Part shown: in pieces, positions 1 through 64,000 of the stretch
How positions within the stretch are numbered: the stretch's first letter is position 1
Layout: every line of letters starts with the position of its first letter
NCBI GenBank assembly: GCA_000004985.1
Contig: GG738852.1
Direction: 5' to 3' (one strand)
Length of the DNA: 64,000 nucleotides
From: Naegleria gruberi
Lineage: Eukaryota
The notes under the pieces: generated by a model
What the model saw: only the letters and a program-made list of their open reading frames with translations
Told to the model about the DNA's origin: nothing
Databases searched by the model: none
Translations under genes and position numbers: made by a program

Positions 1-224
1 TGATTTGTTTTGATTTCATTTTTTAAGCTAAATTGATGATGATCTGAATCTAGAAGTTTCTATTTATGATAAAAGAAATGAGGAATTCGAATTAGAACCG
101 AATGAATGAAGAAAATTTCTTTTTCTGAAAGGACGAAAAGAGAAATTAACTAAACTCGATGGGAATTCACAACGTTTAAAAAGATATCACTCATAACTTT
201 GAATTGACAACTTTCCAATTAAAA

Positions 225-623
225 ATGAAATCAAATCGTTTGGTTATTATTGCACTTCTCATGGTTCTGGTTGGCTTGATGATTGCAACGACAATTGTAA
301 GCTGCCAAGAAGCTAGTGATACTACTATAATTGCTGAAGACAGTTCTGGTCAATCAGGAGAACAACAAGGTGGTGATTCTGATAGTGCAGATACATTGAG
401 TCCAGGTGATGTAGAAGATTCAGATACTACCGACATTCCAGTTGACATTAACGTTGGTAGAGGAGGAAATACAAGAGATGTTAATAGTTTAAGGGGATTT
501 AATATACTTCACGAACATTTAGATTGTAAGCCAAGTTCCAAAATGTTATTGGCTTGTAGTAAGTGTGCAGAAAAAGTATTAAGCTTTGACAGAAATGGGT
601 GTTTGGTCTGTTCTTGTAATTAA
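225..623 (+). CDS. Small secreted protein: N-terminal signal peptide, acidic S/D/G-rich middle, C-terminal Cys-rich knot (CKPSS..CSKC..CLVCSC)
   Basis: ORF 204..623. The first real ATG is at 225 (MKSNRLVIIALLMVLVGLMIA reads as a signal peptide). There are 8 Cys in the last 35 aa. No recognisable family. Confidence 0.4.
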   Translation: MKSNRLVIIALLMVLVGLMIATTIVSCQEASDTTIIAEDSSGQSGEQQGGDSDSADTLSPGDVEDSDTTDIPVDINVGRGGNTRDVNSLRGFNILHEHLDCKPSSKMLLACSKCAEKVLSFDRNGCLVCSCN

Positions 624-635
624 ACAACTAATAAA

Positions 636-2129
636 TTAATTGAGCAAATTGAGAGCTTCAATCAAATTCTTTCTGGCAGTATCTACATCTTCAAATTGAA
701 GTGAACTAATTGCAAATTTACATAATTTTTGTGCCTTCATCATATCATCGAGAGAGACTTCTCTCTTTGGTCCATTAGTATTGAGAACTGGTTGAGTAGT
801 AGTGGTGGAATATGTTGGAGTTACAGGAGATGAGCTAATTGGAGTAGATGATGAGCTTGCTGGTTTTGGAATTGTTGAAACAGATTTTGGTTGTTGAAGT
901 GGTTGTTGAGGTGGTTGAGTAAAAACAGGAGGTTGTACAAATTGTTGTTGTTGAGGTGGTTGAGGAGGAGGTTGATTAAATGTTGGTTGTTGTTGTTGAG
1001 GAGGAGGTTGTACAAATTGTTGTTGTTGTTGAGGTGGTTGTTGATATTGTGGTGGAACAAATGAAGGAGGTGAAACTTGTCTTGGAGGTTCATAAACAGT
1101 TGGTGAAGTGTTAAATGCAGATCTATTATTTGTTGGTGGAATAGGAGGTTGATTCCATGATGGGAAAGATTGTTCTTCTGTTGTTGTTGGAGAAATTTTC
1201 ATGGCATCATGATTAGTGTCAAAACTCCATGATGAAGGTTGTGGAATATTATTGTTGATATTAACTGAAGATGTTTGTTGTGAAGTTGACAAATTGAGTA
1301 ATCGTTGTTGTTCCATCAAATATTTAGTAACTTCATCTTCGTCATTGGAAGCATCATTGTTAATAGTATTTGCTGTTTGAGTTGGCATGTATTGCAATTG
1401 ATCATCTTCCTCTTCAGCTGTTTCTTCACTTGTAACTGGAGTAACAGGTTGACCTGTTCTAACTGATTTTTGAATTTCAGCAGCTCTCCACTTGGCATAC
1501 TTTTGTTTTTCCATCATCTATTAGTAATAATTAAATATGTTATTATATAATATGAAATTATTCAATGGAACCGAATGATAATAAAACACATACATCCGAA
1601 CTTAAATCACCAAATTGTTTGGTAACTTCAATCAAAATAGAGGCAGCATAATATAATTTAGCAATTTGACTATTTTCCAATGTTTTTAAACAATGATTGG
1701 TTGTTAATCAATTTAAATTATTATTATTATCATCATCATATTCATAAATATGTTTAATTAATATTATTAAATATATAAATAACAATAATAATAATAAACT
1801 TACGTATCGTGTCTTCCTGCACGATCGGCATCATCAGCCTTTTTAAAAACCTTCAAAGCAAAAACTTCAACAACACCCTTGGCTTCATCTTCTTGTGCTT
1901 CAATATTCAATTGTTCCTTATCTTGTTCCAATTGATCCATCAATCCAGTAAGTAAATTAGTAGCTTCATCATCGGCCTGATCTTGCGATTGAATAATTGA
2001 AATTCCCAATTGTGCAGCATAGGTTCTACAATAAAAACTCACAATAGGAGCTCTCTTTTCAAATTCATTGGCTCTTTGAATATAGGGAACGAGCGGCTTC
2101 AAGGAGGCTGGGTAATCATTGAGGGACAT
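636..2129 (-). CDS. vta1: Vta1/LIP5 (Vps4 cofactor, ESCRT-III disassembly). Exons 2129..1804, 1669..1594, 1517..636
   Basis: N-terminal MIT-like region (PLVPYIQRANEFEKRAPIVSFYCRTYAAQ .. DDADRAGRHD) matches LIP5 (YADNEDRAGRFHKNM). Exon 2 (QIAKLYYAASILIEVTKQFGDLSSD) matches IKSFYTASLLIDVITVFGELTDEN. Exon 3 starts KQKYAKWRAAEI (= KHRKYARWKATYI) and ends with the VSL domain (KAQKLCKFAISSLQFEDVDTARKNLIEALNLL). GTAAGT and GTATGT donors and in-phase acceptors verified. A long P/Q-rich linker separates the domains. Confidence 0.8.
880..1080 (-). repeat. Coding CAA/CCA microsatellite-like tract (poly-Q/P linker of Vta1)
   Basis: The plus strand reads ttgttgttgttgaggtggttg repeated. It translates on the minus strand to QQPPQQQQQFVQPPPQQQQPTFNQPPPQPPQQQQ. 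Confidence 0.7.
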
Positions 2130-2985
2130 TTTTTTTTAATAATTTTAATGGGAAGAAATTGTTGTATTTTAATGTTCCTCTATGAACATCTTCCTCTTCT
2201 AATTGAAAAACATTAAAATTTTATAAAAAAAAAATGAAAAGAAGCGCGGAGATTTGAATTGGAAGGTTAATTGGAAGATGGAGTAGGGATTTGATGATCT
2301 TAATGCAATTACTTTGTAAGAAATATCGCTCCTCTAAAATTAAGCAACTTATGTTCATGAATTAAATTATTATTTGAGTAAACTAATCTCGAATGATTGA
2401 TGGAATTAGGTTGGATTTGAAATTGGCATTGGTACGTTAAATACTTAATATTTTGGATGATGATTTATATAGTAAGAAATCTTATCCTAAAACAATGACT
2501 GGCTTTTTGAATCAAAGTTAGTTTCACTTAAGCTTTGTTGTCAATAATTCACAAGTCAACTAACCTGTATATGGGGAAGATAACTCTAGTTTTCTGAATT
2601 GATTCTTGATTATTTGGTAATTGTAAGTTATTTGAATAATTCAATGCATTCACACAACCTAAATTGTTAGCGTTTATTCTTGTAATTTGAAACTTGATAG
2701 TTAGTGTCAGTTCATTCCAGAACTTGTAAAATTTCAATAAAGTTGAACTGTAAATTTGATACCTTGTTTATTGAAAATTGAGTACCATTTCATAAAAAAC
2801 AAGGGTAATAGATTAGTAGAAATTGGTGTATTGTTGGATAAAACAATTTTTAACCAAGCCAGACCTAAATCCATCACAGTAAGTGTGTTTTGAAATAAAC
2901 AAGAGACCTTCTTTCATTACCATTGAAAATGATTTAGAGAATATCAAGAGTTTAATGAACTAGAGCTCAAGTTGAAAATGATTCT

Positions 2986-3381
2986 TTATTTACAATCATC
3001 CATAATTTCCTTACTGATCTGTTCAACGATTTTGGCTTCCTTTGCTGCTGTTTCATTATCAGAATCAATCATTCCTATTAATTGAGTTGGTAACATCGTT
3101 GTCATCTTTAATGGTCCACCTTTTACTTCAGAATAGATCATTACTCTACAAGGAAGTGCCAAAGCAATCATTCTGTTCGATTTCACAACAGACGAAGCAA
3201 TCACAGGATTACAAATCTCGCACACTATACATTCCTCATCATATTCAATTTGTTTTTCATTGAATTTTTGCTTGAAATTATGAGAAATCAAAACTCCGAA
3301 CTGTCTCTTCTGACAAGATTGTTTGAAACGTTCGATGAGAATTGATGGCTCAGTTTCACTAGTTTCAACAGTGTAATACAT
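2986..3381 (-). CDS. DUF302-family small protein
   Basis: 131 aa with a real ATG. The motif run ..CNP..ALALPCRVMIY.. is typical of DUF302 (TT1751-like) proteins. Confidence 0.45.
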   Translation of the reverse strand: MYYTVETSETEPSILIERFKQSCQKRQFGVLISHNFKQKFNEKQIEYDEECIVCEICNPVIASSVVKSNRMIALALPCRVMIYSEVKGGPLKMTTMLPTQLIGMIDSDNETAAKEAKIVEQISKEIMDDCK

Positions 3382-3511
3382 TTTTTTGAGTTGTTTTTAT
3401 ATGAAACTGTTCGTGTTGATCTCAAACCTTAAATAGATTTGAATAGGACGGCAGATTTGGTCGGCGAAAATTGAGGGGAAATTTGTGTTGTAAAAACTGA
3501 AATTCTTTCCA

Positions 3512-4420
3512 TCAATCAGCATCACAACCACAACTGCCACACGAGCCATCTGAATAATAATCATAGGTGTAGGTATCAGAAGTGGAGGTATTGTCAATTG
3601 GTGGGTCATCTTTTTTGTTGTTAACTTTCTCTGTTTTAGATGCCCAACAAAAAATCAAAACAATTACAACAATTCCACCTACGATGATAAAGGGTGGAAT
3701 GCTTGATGGAGTGCATAATTCAATTGTTGAACTCTTTACAATTCCTTTCAAATTAATACTCATGACACTTTGTGGAGAAAGTTGTCTGAAATGTTCTTCA
3801 ATTCTATGCATTCCTTTTTCAATAACCTTTGGAGAAACATCATCGTTCAGTCGATACAATTTTGAAGGATATTCAATTCTGAAAGTAGCTTTGTCAACAT
3901 ATCCCTTTTTAAATTTCATATTCCATCCCAATTCGAAAGTCTTTCGTTCACCATCTTGATAGCCAGCCAGTGGTCCTTTAATTAAATAGGTGAAAGTGAA
4001 TTTGACATAGGTAGTTTGATCTGTTGGTGTTCTTTCTTTTAGGAAAGCAATTATGGAAAAACAGGATTTTTTCTGAGATAGATCTGTTTCAGTTTTGAAC
4101 ACTTTCGAATAATTGGAAGAAACCATCAAATCTTCAACAATAAACTGCCCTGCATTAAAAGGTAAATTAGAATGACAAATAGCTCTCTCAACTCTTCCAA
4201 AATCTCCCTCAAAACCAAACACTATTTCTTCCTGCACATTGATCATACATGAACTGCCCAATCTCAGAGTTGACATTACAGAAGAAACCCAATAATACTT
4301 TTTTGATTTTGAATTGAAAAACCATGCCTCTACCAATGAACCCCCAACAATCATCAACACGATCACGAACACTCCCATTACAAGAGGCAGCAATGATCCT
4401 TTTCTAAGTAGTTGAGCCAT
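3512..4420 (-). CDS. Hypothetical membrane protein: N-terminal signal-anchor, C-terminal TM plus a Cys-rich cytoplasmic tail (SCGSCGCDAD)
   Basis: The ORF 3512..4471 begins with TTG; the first ATG gives MAQLLRKGSLLPLVMGVFVIVLMIVGG. A second hydrophobic segment (PPFIIVGGIVVIVLIFCW) lies near the C-terminus. No family assignment. Confidence 0.4.
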   Translation of the reverse strand: MAQLLRKGSLLPLVMGVFVIVLMIVGGSLVEAWFFNSKSKKYYWVSSVMSTLRLGSSCMINVQEEIVFGFEGDFGRVERAICHSNLPFNAGQFIVEDLMVSSNYSKVFKTETDLSQKKSCFSIIAFLKERTPTDQTTYVKFTFTYLIKGPLAGYQDGERKTFELGWNMKFKKGYVDKATFRIEYPSKLYRLNDDVSPKVIEKGMHRIEEHFRQLSPQSVMSINLKGIVKSSTIELCTPSSIPPFIIVGGIVVIVLIFCWASKTEKVNNKKDDPPIDNTSTSDTYTYDYYSDGSCGSCGCDAD

Positions 4421-4874
4421 TTTGTTTTTGAAGAATTTTTGTTTTCTCGCAGAGATGGAAATTGCAACCAACTTTCAACTTGGAACATTGCTCTGCATTT
4501 ACAGCTTGAATTGATATGGAAAACACGTGTTTTTTTGAAACAAGATTCTATCAATAGCACAGTTGCAATCCAAGCTATCAGTTTGAATCATTTCCTGAAA
4601 AGAAAATCAATACTGACACTCAATACATTAAGCAGTACAACTCGATGTGAAATATCTTGGAGGAAGATCTGCGAAAAGGCGGACAAGTTGAACGTTAGGA
4701 AAAATCAAATTTCGATTTTTTTCAAAAACTTTAAAAAAACCAACAAATTAAATTTCCTTCATAGAGAGTTTGTGTGCTCCGAAGATTACTTGTTAAATGG
4801 AAGGAAGAGAATAGAGGATATTTAGATATTGAATAGAATATTATCAAAACAAAAGAATATAAATCTAATATATA

Positions 4875-5729
4875 ATGCTGCTGCGAGGAATTACCAACAT
4901 CAAGTTTAATCATACAACAACAAGAAGAAACAGCCTAACAATGACGATGATGATGATAAATATTGCTTCACTATTATTAATCATTAATATGATGATAATG
5001 GTGATACAGAGTAATGGATTGGTGGAGGCTCAAAACTTTTGTAAGACTTATACAGACTGCTCGGGATGTGTTCAATCACCAGATAATGGTTGTGTTTGGT
5101 GTTCTTCATCGAGATTGTGTGTACCAGTGACTTCTACCTTCTCACCATCGATAGGTTATACTATTGAAGCTGAGTGTCCTATTCAGAGTGAACCAATTTC
5201 ACTATTTACAGAGATGTGTACTGATCCACTTTTTGAAATTTGTGGTAATAGAGAATTGCCCAATATTGTGGAATCTAATTCATCTCTTTTCGATGCTTCT
5301 TCATCAACATTTGAAAGTACTAAATCTAATCAAAGTGTAAAGGATGTTTCATTGTGTCAGGAACATACAGATTGTGTTTCTGATAAGAATTGTGTCTATG
5401 TTTCAAGGGGTTTTTTCACAATTACTGATCCAGAGAGTTTGGAATCGAGAGTTATTCCACTTGGAGCGAATGGAACTTGTTGGAGAGCTTTACCTGTTCT
5501 TGGCTCACCTGTTTCATATAATGTTCATCGTGGAGGTTTAATTTACTCTCTCACTACACAAGAAACCTACTATGCAACATGTGTCATTAGAGAAGTGTAC
5601 TATTGGGTCATTATTGGATGCAGTTTATTGGCCATTTCATGTTGCATTTGTACTGGATGTGTTTGTTGTCTGTGTTGTTTCTGTTTCTATTGTAAGAGAG
5701 ATAGAAGATACATTTCACTCAATGGTTAA
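4875..5729 (+). CDS. PSI (plexin/semaphorin/integrin)-domain type-I membrane protein with a poly-Cys juxtamembrane tail
   Basis: Signal peptide (alternative start at 4941: MTMMMINIASLLLIINMMIMV). PSI-like Cys pattern CKTYTDCSGCVQSPDNGCVWCSSSRLCV. C-terminal TM followed by CCICTGCVCCLCCFCFYC, a probable palmitoylation cluster. Confidence 0.5.
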   Translation: MLLRGITNIKFNHTTTRRNSLTMTMMMINIASLLLIINMMIMVIQSNGLVEAQNFCKTYTDCSGCVQSPDNGCVWCSSSRLCVPVTSTFSPSIGYTIEAECPIQSEPISLFTEMCTDPLFEICGNRELPNIVESNSSLFDASSSTFESTKSNQSVKDVSLCQEHTDCVSDKNCVYVSRGFFTITDPESLESRVIPLGANGTCWRALPVLGSPVSYNVHRGGLIYSLTTQETYYATCVIREVYYWVIIGCSLLAISCCICTGCVCCLCCFCFYCKRDRRYISLNG

Positions 5730-5881
5730 TTTATTTTTCAATATTGTGAAACACTCAACTTGTTGATTAAATATAACATTACTTTTGAAACATTCTATTC
5801 AATTATTTAATATTATTTAATATTATTTATAAGATTTAAAATTTCCCCTTTTTTAGAAATTTAAAATTTGAATAGAAAAAA

Positions 5882-7891
5882 ATGTTATCACAAACTGCTG
5901 CTACTATCAGCACACCCTCCGAAGAACCGTCATCAAATTCTTCTTCTGCTTGTACAAGTGGTGGTTGTGGTGGTGCAACTTTGAAATATAACTTCCAAAA
6001 ACCTAAAGATGAAAGCCTTCCGACTTGTTGTCTCTTCATTACCAATCTTCCATCACTTGGAGAAACATTGTCATCAAAGGAAGAAAATCGTAAAATTTAT
6101 CAAGATTGGTTACATGAAGAATTATCGGAAAATGTTCAAGAGATTGAAATTGAAGCCATTCTTGCACATGAACAAAAATTGAATAAGAAAAAGAAGGATA
6201 AATTGGAAAAGAAGAAAGAATTGGAAGGAGGTGTTGTTGAGCATCCTACCATGCAATTATATGCAGTTTTTGGAAGTGATGATGACTCTGTAAAGGTAAA
6301 GAGTTATCTTTCGGAAAAGTATAGAAGTATGCACATTTCATTTGCTGAACTTGCTGCTGAATCAAAGGAACAACGTAAGAAGAAACATGTTAAAGGATGG
6401 AATATTGATTGTACTTCATCTACTGATCATGTTTCAATTCCTGGATTGTATGTGATTGAAAATTTCATTACAGAAGAGGAAGAAGCTAAAATTATGGAAC
6501 AAGTGGAACCTAAGAATTGGGTTATTGAATTACAAAGACGTGTTCAACATTATGGATTTAAATTTGATTATGATATTAGATCTATTGATTTTAATACTCA
6601 AGTTGAACCAATTCCAGAATATACCACTAATATTATGAATAGAATGAAAGAAGCAATGAAAAAGAAAAAGGAAGAAAATGATTCAACTATTATGAGTGAT
6701 GAATTTATTTCTACTTTTGATTTTGAGACATACAATCCAGATCAATTGACCATTAATGAATATCAACCTGGACAAGGAATTAGACCGCATATTGATGTTC
6801 ACACTCCATTCAATGATGGTCTATTCATTGTTTCTATGCTCGGTAGTGCTGTCATGTACTTTTCTAAATGTGTAGGAGAGGAGGTTGTTGAAAAGAAGTA
6901 TGTCGATCTTCCAAGAAGGTCATTACTTATCCTCGTTGGAGAAGCAAGGTATTTGTGGAGACACGCCATTATGTGTAGAGAACTCGATAGAGTGAATGGA
7001 AAAATCAGAAAGAGACAACGAAGAGTTTCATTGACCATCAGATCAGTTAGAAAGGAAGGATTGTGCACATGCAAGTATACTGATGTTTGTGACTCTCAAC
7101 AAAATAATGAAATTGCTCACAATCTTCCATATTCTCAACAATTGGGAACTACCAATCTAGAAATTGAATACGTTCAAAAGACCTACAATCAAATTGCCTC
7201 TCATTGGGATAAAACAAGACATACACCATGGCCTAGAGTTCACGAATATATTAAGAGTCTATCTGACTATACATTAATTGGAGACATTGGATGTGGAAAG
7301 TAAGTAGTTTATTTCTAAAATGTTGTTGGATATAATAATAATTCAAATAATAGTGGAAAGTATATTAACCTGAATCCAAAATGTATTTGGGTAGCAACTG
7401 ATAGAAGTGAAAAATTATGTGAAATTTGTGTTGAGAAGGGATATGATGTCTCAGTTTCAGATGCTCTCAATCTTCCTTACAAGTCCAACCTTTTCGATGT
7501 CACTCTCAATATTGCCGTTCTCCATCACATTAGCTCTGTTGCCAGAAGAATCAGATTACTAAAGGAATTGGTTAGAGTTACGAGACCAGGAGGTGAAATT
7601 TTAATCTATGCCTGGAGTTATGAGCAAGAAAATTCATCCAAGAGAAAGTTCCAAAGTCAAGATGTGTTTGTACCTTGGAAACTCCAAGCTAAATACTTGA
7701 ATGGTGAGGATGATCAACCATCTCCTGCACTTATTGAAGAAAATGAAGTTACCATCAAGAGATATTGTCACGTTTACAGAAAAGGAGAATTGGATGAGTT
7801 GGTGACAACTAAGGTTAAGGGAGTGGATATTTTGGATTCTTACTTTGATGTTGGAAATTGGTGTTTATTGTTACGTAAGCACAGCAACTAA
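5882..7891 (+). CDS. ALKBH8-like bifunctional protein: AlkB 2OG-Fe(II) oxygenase domain plus class-I SAM methyltransferase (Trm9-like). Exons 5882..7299, 7354..7891
   Basis: AlkB core present (IRPHIDVHTPFNDGLFIVSMLGS..YLWRHAI..RVSLTIRSVR). Methyltransferase motif I (IGDIGCGNGKY) spans the GTAAGT intron 7300..7353. Motif post I-III also present (NIAVLHHISSVARR .. VRVTRPGGEILIYAW). The N-terminus has an RRM-like segment (CLFITNLP). Confidence 0.8.
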
Positions 7892-9730
7892 GTAAAGTTT
7901 GATTTTCTCTTCAATGATAGTAAGGTAGCTGCCAGGAATTTCTTTTTCACACCAATAGAACTGACATAGATTGGTTCTTTGAAGGAATCAACTTTCATGC
8001 CACTATTTGATTTCAATTGAGAATTATTGGCCAAATCATCGATATACAAACTTCCTCCATCTCCAACAAACATAAGGAAAGTATCCTCTACTTGAGGTTT
8101 ATCTAAGGTTGTCATTGTCATTGATAAATCATCCAAAATAACATTGGATTCTGTAATTTGCAATTGTCTATTAATAAAATAAAAGCAATTCAATTTGCTG
8201 CCACATTTCATAACAGTACAGCTAGATTGCTCAAATTTTGGTTTGAAAACCTTTCCATAGGTAGCCACAAGTGCAAAATAGTTATTCTCATCCGTATTGG
8301 AAATGTTAGATTTTTCAGAGATGGTAAATTTGAAACTGCAATTAATTGATCCAGCACGAACATTAGGAATATTGTAAACCTGACCTTTCACTGGAATGAA
8401 AGGTAAAATTGTTGTAATATTTGAATTGTCAGAGTTGGTTCTTGTTATCACTCGTTCTCCTCTCGATATCTTATTAAATGAGGAAGAAGGATTAGAAACG
8501 ACTGGTTTCGAATTTCCTTTGATCGTTGGATTATAGGTTCCCACTGATTGACCATTCTTATGAATACCACTTCCAGATGTATAAAATCCAAATCCACTCG
8601 ATGCTCCTAAAATGGTTGTGTTATAAGTTTTGGATACAGATTGTTGAAATTGTAAACTATTCCAATAAGGTGGGAAATTAACCCACCAACTTGAAAATAC
8701 CACTCCATCAACTTTTTCATCAAAAATCAAATTCTTGAATGGAGATTCGAATACAATATCAAAACAAATAATTAATCCAAATTTCATTCCAAAATCTGTT
8801 GTGAAATAAACTGGTTTACCATCTCCTCTATCTATTCCATCTTCAAAATACTATTTTCATATTTCAATCCACTATTTACTTATCAAATAACTTACCAAAT
8901 GAGTTTTGTGATATTTGGTAACAAACTATTACAGTAATTAATATGAAAATTCCAAATATTATTATACTTACATTTCCATTCCTATCAAACACAACATTTG
9001 TATTATAAAGATACCTCCTATCTATTAATATGTGCATTAGAAAATTCCACCAAATCACAAACATACCACTTGGACATTGAGAATCAACACTTGGATCACA
9101 ATACTGCACATCTCCCATATTAATCACCAAATAAGTGTGATACTTCTTGGCAATGCAACTTGCCCTCTTCAAAACCAAATACTCATTCGGATCACTACAA
9201 AGATCATTCACTGACTCATTCGGCACTTGTTCAAAAAACATGCTCAATCGAGTTCTATTAACCAAACCAGGTCCAAACAATCCATATTCTATTTTCCTCA
9301 ATAACTATTTCCAAAAAACCATTAGAAACCTACCTGGAAAGACAACAATATCCAATGGCGACTGCAATCCCGAAACAATCTTTTCATATTCATCCAAATT
9401 TGCATTCAAAATCTTGTTCGCTTCCTGTTGATTCAAATTTGGATAAAACACATGCATAGCTACAGGTGCATAATCCACCACAGCTGCTCTATATTCCTTC
9501 TCTTCATTCTTTCCTATTGATGATGATATTATTATACGAGATGACAAAATTGTAGAAGGGATTGGCAAGGCTTGTTTTCCATCATTATTATTCTTAATAT
9601 TATTGTTATTATTATTTACAATGTGTCCATTCACTACGACACCTATCCATGAAATCAAACTCAACACCACCACCATCAGCATCACTCCGAGTAAGTTCGA
9701 GTGAGAATCATCAATCAATTTTCTTGCCAT
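7888..9730 (-). CDS. Biotinidase/vanin (pantetheinase)-like carbon-nitrogen hydrolase. Exons 9730..9334, 9288..8972, 8850..7888
   Basis: Signal peptide. CN-hydrolase motifs: YRAAVVDYAPV, catalytic Glu in VVFPE (assembled across the 45-nt intron 9289..9333), NTNVVFDRNGN, and nucleophile Cys in GLIICFDIVFESP. Donors GTAGGT and GTAAGT verified in phase. A C-terminal vanin-like domain is present. Confidence 0.75.
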
Positions 9731-10105
9731 TGAAAGTTTGTTTTTTTTTTAAGTTTTTTGGATTTTTGGTTTTTCTGTGTTTTTAAAAGAACGAAGGAGA
9801 ATTTTGAGGTTCGGACCTTAATGATTAAAGTGCTTGTGTGTGTTGAGAATGATAATTGAAGGTTCTGGGAGGAGAGGAGTTGAAATAGCCGTTCAGAGAT
9901 GTTAGATTCTTCAAGAATAAAGGTTCAATTTGACTGATTCAATTATTCGAAAGTAAATCAAAATCAAAACTATCCAATTCGAATAGTGATTATATTCGAA
10001 ACTCAATCCTAGTACTAGTTTTAAACTGTTCAACTTGGAATGATATGCTCTTTACTAGTTTGTTTGGAGATAATAAAAAGATGCTTCTCCATTCACTTGT
10101 CCTTT

Positions 10106-10909
10106 TCATTGAGTTTTATTCATCTTCCATTGAGAGGAATTGTTAAAACTCATGAAATAGCCCAATATAGCAGATATGAAATAGGTAATGGTAGCAAACA
10201 AGGCATGTCCTGGAGCAAATACTTCACCATCCTCGACAAGATCTGCCATTTTGGAAGTATCCTGTCCATAGAAAATGGCTCTGGTCATGAAAATTCCCAT
10301 TCCAATATATAAACTCAATGCAATCCAAAAACTCTTGAAAATTCTTTCATTTCCATATTTAGTGGCAATGATAAATATTGCACCAATCCAATGGAATGCA
10401 ATTTCCAATAAGCAATTCTCAAATCTTGACCAATTTTCCCAAGTGGCAAATCCAATCTTTTGGGAGGTGAATGGCGGAAGGATGGCCACATCATTTCTTC
10501 TCACAATCACATCCAACAACCAATGAGAGGCAATGGCCATGAAGAATACTCCATATATTGATAGAAAGGAACGATTCTTTGGTCTATTGATTGCACAATA
10601 AAGCAATGACATGCACAATGTCCAAATTACTGAACCAGTCAAACTGTATGAAATGTCATTATGAGGTTCGAATGGGAAAATCTTATTTTCTCTCATGGCT
10701 TTCACATTATATCTACCATATTCCAAACAAAATACATTCTCACATCTTGCATTCGATTCAATTTTCATTTCACATGCCAAATGACAAGTCCAAGAAAATG
10801 AATAAAACATGACATCTATGACTTGAGTAGCAACCATCAACCATGCCAAGGATATATCTCGGAAAAAGTAATGAAGCACTCCTGCAGGGCCGTAATGTCC
10901 TTGAAACAT
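10106..10909 (-). CDS. Multi-pass membrane protein, possibly a membrane-bound metal-dependent hydrolase (YdjM/DUF457-like)
   Basis: 267 aa with 6–7 hydrophobic helices. The His/Asp motifs (MFQGHYGPAGVLHYFF .. SHWLLDVIV) resemble LexA-regulated inner-membrane hydrolases. The assignment is tentative. Confidence 0.35.
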   Translation of the reverse strand: MFQGHYGPAGVLHYFFRDISLAWLMVATQVIDVMFYSFSWTCHLACEMKIESNARCENVFCLEYGRYNVKAMRENKIFPFEPHNDISYSLTGSVIWTLCMSLLYCAINRPKNRSFLSIYGVFFMAIASHWLLDVIVRRNDVAILPPFTSQKIGFATWENWSRFENCLLEIAFHWIGAIFIIATKYGNERIFKSFWIALSLYIGMGIFMTRAIFYGQDTSKMADLVEDGEVFAPGHALFATITYFISAILGYFMSFNNSSQWKMNKTQ

Positions 10910-11290
10910 TTTTTTTAATCAACTTTTTCACATACCCAACCAGTAGGTCGGACAAATAAACGCTAACAAAGATTCATCTTTGGAAATGAACATGTGATTC
11001 AACGAAAATGCATCTAAACACATGTTTACACTTTGAAAATGAGGATTTCAGATGTTTGGTTAGCTTACCGAGACTTGCTTTCTCTATTATTAATAAAGTT
11101 TGCTGAGTTTGGTTATTAAGCAAGTAACTTGTTTGGGATTTTGTGTAAAAAGTATTGTAAAGGGAAAGTAGCAACAAACGTCCCAAATGATGAATCAAAT
11201 TTACAATACTTTTGCTGCTAGCTATTTATCCGTGATCATTTTGAAAGGTCGACTCTTTTGCCATTTCTTCCACTTTAGTTACTTAAAAAA

Positions 11291-13258
11291 ATGTCGAAAC
11301 ACAATTTGCTACTGTTATTACTATTAATACTGCTATTTATCCATGTCTATCACAGTGACTTGGTTACATGTCAAAGCAGTATCGATGTCAAGTATAAAAT
11401 AACAACTTTAGTGAGTGGAATTTCAGCTGATGGTAGAATTGACCAAGGATTAAATGGCGATATTTACTTTACTGAAAAAGTTGATAATTACATATCCAAG
11501 GCCAATATCAAAACAGGAATAGTTACACGACTCATTGGCACAGGTATTGGTGGATTCAATGGAGATGGATTATTAGCCAATTTGACACAAGTCAACTCGC
11601 CAAAAGGAGTTTCAATTTCTCAAATAAGTGGTGACATTTATTTTGCAGATTCGTCTAATAATTTGATCAGAGTAATGAATGCTGCAACGAATATTGTATC
11701 CACCATTGCTGGAACTGGTTCTTTTGGTTTCAGTGAAGGAAATGCCACATCCAGCAAGTTAAATAAGCCAACTGAACCAGTTTATTGGAATGGTCAATTG
11801 TTGTTTGCTGATTCGTTGAATTATAGAATTAGAAAGGTGGATCTTTCGAATGGAATGATTTCTACCTTGACAGGAACTGGAATTTCTGAATTTAATGGTG
11901 ATGGATTGGCATTGATTGTTTCAATTACTGAAATTCAGGCATTGACAGCAACTTTGAATGGAGATTTATATTTTGCAGATTCGGATAGTTTTAGAATTAG
12001 AAAATATATTCAATCGACAAAATCTGTAATTACATTGGTTGGCTCCACCAATAATTATAGAGATGGATTGGTCAACCAATCACTTTTGAGTTATCCAGAA
12101 GGTGTTTCAGTAGCTTCAAATGGAGATGTCATATTTAGTGATAATTCTAATCATGTTATTCGAAAGATTTCCATTTCTAAGGGTATGGTATCAACCATTG
12201 CAGGTACTGGAAGTGCAGGAGCTGCAATTGACAATGTGGATGCTACCAATTCTCCAATGCAGTTTCCTTCAGGTGTTTTGGTCAACTCACAAGGAATTAT
12301 TTATGTGAATGATAATGATAATAATCGAATTAGAGTATTGACACCGTATTGCAGTGATTCGAATTATGAATTGATTGATGGAGTTGTTTGTAGAATGAAA
12401 AATTGTTTTGGAATTGCAATTAATGAGTCAACTGTGTGTTCTGGACATGGAAAATGTAATTCGGATAATAATTGCACGTGTTCTTTTGGATATTCTGGTA
12501 ATGATTGCTCAATATTGGATGCGTGCTCACTTTTTACTAGTAATTATGCATGCTCATCAAGTTTTAACACGAGTGAGACTAAATTGCTTACAGTTTCGAA
12601 TATTACACAACTAGATTCGTCGATTATTCAATTTTCATCCACTAGTTCAATTTCAATTTCACTTCCTTCCTCAATTTCACAATATTTACAAGCCACAGAT
12701 ACAAACTTATCCAATGAAACCATTTCAGTACTGAGTTTACTTTCTGCTAACAATGCCAAAGATTCCAACTTGGTTTCTCCAATAGTTTCGTTAACTTTAT
12801 ACAAATCCAGCACAAAATCTGAAATCCAAATTCAAAATCTCAAAGATCCAATTTCAATCCAATTCCAAATCAACACAACTGTACCATCCATCTCATCATT
12901 GAATATCACATGCTCGTATTTCAATGAAATTCAAAAACTTTGGATTTCAGATTCGACCATCAAAACAATAATTTCCAAAATTGATACAATTAACACTCTC
13001 TCAGATGGAAATGTAACAATTTCTGTTTCATTGAATTGTGAAACGAGTCACTTGACTTCATTTGGAATAATCGATCAGAATTATAAGAAAGCAAATAAGG
13101 AATCTCAAACCAAAGATGATTCAGTCATGTTACAAGATAATACTACTGTATTAATTGCTGCAATTGTTGGAAGTGTTGGTGGATGTTGTGTTTTGGTAAC
13201 TATTCTCGTGATCATTATTTCAGTTATCATTCTATTAAGAAGAAGACATAAACATTAA
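11291..13258 (+). CDS. Type-I membrane protein: signal peptide, 5–6 NHL repeats (beta-propeller), EGF-like module, S/T-rich stalk, GPS-like motif, TM, short basic tail
   Basis: NHL repeats: YFADSSNNLIRV, LFADSLNYRIRKV, YFADSDSFRIRKY, IFSDNSNHVIRKI, YVNDNDNNRIRVL. EGF: CSGHGKCNSDNNCTCSFGYSGNDC. GPS/GAIN-type motif: CETSHLTSFGII immediately upstream of the TM (LIAAIVGSVGGCCVLVTILVIIISVIILL), followed by RRRHKH. Confidence 0.7.
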   Translation: MSKHNLLLLLLLILLFIHVYHSDLVTCQSSIDVKYKITTLVSGISADGRIDQGLNGDIYFTEKVDNYISKANIKTGIVTRLIGTGIGGFNGDGLLANLTQVNSPKGVSISQISGDIYFADSSNNLIRVMNAATNIVSTIAGTGSFGFSEGNATSSKLNKPTEPVYWNGQLLFADSLNYRIRKVDLSNGMISTLTGTGISEFNGDGLALIVSITEIQALTATLNGDLYFADSDSFRIRKYIQSTKSVITLVGSTNNYRDGLVNQSLLSYPEGVSVASNGDVIFSDNSNHVIRKISISKGMVSTIAGTGSAGAAIDNVDATNSPMQFPSGVLVNSQGIIYVNDNDNNRIRVLTPYCSDSNYELIDGVVCRMKNCFGIAINESTVCSGHGKCNSDNNCTCSFGYSGNDCSILDACSLFTSNYACSSSFNTSETKLLTVSNITQLDSSIIQFSSTSSISISLPSSISQYLQATDTNLSNETISVLSLLSANNAKDSNLVSPIVSLTLYKSSTKSEIQIQNLKDPISIQFQINTTVPSISSLNITCSYFNEIQKLWISDSTIKTIISKIDTINTLSDGNVTISVSLNCETSHLTSFGIIDQNYKKANKESQTKDDSVMLQDNTTVLIAAIVGSVGGCCVLVTILVIIISVIILLRRRHKH

Positions 13259-13302
13259 ATCTTAAATTCATTACAAAACGAAATTCTGGTTGACTTGGAA
13301 AA

Positions 13303-13743
13303 TTATTTACTTGGAATGAATTTCAATATCATTCCAAGCATATATCCTGCACTGTAAACAGCTCCCTTAATTATTGAAAAAACAATATGAAAAGCCGTTG
13401 GGGAAAAGTACCACAAGGCACAGGAAGCAATTACAAAAGCAGCTATTCCTAATTTGAATGAAAGTGGAATTGATTTTGGTGGAGAGGAAGAAGAATCGTC
13501 TGTTTCGTCTTGTTGTGGAATGTTGGAAGGAAAATTCGATTCTATTTTGTCATTGACATACTTGTTGATATCTTGCTCGATTTTATCTGCTTGTTCATTC
13601 AATTCTTTGGAAAGTTTATCTGAAATTTGAGTCGTATCTATATTGGAAAGGTTAGAGATTCGGAACGTTTGGAAGGGATTCCTGTAATTTATCAAAGAGT
13701 GATTTTTCAGAAGGGGAAGACTCGGAATTGGCATTCTTTTCAT
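13303..13743 (-). CDS. Hypothetical tail-anchored protein (C-terminal TM)
   Basis: 146-aa ORF. Acidic coiled region, then a hydrophobic segment IAAFVIASCALWYF near the C-terminus. Upstream exons are possible but unresolved. Confidence 0.3.
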   Translation of the reverse strand: MKRMPIPSLPLLKNHSLINYRNPFQTFRISNLSNIDTTQISDKLSKELNEQADKIEQDINKYVNDKIESNFPSNIPQQDETDDSSSSPPKSIPLSFKLGIAAFVIASCALWYFSPTAFHIVFSIIKGAVYSAGYMLGMILKFIPSK

Positions 13744-14111
13744 CTAATTGTTGATTTTCATCTTTTTGCAAAGAAATCAAATTTATGTGAAAAGTTTGTT
13801 TTTGAAAGTGTTGAATTTTAAAAGAAAATAATTGTCGATGATTCGAGTGGAACATGCTGCAGGGAGGTCTAGCTCTGTGACCAATACAATGAATTGATTT
13901 TATCATTTTTTTAAAATTGATTAGTTTCTCTGAATGCAACCAATCATTTTGGAACTCCAATAACTGGAACAATGAAATGGTCTGTACAATTGTAATTAGG
14001 TGTCACCTGTTTCTTCAAGATCACTTTTCTGAATATCAGTTGAGAGCTGTGGCCACTAATGAATGAAATAATAATCTTTTTAATAATTTAATAAATTCCC
14101 TAGTTATTAAC

Positions 14112-15389
14112 CTAGAAAAGTGACTTGATGGCGTCCCAAGCTCCAGAGAAAACGTCAGAAACCTTTTCAGCAACCTTAAGGTAGGTTTCACTTTGTTGCA
14201 TCTTGAAAGCAAAGATTGAAAGTCCATACAGAGCACTCAAATGAATCAATGATCCAAAGAATAATTTTGTGGCATTGTCATAATCAACATTCTTCTTGAA
14301 AACAATGGATGGTTTGACAAGATAATACCAATTGATTGGAGTAGAAACAACAGCAAACCACCATGGAACAACTCCAAATGCAGGGAGAGCCCAACAAATT
14401 GGGAATAAGGCAAGTGAGTGAATTAATGATTGAGTTGCAGCAGCTTCTGGATTAGAAATTGAAAGCATCTTATAACCAGCTTTACCATAATCTCCTCTAC
14501 ATTTATATGAAATTGCCATAAAGTGAGAAATTTGCCACAAATACATGGATCCGAACATGAACAATCCTGTCACCAAGAGTTTTGTATTATAATCGGAAGT
14601 AGAAGGAAGTAAACCATCAAGAGGAGAAGGTTTTGGAGAAAGATGTTGTGTTAGAGAAAGTGGTAACATGGCTGCAGTGACACCCATAAGTGGAGGTAAA
14701 CTACCATTCAATGTTCCTACCCAAGTATTAATCCAATGGAGTGGTTTTGTTGGTGTATAAACACAAACATAGAGTAATAAATTAGCAAGACCAAGTAAAG
14801 CAGTCTCCTTGTTTGTATACTTGTTTAAAATATAGGTACCAGCAGCACCAGTAATAACGGCTTGAGTAATAGCATGAGTTACACTAATTTTGTTTCTTGG
14901 GAGTGGTCTATTGAATGTTCTACTCATCAATTTATCCCTCTCAATTTCAATAATTTCATTAAAACTATTAGCAGAAGCAGACTGTAAGAATGTTCCGACA
15001 CATAATCCGATCACACTTGTTGATGATGAAGATGACGCATTAATGAGTTGGAGTATCTCATCTCGTTCCGCCGAAATTAAATGGATTTTGTTTGCAGCAT
15101 AATAACCACCAGCTGCTGTGAAAACAACAAGAGCACTCAATCTAGTCTTCCACAATTCATAGTAACATCTCATATAGTGTCTGAAGGCTCCGACCTTCTT
15201 TTCCTCTATGATTGGTTTTTCAATTGGATTTTCAATAGCTGGTTCTACAATAGCAGCCTCACTTTTCTTCATTTTAATTTCGTGGAGAGATTCTTCAACT
15301 GGACAAACATCCTTTGTAGCCAATGAAAAATTAGCCTCGGAGGCTGGTGTTTCAGGCGATAAAGATTTGTTATCTTGTTGTGTTGCCAT
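14112..15389 (-). CDS. cox10: Protoheme IX farnesyltransferase (heme O synthase, COX10), UbiA family
   Basis: UbiA/COX10 signature LMSRTFNRPLPRNKI. Multi-TM throughout. N-terminal extension consistent with a mitochondrial presequence. The first real ATG gives MATQQDNK; the ORF track start at 15401 is TTG. Confidence 0.85.
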   Translation of the reverse strand: MATQQDNKSLSPETPASEANFSLATKDVCPVEESLHEIKMKKSEAAIVEPAIENPIEKPIIEEKKVGAFRHYMRCYYELWKTRLSALVVFTAAGGYYAANKIHLISAERDEILQLINASSSSSTSVIGLCVGTFLQSASANSFNEIIEIERDKLMSRTFNRPLPRNKISVTHAITQAVITGAAGTYILNKYTNKETALLGLANLLLYVCVYTPTKPLHWINTWVGTLNGSLPPLMGVTAAMLPLSLTQHLSPKPSPLDGLLPSTSDYNTKLLVTGLFMFGSMYLWQISHFMAISYKCRGDYGKAGYKMLSISNPEAAATQSLIHSLALFPICWALPAFGVVPWWFAVVSTPINWYYLVKPSIVFKKNVDYDNATKLFFGSLIHLSALYGLSIFAFKMQQSETYLKVAEKVSDVFSGAWDAIKSLF

Positions 15390-15560
15390 TTTTTTATGCA
15401 ATTTTTTTGACCTTTTTAAATTCTTTCAAGCAAATTTAGTAATTTTGGTTGCTGACTGAATTTTCATTCGTTACTACTGGATTCTTCTGAAATGGCGTCA
15501 TTAATAATGATTGTTTCGAATTATGCTTCAGTCAATTAAAATAATCAACATTTAGAGGCT

Positions 15561-17428
15561 TTATTCTTTGGATTGATCGGCTAGATCAGGAAGTTTGTGT
15601 GTTTCTACTTGATTGGAGAGTGGCGAAATTATTTCAAATGAAAAATCAACAGGGAATGAATGTGGATTGAAACAGGTACAACCTTCGACTTTTGTATTGA
15701 ATGGTTGGCATCTATCGGCTAGAATGAGTGAATGTGGAGATGGGAATAGACTCAATGAGTGATCTTGTTCCCAGAATACAGGTTGTAAATGCATGGCGAA
15801 GGGACTCAAATGAGATTGTGCAAGAACTGTTTCACACATCTATTTTTTTCAATATTAATAAAAAGAAAGAATTGTAAACTTACTGATTGATAAATTTGAG
15901 TTTCCTCCTTGTGTTCTATCACAGTGTGTCTTCTCATTTGTTGTTGTAAATCTTGTCTGAATACAACAAGCTCTTGAGTGTAGAACCGTATTCTGCATGG
16001 ATTTGTGGCAAAGAAGCTGTTTGGAATTCTTGATTTAAAGGTTCTGCTGATACTATCTAAAATTGGAGATCTTGGAAGTACGCCATTTGGAGAGAATGTT
16101 GGATCATTTGGACCTGGTACAAATACAAACGTTGGAGCATTTTCATTTTCTTTGGAATTGTAAATGAAATTAGGGAATCGTTCTTCAATCATCTTGGCAA
16201 GCTTTTCAAAATTCTTTTGATATAAAACACGATCAGAGGTTGTTGAACTAGAGGAGGAAGAGGAATAGAATTGGAATGGTCTAGATATGAAATTACCAAT
16301 AAATAAAAACATTGCTGGCATCAATTCGTATGAGTCCTCAGAAGTTCTATTGTGTTGATTCCACTTGATATATTCAAATAAGAGAGCTAGCTTTTCAAAT
16401 ACTAAAGGCTTATCAAGGCAAACATCTGAAACAACCACAATGAAGGCATTCTTGTTGATATCTTCCTTATTTTTGAGCTCTTTTAACTTTTCTGGTGAAG
16501 ATGAACCAAACATGTCCAACATGCTGCTTCTTCCCACAGATAAGAATCTTTCACTATCATCTCTATCTTCACAAGTTGGTAAAACAATAGCAGATGCTTT
16601 GAATACCTTTGTCACACTATCATAAACACCTGAAGCAATAACAAAAGATCCTTCCAAAATCGTTCCTCTATTATTAGTTGTCTATTTCAGCGTTCAATGA
16701 TTCAAATAAAATTGATGAGAAACTTACTGACTCAGAAATATCAACCTGTGTGACACCATTCAAATCTTCAATTTGATAAATGTCTGCAGACTTTCTTGTA
16801 ATTAATCCCATAATATATTTTGATCCTCTACTTCCTAAAAGTGAATCAATACTAGTTAAAGAGATTGCATTAGGGTCTGTTGGATTGAATTGTTTTCCTC
16901 TCATTACTTTTTGATAAATCATTTTATATCTGTCACGGAATACTTCAACCTTTTGTTGAACCTCTGAGAAGAAGGTAGTATCTCTTTGTTCAGGTTCAAA
17001 AACCTTTCTTGACATGTTATAGGAATAGAATGGTTTATCCTCAGCATTAATTATTTGAATGGCATCTCTGTGTCCAAGAACTGCTGTATTATCATCCACT
17101 AAATCATCTGATGTATCCATTCTCTTGGATTGGAACTCTTTTAATTTCTCTTCTATTAATTCGCCCGATAAATTTTTATCTATTCATCACACAATTGTAG
17201 CATCACATATTATTATTCAATAATCGGGATCATTCCACACAATCACTCACCTTTAACATTCTTATCCTGCAAAAATTTAAAAAATTCTGGTAAAAATTCA
17301 TTGATTTCATCCTTGCTCATTAATTTATTTACACAATAATCAGGAAGTGCCGAATTTGACAAGGTAAATTGGTACTTTTTAGCTGCCGTCACGCAGAGCT
17401 TTGATGCGATGGCTTTATTTGCACTCAT
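15561..17428 (-). CDS. pole2: DNA polymerase epsilon subunit B (POLE2/Dpb2). Exons approx 17428..17251, 17179..~16680, ~16660..~15900, ~15840..15561
   Basis: Hallmark motifs: FVFVPGPNDP, NPCRIRFYTQELVVFRQDL, the C-terminal CTCFNPHSFPVDFSF, and the N-terminal helical domain (MSANKAIASKL..). The first intron (GTGAGT donor, 17180..17250) checks in phase. The internal junctions near 16670 and 15850 are not cleanly resolved (see findings). Confidence 0.8.
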
Positions 17429-17922
17429 TTTTTTTTAAATTAATTAATTTGAATCACTTTTGGCGGGAAGAATTTTTGGAGGGAAATTCAGATCGAAAGA
17501 AAATATGAGAAACAAGTTGATTTCCTTCACAAACAACATTAAGATTTTACAATTCAAATAATTTTTATTACAAAAATTCTTTTAAAGTTAAACTCAAAAC
17601 CACTGTTTATCCAAAAATTTAAATGGCAACTCTCCTTTCCTTCTTCATGTGAATCAACAACAGAATATATTGACTTGAGAAAATCCAAGAGATTATAATG
17701 AATATGCACTCCTCACCATCAACAACCACCAACAGCTACACTTCACATGAACAGTAAGAGTCTAGGCCACATTTTCGTTGTGGGTTTTCCGCAAAATTAT
17801 GCGCTCCTCATCCTAGAGGGCAAACACTTCTACTTTTGAAACAAAACTAACACATTGTTATCAATCACAAGCTCCTTTGTGCTCACAAATCACCATCACC
17901 ATCATTATAATATCGAAAAAAA
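17429..17922. promoter_or_regulatory. Divergent intergenic region between pole2 (minus) and the DEP-domain gene (plus); presumed bidirectional promoter
   Basis: ~490 bp with no ORF. AT-rich blocks flank both start codons. The call is positional only. Confidence 0.3.
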
Positions 17923-20139
17923 ATGTTTCTTCGTCGTATGATTAATGCCATCTCACAATCATCAGAGTCTGGCAAATCTGATAATTCGGCCTATGCTCTC
18001 AATATTGACCATATGGAAATACCTATAGAGGAGTGGAGTCATAAAGTGGTCACATGTTTTTTGTATAAGGAACAATTTTTCGAATTAATTCCCAAAGTTA
18101 CGAAACTGAAATATGAAGGTGTTGATTTTCTGACAAAAAACAAGGAACAATTGACTGCCGAGTTGAAAGTACATGAAGACGAAATTACTGAGTTGATGGC
18201 TAGAATCGAAAGTGTAAAAGTGAAACAAAAGTATTATTCGAAGGCTAATAGATTGACACTTTCAGAGACAGATACAGCAGATATTAATTCTCAACCAGCA
18301 GTTGGAGACCCATCATCGCCAAACAATACTTCAAACGGAATTGCCATCAAAAACAAACCAATCGATTCAACAAGAAATATGTCAGGCTCGCCGAGTGCAC
18401 AAACTTTATCTGCATCACCAATGAATGGAAGTAGAGTTCCTCCACCTGGCCTCACTGAATTGGATAGACAGAGGAGAGGCACTGGGTTGGAGAGGGGCAA
18501 ACTTCCAAGCTCTCCAACAGGAGCAACCTCTCCTTCGAGCTCATCAATTTCACCACCAGCATCATCATCAGGAGAAGCACATTTAAATATTAGTAATATT
18601 CAACTTTTGAAAATTGTGGAATCATTTAAGAGACAACTCAAGGAAAATGATCTTCTCGCAGAAAGATCATACCGACTCAATAAGTATAAGAATACATTTA
18701 CTGGAAGCGATGCAACCACATTATTGCATAAATTGATGAGAGATGTGGCAAAATCTGCAACGAGATTCGATGCCATTGATTTGGGAAATGCAATGATAAG
18801 AGATGGATTCATAAAACATGTTGCCGAAGATGAAGACTTTAAAGATGAGCCAGGTCAATTGTACTTTATTTCCGACGATCCTAGAGCAAGAGACAGTTTG
18901 AACTTGAATAATAAGAAGGGAAGTTCTGCATTCTTTGCCGAAGAGGACAGATCCATCACCAAAGATATAATGACACCTGCAGCTACTGATTTAATTTATA
19001 GAGGTGATTGTGCCTCCAAGATGATTGTACTGATTAAGAATACAGACACTTTGCTCGAGTCTTTAATTTTCCAAGCAGGAATGCTCAATGATAAGGAGAA
19101 GAAGACATTGGAAGCCGTTACTAAAAAGCTCAAAAACTTGAACTATCCTGTCCCAGAGGTTCAAATTAGTTTGGTAGCTCAAGATTTGAGTTTGTCAGAG
19201 AGATACTTGTACAGTTATTTGAATCCAAACAGAATTCCAAGAGCTAAGAAGACTCTTTTGCAAGAAAAATCATGTGGAAAACAATTTATGGATATTGGAT
19301 TGGCCTTGACATGTACAGAAGGATTGGCTGGAGAATTTTACACTTTCGCATTAATTGTAGGAACATTTATTGTGGAATTTTCGGATAGATGTCATTTGGC
19401 ATTGGTAAGAGAAAAGGATTCGAGCTTTGTCAACTTTTTCCATATCACAACTATCAATGATAAGGAAAATATCGAATTGTGCTTAAAAACAGTTAGTAAG
19501 TGCTGTGTAAAGTGGAATGAAAAACCAGTTGCAAAGAATATCAACTCTAAAACTTTTGTAACTGAACTTTTCAGATGGATTGACATTCCTGAAAGTGTGA
19601 TTGAAACTGTTGCCTCAGATATGGACTTTATATCAAACTATCCAATCAACTCAAAATCACTCTTCTTACAAAAGGGACAACTGGAAGAAATTTACAAAGT
19701 ATCCGAGACTGTAGAAATTACTTCATCACTTCAAACACTTCTCAGTCAAATTACCAATCAAACCATTACATTCTACAAACATTCTGATTTGGCTGAATTC
19801 TACTTGATTGCATCCCACCTTTTGAATCCTGTTCAAAAACTTCTCATTTCCTCCTTTGCCAAGACATTTATGAGACAATTCAATGAGGGTATTAATTTAC
19901 CAAACTCTGAACCAATGTCCTACAAGGCAGCAAAGAAAATAACCAAAGAGAGATTATGTAAAATAGATGATGTTTTTACATGCCCATTTAAAGGTCATGG
20001 AATTTGCACAAAGAATGTAAAATATCCAAAAGCTGCAAATAGTGAAAACGAAACTCCAGTCCAATCTGAAAGCTCTCCTTCCGATTCTCTGACCTACCAA
20101 TACTTCCCTTGTAACATTTCATTACCTACCAGACAATAG
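17923..20139 (+). CDS. DEP-domain protein with S/P-rich linker and a large uncharacterised C-terminal region
   Basis: DEP domain: RSYRLNKYKNTFTGSDATTLLHKLMRDVAKSATRFDAIDLGNAMIRDGFIKHVAEDEDFKDEPGQLYFI. N-terminal SAM-like helical bundle. Single continuous 738-aa ORF with a real ATG. Confidence 0.65.
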   Translation: MFLRRMINAISQSSESGKSDNSAYALNIDHMEIPIEEWSHKVVTCFLYKEQFFELIPKVTKLKYEGVDFLTKNKEQLTAELKVHEDEITELMARIESVKVKQKYYSKANRLTLSETDTADINSQPAVGDPSSPNNTSNGIAIKNKPIDSTRNMSGSPSAQTLSASPMNGSRVPPPGLTELDRQRRGTGLERGKLPSSPTGATSPSSSSISPPASSSGEAHLNISNIQLLKIVESFKRQLKENDLLAERSYRLNKYKNTFTGSDATTLLHKLMRDVAKSATRFDAIDLGNAMIRDGFIKHVAEDEDFKDEPGQLYFISDDPRARDSLNLNNKKGSSAFFAEEDRSITKDIMTPAATDLIYRGDCASKMIVLIKNTDTLLESLIFQAGMLNDKEKKTLEAVTKKLKNLNYPVPEVQISLVAQDLSLSERYLYSYLNPNRIPRAKKTLLQEKSCGKQFMDIGLALTCTEGLAGEFYTFALIVGTFIVEFSDRCHLALVREKDSSFVNFFHITTINDKENIELCLKTVSKCCVKWNEKPVAKNINSKTFVTELFRWIDIPESVIETVASDMDFISNYPINSKSLFLQKGQLEEIYKVSETVEITSSLQTLLSQITNQTITFYKHSDLAEFYLIASHLLNPVQKLLISSFAKTFMRQFNEGINLPNSEPMSYKAAKKITKERLCKIDDVFTCPFKGHGICTKNVKYPKAANSENETPVQSESSPSDSLTYQYFPCNISLPTRQ

Positions 20140-20565
20140 TCAACCCATTTTGCCACCTTAATTTCCAATTTTGATTAAAAATAATTCTCTGTTCAATTGG
20201 AATGTTGCTATTATTCACACAAAATACAATACAATATTGAGCGAATTCAATTATCCAGCTATTGAGAATATTCCAGTATCATCAGCCAAGTATCAACGAC
20301 CTATAGAACTACTTAATACCCAGCTGTTTTTCTGATATTATCCAGATGTCGATACTTCCAAACAAGAACCAGAGAATATTCTAACATCCACACTCAGCAC
20401 TACACCCCAACAATGTTTGGCATTAATTCCTTGTTTATCTTGCGCTTGATGGTTTACAGATTGACTTGTTTGGTCTCGAGCGTTTAAAAGTGGAGCTTCT
20501 GAAAAAAACGAATCAAAAAAAAAATAACTTTAATTCTCTCCCTATTTAATAATAATAATAACAAA

Positions 20566-21737
20566 ATGAAGATTGCTGTTTTCAGTGCCAAGCCATACGA
20601 TGAAGAATACATGACCAAGACTAATGAAGTTTTGGGTCAAGGAAAGCACGAAATTAAATATATCAAGTCTCCTCTTGATGAAGCTCACGTTCCATTGGCT
20701 CAAGGCTGTGATGCTGTCTGTGTCTTTGTTAATGATCCTGTTACTGAAGTTGTTGTTGATGCTCTTGCATCATATGGAATCAAGTTGATTTTGTGTAGAT
20801 GTGCGTAAGTATCTTTTCCGAATCTATTGGATTAATAGTTCAATTTTGTATTCAAAATATCTTTCTTCCATATTTGATATTATTAATGTTTTATACAAAA
20901 CTATCTAATACAAAAAATCTAATACAACAACAACAACAACAACAATAACAACGAAACAGTGGATACAATAATGTTAATCTTGCTGCTTGTAAGAAACACG
21001 GAATTACAGTTGCTCGTGTTCCAAAATATTCACCATATGCCACTGCTGAACATTCTGTTGCCTTGATGATGACTCTCAATAGAAAGACTCATCGTGCTTA
21101 TAATCGTGTTAGAGAAGGTGATTTCAGTATTAATGGATTGATGGGATTCGATATGAATGGTAAGAAAGTTGGTGTTATCGGAACTGGTAAAATTGGATAT
21201 TTGGTCTGTAAGATCTTAAAGTGTGGATTTGGTTGTGATGTTGTTGCCTATGATGTTTACCAATCTGCTGAAGTTAAAAGCATCGGAGTTGAATATGTTG
21301 ATTTGGATACACTTTTCAGAACATGTGACATTATTTCTCTCCACTGTCCACTTTTCAATAATACCAAGTATATTATCAATGATGAAGCTTTGGAAAAGAT
21401 GAAGAAGGGTGTTATGATTATCAATGCTTCTAGAGGTGCTTTGGTTGATACTAAGGCAGTTATTAAGCATTTGAAGAATGGTAAAGTTGGATCTTTGGGT
21501 GTTGATGTTTATGAAAACGAAGCCAATACTTTCTATGAAAATCACTCATCTGATCTCTACTTGAGCGACGAATTATTGCTCCGTCTCATGTCTTTCAAGA
21601 ATGTCCTTGTTACATCTCACCAAGCTTTCTTCACACAAGAAGCCATGCAAAATATTGCTGACTCTGTTTTCCACAGTGCCACCCAATACCAAACTGAAGG
21701 TAAGGTCACTGGTGAAGAATTTGTCCCATGCGAATAA
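20566..21737 (+). CDS. ldhA: D-lactate dehydrogenase (D-isomer-specific 2-hydroxyacid dehydrogenase, LdhA-type). Exons 20566..20804, 20960..21737
   Basis: The motif LCRCA|GYNNVNLAACKKHGITVARVPKYSP is reconstituted across the GTAAGT intron. NAD-binding GVIGTGKIG. Catalytic region NASRGALVD .. HQAF. This is a textbook fermentative D-LDH. Confidence 0.85.
20921..20953 (+). repeat. (CAA)n microsatellite inside the ldhA intron
   Basis: aatacaacaacaacaacaacaacaataacaacg. About 8 perfect CAA units. Confidence 0.8.
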
Positions 21738-22203
21738 GTGCTACACACTCTAAGAAAACTGTAAATAAAAACAAATAATTATTTAATTGGTGGGCTTGCC
21801 TTAGTATCAACCTTTCTCATAAATGTCTTCTTTGGAAAGGCAATTCCAGATATTTGCAATAATTATGAGTTCAGATTGACTATTCTTTAATCTAACTGAA
21901 ATTTGAAACTGATATCGCTCAACAATCTGTTTGCTGTTTTTTCCAACAAGCTATCCTTCCTTATTTCCTTCATAATTTTGAACTGATAGTTAATATAGAC
22001 AACCGAATCGTTATTAATTTTCTTCTTTTGAGGAGCAGTACGTTGTTCTGTAACCAACACAGTGCAAAACACATTAATAAGGGAAGGAATAGAGTGTGCA
22101 AATGGTTTGAAAGAGGACAGACTGATTTGAGAAAAGTCACATATCTTGGTCATTGTAGCTGAATTTTCCCTCCTTCTCGTATTATGTTGTTACAATATAT
22201 CTT

Positions 22204-23415
22204 CTATTCCTCTTTATGTTGAGTGATAAATCCATCCTCATCCACCACTTGATTTTCAGGTTCAAATGAAGGTTTTTCAAGTGATGGAAGTAATTTCATC
22301 GAGTAGGGATGAATCTCTTGAACCGATAAATCTTCCAAATCTATCAGTATCCATTTAGTTTGTTGAGAAAATTCTTGAATATTATCGAATTTCAATCTAG
22401 ACTCAATAGATGGTGTACACAACTTGTACAGAAAGCATGTATCATTCAATCGACAATGTCCAATAATTTTCATCTTATCACTGAAATGTTTGTAGAAATT
22501 TTTAAAGTCACTTCTTGCTAACTTTCCATTCGTTTTTCCATCATCCATTACCTCGAAAGTTAATTTCCTGATGAGATGATGATTTTTCTTTGATTTCCTA
22601 TCTTCATAACTGATAATCAAATAATTATTCTCTTCACTGCTGCTACTCTGATTCAATCTTGATAAAATATTCGAATGAATAAGAAAACAGTGTGCGAATG
22701 GCATTGGAGAAATATTCACCACTTCCTTAATAAGTTTTGAAGAATCATTTGGTGCTTGTTTCAAAAAGGTTGGTTCAATTTGTAAAGTGTCTCGATGATG
22801 CTCCTCAAACATTAGAAACATGTCATGTTTGATGAAAGGCGTAGGAATAAGGTAATTCAAATGAGTAAAATGATCATTATTTGAAAATATAGGCAAGATG
22901 GGAGTCACTTCAAGCTTTGATCTTTCAATATCTTTCTGATCCAGCTCAATTGTAAACCTTTGAGCATAATATCCACAATAATAATCAAAAACCTTTAAAG
23001 TACCATTCCTTGTACTAGGATGTCCATTAATCAATGCTTGTTTAAACACATAATCATATCTATCATATTCCAATACTGTTTGTTTCCCACAAAAATCAAA
23101 AAAGTATTTTCTTGTTAAATTTCCATCATTTTCATTATGCAACAACAAGGAATTTAATCTCAACATTTTCACCTTCATATTCACTGTAACTCCTTCATTA
23201 TATTTTCCCTCTCGTTCCGATCTCTTCACCAAACACACTGCATGGGAAATGTTCGGATCATGTTTTGAAGGAAGATTTAAATGATTGGTTTCATCATTTT
23301 GATTTTCCAAAAAGTAATAACGAGAATGTAAATTATTGGTTAATGGGGGTGAGGAACAAACAAAAGCAATGGGAATGGTGGCATATTCTTCCTCCCTAAA
23401 ATCTAAATGCGCCAT
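22204..23415 (-). CDS. Hypothetical protein (403 aa)
   Basis: Long ORF with a real ATG and coding-like composition. No recognisable domain. Confidence 0.4.
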   Translation of the reverse strand: MAHLDFREEEYATIPIAFVCSSPPLTNNLHSRYYFLENQNDETNHLNLPSKHDPNISHAVCLVKRSEREGKYNEGVTVNMKVKMLRLNSLLLHNENDGNLTRKYFFDFCGKQTVLEYDRYDYVFKQALINGHPSTRNGTLKVFDYYCGYYAQRFTIELDQKDIERSKLEVTPILPIFSNNDHFTHLNYLIPTPFIKHDMFLMFEEHHRDTLQIEPTFLKQAPNDSSKLIKEVVNISPMPFAHCFLIHSNILSRLNQSSSSEENNYLIISYEDRKSKKNHHLIRKLTFEVMDDGKTNGKLARSDFKNFYKHFSDKMKIIGHCRLNDTCFLYKLCTPSIESRLKFDNIQEFSQQTKWILIDLEDLSVQEIHPYSMKLLPSLEKPSFEPENQVVDEDGFITQHKEE

Positions 23416-23784
23416 TTTTTTTTAAAAGATTTTGAAATTTCAATTTTAAGAGTTTACAATAAATAGGTGAAGTATTCAAAGTCAATTTAATTAATATCTG
23501 AAAAGTACTTGTTTAGTTCAGATTGGTTCTCCAGTAGTGAATTAGTTCTGAAAAAGATTCACACACAAAAAGGTTCTTATTGACTTGGTCTTTCCCATTG
23601 AATGTTATTTTCATGCATGTGTTTTAACAATGCAAGGAGAAAAGAAATTACATTTTTCAATTCAGAAACAAATTGAGAAACAACTTGATTGTGATGAACA
23701 AGTGAAGAAAGTACTGATTGAATCACTCATTACAATGATTCAAAGAGATTCAACAAAGAGACTGAATTCACTTACAAATTAATT

Positions 23785-24228
23785 ATGGAAAATTTAATCA
23801 AATTTTTGAAAGGTGAAATTGCTGATTGTTCTCAAGGAATTTCCTCTTACATGCCCAAATTCGATCGCCTTACAGAAAACAAAGGAAATATCTCTGCACT
23901 TACCACTCACAAATACGAATTGACCAAGAAAAACAAGTTACTAATGGAAGAAATTGAACAGTTACGATCCCAAGAAGGTACTTTGGATGTTTCTGTATTG
24001 GTTAATGATCTTGAGACTAGACAAGCATCTCTTAATGAAGAAATAGAACAAGTCAACCTTTCAAAACAAATGATTCTGGAGGAACAGTTAGAAATTAACG
24101 GGCAGAGCAATGCATTGACCATGTTAAACCTTGCTCAACAAGAAGAAATTGAAGAATTGAAGAAGGAATTAGCAAAACTAATTTTTCAATGTTTGAGTAT
24201 TGACATTCTTGTAGTTTACCTTCTCTAG
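23785..24228 (+). CDS. Hypothetical coiled-coil protein (may join the upstream ORF 23585..23782)
   Basis: Heptad-rich E/L/Q sequence. Weak call. Confidence 0.25.
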   Translation: MENLIKFLKGEIADCSQGISSYMPKFDRLTENKGNISALTTHKYELTKKNKLLMEEIEQLRSQEGTLDVSVLVNDLETRQASLNEEIEQVNLSKQMILEEQLEINGQSNALTMLNLAQQEEIEELKKELAKLIFQCLSIDILVVYLL

Positions 24229-24295
24229 TTTTCATAAAAGCGCCATTATTTCCTATTAATATTCTCCAAAATGTTAAAATTTTCTTATTGCTAAT

Positions 24296-26272
24296 TTACT
24301 GAGCTGGAGTGGTTTGAGTCTGTTGCTGATTTCTGGCAAGTTGATAAGCTGCTCTATGAGCTTGAATCTTTTTTCTAATCAAAAATTCATTATAAACAAA
24401 GCATACAACTAGAATGATAAGAACAAGATAGAATACTGGCTTATCAAACATGTCATCCCAAATAGTGTCTTCATCTCTAGAATTCTTTGAGTGATAATCA
24501 GAATTGAAATAGCTTCCATAGGTAGATCCCTTTCTATCAGAGTCGAGAGAAGTTACATCATAAACAGAAATGGAGCCATCATCCAACATTACTGCCAAGT
24601 TATTATCTGAAATAAAGGTAAGTGATTGAATTGGAGCAGAGTAGTACTTTAAATGACTTCCTTCTCTTTCTATTCTCAAGTTTAACATGGACTTGAGAGC
24701 GAGTCCTTTTCCTTCAATCTTGAACACAAATCCTACAATTTGATGAACAACCACAATGTAAGAACCATCATGATTAATGGCTATAAAATCAGGATGGTTA
24801 TATCTTTCCAATCGTTTCTTAAGAGACTCGAAAACTGCCAAAGTTAATTGATCTTGAGAATAGTATCTCTCCTGTAATGATCTGACATCGTACAAGCCAA
24901 ATCCTGTACCAACAAAACTGTAATAGGTTGTCTTGTCAACACTGAGGTTCTCTCCAGAAGGTCTGTAAATGTACATGCAACCACCGTGAGCTGGGAAAAC
25001 AGTTGTCCTGCCATCTCCACTTTGATAGGAAATCTCCTTTCCTCTATAGTAAACATCATATAAACGATGAGCACTTCTTGAAAGAATTCCTGTAAGAGCT
25101 CCTGGAAGATTATTGTCAATTCTGCTCTTTTCCCACGTGCCATTAATAAGCTTGTATGTGTTGGATTCTACTAATGGACCATGTTTGAAATCATTATCAT
25201 ACATGGAGTGGAATTGTTGATTTCTTACATCTATAACATCAGCATTCTCCTTTAAACTCAAAACTGAGAATTGATTGTCTGGAAGCTTAACCTCATGAAG
25301 AGCTAAAACATTGTGAAGATCTTTCATTCTTGGAATTCTTGGATTTGTCTTGTCCATTTTGAGAAGAGGTGGTCCATTCTGTAATAATGTTCCATTTGCA
25401 CAAATGATTCGATATTCATAAAAATCATTAACGAACGAAGCCATTACACAATCCTCATCCAATGAAGTATCAGAAATACTAGTAACTTCCGGTCCATATT
25501 CATACAAATTAAAAATTCTATTCCTTTCCTTCTGTGGACATATTTTCCTTGCCTCCACATAGGTTTTCACTCTATCACTTTCATGAATATCAACACGTTC
25601 TGTCACCATAAATATGCAATCTCTATTTCTATAGTGTGCAGAACCCTTCTTTGTAAAATAAACTTTAGAATTTTCAATTAGTTGATCATCAGCAAGTTCC
25701 CATCTCAGAATATTAGCTTCCTCCAATTTCATCAACATTTCCGTATCAACTCTCGATAATTCATTCTTCAAATTAAAAAGCTGTAATCTAATAATAGATC
25801 CCACAAATTCAAATGTTGAATTCAAAGCTGTATCCTCATGAATAACCAACTTGGAAATATCAGCAGCTGCTTTTCCAATATTATTAATATTATTATTATT
25901 ATTAATATTACTATTTAATTCCTTCTCTTGATGAGATGATGGTGATAACAATAAATAGGTTGAAAAGTAATTACTCTGTCTAGAATCCATCGCTGAAGGT
26001 GAAACCTTATATTTGTATAATTGACGAGTATTGGGAATGGAAAATACTTTTCGTGGCAAATTTAATATTCTCGAATCGAATTGATTCTCAGAGTAGGCTG
26101 ATAAATCTCTCCTATAATGATCACTGCCAGCACTGTTGTATGATGATGATGATGAATCATTGGGTCCTCCCGAATAGAAATCCAAAATTTGATTAAAGAA
26201 TTGAAAAAAGATAAATAATCCAATGAAAAAGATGGTTACCCTCGGGCTTCCTCCAATGAATATAACGGGCAT
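24296..26272 (-). CDS. Hypothetical type-I membrane protein with a large luminal domain, C-terminal TM and a Q-rich tail
   Basis: N-terminal hydrophobic signal (VTIFFIGLFIFFQFF). A ~560-aa domain with propeller-like repeats. TM VFYLVLIILVVCFVYNEFLI, then RKKIQAHRAAYQLARNQQQTQ. Confidence 0.45.
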   Translation of the reverse strand: MPVIFIGGSPRVTIFFIGLFIFFQFFNQILDFYSGGPNDSSSSSYNSAGSDHYRRDLSAYSENQFDSRILNLPRKVFSIPNTRQLYKYKVSPSAMDSRQSNYFSTYLLLSPSSHQEKELNSNINNNNNINNIGKAAADISKLVIHEDTALNSTFEFVGSIIRLQLFNLKNELSRVDTEMLMKLEEANILRWELADDQLIENSKVYFTKKGSAHYRNRDCIFMVTERVDIHESDRVKTYVEARKICPQKERNRIFNLYEYGPEVTSISDTSLDEDCVMASFVNDFYEYRIICANGTLLQNGPPLLKMDKTNPRIPRMKDLHNVLALHEVKLPDNQFSVLSLKENADVIDVRNQQFHSMYDNDFKHGPLVESNTYKLINGTWEKSRIDNNLPGALTGILSRSAHRLYDVYYRGKEISYQSGDGRTTVFPAHGGCMYIYRPSGENLSVDKTTYYSFVGTGFGLYDVRSLQERYYSQDQLTLAVFESLKKRLERYNHPDFIAINHDGSYIVVVHQIVGFVFKIEGKGLALKSMLNLRIEREGSHLKYYSAPIQSLTFISDNNLAVMLDDGSISVYDVTSLDSDRKGSTYGSYFNSDYHSKNSRDEDTIWDDMFDKPVFYLVLIILVVCFVYNEFLIRKKIQAHRAAYQLARNQQQTQTTPAQ

Positions 26273-26681
26273 TTTGTTTTTTTCTATTATTATTATTAAA
26301 ATTATTAAAATTATGTAATATTTGTATTGATGATGTTATTGTTGTTGGACGGAGGAGAAAAAATCAAGTCCGATAGACACGTTTTTTTTGTAAAGTTTTT
26401 GCATTAGTTATTGCGCTTGGAAGAGTTTCTAATATCAAAATATTGAAAAGATCTTTTATTCGACATGAATATTGAAAATAGTATGAAATGGAATTTCTTA
26501 TTAAGCTTCAATTTCCAAGCATGTGAAAGATTAGTTTGAAAAATTACCATTTGTTCAACTTGCATTACATTAATAACTATAAAAAGGTCATTCTCGTATA
26601 TCTCCAAACTTTTGTAATAATATTAAATCAATGAAACAAAACAGCTGTTAATATTGTTTTGATTTTTTAAATTACAAAAAA

Positions 26682-27537
26682 ATGGTCAAACGTAAATTAT
26701 TGCTCATTTCCAATTCGACAAATTTCGGAGGAGAATATTTGGAACATTGTGCTAGTCAGTGCAGAGATTTCTTATCGGGATGTAAAACTGTTTGTTTTGT
26801 TCCGTATGCCTTGACTGATACTGAAGGCTATTTTAATAAGGTGGAAAATGGTATGAATTTAATATGAATTTTAGGAATTTAATTATTATTAATATTTGGA
26901 AAATATTTGGAAAATATTCGGAATGGAATATTAATTGTTATTATTATTATTTTAAATATTTGATGTAGCCTTTAAAAAGTATAATATTTGTGAACAAGTT
27001 ACAAATGTTGCTCAAAAGGGTGGAAATCCAAAGGAAATTATTCAATCGGCTGATGCTGTTTTTGTTGGAGGTGGAAATACATTTAGATTGTTGAAGAAAC
27101 TTTATGATAATGATTTAATTTCATTGATTAGAAAGAGAGTTTTTGAGGAAAATATGAGATACATGTCTGCTTCAGCTGGCACAAATGTTTCCTGCCCAAC
27201 TATAAGAACTACAAATGATATGCCAATCCTCTTCCCTCCATCTTTCAATGCTCTTCAACTTGTTCCATTCCAAATTAATCCTCACTTTATTGACAAGCAC
27301 ACTTTGGAATCATTAAAACATAATGGAGAAACTCGTGAACAAAGAATTCAAGAGTTCCACGAAGAATTGGAAAATCAACATGTTCCAGTAATTGGCCTCA
27401 GAGAAGGAGCCATGTTATTGGTCGAAGATGATACCATGACTTTGTGTGGAGCTAACGGGGCCAAAATATTTGCAAATTCACAAGAAATTGAAAAGGTAAC
27501 AGGAGATGATTTATCATCCTATTTGAAATCCAATTAA
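26682..27537 (+). CDS. pepE: Peptidase E (alpha-aspartyl dipeptidase, family S51). Exons 26682..26850, 26969..27537
   Basis: Near-collinear with E. coli PepE: KLLLISNS..GEYLEHC, FVPYA, AVFVGGGNTFRLL, nucleophile in YMSASAGTNVSCPTIRTTNDMPI, LQLVPFQINPHF, GETREQRIQEF. Intron has a GTATGA donor and TAG acceptor, in phase. Confidence 0.8.
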
Positions 27538-27674
27538 AAGAATTTCAAATACTAGTAATTTCAATAATTTCAATTGAGTTTACAATTTGATCTTAACATT
27601 CAATGCCAGAACTAAAATAGAAGTCGTACCTATTAAACGCTTTATCTCTCTGCTTTTAAAGATCACAAGAAAAA

Positions 27675-28691
27675 ATGCACGCACTCAGTCTAATAACAAT
27701 TCTTGATCATTTGATTTGTTATTCAGATGATGAATCAATATATAAATTATCACAATGTTCAAAAGATTGTCATGAATCAATTCATCAAATTAAAAGACGT
27801 CAATTATTTAAATTAATCAAGGATGGAAATATTCTTCATAATCAACACTTGAGATCAATTGAAAATATTGAATCAGTACATAATGAAGAAACGTTAAAAT
27901 TGTTAGAAATGATTAAAAGGAAAGAAGACGAATTGAAAATTATTTTGCCTTCCTATTTGAAGGAATTTATTTTAATTTGTGGAGATTTAGATTGTAGATT
28001 TACTCCACATTTAAATGGATATTATTCCTCACATCCTTGTTACAGTTTTATTCCCTTCCAAGAATGGGAATTTTTAAAAACTCATTTTCTGAAAATTCCA
28101 TCAAGAACAGAAATTGAAAAGAAATTTAAAGCTCACCAAAGAGATTCTTTAGTTATTGTTGGATATGATCCAATTACTCATTGTTGTTTATTATTAGAAT
28201 CTAATAGTGGTTTATTGTACGAATTTGGAAGGAACGAATTAACTAAATTTGGAAGTTTATTTGAATGGTATACAAAATTAAATAGTAACAAAACATTTAA
28301 ACATTCTATAAATAATAATCATCATTTGAATCAATTACAACATCCTGTTACAACAGTGGAATCAGCAATTAAATTATTAAAATTCAAATCAGGAGATTAC
28401 TCACAAATTTATAAATATTTACCAATTGATTTTAAAAAGAATGAACAACTAATTATGGAAGTAATGAAATCTGGATATGTAGAAAAATATATTCCTTTCA
28501 AATATAAAGATAATGCAGATTTCATGTTACAATACATTAAACAAAATTTAGATGCTTTCCAAATTTGTTCAGCCAGATTAAGATATGATATTGACTTTGT
28601 AAAGAGAGTTTTTGAAATTAATCCAAAAATTATTTATCAAAATAATTCAAGAGAATGGAATTTCAAAGTTAAACCTTTTATTGATGTATAA
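27675..28691 (+). CDS. Hypothetical protein with C-terminal DUF4116-like repeats
   Basis: 338 aa with a real ATG. The C-terminal third shows a repeated xIPFKYKDNADFMLQYIKQNLDAFQ / RLRYDIDFVKRVFEINPKIIYQ pattern. Confidence 0.35.
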   Translation: MHALSLITILDHLICYSDDESIYKLSQCSKDCHESIHQIKRRQLFKLIKDGNILHNQHLRSIENIESVHNEETLKLLEMIKRKEDELKIILPSYLKEFILICGDLDCRFTPHLNGYYSSHPCYSFIPFQEWEFLKTHFLKIPSRTEIEKKFKAHQRDSLVIVGYDPITHCCLLLESNSGLLYEFGRNELTKFGSLFEWYTKLNSNKTFKHSINNNHHLNQLQHPVTTVESAIKLLKFKSGDYSQIYKYLPIDFKKNEQLIMEVMKSGYVEKYIPFKYKDNADFMLQYIKQNLDAFQICSARLRYDIDFVKRVFEINPKIIYQNNSREWNFKVKPFIDV

Positions 28692-28740
28692 ATAAACAAC
28701 ATTTTAAAAAAGTTGAAAATTCAAGTTTAATTACAAAAGT

Positions 28741-29493
28741 TTATTTGCAAATCAATTGAAGAATCTTTTCCCTTAGATCTCTAACTTCCTCCTCGGAATA
28801 TCTCTGATAGAGACCATCCACATTCGGTGGACTACTCTCCCTACAATAGAATTCTCCTGGATAACTCTCTGGCACAACATCTGGATATTGTTGCAGGAAG
28901 AGAACTGTTGGCTCCTTTTCACTCACTTGGATGGTATGAATTTCATTCGGTGAAAGATCATAACTCTCGCCCACCTCACAATGATCAATATGATTCAAAT
29001 GAAGCAAGACCTTATTCAATCTCTCAAATTGATGTGTATGATGAAAATAAGCATACTTCCAATAGAGATCTGAATGATCTTCCTGAGCTTGTCTCTCCTC
29101 AAATACCAAATTCTTTAAACTTCCATTCAATACAGTTGTTTTAAAGTGATACCTGTGATTGTGTGGATTGGCAACATATCCCTTTCCATGCTCAACAGGA
29201 TCCAACAAGTAGACCTTCGTAGTAATATTACAACTTCTCTCCAAACATAAATAATTGACTCCCCTCACATGATAATCTTTAAATGAGTGTTCACACAACT
29301 TTTTCAATGGTAATTGCCTCAGCGACCTCTCCACATACAAACCATCCATCTGAAATACTCGATTTATCAATGTTGACATTTTTTTGTTATTGCTTTCATC
29401 AATCTCTAATTTGAATTCAAGCATCAAGGAACTTTGAAATTCGAACACGTCTTCTGATTGAAAATCAAAGATGATCAATAAATTCTTGCACAT
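28741..29493 (-). CDS. Cupin-fold protein resembling 2-aminoethanethiol/plant-cysteine-oxidase (PCO_ADO) thiol dioxygenases
   Basis: His-containing cupin motifs: GYVANPHNHRYHF, DLSPNEIHTIQV and VLFLQQYPD. The ORF track start is GTG; the first ATG gives MCKNLLIIFDF. Confidence 0.4.
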   Translation of the reverse strand: MCKNLLIIFDFQSEDVFEFQSSLMLEFKLEIDESNNKKMSTLINRVFQMDGLYVERSLRQLPLKKLCEHSFKDYHVRGVNYLCLERSCNITTKVYLLDPVEHGKGYVANPHNHRYHFKTTVLNGSLKNLVFEERQAQEDHSDLYWKYAYFHHTHQFERLNKVLLHLNHIDHCEVGESYDLSPNEIHTIQVSEKEPTVLFLQQYPDVVPESYPGEFYCRESSPPNVDGLYQRYSEEEVRDLREKILQLICK

Positions 29494-30119
29494 ATTAATG
29501 TTTTCCTCATCATCGTGGTCTCTTCGGTTTTTGTTCCGTAACCACCAGCCAGCAGCCACTTAGAAAGCCTTCATCATCACTTCTGCCAACTATTCAATGG
29601 ATTGTTTTTTTGCGGCAAAGTGCAAAATGCAAAGACGTGTTCTTAACGTTGATGAAAAAGTAGGTGCAAAAAAAATTCTCTCTTCTACACCTACCTCATA
29701 GTTTTTCAAACTTTTTTGACAAGTTCTTGTTGTTGTTTTGTGGTTTTCCTCTAAATTCCTACTACTATTACTACTCCTTTTTTAAATTATTATCAACTAT
29801 AAACCTTCCGCTCTTCATCAATATATTGACGCGAAAGGACCTACAAACTCTATCTATTTTTTAATTCTTTCAAATACAACAATTTTGTTACGTGTGCTCG
29901 TAAACTCGATACAAATTCATAATCACTAATTAGAGCCGAGTTTAGATCATTATTTACCTATAATTTCTCTCAGACTCTACTGTAGATGCCTTAACTTATT
30001 TAATATGACAATCAATTATAATTCAAACCACCATCACAAAACAACAACACCATCATCACATCTTTCTTCATCTTAAAACACCTTTTGAACAAATTTACAA
30101 TAACAATAATAATTTCAAT

Positions 30120-33100
30120 ATGGCACCAAAACATAAACCAAAGAATAATAACAAACCTAAAAACACACCGAGTAATAACACCAAGAGGCAGGATCACTCT
30201 GATCCTTCTCAGACAGGTGTTAACAAAACCAGTAATAATAACGCAATGTCAGGTATGTAATATTATACTTTTCACTGTTGATTAACCATTCTGTTTAGAA
30301 CCTAATGTACAGGGAAGATCTTTTAATTCTAATAATCAAGCCAATAGTAATAATGGTAATAACAATATTAGGAGAAATACAAGCACTTCTTCTATCACAA
30401 GTACTGACAGCAATTCGAGTAATGATGGATCTAATTCTCCACTTCCTAGAAGGAACAATACAAATTCTTTGAAGAAGAATAATCTATCAAACAACAACAA
30501 CATATCACCAACTTCTCCTAGTACTCATCAAATTAAGAGAAAACAACACGTTCCACCTCCTTTGAATACTAATTTAACACCAAAACCTAGTGAGAGGATT
30601 GAACTTGTATGGAACTGTTTAAAATCACCACTTAAACCACCAGTAAGAGGGTTTCACTCTTGTACACTAGTGGGCGATAAACTTTATATTATTGGAGGTG
30701 ATAATAGAGTGGAACACTTTAAGGATGTTTGCATTTATGATTTGAGTAAGTTTGTTCTTTTTGAAAAACAAATTGATTAACAAATTTTGATAGAAACCAA
30801 TTATTGGATTAAACTATCAGAAAATTCAAATCTTCCAATGCCTAGAACAGGCCACTCAGCAGTACTGTATCAAGATAAATTGTATTTATTTGGTGGAAAA
30901 AACGAAAACTATTACACCTCTGATCTATTTATTTACGATCTGAGGGAAAAACTATGGGACAAAGACGTACAACCCCACAATAAGAAAGTAAGTCTGACAC
31001 CAAGAGCAGCACATAGCTGCTGTTGTGTAGACGATAAAATGTATATATTCGGAGGTATCACATCATATCAAGCTAATGACGGCAGAAAAGCAAGTGAATA
31101 TATTGATGTATTATCTATGTATGATATTAGTCAAAGAAGGTGGAAAAAACCAAAAAATAAGGGTGCAGCACCTTCTGCACGTGCCGGTCATTCTTGTTGT
31201 GTTATCAACAGAGACATTTACATTTTTGGAGGAAGACAAGGAACAATTCTTTTCAATGATTTGTACAAGTATAATGTAGATTCTGAAAAATGGTCTAAAA
31301 TACAAACTAAAGGTGAGGCTCCTCAACCAAGTGCTGGACATACAATGAGTGCTTACATGGATAAGATTGTAATTCTAGGAGGTTCTGATTGGAAGAAATA
31401 TCCAACAGAAATTTATGTATTCCACATTCCAAGTAAGGTTTGGGTAAAATGCGCCTCACTCGGAATTACCACTGGTAGATTTTGGCATACAGCCACTGTC
31501 TATGAGGACAATCTTTATGTTTACGGAGGTGGTACAGTTGAACTCATTGACGATATTTATTCAATCAACTTGAGATCATTGAATGCCATTTCTGAAGCTA
31601 CTGCACTGACACCTCAAAGTTCAGCGTCTCCTGTTCCACTACCAGAAATGCCACTTCAAACATTCGCATCAGCGCTCAAATTTAAAACTATTTATAAGGC
31701 TGAGATGAGAGTGTTTGCAAAAGTTCCAAGAGATGTCACCTACTTGGAATTAAAAGAAACCATCAGCAAATCATATGGTTTCCCAGTTGTACTCAAGTAT
31801 GTAGAGCTGGATGACGAAAAAGACGAAATAACCATTGGATCAGACCGAGAATTAAGAGATTTTATCGAATGCTTTGAAGAAATGGGTAAGGGTCTGAGAT
31901 TAGAGCTTAGCGAGGAAAGAGTTGAATCTGATAGTGATTCAGAAATTGATCAAGAAGAGGAAATTCAAGCAACCACTAACGGCACAGGCATAATGTGGAG
32001 AAAAGGAGGCCTTTTGGGAAAGGGTGCTTATGGAGAAGTTTACAAAGGGCTTAATGTCAATACAGGTCAGTGGATGGCCGTAAAAATTATTGATCTCTCT
32101 GCAACTTCGGAAAAGGAGAAGAGTTTAGTGGAAAAGCAAATACTTAACGAAGTCAATCTCATGAGCGATTTACGTCATGATAATATTGTTCGGTATCTGG
32201 GAGCCGAATTCAACAGGAAAAGGACCAGACTATTCATTTATATTGAATTGGTTGACGGTGGAAGTCTTTCTGAAATCCTCAAAAATGTTGGTAAGCTAGA
32301 TGAAAGTGTAGTAAGACAATATACCAGACAAATATTGTTTGGCTTAAAATACTTACACGATAAGAATATTATCCACAGAGACATCAAGGGTGGTAATATT
32401 TTAATAGAAACAAAGAGTGGTACTATCAAATTGGCTGATTTTGGTCACAGTAAGAAAATTACAGAAAATGTACAAGCTTCTCTTCGTATTTGTGGTACTC
32501 CAATGTGGATGGCTCCAGAAATCATCAAAGAATCCAAGTATAGCAAAGCTTCAGACATTTGGAGTGTTGCTTGTACAGTAATCGAAATGCTAACAGCTGA
32601 TGTTCCATTCCCAGATCTTGTTTCACTTGAAAATACTGGTGTCATGTATAGAATTGCCACAGGTGCTGTTCCAAAAATACCAGAAAATTTGAGTGAAGAA
32701 GGTAAGGTTTTCCTTGCCAAGTGTTTCAATCAAAGTCCAGGTTCCAGACCAACTGTTGATGATTTATTGAAGGAACCTTTCCTCACAACATTGAGGTACG
32801 TTGGTGTCTCTTATCCAAATGATGAAACATCCTCAGAGGAGGAAGAAGAAGAGGACGATGAATCTTTCCCATCCCTTGATGATTCTGATTATGACGAAGA
32901 TACTAATTCTTTCGATAAGGGGAAACGTCCATTGTCAACAGGAAGCGAAGAGTCTGATGGAATGGAAAATCCAAATCCAAACAATAAGGGAAAAGGTCCA
33001 CTCGTTGAAGAGGAAGAAGATGAGGATGAAGATTTTACCGATGAGGACGAAGACGAAGATGAAGAAGATTTTTCTGATGACGAAAGTGAATCTTCTTCCT

Positions 33101-33471
33101 ACAGTGAAGATAAATCTTCTCAAAGTATCACTCAACAATTGAGAAACATTCAAGCCAACAATCCAATTTTATCTATGGGATTAAGAGGAAATTTACCAAC
33201 TCAAGCACAAGTGGCCCAAGCAGCTCAATTAAGGAGAGCACCTCCACCCCTTGTTTCAACCCCTTCGACTGGCACTTTAAGAGGTGTTTTGAGAAACGAC
33301 ATTAATCAAATGAATCCATACATTGCACAAACAGTAACACAAGTAGCTTCTACTCCAAGTTCTACTCTGAATATTGGTTCCTCAGCTTCACACAGCAAAA
33401 GTGTTACTAAAAGTGCTTGTGATAACGACGTAATGTCCTTCTTACAAACCAAACAACACAACAATCAATAA
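30120..33471 (+). CDS. Kelch-repeat / PB1 / MEKK(STE11)-like serine-threonine kinase with an acidic C-terminal tail. Exons 30120..30252, 30299..30745, 30794..33471
   Basis: Six Kelch blades (GHS..LY.FGG repeats). PB1-like module: KAEMRVFAKVPRDVTYLELKETISKSYGFPVVLKYVELDDEKDEITIGSDRELRDFI. Kinase subdomains: GKGAYGEVYKG, AVK, HRDIKGGNIL, DFG, GTPMWMAPE. Both introns (GTATGT and GTAAGT donors) verified in phase. Confidence 0.8.
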
Positions 33472-33510
33472 AATGTGCCATCAAATGTCATCGCTCTCTT
33501 TTAAAAAAAA

Positions 33511-34702
33511 ATGTTACAACTCATTCTCATTACCACCAACACTGGTGTTCCTAAATTCAAAAAATCACTAATAACTGATCTTGACCGAGATATTTTCCTC
33601 AGACTTTCCAATCTAATAGTAACACTCTATGTAAAATCTAAACGAGAAGTTGATCATAAATTATCATATTTTGAATTAAATAATCGAGGAGTGACAATAG
33701 AAGAAAATACACAAACAAAATTATTATGTATTCTAATGCACGATATTTCCGATGTATGTTATTTCTCTAAATTTACTAATTAAAATTATATTTGAAAATT
33801 TCCATTTTTATTGGAAACTCCTTGTATCACCAATATTGACATGAAAAATTAACAACATCATTCTCATCTTTATTGTCATCTTTATATGCAGGGCCATGAA
33901 TTTGCCAAGTTAGTAGCTGAGGAATTACTCGATCGTTTCATTTCCACATTCAAAACACCATCTCTCGTTTCTAAAAAAACTCTCTATTCGAATTCATTCA
34001 AAAACAATACCATCACAACACCATCAGGATTGCCTGGTGGTGGTAGTGGTTCTTCTGGAAATCAAGTGGCCGATAAGAAATCCTCACCACAACCACAAAA
34101 TCCACCCAATTTATTTGGTGGTGTGAATTCCATTGATTTGAATGATTTGGAAACAAGTGTTGATACCTCACATCGATTTGATCAAATGATGAATGTTGAA
34201 CAATTGTCGGTCGATGATTTGGAACAGGATGAGTTTGATTTTAATAATGTGAATGTGGATGAAAAGATTTTTGAGGCCAAGTTGGCTGAAATTTACTTGG
34301 AATTGGTTTATCCAATTATTGAACATTGTAAGTGAGAGTTGAGTTTTAATTTACAAAATATTTGAAAATGTTGAAATAGTGGATAGCGTGAGAGGAATTT
34401 TAAATTCATGGGTTATTGAGAGTGGCGATGAGGGAATTTTAACCACAACTAAACCTCAATTGGAAGCAGATTTAAAGTTTCTTGTGAATAATTGCGACAG
34501 ATTACTGAATGGTGAAATGCAAAATTTATCAATTAAGGGAAATGGAAAAAATCTTCATATTGTAATTGTTGAACACAAGTGTCATTTAGTTGTCTTGTTG
34601 GAATCTAATGTACAACCTGAAATTACAAGTTTTGCCATTGAGAAGGCAGTCTTTTTATTGAGGAAAGTTTATGCACTCAGGAAGAATATTAAAATTCAAT
34701 AA
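33511..34702 (+). CDS. Longin/roadblock (tri-longin, Fuzzy/HPS1/Mon1-like) protein. Exons 33511..33753, 33892..34327, 34380..34702
   Basis: The N-terminal longin beta-strand LQLILITTNTGVPKFKKS resembles the Fuzzy/HPS1 start. The C-terminal roadblock-like segment is LHIVIVEHKCHLVVLLESN. Splice phases verified. Confidence 0.35.
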
Positions 34703-34703
34703 A

Positions 34704-37700
34704 TTATTTCTTTCTTCTCTCAAAGAGATATGATTTCAGTAATGTTTGTTTCTCTTGCTTTTCTTCTTGTGACATGGTTTTCAAGGAAAGTTGTGCGTAT
34801 ATGCCAATGTAAGCAATCTCTGGTGATGGATGAGATGAGAGTTGGAATAGCAACTTTTTCACATCTTCAGGTACTGTTACTGTTCCGTCCTTTTCCAATG
34901 CAACTCTCTCTAAATAATTAAACACACTCTCTGGAAATTCGATTGTTTGTTTTAAAGATGTCAATTTCTTGTTAAGATCAAACCATTTCTTTGCAATTGT
35001 TGTTAATCTTTTTGTAGACGTATGGTCTCTCTTGTCCGAATGTACTTTATCCAAGTTGTAAAGCAGTTCATAGATTGAAATATCCCTTAATGCTAAATCA
35101 AAATTAATACTGATTCTATTATCTGAATTGCTGCATCGAACACTGCTTGAAAGGGATTTGGGGTGTTTAATGGAATCAATATACTTGACAGTGTAAAATG
35201 ATGTGTAAATGGTATCGATCTTTTTCCCGCGTTCCTCACCCTCAAAACAAGAAGGAAATCTGAGCTTGGCCAAAGAGATAGCATAAACCCCTGTAAGTAT
35301 ACAATTCTTAAATAAATCACTACCATGTAATGAATATTGTATCTTTTCTTGATTGATTTCAGTTAATCTTAATGAGTGTAAGATTTCAATTAAATATCCA
35401 GAGTATGTTTCAATGTTCTTCTTTGTACTGAGTCGAGTCAAAGTGGTGGGTTCAGTTAATCCAGGTCTTGTTTTCTCGTAATAGAAATATAAATCAGAAA
35501 TAATAAATCTCGATAATTTCAATAGGATAAGGCTCACTGAATCATATGAACTAAAAGGAATAATCCGGCTGTTAGAATTCAAGATTGACCTGACTGTTTC
35601 AATAATTTCTAATGTTTCGAATTCTTTAGAAATATAATAATCTGCGTAATCAACTGCATCTTGATTTTCTACTTTCCATGTAAGCTTTTTACAACCATAC
35701 AAATAGTTATCAACGGGTTGACAATTTGAAAATTTCCTGATATAATCCAATTCGGTGAGTATTTCAGATTCCAGAGATGTGCTATCAGTTTGTGTTTCTA
35801 TATATCCTCTAAATTGTCTTTCTTGTTTTTGATTATTGGTACCAATATTCAAACCAAGTTTCTCAAGTATGTGTAATTCTCTTGAATATTTAAACTTGTT
35901 GAATATTGAGAGAAGGTCAAAATACATGTCAATATTTAGTTTTCTATAAATCAATAAATGGTCTGCAAATTTTCTGTGGTTACTATTGAATAAAATTGAT
36001 AGTCTAATAGTCCACGAATGGATGTTTGATAGTTCTTCTTCATCAAGACCTTCTTCTTGTTCATCTATTTGTATCAAAGAATCCCACAATTCATAAATAT
36101 AATGAATGGAATTTTCATTGTGAGGATTATTGAAATACTTTTCAGTTTGGAAATAGAAGAGCTGAGTGAGATGATTGAATTTCTTCCATTTTGAAAGTAA
36201 TTTAACTATTTCATCAAAATGAATAGTCTTATCATTGTAAACACATTCAACCAAAAGATTTGAAAATTCTTTCTCTTGTTTTTCGTCCATATTATTTGTG
36301 TGAGCGTATGTTATTATATAAATATCAGAGGTTTCATCAATTTGAGCATTATTAATAAGGTCAAATGCCTTTTCATACTCTGATTTTCTAATGTAATAGG
36401 ATGCCAAATATTTCTTCCCATCATTGGAACCTAATTCGTTGGCTCTTGTCAAATGACTTTCGCACAAGTTTTCATTATTGGTTTCACTCGATTTGTTATT
36501 CACACAATTCTTAAAAAAGTAAATTCCTAATTTTGTGTTAGCTTTTGTGAAGATATCCATCTCCAAAATAGATAATGTTTTGGAGGTTTTGGGAATGTCT
36601 TGTATTATTTGGAAAATACCAAAACCAAGAATGGAATCACTTAAATACGAAATCGAATCTAATTGATTGTCTTCTCTTTCCATTAATTGCGTGATTAACA
36701 GCCGTAAACATTTGGCTGACAAATCACACATGAAAGGATGATAAATGTCATGTAGGTCCATAACCAAAGATGAGTAACACTCATTCTTTGGACCACAAGA
36801 AAAAGGTTGCAACTTTACAATGGTCTCAATAAGTGTCTTGTAAAAATTGAAGGAGTGATCATTTTCATTGTGTGATTTCTTCTCAATGTAAGTTGTTACA
36901 ATGTCACGGCATAATTGGATCACATTAATGGATTTTCTTGCACAAGAGTTTTCTTTGCATTCCAAAAAAACAGAAGCAAGAGTTTGTAATAACTTGAGCA
37001 CATACTTGTCATTGGTCATGTTGGGCGCATTAAAGAATAAATCTCTTGCATTCATGGTCAATAAACTTGCTTCTTTCACTTGACATTCACAACAACTAAA
37101 ATCTTTTACAAATTGTAAAAAATTATCAAACTCTTCATCAGCAAGGCTTGTTTTGACTTTTTTGTTTGGATGGAGAAATTCTTGATCCTCCTTTTCTTCA
37201 TCATCTTGATGCTTTCTTTTCAACAAGTTGTTACTTTCCAAATTATCCATTCTTTCTGCAATCACATCCTGTTTCTGTCTAATTTCTGTTAATACATTCA
37301 TAATATTCTGAAACATTTCGCTATGTGTATACATATTTGATGAGGTTGAAAGCATATCAATGAGGCTATCTGAACTTTCTGAATCAAATAATAAGCTGTG
37401 TTCTTGGCTATCGTCTTCTAATGGTGGAATAATAGTGTCCTTCCATAGAGGCGTTGGATTGTCCACTGGTTTTCCCCATTCAAATTGAGTGAGAATTCCA
37501 TTCATATCATTGGATTTATGTATGAAAATTACAAAACTGTTGCCATTGACACAGTTATCTGCTTTTTCAGTGATTGTTTCATAGGGACAAAAAGGTTCTT
37601 TGCTTAATTCACCATCTTCTTTTCTTATAATTTTGTATTCATAACTTCCAGAAGAGGACTCCAATAGATGTTTAAAGAAAAATTCTTCATCGTCCACATG

Positions 37701-38522
37701 AGAATAATCATAATAATCAAAAACTCCTTGATTCAATACCTCACCGAGAATATAAATTCTGTCATTTTGCAATTCCATACCATTTTTACAAAAAACAGTA
37801 TGGAAACAACGAACAGAAGAGTCCTCAGCTTGATCTGCCAATTTAAATTCAACTTCTCTTTTGTACCATCTATAACTAAAATATCTCAATTTTCCTGGCT
37901 CAATTTCTACTAGGTTTATGTCCCTCTTAGGACCATTGATTCTCTCTTTTGAGCTTGCACCACCAGAAGTTCTTCTTGTAGTCTTGTTCTTATTATTCTT
38001 GTGACAGGGTAACATTGATTTGTCAATATTTAGTTGGATAGAGCCTTCAAGATTAATTTCCTTTCTTGATTTGTTATCATCCTCAACAAAATATTGAGAT
38101 TCTGATTTAACATGGAGTTCATCTTCACTCTTTCTCGAATAACTGGAGATTATTAGATTCAAAGTCTTATTTTTGGATGGTATTTCGCTAATGTTAAATT
38201 CAATTCCCTCCTTCTTCTTTTTACTATTCTTTTCAATAAAATTGTAGACAGTAATACATTCATGATCCTGATTGATGCCTTCATATGCAATTTCCAAATA
38301 ATCATGTTTAACATTTGAAATGACAAGTTTCGGTTCACTGTGTTTTGCAATTTCCTCAACTTTTATCTGATATGAATTACTAGCCGAATCAGCAGGCAAA
38401 ATATAGGCCCACTCTGATCTTATATCAAACAATCTACAGGAAATACTTTCATAATTTTGAGTAAATCCCTCTTCTGTTGGCTCCCCGAGTACAATGTCTT
38501 TGGGTGTTTCTTTTCTTGCCAT
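34704..38522 (-). CDS. Large orphan protein (1272 aa), helical-repeat rich
   Basis: Single uninterrupted ORF with a real ATG (MARKETPKD). No identifiable catalytic motifs. Confidence 0.5.
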   Translation of the reverse strand: MARKETPKDIVLGEPTEEGFTQNYESISCRLFDIRSEWAYILPADSASNSYQIKVEEIAKHSEPKLVISNVKHDYLEIAYEGINQDHECITVYNFIEKNSKKKKEGIEFNISEIPSKNKTLNLIISSYSRKSEDELHVKSESQYFVEDDNKSRKEINLEGSIQLNIDKSMLPCHKNNKNKTTRRTSGGASSKERINGPKRDINLVEIEPGKLRYFSYRWYKREVEFKLADQAEDSSVRCFHTVFCKNGMELQNDRIYILGEVLNQGVFDYYDYSHVDDEEFFFKHLLESSSGSYEYKIIRKEDGELSKEPFCPYETITEKADNCVNGNSFVIFIHKSNDMNGILTQFEWGKPVDNPTPLWKDTIIPPLEDDSQEHSLLFDSESSDSLIDMLSTSSNMYTHSEMFQNIMNVLTEIRQKQDVIAERMDNLESNNLLKRKHQDDEEKEDQEFLHPNKKVKTSLADEEFDNFLQFVKDFSCCECQVKEASLLTMNARDLFFNAPNMTNDKYVLKLLQTLASVFLECKENSCARKSINVIQLCRDIVTTYIEKKSHNENDHSFNFYKTLIETIVKLQPFSCGPKNECYSSLVMDLHDIYHPFMCDLSAKCLRLLITQLMEREDNQLDSISYLSDSILGFGIFQIIQDIPKTSKTLSILEMDIFTKANTKLGIYFFKNCVNNKSSETNNENLCESHLTRANELGSNDGKKYLASYYIRKSEYEKAFDLINNAQIDETSDIYIITYAHTNNMDEKQEKEFSNLLVECVYNDKTIHFDEIVKLLSKWKKFNHLTQLFYFQTEKYFNNPHNENSIHYIYELWDSLIQIDEQEEGLDEEELSNIHSWTIRLSILFNSNHRKFADHLLIYRKLNIDMYFDLLSIFNKFKYSRELHILEKLGLNIGTNNQKQERQFRGYIETQTDSTSLESEILTELDYIRKFSNCQPVDNYLYGCKKLTWKVENQDAVDYADYYISKEFETLEIIETVRSILNSNSRIIPFSSYDSVSLILLKLSRFIISDLYFYYEKTRPGLTEPTTLTRLSTKKNIETYSGYLIEILHSLRLTEINQEKIQYSLHGSDLFKNCILTGVYAISLAKLRFPSCFEGEERGKKIDTIYTSFYTVKYIDSIKHPKSLSSSVRCSNSDNRISINFDLALRDISIYELLYNLDKVHSDKRDHTSTKRLTTIAKKWFDLNKKLTSLKQTIEFPESVFNYLERVALEKDGTVTVPEDVKKLLFQLSSHPSPEIAYIGIYAQLSLKTMSQEEKQEKQTLLKSYLFERRKK

Positions 38523-38918
38523 TTTTTTCTCTGATGAGAATTAATTATCGGATTTCACGTTGTTTGTAATATTTGACGCATCCATCATTATCGAATCGAG
38601 AAATCACAAAAATATGTTTTTAATTTTGTATGAGCCAAGAAAATTTGTTTCATAAAACTATTAATCTTGTTGTTGTCGGTGTTCAACAACAGCATTAGGT
38701 TCCGATATTATTGAAAAGTAAATATTATTTGAGTCAAAAGAGTTGGTCACCCAACTTCGCGCTATTTTTTTTAATTGAAACAGGTAGCAGAATTTTAATT
38801 GTGGCGGGAAGTTGAATTCCACAAGTTTTCTAAAAGAAAGTAATTCAGAAAGGTACACATTCAGAATTGATTCAAATGATTGAATCCCAACAAGATGATG
38901 AATAGATTAACGACTAAA

Positions 38919-39890
38919 TTACATGCAAATACATTTCTTTTTCTTTAACATCATTACATCTTGTGAAATTACTTTTTTCAATAGTTCAACATCCTTCCAA
39001 GTTCCATATCTATATCTTTTAACACAATCTTCAAATAATTCATTCACGTTCTTCTCTACATTTGTATTTTTAACAAAACATGTTTCGAAAATTCCAACAT
39101 TATTCAATTTGAATTCCTTAATCATTTCTTGAATTTTTTCTCTCCAAAACTCAATTTGAGATTTAGAATCATCTCTATCAACCTTATTAATTGCAAATAG
39201 AATTGGAATATCAATTCGTTTTTCTTTCACTTCCAATAAAACAATAAGCTGTCGTCGTGTCTCAATGAATGAGTTTAGATCATTTTCTGACACTACAATG
39301 ACAAATGTTTCAACCTTTTCAATGTAGATTGGTCTCAATACCTCATATTCAGAATTTCCTTTCATCTCCAAAATATCAATATACACCATCTCATCGTCTA
39401 CACAAATTATCTTGTGCATGCTGTCTTCAATTACTTGGTCATGCCATCCCGATTGTAATTCCATTTCCAATTCTTTAGCGAAATATTGATTGACCAGTGT
39501 GGATTTACCACACCCTGATGGTCCAAGCATTAATACTTCAACCTTTCCCATTCTATTTGTTTCTCCATTAGAATGATTCATTTTCCTTTTACACATTCTT
39601 GTTAATATCACTTTTCTTTTTAAAGTTTTTGATACAATTAATTGTCTTTCCAATTCTTCCTCATGAAATAATTCCAAATTCACAACATCTCTTTTCAATA
39701 CATTTGACCAAAATAAATTAAAAACACTTTCCATGGCTTCAGATAATTCACGATTGAGAGATTGAAATTTTGCAATACATTCTATTTGCTCCTTTTTTGA
39801 ATAGAGTCCTTGTTTCCTATATTCAAAATCAATTGCAAATTTTAAAATGTGATGAAGAACATCATAGGAAAGTAATCCAGGTAATGTCAT
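38919..39890 (-). CDS. Atypical Ras-superfamily small GTPase with a ~120-aa N-terminal extension and a polybasic CaaX tail (KKKKCICM)
   Basis: G1 VLMLGPSGCGKSTLV, G4 INKVD, G5 ETCFVKN. A degenerate G3 (DILEMKG instead of DTAGQE). C-terminal CICM prenylation box. Confidence 0.55.
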   Translation of the reverse strand: MTLPGLLSYDVLHHILKFAIDFEYRKQGLYSKKEQIECIAKFQSLNRELSEAMESVFNLFWSNVLKRDVVNLELFHEEELERQLIVSKTLKRKVILTRMCKRKMNHSNGETNRMGKVEVLMLGPSGCGKSTLVNQYFAKELEMELQSGWHDQVIEDSMHKIICVDDEMVYIDILEMKGNSEYEVLRPIYIEKVETFVIVVSENDLNSFIETRRQLIVLLEVKEKRIDIPILFAINKVDRDDSKSQIEFWREKIQEMIKEFKLNNVGIFETCFVKNTNVEKNVNELFEDCVKRYRYGTWKDVELLKKVISQDVMMLKKKKCICM

Positions 39891-40015
39891 TTTTTTTATG
39901 AATTTATTTCTAATTTTACAACAAAGTTCGTTACAATGTGAACTTGGACAAATAATCTGTTTTGAATGAAGAGAATTATATTAGGTTATTAATTAATAAT
40001 TCCATTCATATTTGT

Positions 40016-41002
40016 TTAAAATATCTTGACATTGGAAAAAGAAAATGCTTCAGTGAAATTGTGTGCCTTTCTTGCAGCGAGTGCAATACCATCATATGGC
40101 AATGAAGACTTGATTTGAATGGATGTTATGGTGTTAGGTTTTGTTGGTTGAGCTTCTAGAAAATCCAGTTTAGGCATCAATAAGAATTCCTCTTTAGGTT
40201 CAGTATATATCTTTGTTAACAATTGTCCAACAGAGGATCCAAGCTTATCACCATTAATTGGGTTAGCACTTCTCACTACTCCTTTTGGTTGGATAACACC
40301 ATATACATAAATATGAATATCTTCATTTCCAGTAATTTCCTGAACCTGAACTGAGCATTCAATCTTTGAAAATTCAATTGGATGCTTGAAATATATAATA
40401 ATAGGCTCCAAATTCTCTATACTGTATTGGAAATTATTAGAAATTGATTGTTGTGCGAATCTTGTAACTTGGTATCCGAATCCGGTTGTGTTAACACTTG
40501 ATTGATTAAGATTAGGATATTTCTTATTAGTTCTTTTCAATGATACCAATTCTCTTTGTCTATTTGTAAGTTGGTCCCAATTAGAGACATACTTTTCAGA
40601 CAACTTGTTTAAATCTCTATCTGTGTACCATAGTCTCTCCTTCAGCTCTGTAATTTCCTTCATCATAATTTCAAACATGGTGTTTAACTTATCACTATTG
40701 TCTTTCTCTTCTTTAACAAGATTAAATACCATATATTGATCATCAGAACCAGATTCACCAACCTTTATGGTGATCGATTCTCCAACTGCTGTGGAACATG
40801 TGATTTTATTCATCATCAAACATGTCTTGTAATATTTGAAATGAATCAATGTTGAATTTTCCTCTCTAAATAAATATTGATGATAATTGAAGGTACATGA
40901 CATGGTAATCGCTTGTTCACTCTCCAAGAAGGAAAGAAGCAATTCAATTCTTTTACCAAATCTATCATCACACTCAAAATTAAAGCTTTGTTGATTTACC
41001 AT
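40016..41002 (-). CDS. Hypothetical protein (328 aa)
   Basis: Real ATG and coding-like composition. No recognisable domain. Confidence 0.4.
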   Translation of the reverse strand: MVNQQSFNFECDDRFGKRIELLLSFLESEQAITMSCTFNYHQYLFREENSTLIHFKYYKTCLMMNKITCSTAVGESITIKVGESGSDDQYMVFNLVKEEKDNSDKLNTMFEIMMKEITELKERLWYTDRDLNKLSEKYVSNWDQLTNRQRELVSLKRTNKKYPNLNQSSVNTTGFGYQVTRFAQQSISNNFQYSIENLEPIIIYFKHPIEFSKIECSVQVQEITGNEDIHIYVYGVIQPKGVVRSANPINGDKLGSSVGQLLTKIYTEPKEEFLLMPKLDFLEAQPTKPNTITSIQIKSSLPYDGIALAARKAHNFTEAFSFSNVKIF

Positions 41003-41319
41003 TGTTTTTTTGGTTTGTTTGTTGACCTTTCCAATTGTTTCTTCAATAGCTATTTATGTTGAAATGATGTTGGTGAGCCAAAAATAATATTTCTTTCGAA
41101 ATACCTTCCAAGATGAAGCATAACGTCTTAATACCAACGTTTCGAAGAGCATAATTTACAACTTTTCATATAAGGTTATTGAGCTTTATAGGATTACGTC
41201 TATTCGAGTGCAAATAATTATCGAAGAATTTTTCCAAAGTTTGAATTTTCCTCTCTTCCACCTGACATCTTTATTCCGTAATTAAAAGGAGTTTCAGGAG
41301 TTTTCAAACCAAAAAAAAA

Positions 41320-43495
41320 ATGGCAAATTCAAAGACCCACTCACCAGCCACCCTTGTGGTCTTGGTGATGAGTTGTTTCATGTTAATGACAATCGGAATG
41401 GTCCACTCTCTCAAACTCACTTCCTCTCTCGCCGATGATTTATTATCATCATCAAATTATATCGGGATGGAAAATAATCAAGAACATACCTCATTGAAGG
41501 TGATGAAGGCTCATTATGAGATGAAAGGCTGGAAGAGAATTCATCATCAAGATGATTTGATGAGATTATCTGGTAGTGAAAAGAAATCTATTGAAGAAAA
41601 GATTGAAAATCAAATGATTCATGTTACTTTTGCATTGAAGAATCAAAATGTTGAATTGTTGAGAAAGAAGGCAATTGCTGTCAGTACTCCAGGACATCCA
41701 GATCATGAAAATTATTTGACTATGGAACAAGTTGCTCAATATACAAAGCCATCTGCTGAAGATAGACAAAATGTCTTGCATTATATTAGTACTATTCCAG
41801 GAAGCATTGTTTTGAAGGTTTCAAAGCATGAAAACTTTATTGAATGTTTAATGCCAGTTTCCTCCATTAACAAGTATTTCAAGGCTGATATGAAGCCATA
41901 TATGCATCAAGAAAGTAAGACTGTCTTGTTGAGATCTTTGGAACAAGGTTATTCATTGCCAAAGGAAATTGCTGATTCAGTTACTTTGATTTCTGGCATT
42001 GTTCGTCTTCCAAGCATGGAAAATAGAGTCAAGATGACCAAGACAGCATCTGCTCAAGATGATGGATTGATTACTCCACAAGTTATTTGGAAGAGATATA
42101 ACATTACTGTTCCAACATTTGTTAGTTCAAACAGTTCTCAGTCTGTTGCTTCATTCTTGCAACAATATTATAGTGAAAGTGATTTGGCCTTGTTCCAATC
42201 TACTTATAACTTGGTTAGACAATCACCAATTGTTTATGGACCAAATGATGAATCCAATCCTGGTGTTGAAGCTTCTTTGGATATTCAATATCTTATGGGT
42301 GTTGGTTACAAGATTAGAACTACCTTTGTCTCAACTCCTGGTGTCAGTAATGTTACTGGACAAGAAAGATTCTTGTACTGGGTTACTCAACAACAACAAA
42401 TGGGTGATGCTTCTCCTTGGGTAAGTTCTTTTTAATTCACAATTTTTCATCTTAATACCTCATTTACAGGTTCATAGTGTTAGTTATGGAGACGATGAAT
42501 CTACTGTTACCAGAGCATTGGCTGATCAATTAGATATTGAATTTATGAAATTTGCTGCCACTGGACGTACAGTTATGGTATGTTGACAATTTCTTATTTA
42601 CCGATAATATTAACCAATCAATTCATAACAGATAGCATCAGGTGATAACGGAGCTCAATGTAATAATCAAGGAACCAAATTCTCTCCAACGTAAGTTTTT
42701 TACAAATTTTCCATGGTTTTACAATTTAAATAGTTGGCCAAATACATCTCCTTGGGTTACCTCTGTTGGTGCTACAAGACCATCAAGTGATTATTGGGAA
42801 AAGTCAGTTGACTGGAGTGGTAAGTTAACAATTTAATGACATGCTCATTCTTATAATATTCTTCATACTATCCCTTTTTAATTTAACAAATTAGGTGGTG
42901 GTTTTTCTTCTCTGTAAGTAATATATTGATTTAAATAATATAATATAACATATTTTAAAATAGTTACTCTCGTCCACAATATCAAAATGATGCTGTCGCC
43001 AAGTACTTGAAGACTAATAACATTCCTCCAGCCTCATTCTTCAATCCATCCGGTAGAGCTTATCCTGATGTCAGTGCTCTCGGTAAGTAGCTCAATATAT
43101 TTCCATCTCATTTCTTACATGTTATTTTTTAGGTGTTGAGTAAGTATATTCCAAAACAATTTATTTCTCATTTTCAAAATAGTTATCAAGTTTTCGTTGG
43201 TGGTTCCATTCAAAATGTTGCAGGTACTTCAGCAGCTTGTCCTTGTTTCGCTGGTGTTGTCAGTTTGCTTAATGATGCTCGTTTCAAAGCTGGTAAGAAA
43301 CCACTCGGATTCCTTAATATCTTCCTCTACACTCAAATTCCACAAAATCCAAAGGCCTTCTTTGATATCACTCAAGGTTATAATAGTGCTAGTCCTTGTC
43401 CTTATGGTTTCCCAGCTACTAGTGGATATGATGCCATTTCAGGTTGGGGTGTTCCTAATTTCCCAGTTTTGAGAGATCTTGCCTTGAAGAAATAA
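41320..43495 (+). CDS. tpp1: Tripeptidyl-peptidase I / sedolisin (S53, CLN2-like). Exons 41320..42420, 42470..42577, 42632..42687, 42734..42829, 42895..42913, 42964..43082, 43133..43139, 43183..43495
   Basis: Signal peptide and pro-domain. Catalytic Ser in GTSAACPCFAGVVSLLND. SGGGFSSLYSRPQYQNDAV, GRAYPDVSALG and DYQVFVGGS are collinear with human TPP1 (GGGFSNVFPRPSYQEEAV / GRAYPDVAALSDGYWVV / GTSASTP). All introns have GTAAGT or GTATGT donors with phases checked. Confidence 0.85.
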
Positions 43496-43676
43496 TTTGA
43501 CAGATCTATGAATGTTTAAGTTTCCAATAAACTATTGGAAAATGTTTTACTGTAAAATTTAGCATTTAAAGATTAAATCTCTCTTTAATCCAAGTACTCT
43601 CTAAAAAAGGAACCAGAATTATGAAAGAAACTGAAAGTGATGGGAAGAAACTAAAGACGAAACCAAACTAAAAAAA

Positions 43677-45785
43677 ATGTTCTCCTCCAACAAGGCTCTC
43701 GAAGGTGAAATCAGTGATTCACCCCGTAGACATTCTCTCAATATTACGAGTTCTCTGACGGTCAACCCTCCAAAGGCAGCACAATCACTCAATTCAGAGC
43801 AAATGAAAGAGATGAAAAAAGAGAAACGAATTCCTTCGATTCTTCCGAGTAAATTGATGAAATTCAAGACGAAATCATCCGATACATCATGTAGGTTCAC
43901 TATTTACCTCCCTTTCGAATAGTTCGAAAAATTTCGAATATATTTTATTTCGAATAACAGTTGATAAACAAGAATTGAAACAATTATTGGAACAATTTAC
44001 CGCAATCGATGCCAATCAAAAAAAGAATGGACAAATCAGTTTACATGAATTTCTCGTTTGTCTCGGAAGATTAAACGGAAATGAAGATTGCATACTTGAC
44101 AATTGTCAGGCAGATGTCGTTCTAGGAAAGATTTTATTCAGAGCTTTCGATAAAGATAACAGTGGTTCAATTGATTATCGTGAATTCTTAGCAACAATGG
44201 CAATTCTTTCAAAAGGAACAATTGAACAAAAATTGGAATTTGCATTTTCAATGATTGATTTGGATAATGATAAGAAATTGAGTAGAGAGGAATTGCAGAA
44301 AGTTATCGTAGCTCTCTATAAGGTTTTACAATCTTTGGGGTTGAATAGTATGCCAGATCCAATTGTTTATGCCAACAAATTGTTTGATGATATGGATGAG
44401 GATAAATGTGGATATTTGACTTTGGAGGCGTATAAGAAGGGGGCTACGAGGAATTCTAATGTTTTTCTTGGAATGGGATTGTTGGAAAATTCGGATAATG
44501 AAACTATAGGTAGGTTTGAGATTCAAATTTTTGAAATCAATGTGAAATAGAATTTGATGAAAATGGAATCAAGTTACTGAATGAAACTGATTTGAAAAAT
44601 AGAAGTAGCAATGATCCTTCCAAGGCACCTGGTAAAATTATTGGATTTGGAAGTAAAAAGTGGAATTTATGTTTAAATATGATGATTGGCATTCGTCTCT
44701 CCTCTGATTGCATTGGTTCAATTGATCAGAGAGATGTTAGAATGGAAGATTTCAGTGTGAGACTCATGTTTAATTTACCAAAAGATTCCAATAGAAATAT
44801 GACTAATCCAGAGCTATCTGAAATTGATGAGGAGGAAGATGTTGGAGCTACATTTATTGATTATGCACCTTTCGTATTCAAACACATTAGAAAAATGACT
44901 GGAATCAGTGAGGATAGTTACATGATGAGTTTGGGACCTGAACAATTATTGGGAGGTCTCTTATTGGGAAGTTTGTCAACTCTTTCGTGTTCCATATCAG
45001 ATGGTAAATCAGGTTCATTCTTCTTTTATAGTAGTGATCGTAAATTTATGGTCAAGACAATTTCAAAGTCTGAAGTGGCATGTTTGAAAAGAATCTTACC
45101 ATTCTATTACAATCACATGATTTCGAATCCAGATTCTTTAATTGTCAGAATTTTGGGTTTCCATGAAATGGTAATTGACAATGAAAAGTTTAACTTTATT
45201 GTAATGGGAAGTATTTTCCCACAATCAAGATCGATTGACGAACTCTATGATTTGAAAGGATCAACTCATGGAAGAAAGAATCCAAATGGATTTTGTAAGA
45301 AGGATCTCGACTTGATTGAGAAGGAAAGAAAATTCAAAATTGGAAATGAAAACAAACTATTGTACATGAAAATCATTGAGAAGGATGTTGAATTTCTCTC
45401 AAAATGTAATTTATTGGACTATTCACTATTGGTTGGAGTTTGCAATGCTTCGAGAAATATCAAACAAGATCAAGAAGTTGGAATTAATGTAAACTTGGTC
45501 GAAAGTTCTCCAAGAAAGAATAGTGGAAGTCTTGCTGGTTCCAGATTTTCCAGAAGAAACAAGTGTGTCTGTGGAATTCCAAGTATTGATATTGCAAGAG
45601 AATTGCAAGACGATGGAGAAGTGTACTATATTGGAATAATCGATATCTTGACAGAATATAATAGAAAGAAGGAAGCTGAACACACTTTGAAGAGTATCAC
45701 AAACAAATCGGATACTATTAGTGCCATTCCTGCAAAGCCGTATTCTGAAAGATTTTTCAAATTCATGCATCAATGTTTCGAATAA
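43677..45785 (+). CDS. NCS/recoverin-like 4x EF-hand domain fused to a phosphatidylinositol-4-phosphate 5-kinase (PIPK) catalytic domain. Exons 43677..43890, 43961..44509, 44551..45785
   Basis: EF loops DANQKKNGQISLHEF, DKDNSGSIDYREF, DLDNDKKLSREEL, DMDEDKCGYLTLEAY. PIPK core: GKSGSFFFYSSDRKFMVKTIS, ILPFYYNHM, LIVRILGFH, DLKGST, LLDYSLLVG, GIIDILTEY. The 41-nt intron (GTAGGT..TAG) joins the EF-hand exon to the kinase exon in frame. The kinase exon has no ATG of its own. Confidence 0.75.
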
Positions 45786-45822
45786 TAAATGATATGAAAA
45801 TTTTGTACAAAATTTGGTGATT

Positions 45823-47364
45823 TTAATCTTGATTAATTCTAGTTCTGTGTGGTATTGTAATTCTGTAACCTTTTTGTAACTCCCCTATTTCTTTACCTGT
45901 TCCTCCAGTTACCATTGCATCATCGTCAAAGAAGAAAAAGCTAGTCTTGGAAAGTGCCTTGTACTTTTGGTTTTCAGGTTCCTTAATCGATTTGGCATCA
46001 AATACCATATCATAAATGTGTAAAAAGTCATAATCCTCCCTTCCTGTATCACTAACCCAAAAGTTTTCAATCTCTGTCGATCTTTCCAAGCTGTACTTTT
46101 TAGCAAATCCTCCAATAATTGATAAATGTGAAATAGTAATACCAAAAATATCTAATTGAGCTCTAGATTTAAATTCAATAGCTTCGTTATTTACAATAAA
46201 CTCAACCTCTTCCTTGGAAACTTGAAGTGAGGTAGCAACTTCTTCAATCCAGTTTGGATTATTCACAAACACATCAGCTGTTTCCTTAATAATTGACTTG
46301 ACTGCCTTGGAATAAAAGTATTTCAGTCTATATTGGCCTCGCTTCAACTCTTCAAAATATCCATACTTATTAGAAATGACACTATCTAAATTCAATCTCG
46401 ACAATACAGCCGAAACAAAATGTTGACTATTACAATTGGATTCGTCATAGTAATGTTTGCCGTTATATTTACAGCAAACTCTAGCAATATTAATAAGAGC
46501 CATTGAGACTTTCTTAGTTCCTTCAATCTTGGAGATGGGAACCAATTTTAATTTTCTTCTATTTGTATGTGTTCTGATATTACTGACAACATGCCTAGAT
46601 GAAGACCAAAAGAGGACGGCAGTACCCACTTGAAGAGCTAGAGGTAAAATGCCTTCTCTTTCCTCTCCCATGGTATTGAAATCTTCCAAAAAGATGAGTC
46701 CAATATTTAAACTGCTCATAGCAGCGGATTCTTTTGTAAGCTCATTCATTGATAGGAATACATCCAATACGAATCTGTCTGGAAGAATCAAGTTTTGTAT
46801 TTCTGCATTCGTCAAGTGTTCATTTCCTGTAAAATTACGTTTAGTTTGTTTAAACAGGGTAACATTCTCACGTTCCTCACTCGTAAGCACATCATCATCC
46901 CAGACACTTTCCAGAACTTCTATCGATTTCTCCAAGTTGATTCCATGAATGGCATATGATTGTTGAGTTGGTGATAAATCCTTTCCAGCATTACGCAAGT
47001 TAGAAAATGACGATGATGGATAGAGTAAATGATGGTTTTGACTGGTCATGTTAGGTAGAGAATTTACAGCAACAATTGGTTGTGCACTTGTTTCAATATT
47101 TGGTGGCAAATCCAAGTTTCGTTGAATTACATCAGGTGATGAGATGGATGCTTTTGTACTACTCGCAGTAATGGAACTATTGATGAAATTTTGTGTGGTT
47201 GATGTAGATCCTCCCTTCTTACATTTCTCAATGTATTTTAATAAATCATCCATGGTTGGCTCGTCGAAATGTTCCAAACCTTCCTGACGAGCCTCCATTC
47301 TATTCGAAACCATCTCAGACCTACTCACTGCAGATTCCGAATAACAAGGAAAAGGCTGACCCAT
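45823..47364 (-). CDS. Hypothetical protein, possibly with a PPPDE/DeSI-like permuted-papain domain
   Basis: The His..NCNSQHFVSAVL arrangement is reminiscent of the PPPDE H/C dyad. Weak. The ORF track start is TTG; the first ATG gives MGQPFPCY. Confidence 0.35.
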   Translation of the reverse strand: MGQPFPCYSESAVSRSEMVSNRMEARQEGLEHFDEPTMDDLLKYIEKCKKGGSTSTTQNFINSSITASSTKASISSPDVIQRNLDLPPNIETSAQPIVAVNSLPNMTSQNHHLLYPSSSFSNLRNAGKDLSPTQQSYAIHGINLEKSIEVLESVWDDDVLTSEERENVTLFKQTKRNFTGNEHLTNAEIQNLILPDRFVLDVFLSMNELTKESAAMSSLNIGLIFLEDFNTMGEEREGILPLALQVGTAVLFWSSSRHVVSNIRTHTNRRKLKLVPISKIEGTKKVSMALINIARVCCKYNGKHYYDESNCNSQHFVSAVLSRLNLDSVISNKYGYFEELKRGQYRLKYFYSKAVKSIIKETADVFVNNPNWIEEVATSLQVSKEEVEFIVNNEAIEFKSRAQLDIFGITISHLSIIGGFAKKYSLERSTEIENFWVSDTGREDYDFLHIYDMVFDAKSIKEPENQKYKALSKTSFFFFDDDAMVTGGTGKEIGELQKGYRITIPHRTRINQD

Positions 47365-48416
47365 TTTCTCTTTCAAAGCCTAGTTGACTCAATATGTACA
47401 CTATAGAAGCAACACGAGCCTCTACTTTAATATTATTATTATATAAATTGATTTACTACTAGTAAGTAATTTTGGTAATCTCCTCTCAGAACAAAAACAG
47501 GCTAATTTTTCTCTCCTCCTTCGTTTCTGCTCTTTTCTCGCTTGTTGCTTGTTGTATTTTTGTTGTTTTTTTTTTGGTTTTTTCTCCCCCAAAAACAACC
47601 GCAGACTTGCCGTTATCAGCACCTAATATCAATTATCAAAGCCTGAAAATAAAAATAACAGCAACGAGAGACAAGATTATCGATATTGTTATTATTAGCA
47701 TTGCATCATCACCATGAGCAGAAGAATTTCTGCAACATCATATTATTCATACAACTGAATGATGGCATTTCGTATCTTTAACCAACAGGTCACTCCAAAA
47801 TGTTCATCAAAATGCACAATTAGCAAGTGAAAGGTGAAAGATGTTTCGAATAAGGAGTGAGTGATGAAGAATGCATAGTAATTGGTAATAGAGAACATAC
47901 ATTGTGGTGAGAGATGGGTATTTTTCAAAGTTTGAGTGTCTAAATATGAAATGTTGTAAACTATTGTTAGATGAGTGAAGAAAAGAATGATTCGTAAACG
48001 AAGGGATTGTAGATTAAACAAGATGGAGAAGGATTAATATTGGGATAGAGTTTGAATAAATGATGACTGTTCTCATTAACTGGTAAAAGAAGGAGAAGAA
48101 AGTTTATTAGAATGTAGAAGGAGGGTCACAGGATTTCGAATATTATTGGAATAGTGTATTCGAACTGTTCGCCATTTATCTAGATGCGAAAACTGTTCAT
48201 TGGAATGGAGAAATGCTAGAATGTTTCCAAGTGATTCTTTCCAATATTGATTATTTCGTTTCGAATGGAAAGGTTTCTCTTTAATGACTAATAGTACACT
48301 AACATATTCTCTACAGCACATTTATTTGCCTGATTGAACAAGTTTGTTAAGCATTTCCAAATAAATGTTTGTTAAAACTGTTGTACTGGATAACGATTAA
48401 AATTCAAAAAAAGAAA

Positions 48417-48656
48417 ATGTCTAATTTGGAAGCATTTACAGTTTCACAACCTCAACAAGTGAATGAAGATCATAGTGCATTAGTAAGGACACTGATTGAT
48501 GAAAGTAATCAATTGCCAGTTAAAACACTTGTAGAAATTTACGAACATAACATTATTGGATCAATAACCACTTCCACACAACCAATCATGAATCATAAAA
48601 TTGTAAATAAGGAAGAGGAGGAGGCAGAGATTTTCATCCGACAAGTGTACTATTAA
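48417..48656 (+). CDS. Small hypothetical ORF (79 aa)
   Basis: Within ORF 48369..48656, ATG at 48417 (MSNLEAFTVSQPQQ). It sits at the edge of the 1-kb ORF-free region. It may not be a real gene. Confidence 0.2.
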   Translation: MSNLEAFTVSQPQQVNEDHSALVRTLIDESNQLPVKTLVEIYEHNIIGSITTSTQPIMNHKIVNKEEEEAEIFIRQVYY

Positions 48657-48696
48657 TAAAGTGATACTTATTATGATGATGCTTTTATTCCTACAT

Positions 48697-51600
48697 TTAA
48701 GGGAACATGATGAGTGGCATTGAGTATTCCTTTTCATTTCTGAGAATGGATAAACATTGAGTGAGGAATTTTGTGAGTTTGAGTTCAGGAGCAGGTTCTG
48801 GTGATGATCCAGTGCTTGAAGTATTGCTGGTGAGAGGTTGCATTGGAAGAGAGGTTGTTTCACTCCAATAACATTCATACATTACCATGAGGAATTCCAC
48901 AAATTTTCTATAGCAACCATCTGGAACAAAGGTCATCATGCTTGATGGGAGAGATTGAGTGATTTGAAGATGAAGTGAAGTGGCATCTAATAGGTCAGTC
49001 CAAGGGAAGAGGAATACAGGATACTGATCATCTTCTATGGATGATTCGACTGATTTGATAACTCGTGGAATGTCAGAGAGCACTTTGGATAATTTCAAAA
49101 ACTCAATATGTTCGTACTTTTTCTTGTATGATTTGCTTGATGGTTTCTTTCCGTATTTTACAATTGGAATGTGGAATGGCATGTTGATTTTAACATCATC
49201 ATTTTCTCTAGTTTCACATGTTGGTACTAGATGGAGCTTTTCACACATGACATTACTCCAAATCCAGTACTTTCTCTCATCCTCTGCTGATTGAATAAAT
49301 TTAGGATCGTCACTAGAGTAAAAGCAAAAGAATTTTGGTCTTGTCTTGTTTTTTGGAACGAAACCAGATTCCACTCGCTTCTTACTTCTCGTTAATATAT
49401 CCCTAATTGACATGCATCTTACTGCATTCTCCTCAAATATTAATTCCCAAGGAATTGCTTGCAGAGAGGTTGGAGCAATGAGAGTGATAGGTGTCGAAGG
49501 AGTTGGAATCATTTCTGGTTTTGGCATTGGAACACTCTTCTTTTTTGTAAAAGTACTCGTTTTTTGATTCATACTGGAGCAATAGTTAAACTTGTCAAAT
49601 CCATTCCTTTTCATATATTCAGCATTTTCCAAAAATTGGACAGGATCAGGTTTGTACGAAAGAATGTCGTTGATTGAGGAGAAGTGGTCTTTCAACATGG
49701 CAATGTTGGACTTGTTCATGATCTTTTCCTTCTTATCTCTCATACTCTCTGTGATTATTGCCTTGATAAATTCAGACATGCTAACATCTTCTGTTTTTTC
49801 CATGCTATGAATGGTCTTGTAAAAGATATTGGTAGATACGGAACCAAGGAGTCTACTGAAGGAAGCATTAGGATCAAAAGTATCATTTACCTTTGCTACA
49901 TCATGCTCAGTATTCAGGAAAAGTTTACCTCCAAATGATACAAACTTTTTCTGCAACAAGTTAGGAATGTAAAAACTAATGACATTATCAAAATGTGAGA
50001 GGAGAACAATTCTTTCAAAGCATTTGGTTTTCTTCAATTTCTTAAAAGCACGTTTAAGAGGAGTGAGACATGGGGCTAGGGAAGCTTGCTTTTGTACATT
50101 GGCATTGTGGGTATTAGCGTCTATTACTTGCAAATTCATAGTATTCTTCAATGTTCCTGAAATAAGCACACCTTTAGACTCATTGAATGTTGACAGCAGT
50201 GACTCTACTACAGATTTATCACCTGGAAGTAATGTCAAATTGGATGAATCTAATAACTCTATGGAATTAATAGTCTTTGTACTGTCATTTGAAAGTTTGG
50301 AGCTCTTGTTGTAGAATGATCTCTTTTTGTGAGTTGAGAGTTTGCTTTCTCTAACAGCATTCATCAAGTTATACAATCTTCTCATGGATTGTTGATTCTT
50401 AAATCTCAATTGACCATCAATTTCTCCTGGATATTTTCTTCTATCAAACTTCATACTCAACAAGCAATAGAATAATCTTTCACAAACTCTGTGCTTGAGA
50501 TGTGTTCTGTGAGAGTCTTCTTTTGGTTCGATTTTATAGGTGGCATCCAGTGAGGACTTTAGAGTTGGTGATCTCAACATGGATGAAAAGGAAAATCCCT
50601 TGAGGGGCAATGTTAATGTTGATGGAGTGTTCACTTTGTTAAGACCTTCATACGGCTTGTTTTTATCCAATAATTCTGGATCAATGAAACAGGAAATTCT
50701 AGTGACCTTGGCATCATTTTGTTCAATGGAGAGACAGGTAGGTTCTTGAGTTCTCTTCAATGACATTTCATATTCCATTGATAATATGTAGAATGTATCA
50801 AAAACTCCAATATTGGTATTAATGAAGGTAGTTTCAAAGAGTAGCAATAATCTAACACAACGTTTCAAGAGTAGTAGAATTTTTTCTAGCATTGCAGGGG
50901 TAGCTCCACTCGAAACAACAACCTGAGAACTATTGTCAACAAAGAGAGTAAAGAAAATGTCTCGCATTTCACACCAATACTTTTTAGAACTGTGTGTTCT
51001 TCCTTGGAGATATCTGCATTCGGCTGCAGTTAAATTCACATCCATACACATAAATACATCAGATGCAGTTACAGCAACATCAAGTGTTGGTTCAATATAA
51101 TCATTAAATACTTCTTCAAGGTCAATGTATGTCATTTTTGAATCATTGGAACATAGATCAAGATAATCTTCTGGCTTTTTAGACATGACAGTAACTGGAG
51201 TAAACATATAGTCAACCAAGACTTGGGCGATCAAAATGTCCATCTTGGCTAAGCTAATCTCATTCGAACAGGCTTCATAATATTTCTTTGCTTTTTGGAA
51301 GCAATCTACAGAGTCAGAAATAATTATAGCCAAAGAATCATAAACAGGTCTCTTGGAATAGAGATATTTTTCCTTTGGTGCATCTCTGAGAACTTCTGAT
51401 TTTTGAATCAGTGTCAAAATTGAAAGCCTATCTTTCTCTGATGGTATCAATTCATTTGGGAAAGATATTGGATGACTCCATTTGGCAACACTCATCAATA
51501 TTTTTCCTTTCAGTTTGAAGAGTTGAGCCAGTGTTGAAAATGTTCTATTGCACCTATAGAGAGCAATGTTGATTGTCTCAATGGAGTTTCCAAACATTGA

Positions 51601-54600
51601 CCTCTTCATATAGTACTTGGTTATAATTTCTAGTAACCTCATTTCTTGTTGTTGCTGAAGTTGCATAAAGTTATTCTCCATAATCATTTCCAATTCTTTT
51701 AAAACCCTTTCACATTCCTTGAACCATTTCTTTTTTAAATAGGCCTCAGCCAGAGTAATGTAGAGATCTGGATTTTTGATAGAGAGTGAAGATTGAATGA
51801 GGCCAAGGCAAATATTGACACATCTTTCTAAATTTCCACCATTTAAGAGTAATTTAGCATAATCAATTTCAAGTTCCATCTTGAAATCAAATGATGATGA
51901 GAGGGATTTGATCGTTTCCAGAGCATCTCTTTTAACTCTCTCAGCATTTCTGAATTCACCTTTTTCCATAAATAAGGCAGATAATTTTGAGGAAATATTT
52001 GCAATTACTGCCACACGTTTGTCACGGCAAGCTTTTTCATTCAGGATGGTATAATATCTGATGGATCTACTCCAATCATCACTCTTAACGGCAAGGGCTG
52101 CCAACTCATCAATAAACTTGTAGTCATGATCTGAGGAGAGAAGTCTATAGTTTTGAGTGTACATCTCGTAAATAATTGATGCATACTGTGGCTTTCTGTT
52201 TGAATAGAGGGCGTCTCCAAATTTTCTCATTGCTTTAAGTGCTTCTGCACTTACAATTGTTGGAATTCCCACACAAAGAGGAGGACATTTTTGGAATAGA
52301 TAAACACTTTCAAAAAGTGCACACTCTCCAAGTCTGGTCATGTCAGAATCACCCTGTTTGGCCCAAAAAGATCCCAACGAATAAGCTACATAGGCTTTGT
52401 TCTTTGAGATACCCATTCTACTGTAAAATTTGCTGAACATGACAGCAATTCTCTCGTGAGAACTTAATAGTGGATGTCTGAATTGAGGTATCCATGTCTC
52501 AGAGCCAGCATGTTTTCTCAATGTAGAATCATACAATTCTAATAATGTTACAATTAGTGCTCCACAGTCACACAAGCTTGGGAAGCTAAAATAGGGGGAA
52601 TTGAATGTGGTACCCATGGTTGAGGAGCCAACAAAAATAGGTGCATCCCTAATCTTTTGATCAACTACAGAGTAGAAGAGTGCATTATTTTCCATTCCTT
52701 CCTCTGGTATGTCAAAGACTTCATTGAAAATCATGGCCAAAGTGGTAAAAACTTCGCTAATACTGTCAAAATCAGGGAACATGCCAGTTTCTAATTGGAA
52801 TATGTGGTACTTGATTTGAATTTCACATTGGAGAACAATAATGCTTGCTCTCTGAGTTGGATAAGCATTGAACAGCAGGGAAATCATTTCAGTATATTGA
52901 GCACTCTGTTTTGGATCTTCCAAATTGAATAATCTTGTAGAATTTGCACTTTTCAATAAATCTACACAAATGTGAAAGAGGTATGCTCTCTCATTTAGAG
53001 CGAGTTTGTTAACAACTTCAGGTGTCATATTTTCGAAAAATTTAACCAGAATACTCTGAGTAGTAATTTGCTCCTTTGCAATATGAATCAGTCTGTAACA
53101 AATTTCATAGAAATTCTCAATAAACTCCATTGAAAAGTCATAGCTTTGCACTCTCTTCTCCAACCTCGAGAGGAGAAAATTTGTTAAATCATCTCTAGAG
53201 CAAGAGTCAATCACATTCTGATCTTTGACTTTTTTAGGTATTAGAGATTGAAACCACAGCAACAATTCACGTTTTCCTTCATGGAATGATTTTCCACCAA
53301 TCAATCCTTTAGTTAAAACAACTTCTGGTAGCATTAGCTCTTCCTTGTAAGTCCTCGATTTAAAGAGTCTATACTTGTTAGGGAAGAATTCTTCTTCGAA
53401 AAGATCATTTTCTTCATCTTTAGATTCCCTGTCGTCTGTTTTATCTCCAAATAAAATCCCAGCCAATGAAGATTTTGGAGCAGAATTAAAATCAATTTCA
53501 TCTCCCCAATCACTCTCACTATCACTTTCATCACTATCCTCTTGCCACTTGGATTTCTTTGGAAGATCGGTATTGGTTTTTTCTTTTTGCTCGATTTCTT
53601 TCAGAACCTTGTCCATCTTTCCATAAATTTCAAGTTCCAATTCACTAAAGTTTTCACTACATGCATCTTCAGGCATGTCAATTTCCTCCATAGATGAAAA
53701 AATCAATGTACTTCCCTTTCCAAGTCTGTTGACCAAATGTAAAACTCGTTTTGCCAATTCCATTTCAGAAAGAGCTCGCAAACAAATACCCATATAATAT
53801 ACAATCAAGAGAAAAACTTCGAGATTTAACACAGAGACAAAACCTGTCGAAGTGTACGACGTCAAATCACGAAGAGCAGGCACAAGAAATGATGCCAATA
53901 CCTTGTACAAGTATTTCTTTTCACTAATTGTCATTTCGAGACTATTAAAAGTAGGTTTGATAATCTCACTCATATCTTGTGAATTGATCATTTCCTCTGC
54001 CAAACACAGTAAAATTTCTGAATGTAAAATCCGTGTGGACAGTACAATAAATGATGGTGAATTTGAGCAAATAAAATCAGATGGAGCAACAGATTGCAGA
54101 AGAGCATCAGTTTTCTCCTGTGCACTTTCCAGATATTCATTTGCATCGTCAACTTTTTTCTTTTGTTTGAGGATAATGGATTTGAGGAATAGACATTTCG
54201 AGTGTAGCAGTTCAATTTTTGGTACAAATTTACCATATTGATTATTGGTGGCCAACTCCTCAACCCTAGACAGTTGGGCAAAAGATTCGGCAAACTGTTT
54301 GTGTTCTCTGTGAATTTGAGCAATTTCCAATCGTTTTGTCATTTCATTAGCAAGAAGTGTTTCATACTCTTCTGTTGTTGCACATGTTGGATCCCTATCA
54401 TCGTCCTTATAGTATTTTCCAATTAAATTATCCAATTGTTCGTTCAAAACTCTGACATCTCGGAAGAGTGACCACTTTTGATCTAAAACAATTGTATTGG
54501 CATCACCGTAACCATTATGTAAATCCAAAATCCTCTCTGTTTCAGCTCCCTCCTCAATAACACTATTCAAATCATGATCCGACTCTGTTTTAGAATTACT

Positions 54601-55148
54601 CTTATTGGTGATAATGTAGGTGATATTCTGTTGGGGATTTAAACTCACAAATGATACATTGGGTGAGAAGTTTGAATTCAATCCGGCATAGGTTGTTGTA
54701 GTAATTGTTGAGGCATCAGAGAGAAATCTATTGTGATACTTGTGTTGATGTTCCTTCAGGGACCGATGTTTGGTTTGTGTTGCTGTTGTATTGTTATTAT
54801 TATTATTGGATGATGAGGTAATATTGATTTTAGAGTCATCACTAACGGATAATGAAATTGATTTAGTTACACTCAACATTTGCTTCTTCCGATCTTCCTC
54901 TGATTGTATCCAAAATTGAGGAAGTTTAGATTGGTTCTTGAAGAATGTTGCTTGGATGGGAAGGATGGGTCGTAAATCGTTACATTTTTCAGCTAATGAT
55001 ATTAAAGATGATGATGAACACAAATGTTTCTCCTTTTCTACTGCTTACCTGCTATTACGAAAGATTCGATAAATTGAATTTCTAGAGCCAGTTGCTCGTT
55101 GAGTTGGTCGAATGATGTGACCGTACTGGCTGATTGTGTTCTTTGCAT
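48697..55148 (-). CDS. Giant TPR/helical-repeat protein (~2140 aa) with a 5' mini-exon. Exons 55148..55049, 54992..48697
   Basis: The 6-frame ORF begins with TTG. Upstream exon MQRTQSASTVTSFDQLNEQLALEIQFIESFVIA ends in a phase-1 GTAAGC donor. A 56-nt intron (54993..55048) joins it in frame to ..AEKCNDLRPIL. TPR-like blocks around 51.0–52.5 kb. No catalytic signature found. Confidence 0.6.
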
Positions 55149-55344
55149 GTTTTTTTTAATGATGATGGCTGACGGAATGATCTGTTGAGTTTTGTTTCAG
55201 TGATAATGAATGAATATTAAAATGGTTGCTCGTACGTTTCATTAGGTTTTTTATTCTTCTTGGTTTATCTTTGCAATATTTGAACATGTTGAAGTTTGAC
55301 ATTTAAGGATATCTCTCACTACTAAGGTTCCTTCTCGAAAATTT

Positions 55345-57110
55345 CTAGTACTCAGGACGTGAAGATATTCTAATCGTTAAATCTGAGAAATGATTAAAGA
55401 TAGCTCTGGAAAAGCCCTTTCTTTTACCAGGTAATATAAACATGGAACGAATGGTTCCTTTGCTATACATCATACTCGTTGTGTCATCGTAAATAGTTCT
55501 GTACAAGAGGTGAGAGAGGTGGGAAACATACTTCTTGATAACAGACTCTGGTTCATTTTGTCTGTGAGCAAAATCCAACCTCATATCACAAATTAGTAAG
55601 GCATTTTCAATATTAATCGGAACATCCACTCCAATAAAACCTTCAATTAATGGAACATATTGACATGATCTGGCAAAGAGGAAATAATCACACTTCCTTT
55701 CCAATAGTTGAGGAACACCAGTATTCCAAGCTCTACATATTTGAATGTAGGGACTGACAACTTTATCCTCTCCTTGTGCCAAAGTATGATATTCCAATTT
55801 GTAGTAAATTTCTGTTAGTATATCTTCTATCAGTTTCGCCTTGTCTGTTAATCTTTTATGTTCTCGATACTTTTCTGTAATAATACTATATGCTTCATCA
55901 CTTGTTATTTTTTCAATCATTTTCTTTACAACGTCTCTCTTAGCTTCATAGGCATAATATATTGAAAGAATATCGTAATAAGGTTGGGAGTGTGTGATAA
56001 CACTTGTTAAATCATCAAGAGCAAGATCCAATCTTCCAAAATGCCTATAGATAGCTTCTCTTTGTAGGTATGTATTTGCGTCACTGAAAACAACTCCTGA
56101 CATAGATTTGTACTTTCTTGTCATTATTATTGATATTGTAAAAAATTTGAGTGCCTTTCTCAAGAGTTTTTCCTTTTCTTCCTCACTAGTATTTTCATCG
56201 TTAGCAATGTGGTAACATGATTGTCCAATCATTGATGGAATTTTAACCTTGTAATAAGGATTGAGTATAATTTTTCCCCTTTCAATTTTTCTCTTTTTTC
56301 CACTTGATTGTTTAGATGATCTGAATTCTGGAGGAAGTTCAGATTTATAATCACATTCTCTATTAGATGTCATTTTCCAAATAGCCATCAATTCCTCCAA
56401 GGCTTTAGGAAATTGGGAATTATAATAATGATGGTAACCAATAGAATAATGTGGTTCAACTTCTGAATAGTAAAAGTATAATCTCTGATCATCACTACCA
56501 ATATTTAACTTTTCCAACCTTTGTTGTACCTGTTTGTCAAAGTAATCCTTCTGGGTTTTTGCTGAATTTAATAAAGTTTCTGCAGGTGCAAAATTAGCAT
56601 TTACAATATGTTTCCAAGCTTGGAATAAAGTAATTATCCAATTCGGATATTCCAAAATATCAGGACTCTTATGTGATGCTTTTTGAATTGATAAAATCAT
56701 TAAACTCTTATCCAAATCACTCTGTGCTAATTTTCTCAATTCCTTGTGGAAGTAACTAACTTGATACCACTTTGAAAAGATGAATTCCGATATCGGAAGT
56801 AGAAATAAATTAAATCTGAATCTATTCGTCCAATTTTACATACCCAAGGTATCCATTTTGCTCTCTGAAATTGTGGTTGATAATTTGTACTATTTTCATT
56901 GATACATTGATTTAAAATTCCTAAACTCTTATTAATAAAATTGTCTCTTCTTAAAAACTGTTGCTCGCACAACAAGGATTCCATCTGAATATTACCAGTT
57001 GAGAAGGTATTTTCCGTTAGGAAGGGACACTTCTCCAGTAATTTGTCTAGCGTATCAACTTCATCACTTTTTGTTGTTTCACCACCGAAGAACACTTGTC
57101 TTAAAAACAT
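55345..57110 (-). CDS. Hypothetical protein (~560 aa). Exons 57110..56844, 56769..55345
   Basis: Two ORFs in different frames are joined by a 74-nt intron (GTATGT donor, CAAAG acceptor, phase 0). This gives ..AKWIPW|WYQVSYFHKELRKLAQSD... Real ATG (MFLRQVFFGG). Confidence 0.5.
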
Positions 57111-57184
57111 TTTTTTATGTTGTGTTGGTATTCAAGAAGGAAGAGTTAATTTGGACAATTAATTGAGATTAATAATATCAAAAA

Positions 57185-59281
57185 ATGAATCACTCACCAT
57201 TCTATCAACATCATGTTCATCATCCATACCCTCCGAGTCACCAACAACAAGTACACCAACAACAACAGCAGGATCATCATTATCTTCCTCCATCAATGAG
57301 CCATCATCATATGACTCCACCACCAACATCAAATATGTATCATCAACACCACTCCTATCCTTCCAGTCATTTATATGCTGTAAATTCAAATTATCAAAAT
57401 TCAGGCTTTGGTTATCAACCCCATTTACATTCCTACTCTTCTGCTGTGCCATCACCATATCCACCACCTGTTAGTGAGCCACATTATTATGATATCCATC
57501 CTCCTCATAGTACTAGTGGGTCATCTGGTTATATGCCACCTTCTCAGGCTTCATCAAGAATGGAAGACAAGCCTTATGATTACTATCCTCCACCTCCACC
57601 AAGGTATTCAACAGGAAAAGAATATGGAAGAGTAAATAACAACAAGCCTAATAATCCAAATACCAATACCAATCACAATAACAACAAGAGGTTACATGCT
57701 AACAACCAGCACACTGAACAACACAACAAGCCTTCGGAAAAAATTGGGACAACAAACACAACAAATAATTCAATAACTAGAAAACCCCAATTTGAAAATA
57801 AGAGAAAAATTACAGTGGATATGCAGCCCAACAAGAAACAAAAACAAGCTGTTCCAACATCAAAAATTTCAACAGAAAAAACTAACGAAAAAATTGTAAA
57901 TAATAGTAATAGTAATAATAAGAATGAGGATAAATCGAGTGATGAAAAATTGGATATTTATAGAGTATTACGAGTTTGTGCAGAGAATAGTTCTGCTGAT
58001 TTGACAGAAAATGAAATTTTCAAATATTTTCCTAATGCTTTAAAGGTAAGAATGGAAAATCAAAGAGATTTTCTTGTTGAATTTTCTTCATTGGTCGACA
58101 TGATACCATATATTGAGTCGGAGACTTTGCAGGAAGAAGAGACTGTAAATATTTCCATACCAAAAAGTTTGATACCACCAGAGTATGCAAACAATACCCA
58201 AAAGTTAGTTCTTGAATTTATAGATTTCCTCAAACAAAAGCAACCTCAATCATCATCTAATGGTTCTGCTTTTGACCCTTCTAATTGGAATAAGCTGATA
58301 TCCTCAATCAAAATACCTCAAAATGTTTCTCCTTACGAGTTGTTGGAATTTAGAGAACGAAGAGTTAAGAAAGTTCTTGGTAAGAAGGAGTTTGGAATTC
58401 TCATTCATGATAAGCCTAAAATAACAGATAAGATAGGCTTTCCACTTTTTTCAAATCCTAATATGACAGATAATAGGGGCAATGAAAGGTTCTTCTTTTT
58501 TGCATTTTGCAAAACTGGTACAACATTCTTGGGCAAGGAAGAAATTTCCAAATGTTTTCCAAATGCCAAGGCCATACATTTTGATCCTGGTGATCATAGA
58601 ATAATTGTCGAGTTGAATAATCAAAATGACTTTAATGCCTACAAGAAGATTAGCCATTCTGGAAAACTACTTGTTCGAAATCATTCCTTCCTACTGAGAA
58701 AGGCCAATCCTAAAGACATTCCCCCAGATATTCTCAACCCACCACTCCAACAAAGTACAGATATTCCAACAGTTACTCAACCAAGTTCTGAAGAATCAAA
58801 GAATGCCTCAACTCCAGACAAGAATCTACTCTTACAGCAATTACGTCAACAAATGGATCATCCATCAGAAACGCCCAAGCAAGATCCAAAAGAATTGAGA
58901 AATGCCTTACTTGCCCAAATGAAAACACAACCATCAAGCGTTGAATCTTTGGAGAGTTTTATCAGCCTTTCTGATCCAGAAAGTGAATCATCAAGTGAAG
59001 AGGATGAAATGATTGAGGAAACAGAGGAAGACGTGAGGTCTTACTCGTCTTCTGAATCAAATAATGAGGAAGCTCCATCATCTCCCCAACATCCAACAAC
59101 ACCCAACAAGACTCAATTACTATCAGCACTTAGAGAACAAATGCAACAATCAGCTGAAAAGAAGAAAGAACCAACTCCAAGCACAACCTCAGTCTCTGCA
59201 TCAAGCTCCAATATTCTTGGTATAAAGAGAAAGACTTTTGCCAGTCACTATGCTCTATTTCACCCTAAATTTAACAAATAA
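57185..59281 (+). CDS. Low-complexity H/P/Q/N-rich protein with two degenerate RRM-like folds and an acidic S/E tail
   Basis: 698-aa ORF with a real ATG. N-terminal ~200 aa are rich in His-Pro-Tyr-Gln-Asn. Possible RRM-like segments IYRVLRVCAEN..VRMEN and FFFFAFCKTGTTFLGKEEI..IVELNNQNDF. Confidence 0.45.
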   Translation: MNHSPFYQHHVHHPYPPSHQQQVHQQQQQDHHYLPPSMSHHHMTPPPTSNMYHQHHSYPSSHLYAVNSNYQNSGFGYQPHLHSYSSAVPSPYPPPVSEPHYYDIHPPHSTSGSSGYMPPSQASSRMEDKPYDYYPPPPPRYSTGKEYGRVNNNKPNNPNTNTNHNNNKRLHANNQHTEQHNKPSEKIGTTNTTNNSITRKPQFENKRKITVDMQPNKKQKQAVPTSKISTEKTNEKIVNNSNSNNKNEDKSSDEKLDIYRVLRVCAENSSADLTENEIFKYFPNALKVRMENQRDFLVEFSSLVDMIPYIESETLQEEETVNISIPKSLIPPEYANNTQKLVLEFIDFLKQKQPQSSSNGSAFDPSNWNKLISSIKIPQNVSPYELLEFRERRVKKVLGKKEFGILIHDKPKITDKIGFPLFSNPNMTDNRGNERFFFFAFCKTGTTFLGKEEISKCFPNAKAIHFDPGDHRIIVELNNQNDFNAYKKISHSGKLLVRNHSFLLRKANPKDIPPDILNPPLQQSTDIPTVTQPSSEESKNASTPDKNLLLQQLRQQMDHPSETPKQDPKELRNALLAQMKTQPSSVESLESFISLSDPESESSSEEDEMIEETEEDVRSYSSSESNNEEAPSSPQHPTTPNKTQLLSALREQMQQSAEKKKEPTPSTTSVSASSSNILGIKRKTFASHYALFHPKFNK

Positions 59282-59302
59282 AAAAAGATCTAGTATCCAC
59301 AC

Positions 59303-62300
59303 ATGTTTTGTAATCTGTTCAATTCCAAAACTGAAAAAAACAATGCAACAAGATCACATCACATCAACTCCACTCTAAATGACGACTATCTGTTCGAGTT
59401 GGATGATGACGATTCCACTCAGGACAATGGTGAATCAGCCACTTTAAATTCAATGCAACATTATAAACAATTCGACATTCATCCTCTCCTCTTACATAAT
59501 ATCATTCATCAAATTTTGGAATATTCCGATAATCCAACCAACATCCTACTTGTTAATAGAAGTTGGTACATTTATTTCCATCATGTTTATGTTTTGCAAA
59601 AAACAGCAAATCAGTCATTAATCTTGGATCGGATTGCAAAATCAATATACAACAAGGATGTACAAAAGTTTACAAATTATCTTCATACCATGGTACAGTG
59701 CCACGATTATTTAATGAAGGGAATTGTTCATTTGCAAATTCAATCAGAACCAACACCACCATTGGAAAATAATAATACAATTTTAGAAGAAGATCAAGTA
59801 ATTATGTGTTTATCCAATTCATCAGTTATTACTTGGAAAATTGGTAAATTTAAAATAGGAAAAGAGTTTAAAATTTCCTCACAGAAAAAGAAACAATCAG
59901 AAGGACAAAAATCAAAATCGAATACTTCTGTTTCATTCTCAGAGTTAGGTGAACAAGCAGAAGCTTCACTTTTCACTAGTATACCATCCTTGTCTAATTA
60001 TAATAATGTCATTGTAAGTAAGGTGAAAGCTGGTGAGAAGAGATTCATTGTTGTTGGAGGATCTGATTGTACCATTAGAGTTTTGGATTATGAAACAGGT
60101 GAAGTTAAGGCAAGTTTCTCAAAAGCCAATCGTCAACCTATTCTGGCCTTGAATTTGTTTGGTGATAAGATTTTGAGTGCAAGTGATGGAGTCTATGTAA
60201 TTCAATATCAAGATGTGAAGGAAGAACAAGAAAACGACAATGATGAGGAGGAAAATGCTCTCGAAAATGAATTTGAAGAGGAAAAGAAAAAAACAAAACC
60301 AAAAGTGAAACTCAGTAAGGAAGAGGAAAGAAAAAGGGAAAAGGAATTGAAAAAGCAATATCAGAAAAAGAAAAAGCCAAAAGATAAGAGCAGCAAATCT
60401 GCCTCAGTGACGAAACCAACTCTAACTCTTGTGAAAAATTTCAGGCACAACAATGCTGGTCTGGTAACATCTGTCAATATTCACAAGGGTGGAAAATCAT
60501 CCCTTTTGCTGATTACATCCCATAGTGAAAATAGTGTACGTTTGTGGGATTATGAAAATGAGAATGTGCTATTGGTTATTAGAGGAGACTACTGCTCTCC
60601 AGTATTTTCCTCATTTCTCTCATTTAAGGGATATGGAAAATCGAAAACATTTGATATTTGCTCAATCAATGACAATTTTGAGAATGTTTATGTGTGGAAT
60701 CCAAAAACTCATGATCCTTATCCAACTATTCAATTCCAGAGTAATACTGTCTCAACAGTTGAGGATATTCTATTCAGAAAAAGATCTTCCCACTCTAATT
60801 CATCAAATATTTTAATTCCAGACAGAGATTCAAAGAGTAATCACTTCTTTTTAATGTCCATCTTCCAATTTAATTATTCCATACCATTCCAAATTGAAAA
60901 TAATAACATATCTAGTTTGGGAAGAAGAAGTTCTGAAATTGGACTTTATGAACAATATGTTACTTTAGAACCTATTCACAAAAAGGAAATTCCACCATTA
61001 GCTGAATTGAAGAAAAACATAATGAATAGCCCAAGCAGCTATCTATTAGATGAAGTTTCATTGTAAGTTTTTTTGCATTTACATTTTCTTAAATATGGTG
61101 ATGAACTAGTTTATTGGAGAAGATTGGTTGGACCTCTTCGAAGGAAATTATTTCAGACCTTAAGGATAAAATTGATAAAGCCCAAGAAGAACCTCATGTA
61201 GTCTGCAAAATATTCGAACTCATCTTGTGGTATGCATGTAGAGTTGGAAATTCTCATTTGACATTGGTGTTCTCTGAGATAATACACTCAGTACTGTCAC
61301 AAATGAAACCTGGCAAAGGAAAAGATCAATCCTTTGAAATACTCCATACCTATGACGAAATCATTGACCGAGAGGATACCAAAACAAAGTATTTGCAACA
61401 GAAAAAGCTATCCTACACTTATCTAATGTGCACTCTTATGCGTCTTAACATGCATTACTTTTGGGATACTTTCAACAAAACATCTAAAAATTTTATTTCC
61501 AACTTGTCAGAGCAAGATCCAACTGCTCTCACTCGTTTGTTCCTTTACCTAAAGTTTTCTTCTGAAGGAATAATGGTAATTACCGATATATTAACAATGG
61601 TTGATAAGATGAAAGAATTCCTCCACAATTTAAGGGGAAATGTTTCCATTTATCACTCTTACATGGTAGATGATTTAATCTCCGTTTTGGATCGTCAACA
61701 GAAAACTAAAGCGATAGTCCCTTCTATTGATAGAGATTTCTTCAAAACTCTCCATCATATGGTTGTAACATTTCGTTCCAACTTTACCAAGAAGTTCATT
61801 ATGGATAATATTTACAACTCGAAGGAGCAAAACATCTTGGTGGAGAAGGATGTAGTTCCTTATTTATTTGGAGTTGGAAAGAAGAATATCATGAAAATTC
61901 AACAACAAAGTGGTGCAACAATTTACATTTCAGGAAGGGATAAAGACAAACATTTCGAACCAAGAAAGAAAGAAGATTCAATCCACAATAATAAGAATGA
62001 TAAGAAGAAAGGTGACCATAAGAATAACAATAAGAGTGAGAAACCAAAATATCCAAAAGAAAAGAAAAAGGTACAATATGATTTCTCTAAATTCTCCAAT
62101 GTAAATATTAAGGGTGATATCAAACAGGTTGATTTGGCCATTGCTCTTATAGATATGGTTATTAACAACTTTTTTGATAAGAACAAGTTGAATAGAAGAA
62201 ATCCACCAATTACCAAACTTGTTATCGACCATGATACTATAGATGTAGCGAATCAGTACTTTCAATTTGTACCATATTCTCGTCTTCCTCTGAGCATCAA

Positions 62301-63477
62301 ATTTATTAATGTGAAAAGATCCTCACTGAGAATTATTCCATCGAGTATTGTTGAATCCTTCAGCAATGTAACCAATGTTCCAAAAGTTCATAATTCTTCC
62401 AAGTTGGACAATGTAACTTTTGGTTGTTTGAACACATTCGAAAGAAGTATTTATTTTACCAATGAGAAGGAGGTATCATTCTTTACTAAAAAGTCATACT
62501 CGAAAGAGTTGATGGATTGCCTTTTGAAACCAGTGAAGCAGGTGAATGAATTTAAGGAGGAAAGCGGACTTACCTTGAGATTAAGTCTTGGAAAACTCTT
62601 TTTCTATCAGCTTCCAAACTATATCGAAAGTAACAGCAACTTTATTCAATTCTCAGATTTGGTTAATATTTTAAATAGGGAAATTGAATCCACCTCTCAA
62701 GAGGTTAGAGACATAATTTCTGGAGAAACCAGTAATTATCCATCTATCAAGAATGATTTCAAATTCTCATTTGATGATAATCTCAGTAAGCAACACCAAG
62801 CAACAATAACCTCAAAATTATCACCAACCGTATCTCAATTGCACAAAGTACTATCTATAGAGATGATCGACAAACAATCCAATCAATTCATCCAATTGAA
62901 TATGGCATTGTTGGATAGTGGTGTAAAACTCAAGTCAGTGAGAATAGTCAACTCTCCAATCATGAATATGTTCCATTTGAATTTGAAGGAAAACAATGGT
63001 ACCAAACAAGAATGTGACTATCTATTGAGCGCTTCAAGAAGTTCACAATTAACAGACATTGAACAATATCCAAACCTTTTCAATTTTGTTTCCTTATTAG
63101 AATTCCAATCATCAAAATGGAACCTCTCTCAAATTATTGAATTTACCAAGGATCAATTCAGTTCAAATGAAGGAGATCTCTACAATTCATTCTATATTTC
63201 CAACATGGCTGTGAAACACAAATTTATTTACAAAATTAATTTCACACCAATGGAAGATGGAATTTCTTCATTTGAAATCTCTCCAATCAACAACAACAAC
63301 AATACTGAACCACTCCTCGTCAATCTCACATTCCTTCAATACCACTGCTCTCAACACTCAACTGTAACAAGATATCAATGGAAATTGAATATAAAGAGAC
63401 AGATTCCAGCAGAGAGAGATGTTTCAGACATGGATATTATTTCACTTTTAGATTTTGTAAACATACTCACTGAGTAA
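59303..63477 (+). CDS. F-box-like / WD-repeat-like N-terminal region plus a KH domain protein. Exons 59303..61062, 61110..63477
   Basis: A 47-nt intron (GTAAGT..CTAG) joins the two ORFs in frame (..LLDEVS|F|LLEKIGW..). The second ORF has no ATG of its own. WD-like strands TIRVLDYETGE and SVRLWDYENEN. KH motif ILVEKDVVPYLFGVGKKNIMKIQQQSGATIYISGRD. A K/E-rich basic stretch looks like a nucleolar-type signal. Confidence 0.55.
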
Positions 63478-63582
63478 ATAATTAAATTGAGATTTCAATT
63501 TTAATTTAATTGAAAAATGTTCAAAGATCTTGAACACCAAATTTGAACCGCCAAAATTCAATTTTTTTTTGTTTTTAAAAAA

Positions 63583-64000
63583 ATGGCTCCAAACACAAAG
63601 AAGGTCAAACTCTCCAAGGAAGAAGAAAATCAATCTGCTGCTTTTGAAAAGATTGCTCTCCTCCAAGAAGAAGTTTCAAAGCTCGATGAAGAATTAGAAG
63701 CTGAAACTGCTGTTCTCCAAGCTAAATATGATAAGATGAAGAAGCCATTCTTCGATCAAAGAAAGGAACACATTTCTAAACTCACCGAATTCTGGGCTAA
63801 CGTTGTATGTAGAATTATTGTTATTGGATTCTAACCATATTCACATTTATTATTGGTACTATTCCGCAATGTTATTATTATTTTAATCATCATGCATAAT
63901 TGATTATCACAGTTCGCTGCTCATCCACTCCTCTCCAACTTTATTGGTGATAAGGATATGGAAGTCTTGAAGTACATTTCTGATGTTGAAGTTGAATCTG
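63583..64000 (+). CDS. SET/TAF-I (NAP-family histone chaperone), 5' part. Exon 1 63583..63804; exon 2 starts 63913 and runs off the window
   Basis: AVLQAKYDKMKKPFFDQRKEHISKLTEFWANV|FAAHPLLSNFIGDKDMEVLKYISDVEVES matches SET ([54 protein letters not shown]). GTATGT donor and CACAG acceptor are in phase. Confidence 0.75.

Follow-up and report, generated by a model that had tools for sequence, protein, structure and literature searches.

Does the Naegleria gruberi locus at 30120-33471 encode a Kelch propeller, a PB1 domain, and a MEKK-like kinase in one polypeptide, and, if so, how might the two upstream modules serve the kinase? The window is a stretch of 64,000 nucleotides from contig GG738852.1, and all features given below lie on its plus strand. 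The preliminary description, made from the sequence alone, had claimed six Kelch blades, a PB1 module, and a STE11/MEKK-like kinase in a single product. In accordance, Pfam Kelch, PB1, and Pkinase families all match the translated protein, and the coordinates are exact, with the ATG at 30120 and the stop codon at 33469-33471. The matches are far beyond what chance would give. The Dictyostelium kinome had been offered as the frame of comparison; the gene is that of Naegleria gruberi. It is a genuine single three-exon gene encoding one polypeptide.

The three exons (30120-30252, 30299-30745, and 30794-33471) encode 1085 amino acids. Exon 1 carries residues 1-44 and the first base of codon 45, and with it begins an N/S/T/K-rich (N-rich) disordered N-terminus, the initial MAPK of which aligns with MAPKR of N. 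lovaniensis and N. fowleri and with MANKN of Willaertia. Exon 2 carries residues 45-194, comprising the remaining low-complexity N-terminus, the L-x-W closing strand of the propeller, and Kelch blade 1. Exon 3 carries residues 194-1085 and the stop codon, and is one ORF containing blades 2-6, the PB1 domain, the kinase domain, the acidic tract, and the tail. The introns are short and both are in phase 1: intron 1 (30253-30298) is 46 nt long and reads GTATGT...TTTAG, and intron 2 (30746-30793) is 48 nt long and reads GTAAGT...GATAG. In both, a GATTAAC element is located 12 nt upstream of the 3' end. Retention of either intron introduces an in-frame stop. At the aligned place of intron 1, N. lovaniensis has an intron that is also in phase 1, and a Glu codon is split G/AR in both species. 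The junction at intron 2 is identical in N. lovaniensis, D-[LM]/K/T with the Lys codon split A/AA, and the protein alignment runs over this junction without gaps in Naegleria and Willaertia. The full-length proteins of N. lovaniensis, N. fowleri, and Willaertia are colinear with the 1085-residue product, the MAPK start included. From this conservation we infer that both 5' introns are spliced out.

The window protein is 100% identical to XP_002680693.1 (D2V5H2), which is 810 residues long and bears the public name "NPK1-related protein kinase". XP_002680693.1 begins at an internal Met (window position 31039) inside blade 3. The public N. gruberi model lacks the N-terminal 275 residues, and a correction is due.

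The six-bladed Kelch beta-propeller (30592-31587, residues 143-458) is of the KLHDC/LZTR1/attractin type and is interrupted by intron 2. Two Pfam propeller families match the spliced 1085-residue product, PF24681 (7.7e-76) and PF24981 (1.5e-53). Six "GG" Kelch repeats are positioned at residues 177, 227, 280, 339, 389, and 438, and these six repeats, of the GG/Y/W type, make up a closed propeller. The conserved propeller-closing L-x-W strand corresponds to residues 147-151 (window 30604-30618) and is encoded by exon 2. For the full-length fold, AF2 was applied to the N. lovaniensis protein and not to that of N. gruberi; the two share 60% identity in the propeller region. In this orthologue model, the propeller has a pLDDT of 85-95, the equivalent N-terminal closing strand included. 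The closest solved propellers by sequence and fold are those of LZTR1 and KLHDC2/3/10. In particular, the best PDB sequence matches are the Kelch domains of LZTR1 (2.4e-33, 118.9 bits) and KLHDC3 (7e-33, 117.3 bits). In Foldseek, the orthologue propeller superimposes on LZTR1 Kelch with TM 0.86-0.88 and across LZTR1 and KLHDC2/3/10 with TM 0.84-0.88. The identity of the propeller to the LZTR1/KLHDC Kelch domains is 22-27%. The LZTR1 propeller binds a Ras-family GTPase, and KLHDC2/3 read a short peptide or a C-terminal motif. Published LZTR1-RAS interface residues were sought for a conservation comparison, and none were found in the literature searched. The LZTR1/KLHDC receptors have a BTB-BACK or a BC-box, whereas the N. 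gruberi protein has neither: a Pfam search of the whole protein (E <= 0.1) detects no BTB, BACK, F-box, SOCS/BC-box, or RING domain. In addition, no WD40 repeats are detected in the protein by Pfam.

The PB1 domain (31675-31923, residues 488-570) is identified by Pfam PF00564, by profile search, by AF2, and by Foldseek. On the spliced product, PF00564 reaches 30.8 bits (gathering cut-off, 23.6; E 2.9e-7, residues 488-565), and it matches all nine of the nine orthologues, at best with 2.8e-13. At about 2-3e-9, a profile search against the PDB retrieves the PB1 domains of TFG, PKCiota, and MEKK3. Modeled by AF2 (pLDDT 85.1), the domain has the element order b1 b2 a1 b3 b4 a2 b5 of a ubiquitin-like beta-grasp. 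The top 25 PDB matches of this model in Foldseek are all PB1 domains, including those of NBR1, MEKK2, MEKK3, and PKCiota, and its TM to the MEKK2 and MEKK3 domains is 0.80-0.83 (MEKK2, 0.83). The domain presents the beta1 lysine K491 and also R499. It also contains an OPCA-like acidic motif with Y529, D537, and S543 (KYVELDDEKDEITIGSDREL). The OPCA-like pattern Y..D(D/E)E.D.ITI.SD.EL is conserved in the Kelch-PB1-kinase family, whereas MEKK3 is without it in the same profile alignment. Almost every Kelch-PB1-kinase and protist PB1-kinase protein keeps both the Lys and the OPCA motif. Therefore, judged by these motifs, the domain is of type I/II (AB), with a basic Lys face and an acidic OPCA face. 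MEKK2/MEKK3 (MAP3K2/3) likewise have a PB1 domain directly upstream of a STE11-class kinase, but their PB1 domain is Lys-only (type II/B). The analogy with MEKK2/3 drawn in the preliminary description thus holds for the order of PB1 and kinase but is imperfect as regards the OPCA motif, which is retained here. In MEKK2/3, the PB1 domain pairs with that of MEK5. Type I/II PB1 domains do not all self-associate; those of aPKC and MEK5 are type I/II yet heterodimerize.

The kinase domain (32002-32784, residues 597-857; Pkinase 2.6e-69) is of the STE11/MEKK type. Its motifs are intact: the G-loop GKGAYG, K624, HRD (721-723), DFG (742-744), and GTPMWMAPE. Residues K624, H721-R722-D723, D742-F743-G744, and A767-P768-E769 are invariant across nine relatives. 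The protein is predicted to be a catalytically competent STE11/MEKK-class MAP3K. Among PDB entries, the best match is MAP3K2/MEKK2 (193 bits, 7e-56), followed by ASK1/MAP3K5 (182 bits) and the STE20 group (170 bits or less; STK25, 170 bits). The margins of MEKK2 over ASK1 and the STE20 group are modest. The best non-family kinases in the databases are plant MAPKKK5 enzymes, at 41% identity, and the relatives from Thecamonas and Balamuthia are labeled "STE/STE11 protein kinase" in their sources. By these comparisons, the domain is closest to the STE11/MEKK class, above other kinase families. As in MEKK2/3, a Ser of the activation loop precedes GTPxWMAPE. It is conserved in Naegleria, Willaertia, P0005, P0006, and Pharyngomonas and is absent or shifted in P0008 and P0009.

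The protein had been thought to end in a poly-E/D tail of about 100 residues. This needs correction, as the acidic tract (32839-33108, residues 876-965; 48% Asp/Glu, predicted disordered) is followed by 120 residues with 3% D/E that reach the C-terminus. MEKK2/3 are without such a C-terminal extension, long, acidic, disordered, and carrying conserved motifs. As modeled by AF2 for the orthologue, the tail has a pLDDT below 50, with helices only at two conserved motifs, and the model (pTM 0.42) gives no confident inter-domain arrangement. Tail motif 1 (33118-33165, residues 969-984, SQSITQQLRNIQANNP) is conserved in the alignment and is predicted, with low confidence, to be a helix (residues 829-843 of the orthologue model). 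Tail motif 2 (33421-33444, residues 1070-1077, DNDVMSFL) is located near the C-terminus and corresponds to residues 958-967 of the orthologue model, which are helical. Its pattern, [acidic]-x-[IVL]-x-x-[FY]-[LV], is also present in N. lovaniensis, N. fowleri, Willaertia, Pharyngomonas, P0006, P0009, P0142, P0151, P0166, P0168, and the N. gruberi paralogue P0286, which shares it in the form [DE]ND[IV]xxFL. Two roles for tail segments were considered and set aside. Autoinhibition through binding of the C-terminal motif to the protein's own propeller is weakened as an idea because P0286, which has no Kelch repeats, carries the same motif. A stretch in the acidic tract, LSTGSE, was considered as a KEAP1-type Kelch-binding motif and is rejected for lack of conservation in N. 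lovaniensis.

The Kelch-PB1-kinase architecture, for which the search profile was built with the contiguous exon-3 product, is found throughout Heterolobosea, in Balamuthia, Pellita, and Thecamonas, and in at least 10 metagenomic or transcriptomic clusters. The order also occurs in Amoebozoa and one apusomonad. Named members include those of Balamuthia, Thecamonas, and Percolomonas, and the Thecamonas protein P0161 is Kelch-PB1-kinase-WD40. Clustered at 50% identity, no fewer than 15 further clusters have this architecture. Pharyngomonas, Pellita, and Percolomonas provide complete single-transcript ORFs with Kelch, PB1, and kinase domains. Literature searches (Kelch/PB1/MAPKKK-STE11; Naegleria kinome/STE11) return no description of the architecture, and the arrangement is absent from the MAP3Ks characterized in the literature searched. 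The earlier remark that the architecture is unusual is therefore correct for characterized MAP3Ks, but the protein is not a one-off: Kelch-PB1-MEKK is a conserved protist family, uncharacterized but already in public databases. Other protist PB1-MEKK kinases, namely P0286 and the "Kinase" PB1 family of Mutte and Weijers, combine the same type I/II PB1 domain with a MEKK-like kinase but, unlike D2V5H2, are without a Kelch propeller. The PB1 domain of D2V5H2 is listed in the supplementary dataset of Mutte and Weijers 2020 (PMC7051960), who describe C-terminal WD40 repeats in protozoan PB1-kinases and never mention Kelch.

A neighbor-joining tree of 81 kinase domains (100 bootstraps) gives moderate support (67%) to a Heterolobosea-type group and 0-30% to deep nodes. 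Neither monophyly of the Kelch-PB1-kinases nor a sister relation to animal and choanoflagellate MEKK2/3 is supported or excluded by this tree. In BLAST, the nearest propellers are those of Heterolobosea-type members (166-214 bits); those of the Pellita, Balamuthia, and Thecamonas type are no nearer than Kelch proteins in general. Therefore, given the weak deep nodes and these propeller distances, we claim neither orthology to MEKK2/3 nor a single origin of the Kelch fusion.

How the modules work together depends in part on the partners available to the PB1 domain. The catalogue of N. gruberi PB1 domains (Mutte and Weijers 2020 supplement) has nine entries and may be incomplete. The other proteins were recovered with seven PB1 domains concatenated as one query, and comprise the PB1-MEKK paralogue P0286, two SAM-PB1 proteins, one that is NBR1-like, one of the ZZ-PB1 type, and PB1-only proteins. 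P0286 is the only other PB1-kinase recovered in N. gruberi; it is MEKK-like, with 38.6% kinase identity to D2V5H2. No PB1-bearing MAP2K is among the other catalogued proteins recovered, although one could have been missed if the catalogue is incomplete. A profile of the seven other N. gruberi PB1 domains gives no match at E <= 1e-3 among 5.8 billion proteins.

These data bear on the possibility that the wiring is that of MEKK2/3 and MEK5, with the PB1 domain docking a PB1-bearing MAP2K and the protein being a MEKK2/3 orthologue with an extra propeller. The order of PB1 and kinase is the same, MEKK2 is the best solved kinase match, and the PB1 domains of MEKK3 and MEKK2 belong to the best matches in sequence and fold. 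In addition, protozoan PB1-kinases are classed as M3K2/3 orthologues by Mutte and Weijers 2020 (PMC7051960). However, the family keeps an OPCA motif that MEKK2/3 lack, the PB1 domains of TFG, PKCiota, and NBR1 score equally with that of MEKK3, and the one other PB1-kinase recovered is a MEKK rather than a MAP2K. The kinase tree, with its weak deep nodes, does not decide on orthology. We therefore consider this wiring unlikely. It is less likely still that the propeller serves degradation or turnover by delivering the kinase, or its targets, to a ubiquitin ligase, in the manner of LZTR1 and KLHDC2/3 or of Dictyostelium MEKKalpha, a MEKK kinase with an F-box and WD40 repeats in which the F-box governs ubiquitin-dependent turnover. 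The closest solved Kelch domains in both sequence and fold all belong to cullin-RING substrate receptors, but an identity of 22-27% is at the generic level of Kelch repeats, LZTR1 and KLHDC3 tie in bit score, and each of the ligase-linking domains sought is undetected in the protein.

The two remaining alternatives deny the fusion or the enzyme, and neither is credible. If the gene model were an artefact, the Kelch exons would belong to a separate upstream gene and the real protein would be a PB1-kinase only, as the internal start of the public 810-residue model might suggest. However, even that model fuses the C-terminal half of blade 3 and blades 4-6 to the PB1-kinase, and its start falls in the middle of a blade, a fragment unable to fold alone. 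The region 30787-33471 is free of stops and by itself spans blades 2-6, the PB1 domain, and the kinase domain, indicating that the fusion of five blades to PB1 and kinase is independent of the introns. The condition named in the preliminary description as refuting, a separate upstream gene for the Kelch exons, thus does not hold, and the artefact is effectively refuted by the single ORF. Linkage of blade 1 follows from the position and phase of intron 2, which are the same in N. lovaniensis, as they are for intron 1, and from the single three-domain transcripts of Pharyngomonas, Pellita, and Percolomonas. In addition, the orthologues are full length, and the conserved closing strand of the propeller sits in exon 2. 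A pseudokinase scaffold, in which a dead kinase would assemble complexes through Kelch and PB1 only, has nothing specific in its favor; the G-loop, VAIK Lys, HRD, DFG, and APE are present and invariant across nine relatives.

Most likely, the protein is a MAP3K that is clustered or activated by front-to-back PB1 contacts, with the propeller as an input or localization module. The type I/II PB1 domain would form front-to-back homo- or hetero-oligomers with other PB1 proteins of the cell; candidate partners are the paralogous PB1-MEKK, the SAM-PB1 adaptors, and p62/NBR1-like proteins. Clustering would juxtapose kinase domains for trans-phosphorylation of the activation loop, as in MEKK2/3 dimerization, and the kinase domain would phosphorylate a MAP2K. 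The top face of the propeller, a module that MEKK2/3 do not have, may bind a protein or peptide ligand, serving for input or localization and not as an E3-ligase substrate receptor. The conserved tail motifs may be docking or regulatory elements. The account as a whole, that of a competent MEKK-class MAP3K encoded by a single gene, with two upstream interaction modules and this mechanism, we hold to be rather probable. The earlier proposal of a scaffolded MAP3K, with the propeller as a candidate substrate- or adaptor-binding module, is plausible.

A more far-reaching version has the propeller as the direct sensor of the MAP3K, reading a Ras-family GTPase as LZTR1 does, or a peptide or C-terminal motif as KLHDC2/3 do. 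Such proteins would represent an ancient MAPK route free of RBD/RA domains, a Kelch-PB1-MEKK with a two-faced PB1 domain would be near the ancestral form, and MEKK2/3 would be derived by loss of the propeller and the OPCA motif. We consider this version improbable, and GTPase binding by the propeller is speculative. Known inputs to MEKK-class kinases are the SAM/RA domains of Ste11 and Byr2 and the one-faced PB1 domain of MEKK2/3. If clustering through PB1 with the propeller as input is correct, the combination of a ligand-binding propeller and a two-faced, potentially polymerizing PB1 domain would be a third input route. The family has members in three eukaryotic supergroups, those of the pathogens Naegleria fowleri and Balamuthia mandrillaris among them, and therefore bears on the wiring of early eukaryotic MAPK cascades. 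In these two brain-infecting amoebae, it places a protist-specific regulatory surface on a kinase.

Two known systems resemble the protein in part. Dictyostelium MEKKalpha also joins a MEKK-class kinase to a regulatory beta-propeller, but its propeller is of the WD40 type, is located at another position, and is accompanied by an F-box, whereas the N. gruberi protein has neither WD40 repeats nor an F-box. The plant BSU1/BSL phosphatases also have an N-terminal Kelch propeller fused to a signaling enzyme, but the catalytic domain is a PP1-like phosphatase and there is no PB1 domain. The propellers are only distantly related, with the BSU1 Kelch domain a detectable PDB match to the N. gruberi propeller at 9.5e-15.

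An intact STE11-class kinase, a two-faced PB1, and a closed Kelch propeller are joined in one protein, and this arrangement is conserved. The gene starts with an ATG at 30120, and the reading frame is broken twice, by intron 1 (30253-30298, + strand, 46 nt, GTATGT..AG) and intron 2 (30746-30793, + strand, 48 nt, GTAAGT..AG). Retention of either intron results in an in-frame stop. In both introns, a GATTAAC heptamer that looks like a branch site is located exactly 12 nt ahead of the 3' splice site. The predicted spliced CDS is 3258 nt (1085 codons), with the stop TAA at 33469-33471. Exon 3 belongs to a single 894-codon ORF (30787-33471), which by itself holds five Kelch blades, the PB1, and the kinase. 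Therefore, the Kelch-PB1-kinase fusion is independent of both introns; only blade 1 and the N-terminus depend on them. The uninterrupted ORF contradicts a separate upstream Kelch gene, the possibility raised in the preliminary description.

The proteins of N. lovaniensis (1148 aa), N. fowleri (1155 aa), and Willaertia magna (1221 aa) align colinearly with the 1085-aa product, and the alignment is gap-free at the intron-2 junction. The Naegleria and Willaertia proteins have a 'MAPK/MANK' start in common, from which the alignment continues across all six blades. The orthologous gene of N. lovaniensis (PYSW02000004.1, 6001-9597) has three exons, with both introns at aligned positions and in identical phase; one interrupts a Glu codon (G|AR), the other a Lys codon (A|AA, within 'D-[LM]-K-T'). 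At about 83 and 68 nt, these introns are longer than the N. gruberi pair (46 and 48 nt); TTTTAAC replaces GATTAAC in one, and no clear counterpart is seen in the other. All three domains lie within complete transcript-derived ORFs of Pharyngomonas kirbyi, Pellita catalonica, and Percolomonas cosmopolitus. In addition, the propeller-closing strand, a conserved 'L-x-W', is encoded by exon 2 and falls within the confident propeller of the AF2 model of the N. lovaniensis orthologue. The predicted 1085-aa gene model is thus supported by colinear orthologues, matching introns, transcript ORFs from other species, and the modelled closing strand.

The C-terminal 810 residues of the predicted product are 100% identical to N. 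gruberi XP_002680693.1 (UniProt D2V5H2), named 'NPK1-related protein kinase' in the databases, which identifies the window as N. gruberi and not Dictyostelium. This public model (31039-33471, + strand, 810 aa) takes as its start an internal Met halfway through blade 3 (residue 276) and is a truncated annotation that lacks the 275 N-terminal residues. N. lovaniensis, N. fowleri, and Willaertia conserve the missing part.

Residues 1-142 are rich in N, S, T, and K and poorly conserved. The six-bladed Kelch propeller occupies residues 143-458 (PF24681, 7.7e-76; PF24981, 1.5e-53; six GG repeats). The nearest solved propellers by sequence are those of LZTR1 (2.4e-33) and KLHDC3 (7e-33). The propeller of the orthologue model has a pLDDT of 85-95 and superimposes on LZTR1 Kelch and KLHDC3/2/10 with TM scores of 0.84-0.88 at 22-27% identity. 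LZTR1 binds RAS proteins, and KLHDC2/3 read C-terminal peptides. The N. gruberi propeller resembles both with similar scores, and by analogy this likeness suggests candidate ligands rather than proving them. Pfam domain search of the 1085-aa product finds no BTB, BACK, F-box, or BC-box; the lack of a ligase-linking domain argues against a role as degradation adaptor. Most plausibly, the propeller ligand is an upstream regulator or a localisation cue.

The PB1 (residues 488-570) scores 30.8 bits against a Pfam cut-off of 23.6, and a PB1 match is found in all nine relatives searched (best 2.8e-13). At 2-3e-9, the family profile matches solved structures of the TFG, PKCiota, and MEKK3 PB1 domains. 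The AF2 model of the N. gruberi PB1 (pLDDT 85) has the order b-b-a-b-b-a-b, and its top Foldseek matches are all PB1 domains: NBR1, MEKK2 (TM 0.83), MEKK3, and PKCiota. The domain retains the beta1 lysine K491, R499, and an OPCA-like acidic motif (Y529, D537, and S543). Of the Kelch-PB1-kinases and protist PB1-kinases examined, nearly all have such a two-faced (type I/II) PB1, whereas the acidic motif is missing from MEKK3 in the same alignment.

The catalytic motifs of the kinase domain (residues 597-857) are all invariant among the aligned relatives. Among solved structures, MEKK2 ranks first (193 bits), followed by ASK1 (182) and STE20-group kinases (at most 170), and the Thecamonas and Balamuthia relatives carry the source name 'STE/STE11'. 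The preliminary description of six Kelch blades, a PB1, and a MEKK-type kinase in one polypeptide is therefore borne out by the Pfam matches, the six GG repeats, and the kinase ranking. An activation-loop Ser lies a few residues ahead of GTPxWMAPE in Naegleria, Willaertia, Pharyngomonas, and the sequences P0005 and P0006, and is missing or shifted in the sequences P0008 and P0009. The protein does not end in an acidic stretch, as had been described: the acidic tract spans residues 876-965 (48% Asp/Glu) and is followed by 120 non-acidic residues. With this correction and that of the organism, the observation holds; the earlier interpretation is partly supported. The only helices predicted in the disordered tail are two conserved motifs, 'SQSITQQLRNIQANNP' (residues 969-984; 33118-33165; pattern 'SQSI.QQL.NI.ANNP') and the near-terminal 'DNDVMSFL' (residues 1070-1077; 33421-33444; pattern '[DE]x[IVL]xx[FY][LV]'). 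The latter reappears in distant Kelch-PB1-kinases and, as 'ENDIKNFL', in P0286, an N. gruberi paralogue that lacks Kelch.

Screening 1.84 billion cluster representatives with a profile, together with local Kelch, PB1, and kinase HMMs, yields no fewer than 15 additional clusters (50% identity) with the order Kelch, PB1, kinase. Named members with this architecture come from Heterolobosea (Naegleria species, Willaertia, Percolomonas, and Pharyngomonas), Amoebozoa (Balamuthia mandrillaris and Pellita), and the apusomonad Thecamonas trahens (P0161, XP_013760951.1), in which a C-terminal WD40 propeller follows. Kelch-less PB1-kinases occur in a choanoflagellate, euglenids, an ancyromonad, and a stramenopile. 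In the kinase-domain tree, Heterolobosea-type members group with 67% bootstrap, and their propellers score highest against that of N. gruberi (166-214 bits; any other Kelch protein, at most 148). A single origin of the fusion is not established, because the amoebozoan and apusomonad propellers are no nearer to that of N. gruberi than generic Kelch and the deep nodes of the kinase tree are weak. In a metagenomic cluster (P0017, 1281 aa), two Kelch propellers are followed by SAM and a kinase; SAM, a different adaptor module, here occupies the slot held elsewhere by PB1.

No description of a Kelch-PB1-MAP3K was found in the literature searched. The PB1 survey of Mutte & Weijers assigns protozoan PB1-kinases as M3K2/3 orthologues, notes their C-terminal WD40 repeats, includes the PB1 segments of D2V5H2 and the Thecamonas protein in its supplementary sequence file, and never mentions Kelch (PMC7051960). 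The gene belongs to a conserved protist family of MAP3Ks that is uncharacterised and already represented by public sequences.

The protein probably acts as a MAP3K. Through front-to-back PB1 contacts, its copies would cluster with each other or with further PB1 proteins, and such clustering would increase activation-loop phosphorylation. A search with the concatenated PB1 segments of the other catalogued N. gruberi PB1 proteins recovers the paralogous PB1-MEKK P0286, two SAM-PB1 proteins (PAS-SAM-PB1 in N. fowleri and Willaertia), and NBR1-like, ZZ-PB1, and PB1-only proteins. No MAP2K is present in this possibly incomplete set, which argues against a simple MEKK2/3-MEK5 wiring. The kinase of P0286 is 38.6% identical to that of the Kelch-PB1-kinase. 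P0286 ('protein kinase', 812 aa) is encoded outside the window, and its N-terminal 160 residues match no family. Databases label it as kinase only, because its PB1 scores 23.5 bits, just under the Pfam threshold of 23.6.

The gene lies in a compact, gene-dense region (window G+C 33.6%): over 1-64000, the two strands contain 26 ORFs of 250 codons or more, and no tRNA gene was found. Upstream, 560 nt of intergenic DNA separate the kinase gene from a divergent ORF (28741-29559, - strand, 272 aa); downstream lies an uninterrupted 1272-aa ORF (34704-38522, - strand). Neither has a significant Pfam match. The next gene (33511-34702, + strand) begins only about 40 nt past the kinase-gene stop and apparently comprises three ORF segments (33511-33783, 33886-34335, and 34379-34702; about 346 aa), with no Pfam match for its product. 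A 347-aa gene, likewise without a Pfam match, occupies the same position in N. lovaniensis, suggesting that synteny is conserved.

Follow-up and report, generated by a model that had tools for sequence, protein, structure and literature searches.

We propose that positions 43677-45785 (+) of the 64,000-nucleotide stretch of Naegleria gruberi DNA analysed here (the window) form a three-exon gene for a PIPK/NCS enzyme, in which a Ca2+-sensor-like EF-hand module is fused to a phosphoinositide kinase that would convert PI4P to PI(4,5)P2, with a Ca2+ mechanism acting through EF2 and EF3. For this reading as a whole, we estimate a probability of roughly 0.6. One part of it, that the interval is a single three-exon gene encoding an NCS-like/PIPK architecture, is almost certain from the sequence. 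What is modestly new is the corrected gene model and the broader distribution; the architecture itself was already known.

The spliced coding sequence (43677-43890 / 43961-44509 / 44551-45785; this and all features below lie on the + strand) is 1998 nt long and encodes 665 amino acids with zero internal stops. Exon 1 (43677-43890; aa 1-71 and the first base of codon 72) encodes a Ser/Lys-rich N-terminal extension of ~70 residues, which starts with MFSSNK at the first start codon downstream of an in-frame TGA at 43638 and contains RRHSL at 43725-43739. Its conserved motif IPSILPSKLM and the peptide TSFDKQELK align with IPSLLPSKLL and TSFDKEELK of N. lovaniensis. Removal of intron 1 (43891-43960; 70 nt, GTAGGT..ACAG, phase 1) restores Phe72, and the resulting DTS-F-DKQELK peptide agrees with the N. 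lovaniensis and Willaertia proteins; in Willaertia, the frame likewise changes immediately before FDKEELK. Exon 2 (43961-44509) encodes the NCS-like module with four EF hands (aa 73-250) and runs into the ~30-residue linker between sensor and kinase, within which lies intron 2 (44510-44550; 41 nt, GTAGGT..ATAG, phase 1). In exon 3 (44551-45785), the linker continues to aa 282, the complete PIPK catalytic domain occupies aa 283-665, and a TAA stop closes the frame. Introns of 43-70 nt in the window look ordinary. Scans of the window for tRNAs and Rfam families gave no matches.

A preliminary description of this DNA had joined the EF-hand exons in frame to the kinase exon through a 41-nt GTAGGT..TAG intron, with a phase-1 G and AA recreating a Glu codon. 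Both statements hold, as the G|AA splice junction restores Glu255 within the stop-free 665-residue product. Its remark that the kinase exon lacks its own ATG is correct in essence: in exon 3, ATG first occurs in frame at 44679 (Met298), past the conserved FGxxxW motif at the N-terminus of the kinase (F287, G288, W292). Two other statements need correction. The description expected retention of the 41-nt interval to bring a TGA in frame, but the EF-hand frame would then stop at TAG 44548-44550, while TGA 44532-44534 is the upstream boundary stop of the exon-3 frame. It had also placed the DNA among the Dictyostelia; the best homologues are from Naegleria and Willaertia, and the 100% matches are to N. 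gruberi accessions.

The fusion rests on more than splice prediction, because two relatives carry the junction from EF hands to kinase in one ORF. In a Naegleria-like metagenome contig (L003), the counterpart of aa 73-665 is a single unbroken frame, and in Willaertia magna (L002), one ORF extends from EF3/EF4 to the stop codon of the kinase. Intron 2 is missing from both, and the frame continues across the junction; in N. lovaniensis, a phase-1 G|AA intron lies within about 3 codons of the intron 2 site. Among 166 collected PIPK-containing homologues, 70 have an EF module, which lies upstream of the kinase (collinear) in 68 and not upstream in 2. This collection is non-exhaustive: the full-length protein search left out both partial N. 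gruberi models, which domain-only searches recovered. Orthology was also sought by synteny, and the neighbouring ORFs of the window had no tblastn match in L001-L003. Taken together, the comparison supports the prediction that the EF-hand exons and the kinase exon are one gene, encoding a covalent NCS-like/PIPK fusion.

The kinase part is a complete, type-I-like PIPK catalytic domain. When the spliced protein was searched against Pfam, as the preliminary description had suggested, PIP5K (PF01504) matched aa 397-662 at E=7.9e-78 (262 bits, where the curated cut-off is 27, covering profile positions 5-287 of 288), and EF-hand_7 matched at E=2.9e-16. PIP4K2B and PIP5K1A in the PDB match the kinase region at E 5e-35 to 9e-32, and it scores about as well with solved structures of type I as with those of type II. 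The glycine-rich loop GKSGSFFFY (aa 406-414) and the catalytic-lysine motif MVKT (Lys423) are encoded at 45003-45059. Two alignments, of 11 and 35 sequences, both show G406 and K423 without variation; K407, S408 and S410 are invariant in the 11-sequence alignment and, together with G409, nearly invariant in the 35-sequence alignment. The catalytic-loop motif LDYSLLVG (aa 543-550; 45414-45437) has D544, Y545, S546 and G550 nearly invariant, and the same is true of D619, K628 and E631 in the metal-binding motif GIIDILTEY and the activation loop NRKKEAEH...PYSERF (45633-45755). In the HMMER alignment, Glu631 (KKEAEH) pairs with the Ala directly preceding His in KKAAH of PIP4K2B. This position is what we take to be the determinant of type I versus type II specificity, with Glu in type I and Ala in type II. 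Kunz and colleagues are said to have reported in 2002 a swap of specificity at an activation-loop residue. On these grounds, the enzyme would turn PI4P into PI(4,5)P2, an assignment that draws on a single aligned residue and on the activity measured for a distant relative from Plasmodium. A structure model was made for P0002, an intron-free proxy that is 66% identical to the window protein. This AlphaFold model has a pLDDT of 80 and a pTM of 0.84, its linker (188-217) is disordered, and against crystal structures of PIP4K2A it reaches a target-normalised TM of up to 0.84.

The EF-hand module can be called NCS-like because the solved proteins most similar to it are hippocalcin, neurocalcin, frequenin and NCS-1 (E about 1e-20), in keeping with the NCS type originally assigned to it. 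The first 26 PDB matches (E 1e-20 to 2e-15) consist of these proteins, KChIP and one calcineurin fusion construct; separate chains of calcineurin B and CDPK rank after the NCS proteins, calmodulin is weaker, and recoverin is found at E about 1e-12. The loops were scored by a PROSITE-type pattern and by alignment to hippocalcin. Four canonical loops had been claimed, of which EF2 and EF3 stand and EF1 and EF4 do not. EF2 (44149-44184; aa 135-146, DKDNSGSIDYRE) is canonical and fits the pattern, and it is kept in N. lovaniensis, P0002 and Willaertia. EF3 (44257-44292; aa 171-182, DLDNDKKLSREE) also fits, being canonical except for Lys at position 6, and is kept in other Naegleria-like proteins and in Willaertia. 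The EF1 loop (44008-44049, DANQKKNGQISLHE) has 14 residues, is degenerate and fails the pattern; the loops of P0002 and Willaertia are also longer by 2 residues. The EF4 loop (44395-44430, DEDKCGYLTLEA) likewise fails, with Cys at position 5 and Ala at position 12, where hippocalcin (DTNNDGKLSLEE) has Glu.

The module should be named NCS-like and not regarded as a proper member of the NCS family, because it is fused to a kinase, whereas NCS proteins are small and stand alone. The family is further defined by an EF1 disabled through a Cys-Pro (CPxG) substitution. In DANQKKNGQISLHE, CPxG is absent, and EF1 is degenerate through its 2-residue insertion. The Met-Gly consensus for N-terminal myristoylation is also absent from the protein, which begins MFSSNK and enters the module at about aa 73, after the extension.

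How might such a module control the kinase? We propose that Ca2+ at EF2 and EF3 would alter the conformation of the sensor module, and that this change would in turn alter kinase activity or membrane association, so that the supply of PI(4,5)P2 would be coupled in cis to Ca2+ signals. There is no Gly2 and therefore no Ca2+-myristoyl switch; control would instead act through intramolecular or partner contacts. Hard-wired Ca2+ control is a plausible hypothesis for the window protein, as it is for the published systems. The alternative that competes with this mechanism accepts the fusion as real and takes the EF module to be a domain that serves structure, dimerisation or targeting independently of Ca2+, with no Ca2+ switch at all. 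A partner docking site or a constitutive regulatory lobe packed against the kinase would be examples of such a domain. Across the family, canonical loops are in the minority (EF2 in 28 of 65 proteins, EF3 in 17 of 65), and Acrasis kona lacks them altogether; the loops are thus often degenerate, and the module can survive without canonical Ca2+ sites. In the window protein itself, EF1 and EF4 are degenerate. The pTM of 0.84 predicted for P0002 despite a disordered linker is compatible with fixed packing, but the model has no inter-domain contact map and is only a hint in that direction. Against a Ca2+-independent role, the EF2 and EF3 ligand positions are all canonical in N. gruberi, N. lovaniensis, the L003 protein and Willaertia, and their retention at 49-68% overall identity points to selection for Ca2+ binding in this lineage. 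Recoverin has the same pattern, with four EF hands of which only EF2 and EF3 bind Ca2+, and these two sites suffice for it to work as a Ca2+ switch. We regard a purely Ca2+-independent module as unlikely here, though well short of negligible, and prefer a Ca2+ mechanism through EF2 and EF3.

A second alternative concerns intron 2, whose regulated retention would allow one locus to make the fused kinase and, as a separate product, a free NCS-like sensor of 268 aa. The intron is placed exactly in the inter-domain linker, an in-frame stop follows only 13 codons further on, and the N. lovaniensis intron has the same phase and a nearly identical place. On the other hand, the L003 organism and Willaertia do not have the intron, and therefore a retention switch is no conserved feature; moreover, short introns (43-70 nt) are ordinary in the window. 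We consider such a switch very improbable.

The last alternative arises from the existing annotation. In GenBank, the N. gruberi gene is broken up into two neighbouring partial models, XP_002680696.1 and XP_002680697.1. The first has 145 aa, ends with ...ETIGRFEIQIFEINVK, is 100% identical to 44113-44547 and has no start codon; the second has 261 aa, is 100% identical to 44997-45779, and is without a start codon, the last residue and a stop. Two separate genes, namely an EF-hand protein read through the 41-nt interval to TAG 44548 and an independent PIP kinase unit, would agree with the presence of these distinct predicted proteins but are scarcely credible: both models are flagged partial and barely exceed the domain cores, the conserved N-lobe of the kinase (aa 283-400) precedes the annotated kinase fragment and shares its open frame, a TGA within the intron bounds this frame, which has no ATG ahead of Met298, L003 and Willaertia have neither intron nor stop at the junction, and 68 homologues show the fusion in collinear form. 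A kinase translated on its own from an internal Met was also considered and is unlikely, because Met298 follows FGxxxW.

The distribution of this fusion is wider than published. Members outside the alveolates are present in N. gruberi, N. lovaniensis, Willaertia magna, Acrasis kona, Blastocystis and Prymnesium parvum. The published restriction to Alveolata or Apicomplexa fails, as the host here is Naegleria gruberi; we read this as a published range that is too narrow, and the window protein still belongs to the PIPK/NCS subfamily. In a tree of 52 kinase domains and 320 columns (neighbour joining only, with no metazoan or plant sequences), all sampled EF-fused PIPKs fall in one clade with a bootstrap of 95/100. 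This clade has 38 sequences, 6 of them without a detected EF module, and is apart from fungal, oomycete and MORN-PIPK sequences. The window kinase domain shares this clade with the alveolate EF-fused PIPKs, which marks the protein, by its kinase sequence, as a member of the 'PIPK/NCS' subfamily. A bolder proposal, which we hold tentatively and at somewhat less than even odds, is that the fusion did not arise within alveolates but represents an ancient eukaryotic subfamily of single origin spanning Discoba (Heterolobosea), SAR (alveolates and Blastocystis) and Haptista (Prymnesium), and that the Naegleria member has kept a clean, myristoyl-independent EF2/EF3 Ca2+ switch that directly gates PI(4,5)P2 synthesis. 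If this is true, the free-living and culturable N. gruberi would be the simplest test system for the Ca2+-to-PIP2 feed-forward link proposed for an essential malaria enzyme. A literature search for Naegleria together with this kinase and EF hands found no paper; a paper on PIP4K/PIP5K evolution has N. gruberi in a table only and leaves EF hands unmentioned.

The overall gain is modest. First, the reference annotation is mended, as XP_002680696.1 and XP_002680697.1 are predicted to be pieces of one 665-aa enzyme. Second, an architecture called alveolate-specific or unique to Apicomplexa is also found in Heterolobosea, a stramenopile and a haptophyte. Its uniqueness had been taken as a sign of a parasite-exclusive regulation of PI(4,5)P2 synthesis; the wider distribution weakens this argument and places the origin of the fusion much deeper. 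Third, the compact Naegleria protein, whose linker is short, whose EF2 and EF3 loops are intact and which lacks large insertions, would be convenient for a biochemical test of Ca2+ control.

The preliminary description took the architecture to be undescribed, which it is not. PfPIP5K/NCS of P. falciparum (PF3D7_0110600) has been known since 2009 (Leber et al. 2009, Int J Parasitol 39:645, as recounted in PMC10543664 and PMC3823935), and reports of the NCS-like/PIPK architecture, with the hypothesis of Ca2+ modulation, extend to all apicomplexans and to ciliates. PI4P is a substrate of PfPIP5K/NCS, and Arf1 activates the enzyme (PMC10543664); Ca2+ modulation of PI(4,5)P2 synthesis has been proposed for it (PMC10543664, PMC3942320). 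PfPIP5K/NCS and its apicomplexan orthologues such as TgPI4P5KA have the same order as the window protein, with an N-terminal NCS-like EF module and a C-terminal type-I-like PIPK, and the kinase domains share a clade. The differences are in size and in the loops: the apicomplexan proteins compared here have ~850-1120 aa with large insertions in and after the EF module, and their EF loops are more degenerate, whereas the window protein is compact at 665 aa, with two clean canonical loops and a ~30-aa linker. Unlike the hosts of PfPIP5K/NCS, the host of the window protein is a free-living heterolobosean outside Alveolata.

The ciliate PIPK1 group comprises Tetrahymena TtPIPK1a-d and TtPIPK6 and eight Paramecium genes (Leondaritis et al. 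2013, PMC3823935), and these EF-hand type I PIPKs were grouped with PfPIP5K/NCS in the same study (PMC3823935). Homologues from Paramecium and Stentor have 31-37% identity and the same architecture, but the ciliate PIPK1 linker is ~100-200 aa and often has coiled-coil regions (PMC3823935), against ~30 aa in the window protein. In Tetrahymena, PtdInsP2 rises with a Ca2+ ionophore, according to unpublished data of those authors (PMC3823935). The PIPK1 group was termed alveolate-specific (PMC3823935), a term contradicted by its heterolobosean, Blastocystis and Prymnesium members.

Two better-known systems are more distant. NCS-1/frequenin acting on PI 4-kinase IIIbeta (yeast Frq1-Pik1) likewise pairs an NCS-type EF-hand protein with a phosphoinositide kinase, but there the regulation is in trans (PMC10543664). 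That sensor is N-myristoylated and stands alone, and its target is a PI 4-kinase of the unrelated PI3K/PI4K fold. In the window protein, the sensor is predicted to be covalently fused, not myristoylatable, and placed on a PIPK-fold enzyme. Recoverin is a stand-alone protein of ~200 aa with a Ca2+-myristoyl switch and an EF1 disabled by Cys-Pro, whereas the window module has neither Gly2 nor CPxG.

We consider it settled by comparative sequence data, rather than by transcripts, that the EF-hand/PIPK fusion is real and not a splicing artefact. All closest full-length homologues carry both EF-hand and PIP5K, namely those of N. lovaniensis (66% identity), an ENA metagenome protein (66%) and Willaertia magna (49%). 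The EF-hand and kinase exons thus lie in one gene, as the preliminary description held, since the junction is uninterrupted in a Naegleria-like metagenome contig (L003) and in Willaertia, and N. lovaniensis has a matching linker intron. L003, a genomic contig carrying genes on both strands, encodes residues 73-665 in one frame (929-2719), and the Willaertia contig has a single ORF extending from EF3/EF4 across linker and kinase as far as the stop codon. The N. lovaniensis intron (...ACGAGAG|GTATGT...CATAG|AAAATGG) is phase 1, splits G|AA and aligns within ~3 codons of intron 2 of the window gene. The intron content of the orthologues varies strongly within Heterolobosea (N. lovaniensis L001 4001-6899, Willaertia L002 4001-6914, L003 890-2722, window 43677-45785); downstream of the N-terminal extension there are about four introns in N. 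lovaniensis, one in N. gruberi, one in Willaertia (inside EF3) and none in the L003 organism.

Splicing of exons 43677-43890, 43961-44509 and 44551-45785, with the region read over 43000-46500, gives a coding sequence of 1998 nt and 665 aa with zero internal stops. Intron 1 (43891-43960, +, 70 nt) and intron 2 (44510-44550, +, 41 nt) are both GTAGGT...AG and phase 1; at the latter, G is joined to AA, recreating Glu255 as noted earlier. Such short introns appear ordinary in this window; those of a neighbouring gene are 50 and 43 nt. In favour of intron 1, splicing yields the peptide DTS-F-DKQELK, which agrees with TSFDKEELK in N. lovaniensis and EVFDKEELK in Willaertia; the Willaertia frame also shifts at this position. 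Retention of intron 2 would indeed bring a stop into the EF-hand frame, after 13 extra codons, but that stop is TAG 44548-44550 and not the TGA that had been named; TGA 44532-44534 is the upstream closing stop of the exon-3 frame. The kinase exon essentially lacks a start of its own: its earliest in-frame ATG (44679, Met298) lies downstream of FGxxxW (F287, G288, W292), a conserved motif at the kinase N-terminus, so that a separate kinase ORF would be missing part of the domain.

Domain-only searches recovered two N. gruberi proteins with 100% identity to the window (GC content 33.6%), which thus belongs to N. gruberi and not to a dictyostelid as once suggested: XP_002680696.1/EFC47952.1 (44113-44547), a 145-aa 'predicted protein, partial', and XP_002680697.1/EFC47953.1 (44997-45779), a 261-aa partial protein. 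The former ends ...ETIGRFEIQIFEINVK; therefore, its model reads through the 41-nt intron 2 into TAG 44548-44550. With consecutive accessions and adjacent positions on the same 938,756-bp scaffold, the two are fragments covering domain cores of one 665-aa gene, which has no other public representation. The full-length protein search missed both, and a missing self-match thus does not mean absence from the database.

Pfam finds both domains in the spliced protein, PIP5K (E=7.9e-78, aa 397-662, near-complete profile) and EF-hand_7 (E=2.9e-16); several EF-hand families match, EF-hand_1 at two stretches only. The PIPK core is complete, with every catalytic motif (GKSGS, the MVKT Lys, DYSLLVG, GIIDIL) in invariant or nearly invariant alignment columns. 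The kinase region scores similarly against solved structures of PIP4K2 and PIP5K1A (E 5e-35 to 9e-32). Its activation loop carries KKEAEH, with Glu at the position of an Ala in PIP4K2B (KKAAH); Glu at this position is reported to be the type I determinant (Kunz et al. 2002).

For the EF module (aa 72-255), the label 'NCS-like' is justified because hippocalcin, neurocalcin, frequenin and NCS-1 rank first among solved structures (E ~1e-20), followed by KChIPs (one calcineurin fusion construct among them) and then by separate calcineurin B chains, recoverin and GCAPs. The four canonical EF loops of the preliminary description are reduced to two, EF2 (DKDNSGSIDYRE) and EF3 (DLDNDKKLSREE); EF1 (DANQKKNGQISLHE) is a degenerate 14-residue loop, and EF4 (DEDKCGYLTLEA) is degenerate with Cys at position 5 and Ala at position 12. 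The sequence observation in that description is confirmed, with four details corrected. The window protein begins MFSSNK, with a ~70-aa extension ahead of the EF module; it therefore lacks both N-myristoylation and a CPxG-disabled EF1, which are hallmarks of NCS proteins. The extension contains RRHSL (43725-43739, +), which fits a basophilic (PKA/PKG-type) phosphorylation consensus; a similar HRWSLN occurs in the N. lovaniensis extension, and MAFFT puts the two in different columns. Given that localisation of the Plasmodium enzyme is PKG-dependent (PMC3942320), RRHSL is suggestive as a putative phosphorylation site.

Within a single polypeptide, a folded NCS-like module is joined to a complete PIPK domain through a short disordered linker. 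The AlphaFold model of an intron-free homologue, 66% identical to the window protein and serving as proxy, has pLDDT 80 and pTM 0.84 (linker pLDDT <50) and matches PIP4K2A with a target-normalised TM of up to 0.84. We propose that the enzyme would convert PI4P to PI(4,5)P2, and that Ca2+ bound at EF2 and EF3 may act in cis on the activity of the kinase or on its membrane association. The lack of Gly2 rules out a Ca2+-myristoyl switch, so any such effect would have to come from contacts within the molecule or with a partner. The chief alternative holds that the EF module serves as a structural or targeting domain independent of Ca2+, as the often degenerate EF loops of other lineages would suggest; however, EF2 and EF3 are strictly conserved within Naegleria and Willaertia.

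Several neighbouring genes were also observed. Upstream lies a sedolisin/tripeptidyl-peptidase-1 (TPP1)-like gene (41320-43495, +), of which a 7-nt micro-exon, GTGTTGA (43133-43139, within 43083-43182), appears from the sequence to be part, flanked by 50-nt and 43-nt GTAAGT..TAG introns. This model alone keeps the frame (...PDVSALGVDYQVFVGGSIQNVAGTSAACP, gap-free against human TPP1, 3edy_A, E=8e-32); a single 100-nt intron was rejected as it shifts the frame. Downstream, a convergent 517-aa ORF without Pfam match (45823-47376, -) ends, at its stop codon, only 37 nt (45786-45822) from the fusion-gene stop codon (45783-45785), which means that the 3' UTRs either overlap or are extremely short. 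No Pfam domain reaches E<=1e-4 in the long ORFs at 48697-55023 (-, 2108 aa), 34704-38522 (-, 1272 aa), 55345-56739 (-, 464 aa) and 57185-59281 (+, 698 aa), and 38919-39890 (-) encodes a Ras/Roc-like small GTPase with a ~115-aa N-terminal extension.

The EF and kinase segments of the homologue alignment were turned into HMMs, which were scanned against 167 collected proteins. The NCS-like module is found in 70 of the 166 with a kinase domain, upstream of the kinase in 68 of these 70. The named hosts are Heterolobosea (Naegleria, Willaertia, Acrasis), ciliates (Paramecium, Stentor), apicomplexans (Cyclospora, Eimeria, Theileria), a dinoflagellate (Effrenium), a stramenopile (Blastocystis) and a haptophyte (Prymnesium). 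A tree built by neighbour joining from 52 kinase domains over 320 columns gathers every EF-fused PIPK sampled into one clade, split from fungal, oomycete and MORN-type PIPKs at bootstrap 95/100, and groups Naegleria with Willaertia at 100/100. It speaks for the fusion having arisen once, as judged by neighbour joining only, on a set lacking metazoan and plant PIPKs and with Acrasis placed apart from the other heteroloboseans.

The architecture itself, first taken to be undescribed, is published as PfPIP5K/NCS (Leber et al. 2009), which, as described in PMC10543664 and PMC3823935, has a C-terminal, Arf1-activated type I PI4P 5-kinase and an N-terminal NCS-like EF-hand domain. The literature searched yielded no paper tying Naegleria to the fusion. 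According to Leondaritis et al. 2013 (PMC3823935), Ca2+ modulation 'has not been directly tested', and Ca2+-ionophore effects on PtdInsP2 are mentioned as unpublished. The P. berghei enzyme has the same motifs and is refractory to genetic disruption, and hence may be essential (Brochet et al. 2014, PMC3942320). Relatives are reported in all apicomplexans, Tetrahymena and Paramecium, and the group has been termed alveolate-specific (Leondaritis et al. 2013, PMC3823935); new here are a corrected gene model for N. gruberi and evidence for the PIPK/NCS family well outside alveolates.

Follow-up and report, generated by a model that had tools for sequence, protein, structure and literature searches.

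Gene 1 (ORF1) occupies positions 57185..59281 on the plus strand of the window, i.e., the whole 64,000-nt stretch of Naegleria gruberi DNA analysed here. It codes for a 698 aa protein whose N-terminal half is rich in H/P/Q/N and which contains two RRM-like units, at about aa 261-310 and aa 436-506. The ORF coordinates, read directly from the sequence, agree with the original prediction. The ATG at 57185 is preceded by atcaaaaa. ORF1 matches the N. gruberi predicted protein EFC47954.1, whose GenBank model begins only at Met126. The RRM-like label attached to ORF1 earlier has no counterpart in Pfam, where no RRM match was found even at E = 10, and draws weak backing from the predicted fold. The low-confidence AlphaFold model (pLDDT 43) contains two beta-alpha-beta-beta-alpha-beta units, and all Foldseek matches of this model were tandem-RRM proteins, with weak E-values.

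An exhaustive HMMER search found only two homologues of ORF1. The first belongs to N. lovaniensis; the second lies on a metagenome contig (L003), where an unrelated gene follows it. The alignments reach the ends of both homologues, with query residue 698 paired with 966/966 and query residue 696 with 669/670 (P0004, P0005). All three proteins share the motif (K/R)K(T/S)F..HY.L(F/Y)H..F.(K/R)-stop. In gene 1 this conserved C-terminal motif reads KRKTFASHYALFHPKFNK-stop. Since both homologues stop at the same conserved motif, the TAA at 59279-59281 is the true end of ORF1. The gene 1 product is a Naegleria-lineage protein carrying two RRM-like units and terminating at this codon.

The TAA is followed in frame by AAA AAG ATC TAG TAT CCA CAC and then by an ATG at 59303. 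The 21-nt spacer on the plus strand (AAAAAGATCTAGTATCCACAC, 59282..59302) holds a second in-frame stop, the chance TAG at 59291-59293. At the very end of gene 1 (59277..59286, plus strand) the TAA lies within an AATAAA hexamer (59277-59282) and starts an A7 run (59280-59286). The ORF1 orthologue of N. lovaniensis likewise ends in ...CCAAATAAAG. Judging by its sequence, the hexamer may act as the gene 1 poly(A) signal. The A7 run looks like the A-runs located just 5' of start codons in the N. gruberi genome. Two ORFs in one frame, parted by 21 nt with a TAA and a TAG, are seen in the sequence as originally described; this observation is genuine and the original prediction is partly confirmed. 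The shared frame and the second stop are a coincidence and not more than chance would give. Same-strand neighbours are expected to share a frame one time in three. With a per-codon stop probability of 0.0735, as calculated for this base composition, at least one extra in-frame stop within seven codons has P = 0.41.

Read from its first in-frame ATG, gene 2 (ORF2) has two exons on the plus strand. Exon 1 (59303..61062) codes for an acidic N-terminal tail and a WD40-like region, and exon 2 (61110..63477) has a KH domain covering roughly residues 239-277 of the ORF in that exon. They are separated by a 47-nt intron (61063..61109, plus strand, GTAAGT...CTAG), and the N. lovaniensis orthologue has a same-sized break at the same place. 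The earlier description of 59303..63477 as a single frame-2 ORF was mistaken: the frame-2 ORF ends at 61066, and the reading frame is frame 1 after the intron. The spliced product is 1375 aa long. Among the domains assigned to it before, KH scores above the Pfam cut-off, WD40/beta-propeller was matched repeatedly but weakly, and the F-box has no Pfam match even at E = 10. Gene 2 is read here as a two-exon gene for a WD40/KH protein, translated from its own start codon.

ORF2 matches the N. gruberi predicted protein EFC47955.1, an entry separate from EFC47954.1. The EFC47955.1 model has a longer intron, so 45 residues conserved in N. lovaniensis are lost. Its GenBank start is Met130. The comparison with N. 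lovaniensis defines a conserved block of gene 2 (HPLLLHNIIHQILEYSDNPTNILLVNRSWYIYFHHVY) from about aa 55, and the Met130 start is disfavoured because it would remove this strongly conserved block.

The N. lovaniensis orthologue of ORF2 is 1430 aa long (98% of the query covered) and has a canonical acaaaaaaaATG start. A divergent Kelch gene lies 1134 nt upstream of it, and the orthologue has its own 1.1-kb upstream region. The ORF1 and ORF2 orthologues are about five genes apart in that genome and have different neighbours; a convergent HSP70-like gene is located 20 nt downstream of the former. Each of the two genes thus has its own orthologues and independent neighbours. The synteny map of the two species contains the same genes in an order reshuffled through local inversions. 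The adjacency of genes 1 and 2 would stem from such local reshuffling separating N. gruberi from N. lovaniensis, as read from the gene order of these two species. No N. fowleri proteins were among the matches in protein searches for further orthologues, and two scans of metagenomes for them found nothing. We conclude with high confidence that the locus consists of two independent, unrelated genes in head-to-tail order, within the gene-dense N. gruberi nuclear genome.

This arrangement leaves hardly any room for the single ~2,090-aa protein considered in the original prediction, which would be made either by reading through both TAA and TAG or from a sequence in which these stops are errors. 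Nothing speaks for such a protein beyond the shared frame and the 21-nt distance. Fusion, read-through and sequencing error are rejected because the C-terminus of ORF1 is conserved, with its stop at the same position in two homologues, and the N. lovaniensis orthologues are separate, non-adjacent loci; the ORF2 orthologue there has 1430 aa and not the ~2,100 of a fused gene. No continuous orthologue and no conservation across the stop were found. UAA followed by A is a strong termination context. Instead of a leaky context with a single stop, a ribosome would meet UAA-A and then, four codons on, the in-frame UAG, and a sequencing explanation would need two independent errors, each making a stop. 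The locus resembles programmed stop-codon read-through in having two in-frame ORFs parted by a stop. It differs in the presence of two stops, the UAA-A context, the lack of conservation across the junction and a downstream ORF that is an unrelated gene with unlinked orthologues.

Two other ways of joining the ORFs were considered. Splicing out the stops was rejected: there are 37 in-frame GT..AG candidates, none with a GTAAGT/GTATGT-type donor, and all of them delete the conserved C-terminus. Frameshifting or transcriptional slippage on the A-run was rejected by reasoning. The run comes after the TAA, and a shift on it could not fuse the ORFs because both are already in one frame.

A polycistron or reinitiation had also been offered as an option. 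Here one bicistronic mRNA would carry both genes, and gene 2 would be expressed by termination-reinitiation 21 nt past the stop or through polycistron processing. A stop-to-start distance of 21 nt is within the working range of termination-reinitiation in some viruses. The ATG at 59303 lacks the usual start signature and no ATG in any frame occurs in 59253-59302, both of which would suit reinitiation. However, after an ORF as long as 698 codons reinitiation is as a rule negligible, TGGGA (TURBS motif 1) is absent upstream of the gene 1 stop in 59100-59302, and no Rfam element is present. In the search for structured RNA in 58800-59800 the sole Rfam match was at chance level (E = 0.78; 13 bits, where the cut-off is 100). 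Polycistron processing has in its favour that Naegleria belongs to Discoba, which includes the polycistronic Euglenozoa. Heterolobosea, however, have a conventional, monocistronic architecture: same-strand runs comprise about two genes, their lengths show no heavy tail, and spacers are equal within and between runs (10.64898/2026.07.29.740908). Long same-strand runs with eroded internal spacers were not found, nor was a TURBS-like motif complementary to 18S. The pairing is not conserved either: in N. lovaniensis the two genes are not neighbours, and gene 2 has 1.1 kb of upstream sequence to itself. The likeness to viral TURBS and euglenozoan polycistrons is thus limited to the short same-strand stop-to-start distance, while the motif, the polycistronic architecture and the conservation of adjacency are all missing. 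We regard a shared mRNA as very improbable.

Within the two-gene arrangement, the start codon of gene 2 can be sought at the ATG at 59303 or, as the original prediction allowed, at a later Met. The next in-frame ATG is indeed Met51 (59453..59455, plus strand), located 6 codons upstream of the conserved block, and its use would widen the spacer to 171 nt. Ahead of Met51, 53 codons of the frame are free of stops (base composition gives P = 0.0175 for this; 50 open codons in simulated non-coding sequence have P = 0.035). Across that interval the remaining two frames contain 2 and 6 stops. Five out-of-frame ATGs are located between 59303 and 59453, all within 59343-59427, and upstream of 59303 the 50 nt mentioned above hold none. 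Because of the open stretch and these five ATGs, translation probably begins at 59303, the start codon suggested by the sequence. A long acidic tail is likewise present at the N-terminus in N. lovaniensis, where 85 residues precede the conserved block. An example of a peptide within residues 1-50 of gene 2, as read from 59303, is SHHINSTLNDDYLFELDDDDSTQDNGESATLNSMQHYK.

The context of the ATG at 59303 is poor: it has C at -3 and no A6-10 run of the kind that directly precedes most start codons of the window, and the nearest A-run ends 16 nt upstream. In the window, about 14 ORFs from a list chosen by length have an A6-10 run directly before their first ATG, and about 26 of 47 runs of at least 7 A adjoin an ORF-opening ATG. 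The N-terminal residues themselves carry little signal. Comparison of aa 1-50 with the N. lovaniensis N-terminus gave P = 0.46 for local alignment and P = 0.10 for anchored extension. The dicodon coding score of 59303-59452, calibrated through leave-one-out and simulation, was 0.083 vs 0.071 for simulated open non-coding sequence.

These features speak for a start at Met51, with 59282-59452 as an ordinary 171-nt spacer holding the gene 1 3' UTR, the gene 2 promoter and a short 5' UTR. A spacer of 171 nt is typical of the tandem ones in the window, significant conservation with N. lovaniensis starts only at about aa 55, and by coding score 59303-59452 does not stand out from open non-coding sequence. 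Such a start would be a variant of the two-gene explanation and not a contradiction of it. However, it has to accommodate the 53 open codons, opened by an ATG three codons past the stop (P about 0.02-0.035), and the five out-of-frame ATGs, which would become upstream AUGs unless transcription begins no more than about 25 nt from Met51. One of the five, in AAAAAAACAATG (59334..59378, plus strand), bears a perfect local start-codon signature in frame +1 and opens 11 codons (MQQDHITSTPL-stop). This element is either a chance occurrence in Lys/Asn-rich coding sequence or, if Met51 is the real start, an upstream mini-ORF. The ATG at 59453 likewise has no A-run, and it would leave only 6 residues before the conserved block vs 85 in N. 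lovaniensis. Met51 is therefore possible but somewhat doubtful, and is not favoured over the ATG at 59303.

Comparably short spacers occur elsewhere. Within the window, a Kelch gene stop at 33471 is followed by an ATG at 33511 across a 39-nt tandem spacer (69 nt in N. lovaniensis), and the protein starting at this ATG is conserved from Met1, with synonymous differences. The divergent pair 57110/57185 is separated by 74 nt, and the convergent pair of N. lovaniensis by the 20 nt noted above. Spacer lengths in the window are for the most part 100-1,100 nt, and for the other tandem pairs mostly about 105-400 nt. Gene orientations alternate across the window.

The original prediction fairly assumed that a promoter does not fit into 21 nt. 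As judged from the sequence, the probable solution here is an overlap of promoters and 3' ends with neighbouring genes. If 59303 is used, the gene 2 promoter must overlap the end of ORF1 since the spacer is only 21 nt. The transcription start and core promoter of gene 2 would then be located within the final codons of gene 1 or immediately past them, with the AT-rich stretch AAATTTAACAAATAAAAAAAG, stop codon included, as a candidate promoter element. A motif search upstream of 27 starts found no positioned motif usable for placing the promoter, and nothing beyond an overall richness in AT and a depletion of G at -15 to -19. The 3' end of gene 1 would fall at or inside the gene 2 start, producing overlapping transcription units. 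For both genes, we infer the transcription starts and poly(A) sites.

We tentatively propose, as a possibility to be taken seriously, that gene 2 is translated from 59303 and transcribed from a point in the final ~50 nt of gene 1, perhaps the A-run with the stop codon and AATAAA. A single element of ~12 nt would then have three functions, as the final codons and stop of gene 1, as the gene 1 poly(A) signal and as the gene 2 initiator region, and the gene 1 mRNA would end inside gene 2. Literature searches gave nothing usable on Naegleria UTRs, transcription starts and poly(A) signals, and found no paper describing overlapping transcripts in Naegleria. Such a layout would resemble microsporidia, nucleomorphs and Giardia, in which independent genes are tens of bases apart and promoters and 3' ends are forced into or over the neighbouring gene. 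It differs in the spacers of the window, mostly 100-1,100 nt, and in that the overlap in Naegleria is predicted here from the DNA.

Tight packing of this type is ordinary in Naegleria. For annotation, EFC47954.1 and EFC47955.1 both appear to be 5'-truncated, and the gene 2 model has a wrong intron that costs 45 conserved residues. The A-run start signature combined with comparison to N. lovaniensis provides simple rules for mending such gene models. The finding of independent genes 20-40 nt apart suggests frequent overlap of Naegleria promoters and 3' ends with neighbours, which would be unsurprising in a gene-dense protist. Naegleria is free-living and has a ~41-Mb genome. If the proposed overlap at 59303 is true, it would imply, together with the 39-nt tandem and 20-nt convergent pairs, that transcription units overlap routinely in Naegleria. 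This free-living eukaryote is not normally ranked with the extremely compacted genomes.

ORF1 (gene 1) extends on the plus strand from ATG 57185 to the TAA at 59279-59281 and codes for 698 aa. The TAA is followed by a 21-nt spacer (codons AAA AAG ATC TAG TAT CCA CAC) and by ATG 59303, which opens ORF2 (gene 2) in the frame of ORF1. The sequence agrees with the original prediction as to two same-frame ORFs and a spacer region holding TAA and TAG, but not as to a continuous ORF 59303..63477: the frame-2 ORF meets a stop at 61066, and coding resumes in frame 1 behind a 47-nt intron (61063..61109, +, GTAAGT...AG). The spliced product has 1375 aa, and the Naegleria lovaniensis orthologue has a same-sized break at the same point. 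Neighbouring genes share a frame with a chance of 1/3. At 33% G+C each codon is a stop with probability 0.0735, so at least one extra in-frame stop among the seven spacer codons is expected with P = 0.41. The shared frame and the second stop do not exceed chance, and the common frame is a coincidence.

ORF1 is 100% identical to N. gruberi EFC47954.1 (573 aa), while the spliced ORF2 product matches the predicted protein EFC47955.1 (1202 aa) and, with 40% identity over 98% of the query, N. lovaniensis C9374_011255 (1430 aa). As the two ORFs match separate N. gruberi entries, the public record already has two genes. The 5′ ends of both GenBank/JGI models look wrong and the proteins truncated. The EFC47954.1 model begins with Met126 of ORF1, although ATG 57185 bears the local start signature (suspect region 57185..57562). 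EFC47955.1 starts at Met130 of ORF2 (ATG 59690; suspect region 59303..59692), losing a block 42% identical with N. lovaniensis, and its intron is longer than 47 nt (suspect region 61063..61245), at the cost of 45 residues conserved in N. lovaniensis.

When 1.84 billion representative proteins were searched exhaustively with HMMER, ORF1 hit, apart from itself, just two homologues: the 966-aa N. lovaniensis protein C9374_011250 and a 670-aa protein encoded on a 4.2-kb ENA metagenome contig. With three members in this search, the family seems confined to Naegleria and close relatives. In its members (57185..59281 and the two homologues) a Pro/His-rich N-terminus is combined with a pair of RRM-like units, recurring 'LL..LR.QM' helices and, at the C-terminus, the conserved motif KKTF..HY.LFH..F.K. 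The alignment to ORF1 reaches the final residue of both homologues, and the three proteins end with KRKTFASHYALFHPKFNK, RKKTFSYHYSLFHKSFTK and KKKSFRQHYLLYHTDFR, each then followed by a stop. Because the motif ends alike in three species, a sequencing error is ruled out, as is read-through as the source of the main product, both of which had been proposed for a single long gene. Judging from these alignments, the ORF1 stop is genuine. In the metagenome contig (2600..2665) the stop TAA of the homologue is embedded in AGGTAAGT, a perfect 5′ splice-site look-alike, and a second copy of TTAGGTAAGT lies 47 nt downstream; this recurrence may reflect a small duplication or an intron at the 3′ end. 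Despite AGGTAAGT, the protein alignment still stops at the usual C-terminal motif.

Other routes to one product or one transcript were also considered. A single fused gene was rejected, given the conserved ORF1 C-terminus at the stop and the unlinked N. lovaniensis orthologues. None of the 37 in-frame GT..AG intervals able to remove both stops has a GTAAGT/GTATGT-type donor, and all 37 would delete the conserved C-terminus, so fusion by splicing was discarded. Frameshifting or slippage on the A-run was dismissed too, the run being 3′ of the TAA and both ORFs in one frame anyway. Rfam returned nothing meaningful for structured RNA. A polycistronic or reinitiation arrangement finds no support: TGGGA is absent from the 200 nt upstream of the ORF1 stop, and in a comparison of 59 Discoba species Heterolobosea have about two genes per same-strand run, long runs form no heavy tail and spacers inside runs are not eroded, as in conventional monocistronic organisation (2026 preprint, 10.64898/2026.07.29.740908). 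ORF1 and ORF2 are two separate genes of a compact protist genome; the observation is real and ordinary.

Most start codons in the window are directly preceded by a run of 6-10 A, for example at 5876-5884, 11285-11293, 41311-41322 and 57108-57116 (-). About 14 first ATGs have it in a list of ORFs picked by length alone, and some 26 of the 47 runs of at least seven A on both strands adjoin an ORF-opening ATG. At positions -15 to -19, G hardly ever occurs. The A-run is a handy rule for locating first exons, but every candidate ATG of gene 2 lacks it. An A7 run (59280-59286) overlaps the ORF1 stop and AATAAA, ending 16 nt upstream of ATG 59303. At 59334-59345 a perfect AAAAAAACAATG also occurs, out of frame and leading into just 11 codons.

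With moderate confidence, we place the gene 2 start at ATG 59303. The 53 codons upstream of Met51 (ATG 59453) stay open (P = 0.0175 from base composition; P = 0.035 for 50 open codons in simulated non-coding sequence), with 2 and 6 stops in the other two frames. Five out-of-frame ATGs lie within 59303-59453 and none in 59253-59302, and N. lovaniensis has a partly acidic tail of 85 residues before the conserved block. The open frame, the five ATGs and this tail argue against a start at Met51, the later Met of the original prediction, which we favour less. Against ATG 59303, the 171-nt spacer of Met51 would be more typical than 21 nt, the context of ATG 59303 is poor, the stretch upstream of Met51 shows no significant resemblance to N. 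lovaniensis (P = 0.46 and 0.10), and its dicodon score resembles that of open non-coding sequence (0.083 vs 0.071).

Of the domains originally proposed, KH in gene 2 is above the Pfam cut-off and WD40/beta-propeller matches are weak and repeated; the conserved block near the N-terminus resembles an F-box by eye only, with no F-box match in Pfam. Gene 1 has no Pfam matches. Its low-confidence model (pLDDT 43) contains two beta-alpha-beta-beta-alpha-beta units, and every protein it matches in Foldseek has tandem RRMs (nucleolin, U2AF65, Prp24, TIA-1, NONO/SFPQ; E = 3e-4 to 0.08), making the RRM-like label plausible but weak.

The comparison with orthologues suggested for detecting a fused or split gene finds them separate in N. 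lovaniensis, on the same contig about five genes apart. The ORF2 orthologue, starting at ttttacaaaaaaaATG, lies 1134 nt from a divergently oriented Kelch gene on its upstream side; in the metagenome contig an unrelated gene lies downstream of the ORF1 homologue. N. lovaniensis ORFs mapped onto the window form a common set (Vta1, Kelch gene, 347-aa gene, 2,100-aa gene, 660-aa gene, NAP, ORF1, ORF2) differing in order and orientation. The junction is thus the product of a local rearrangement in one of the two lineages, the juxtaposition being lineage-specific. Between window positions 636..63825 and the two N. lovaniensis loci, the same ten or so genes lie within ~45-64 kb in both species; such kept content with changed order and orientation points to frequent small inversions.

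Tandem spacers within the window are mostly ~105-400 nt. Nearly as tight as 21 nt is the 39-nt spacer (within 33469..33513) between a tandem Kelch gene stop (33471) and ATG 33511, which directly follows an A9 run. Of the first 33 residues of the encoded protein, 32 are identical in the N. lovaniensis orthologue, with Met1 kept and synonymous differences; the spacer counterpart there is 69 nt (locus L001 5200..5270, -). The divergent pair 57110/57185 has 74 nt in common, separating the ORF1 start from that of the 55345..57110 (-) gene on the opposite strand. The latter comprises two ORFs, 55345..56739 and 56736..57110, with a 4-nt same-strand overlap and no match in Pfam or the two N. lovaniensis loci; these probably form a single gene interrupted by a small intron or a change of frame. 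In N. lovaniensis (locus L002 12948..12973) a convergent HSP70-like gene is annotated 20 nt past the ORF1-orthologue stop, so 3′ UTRs there must be tiny or antisense-overlapping. The gene 2 promoter may lie inside the end of gene 1. With tandem, divergent and convergent spacers of 39, 74 and 20 nt, promoters and 3′ ends of this lineage must often lie over adjoining genes, with putative overlap of transcripts.
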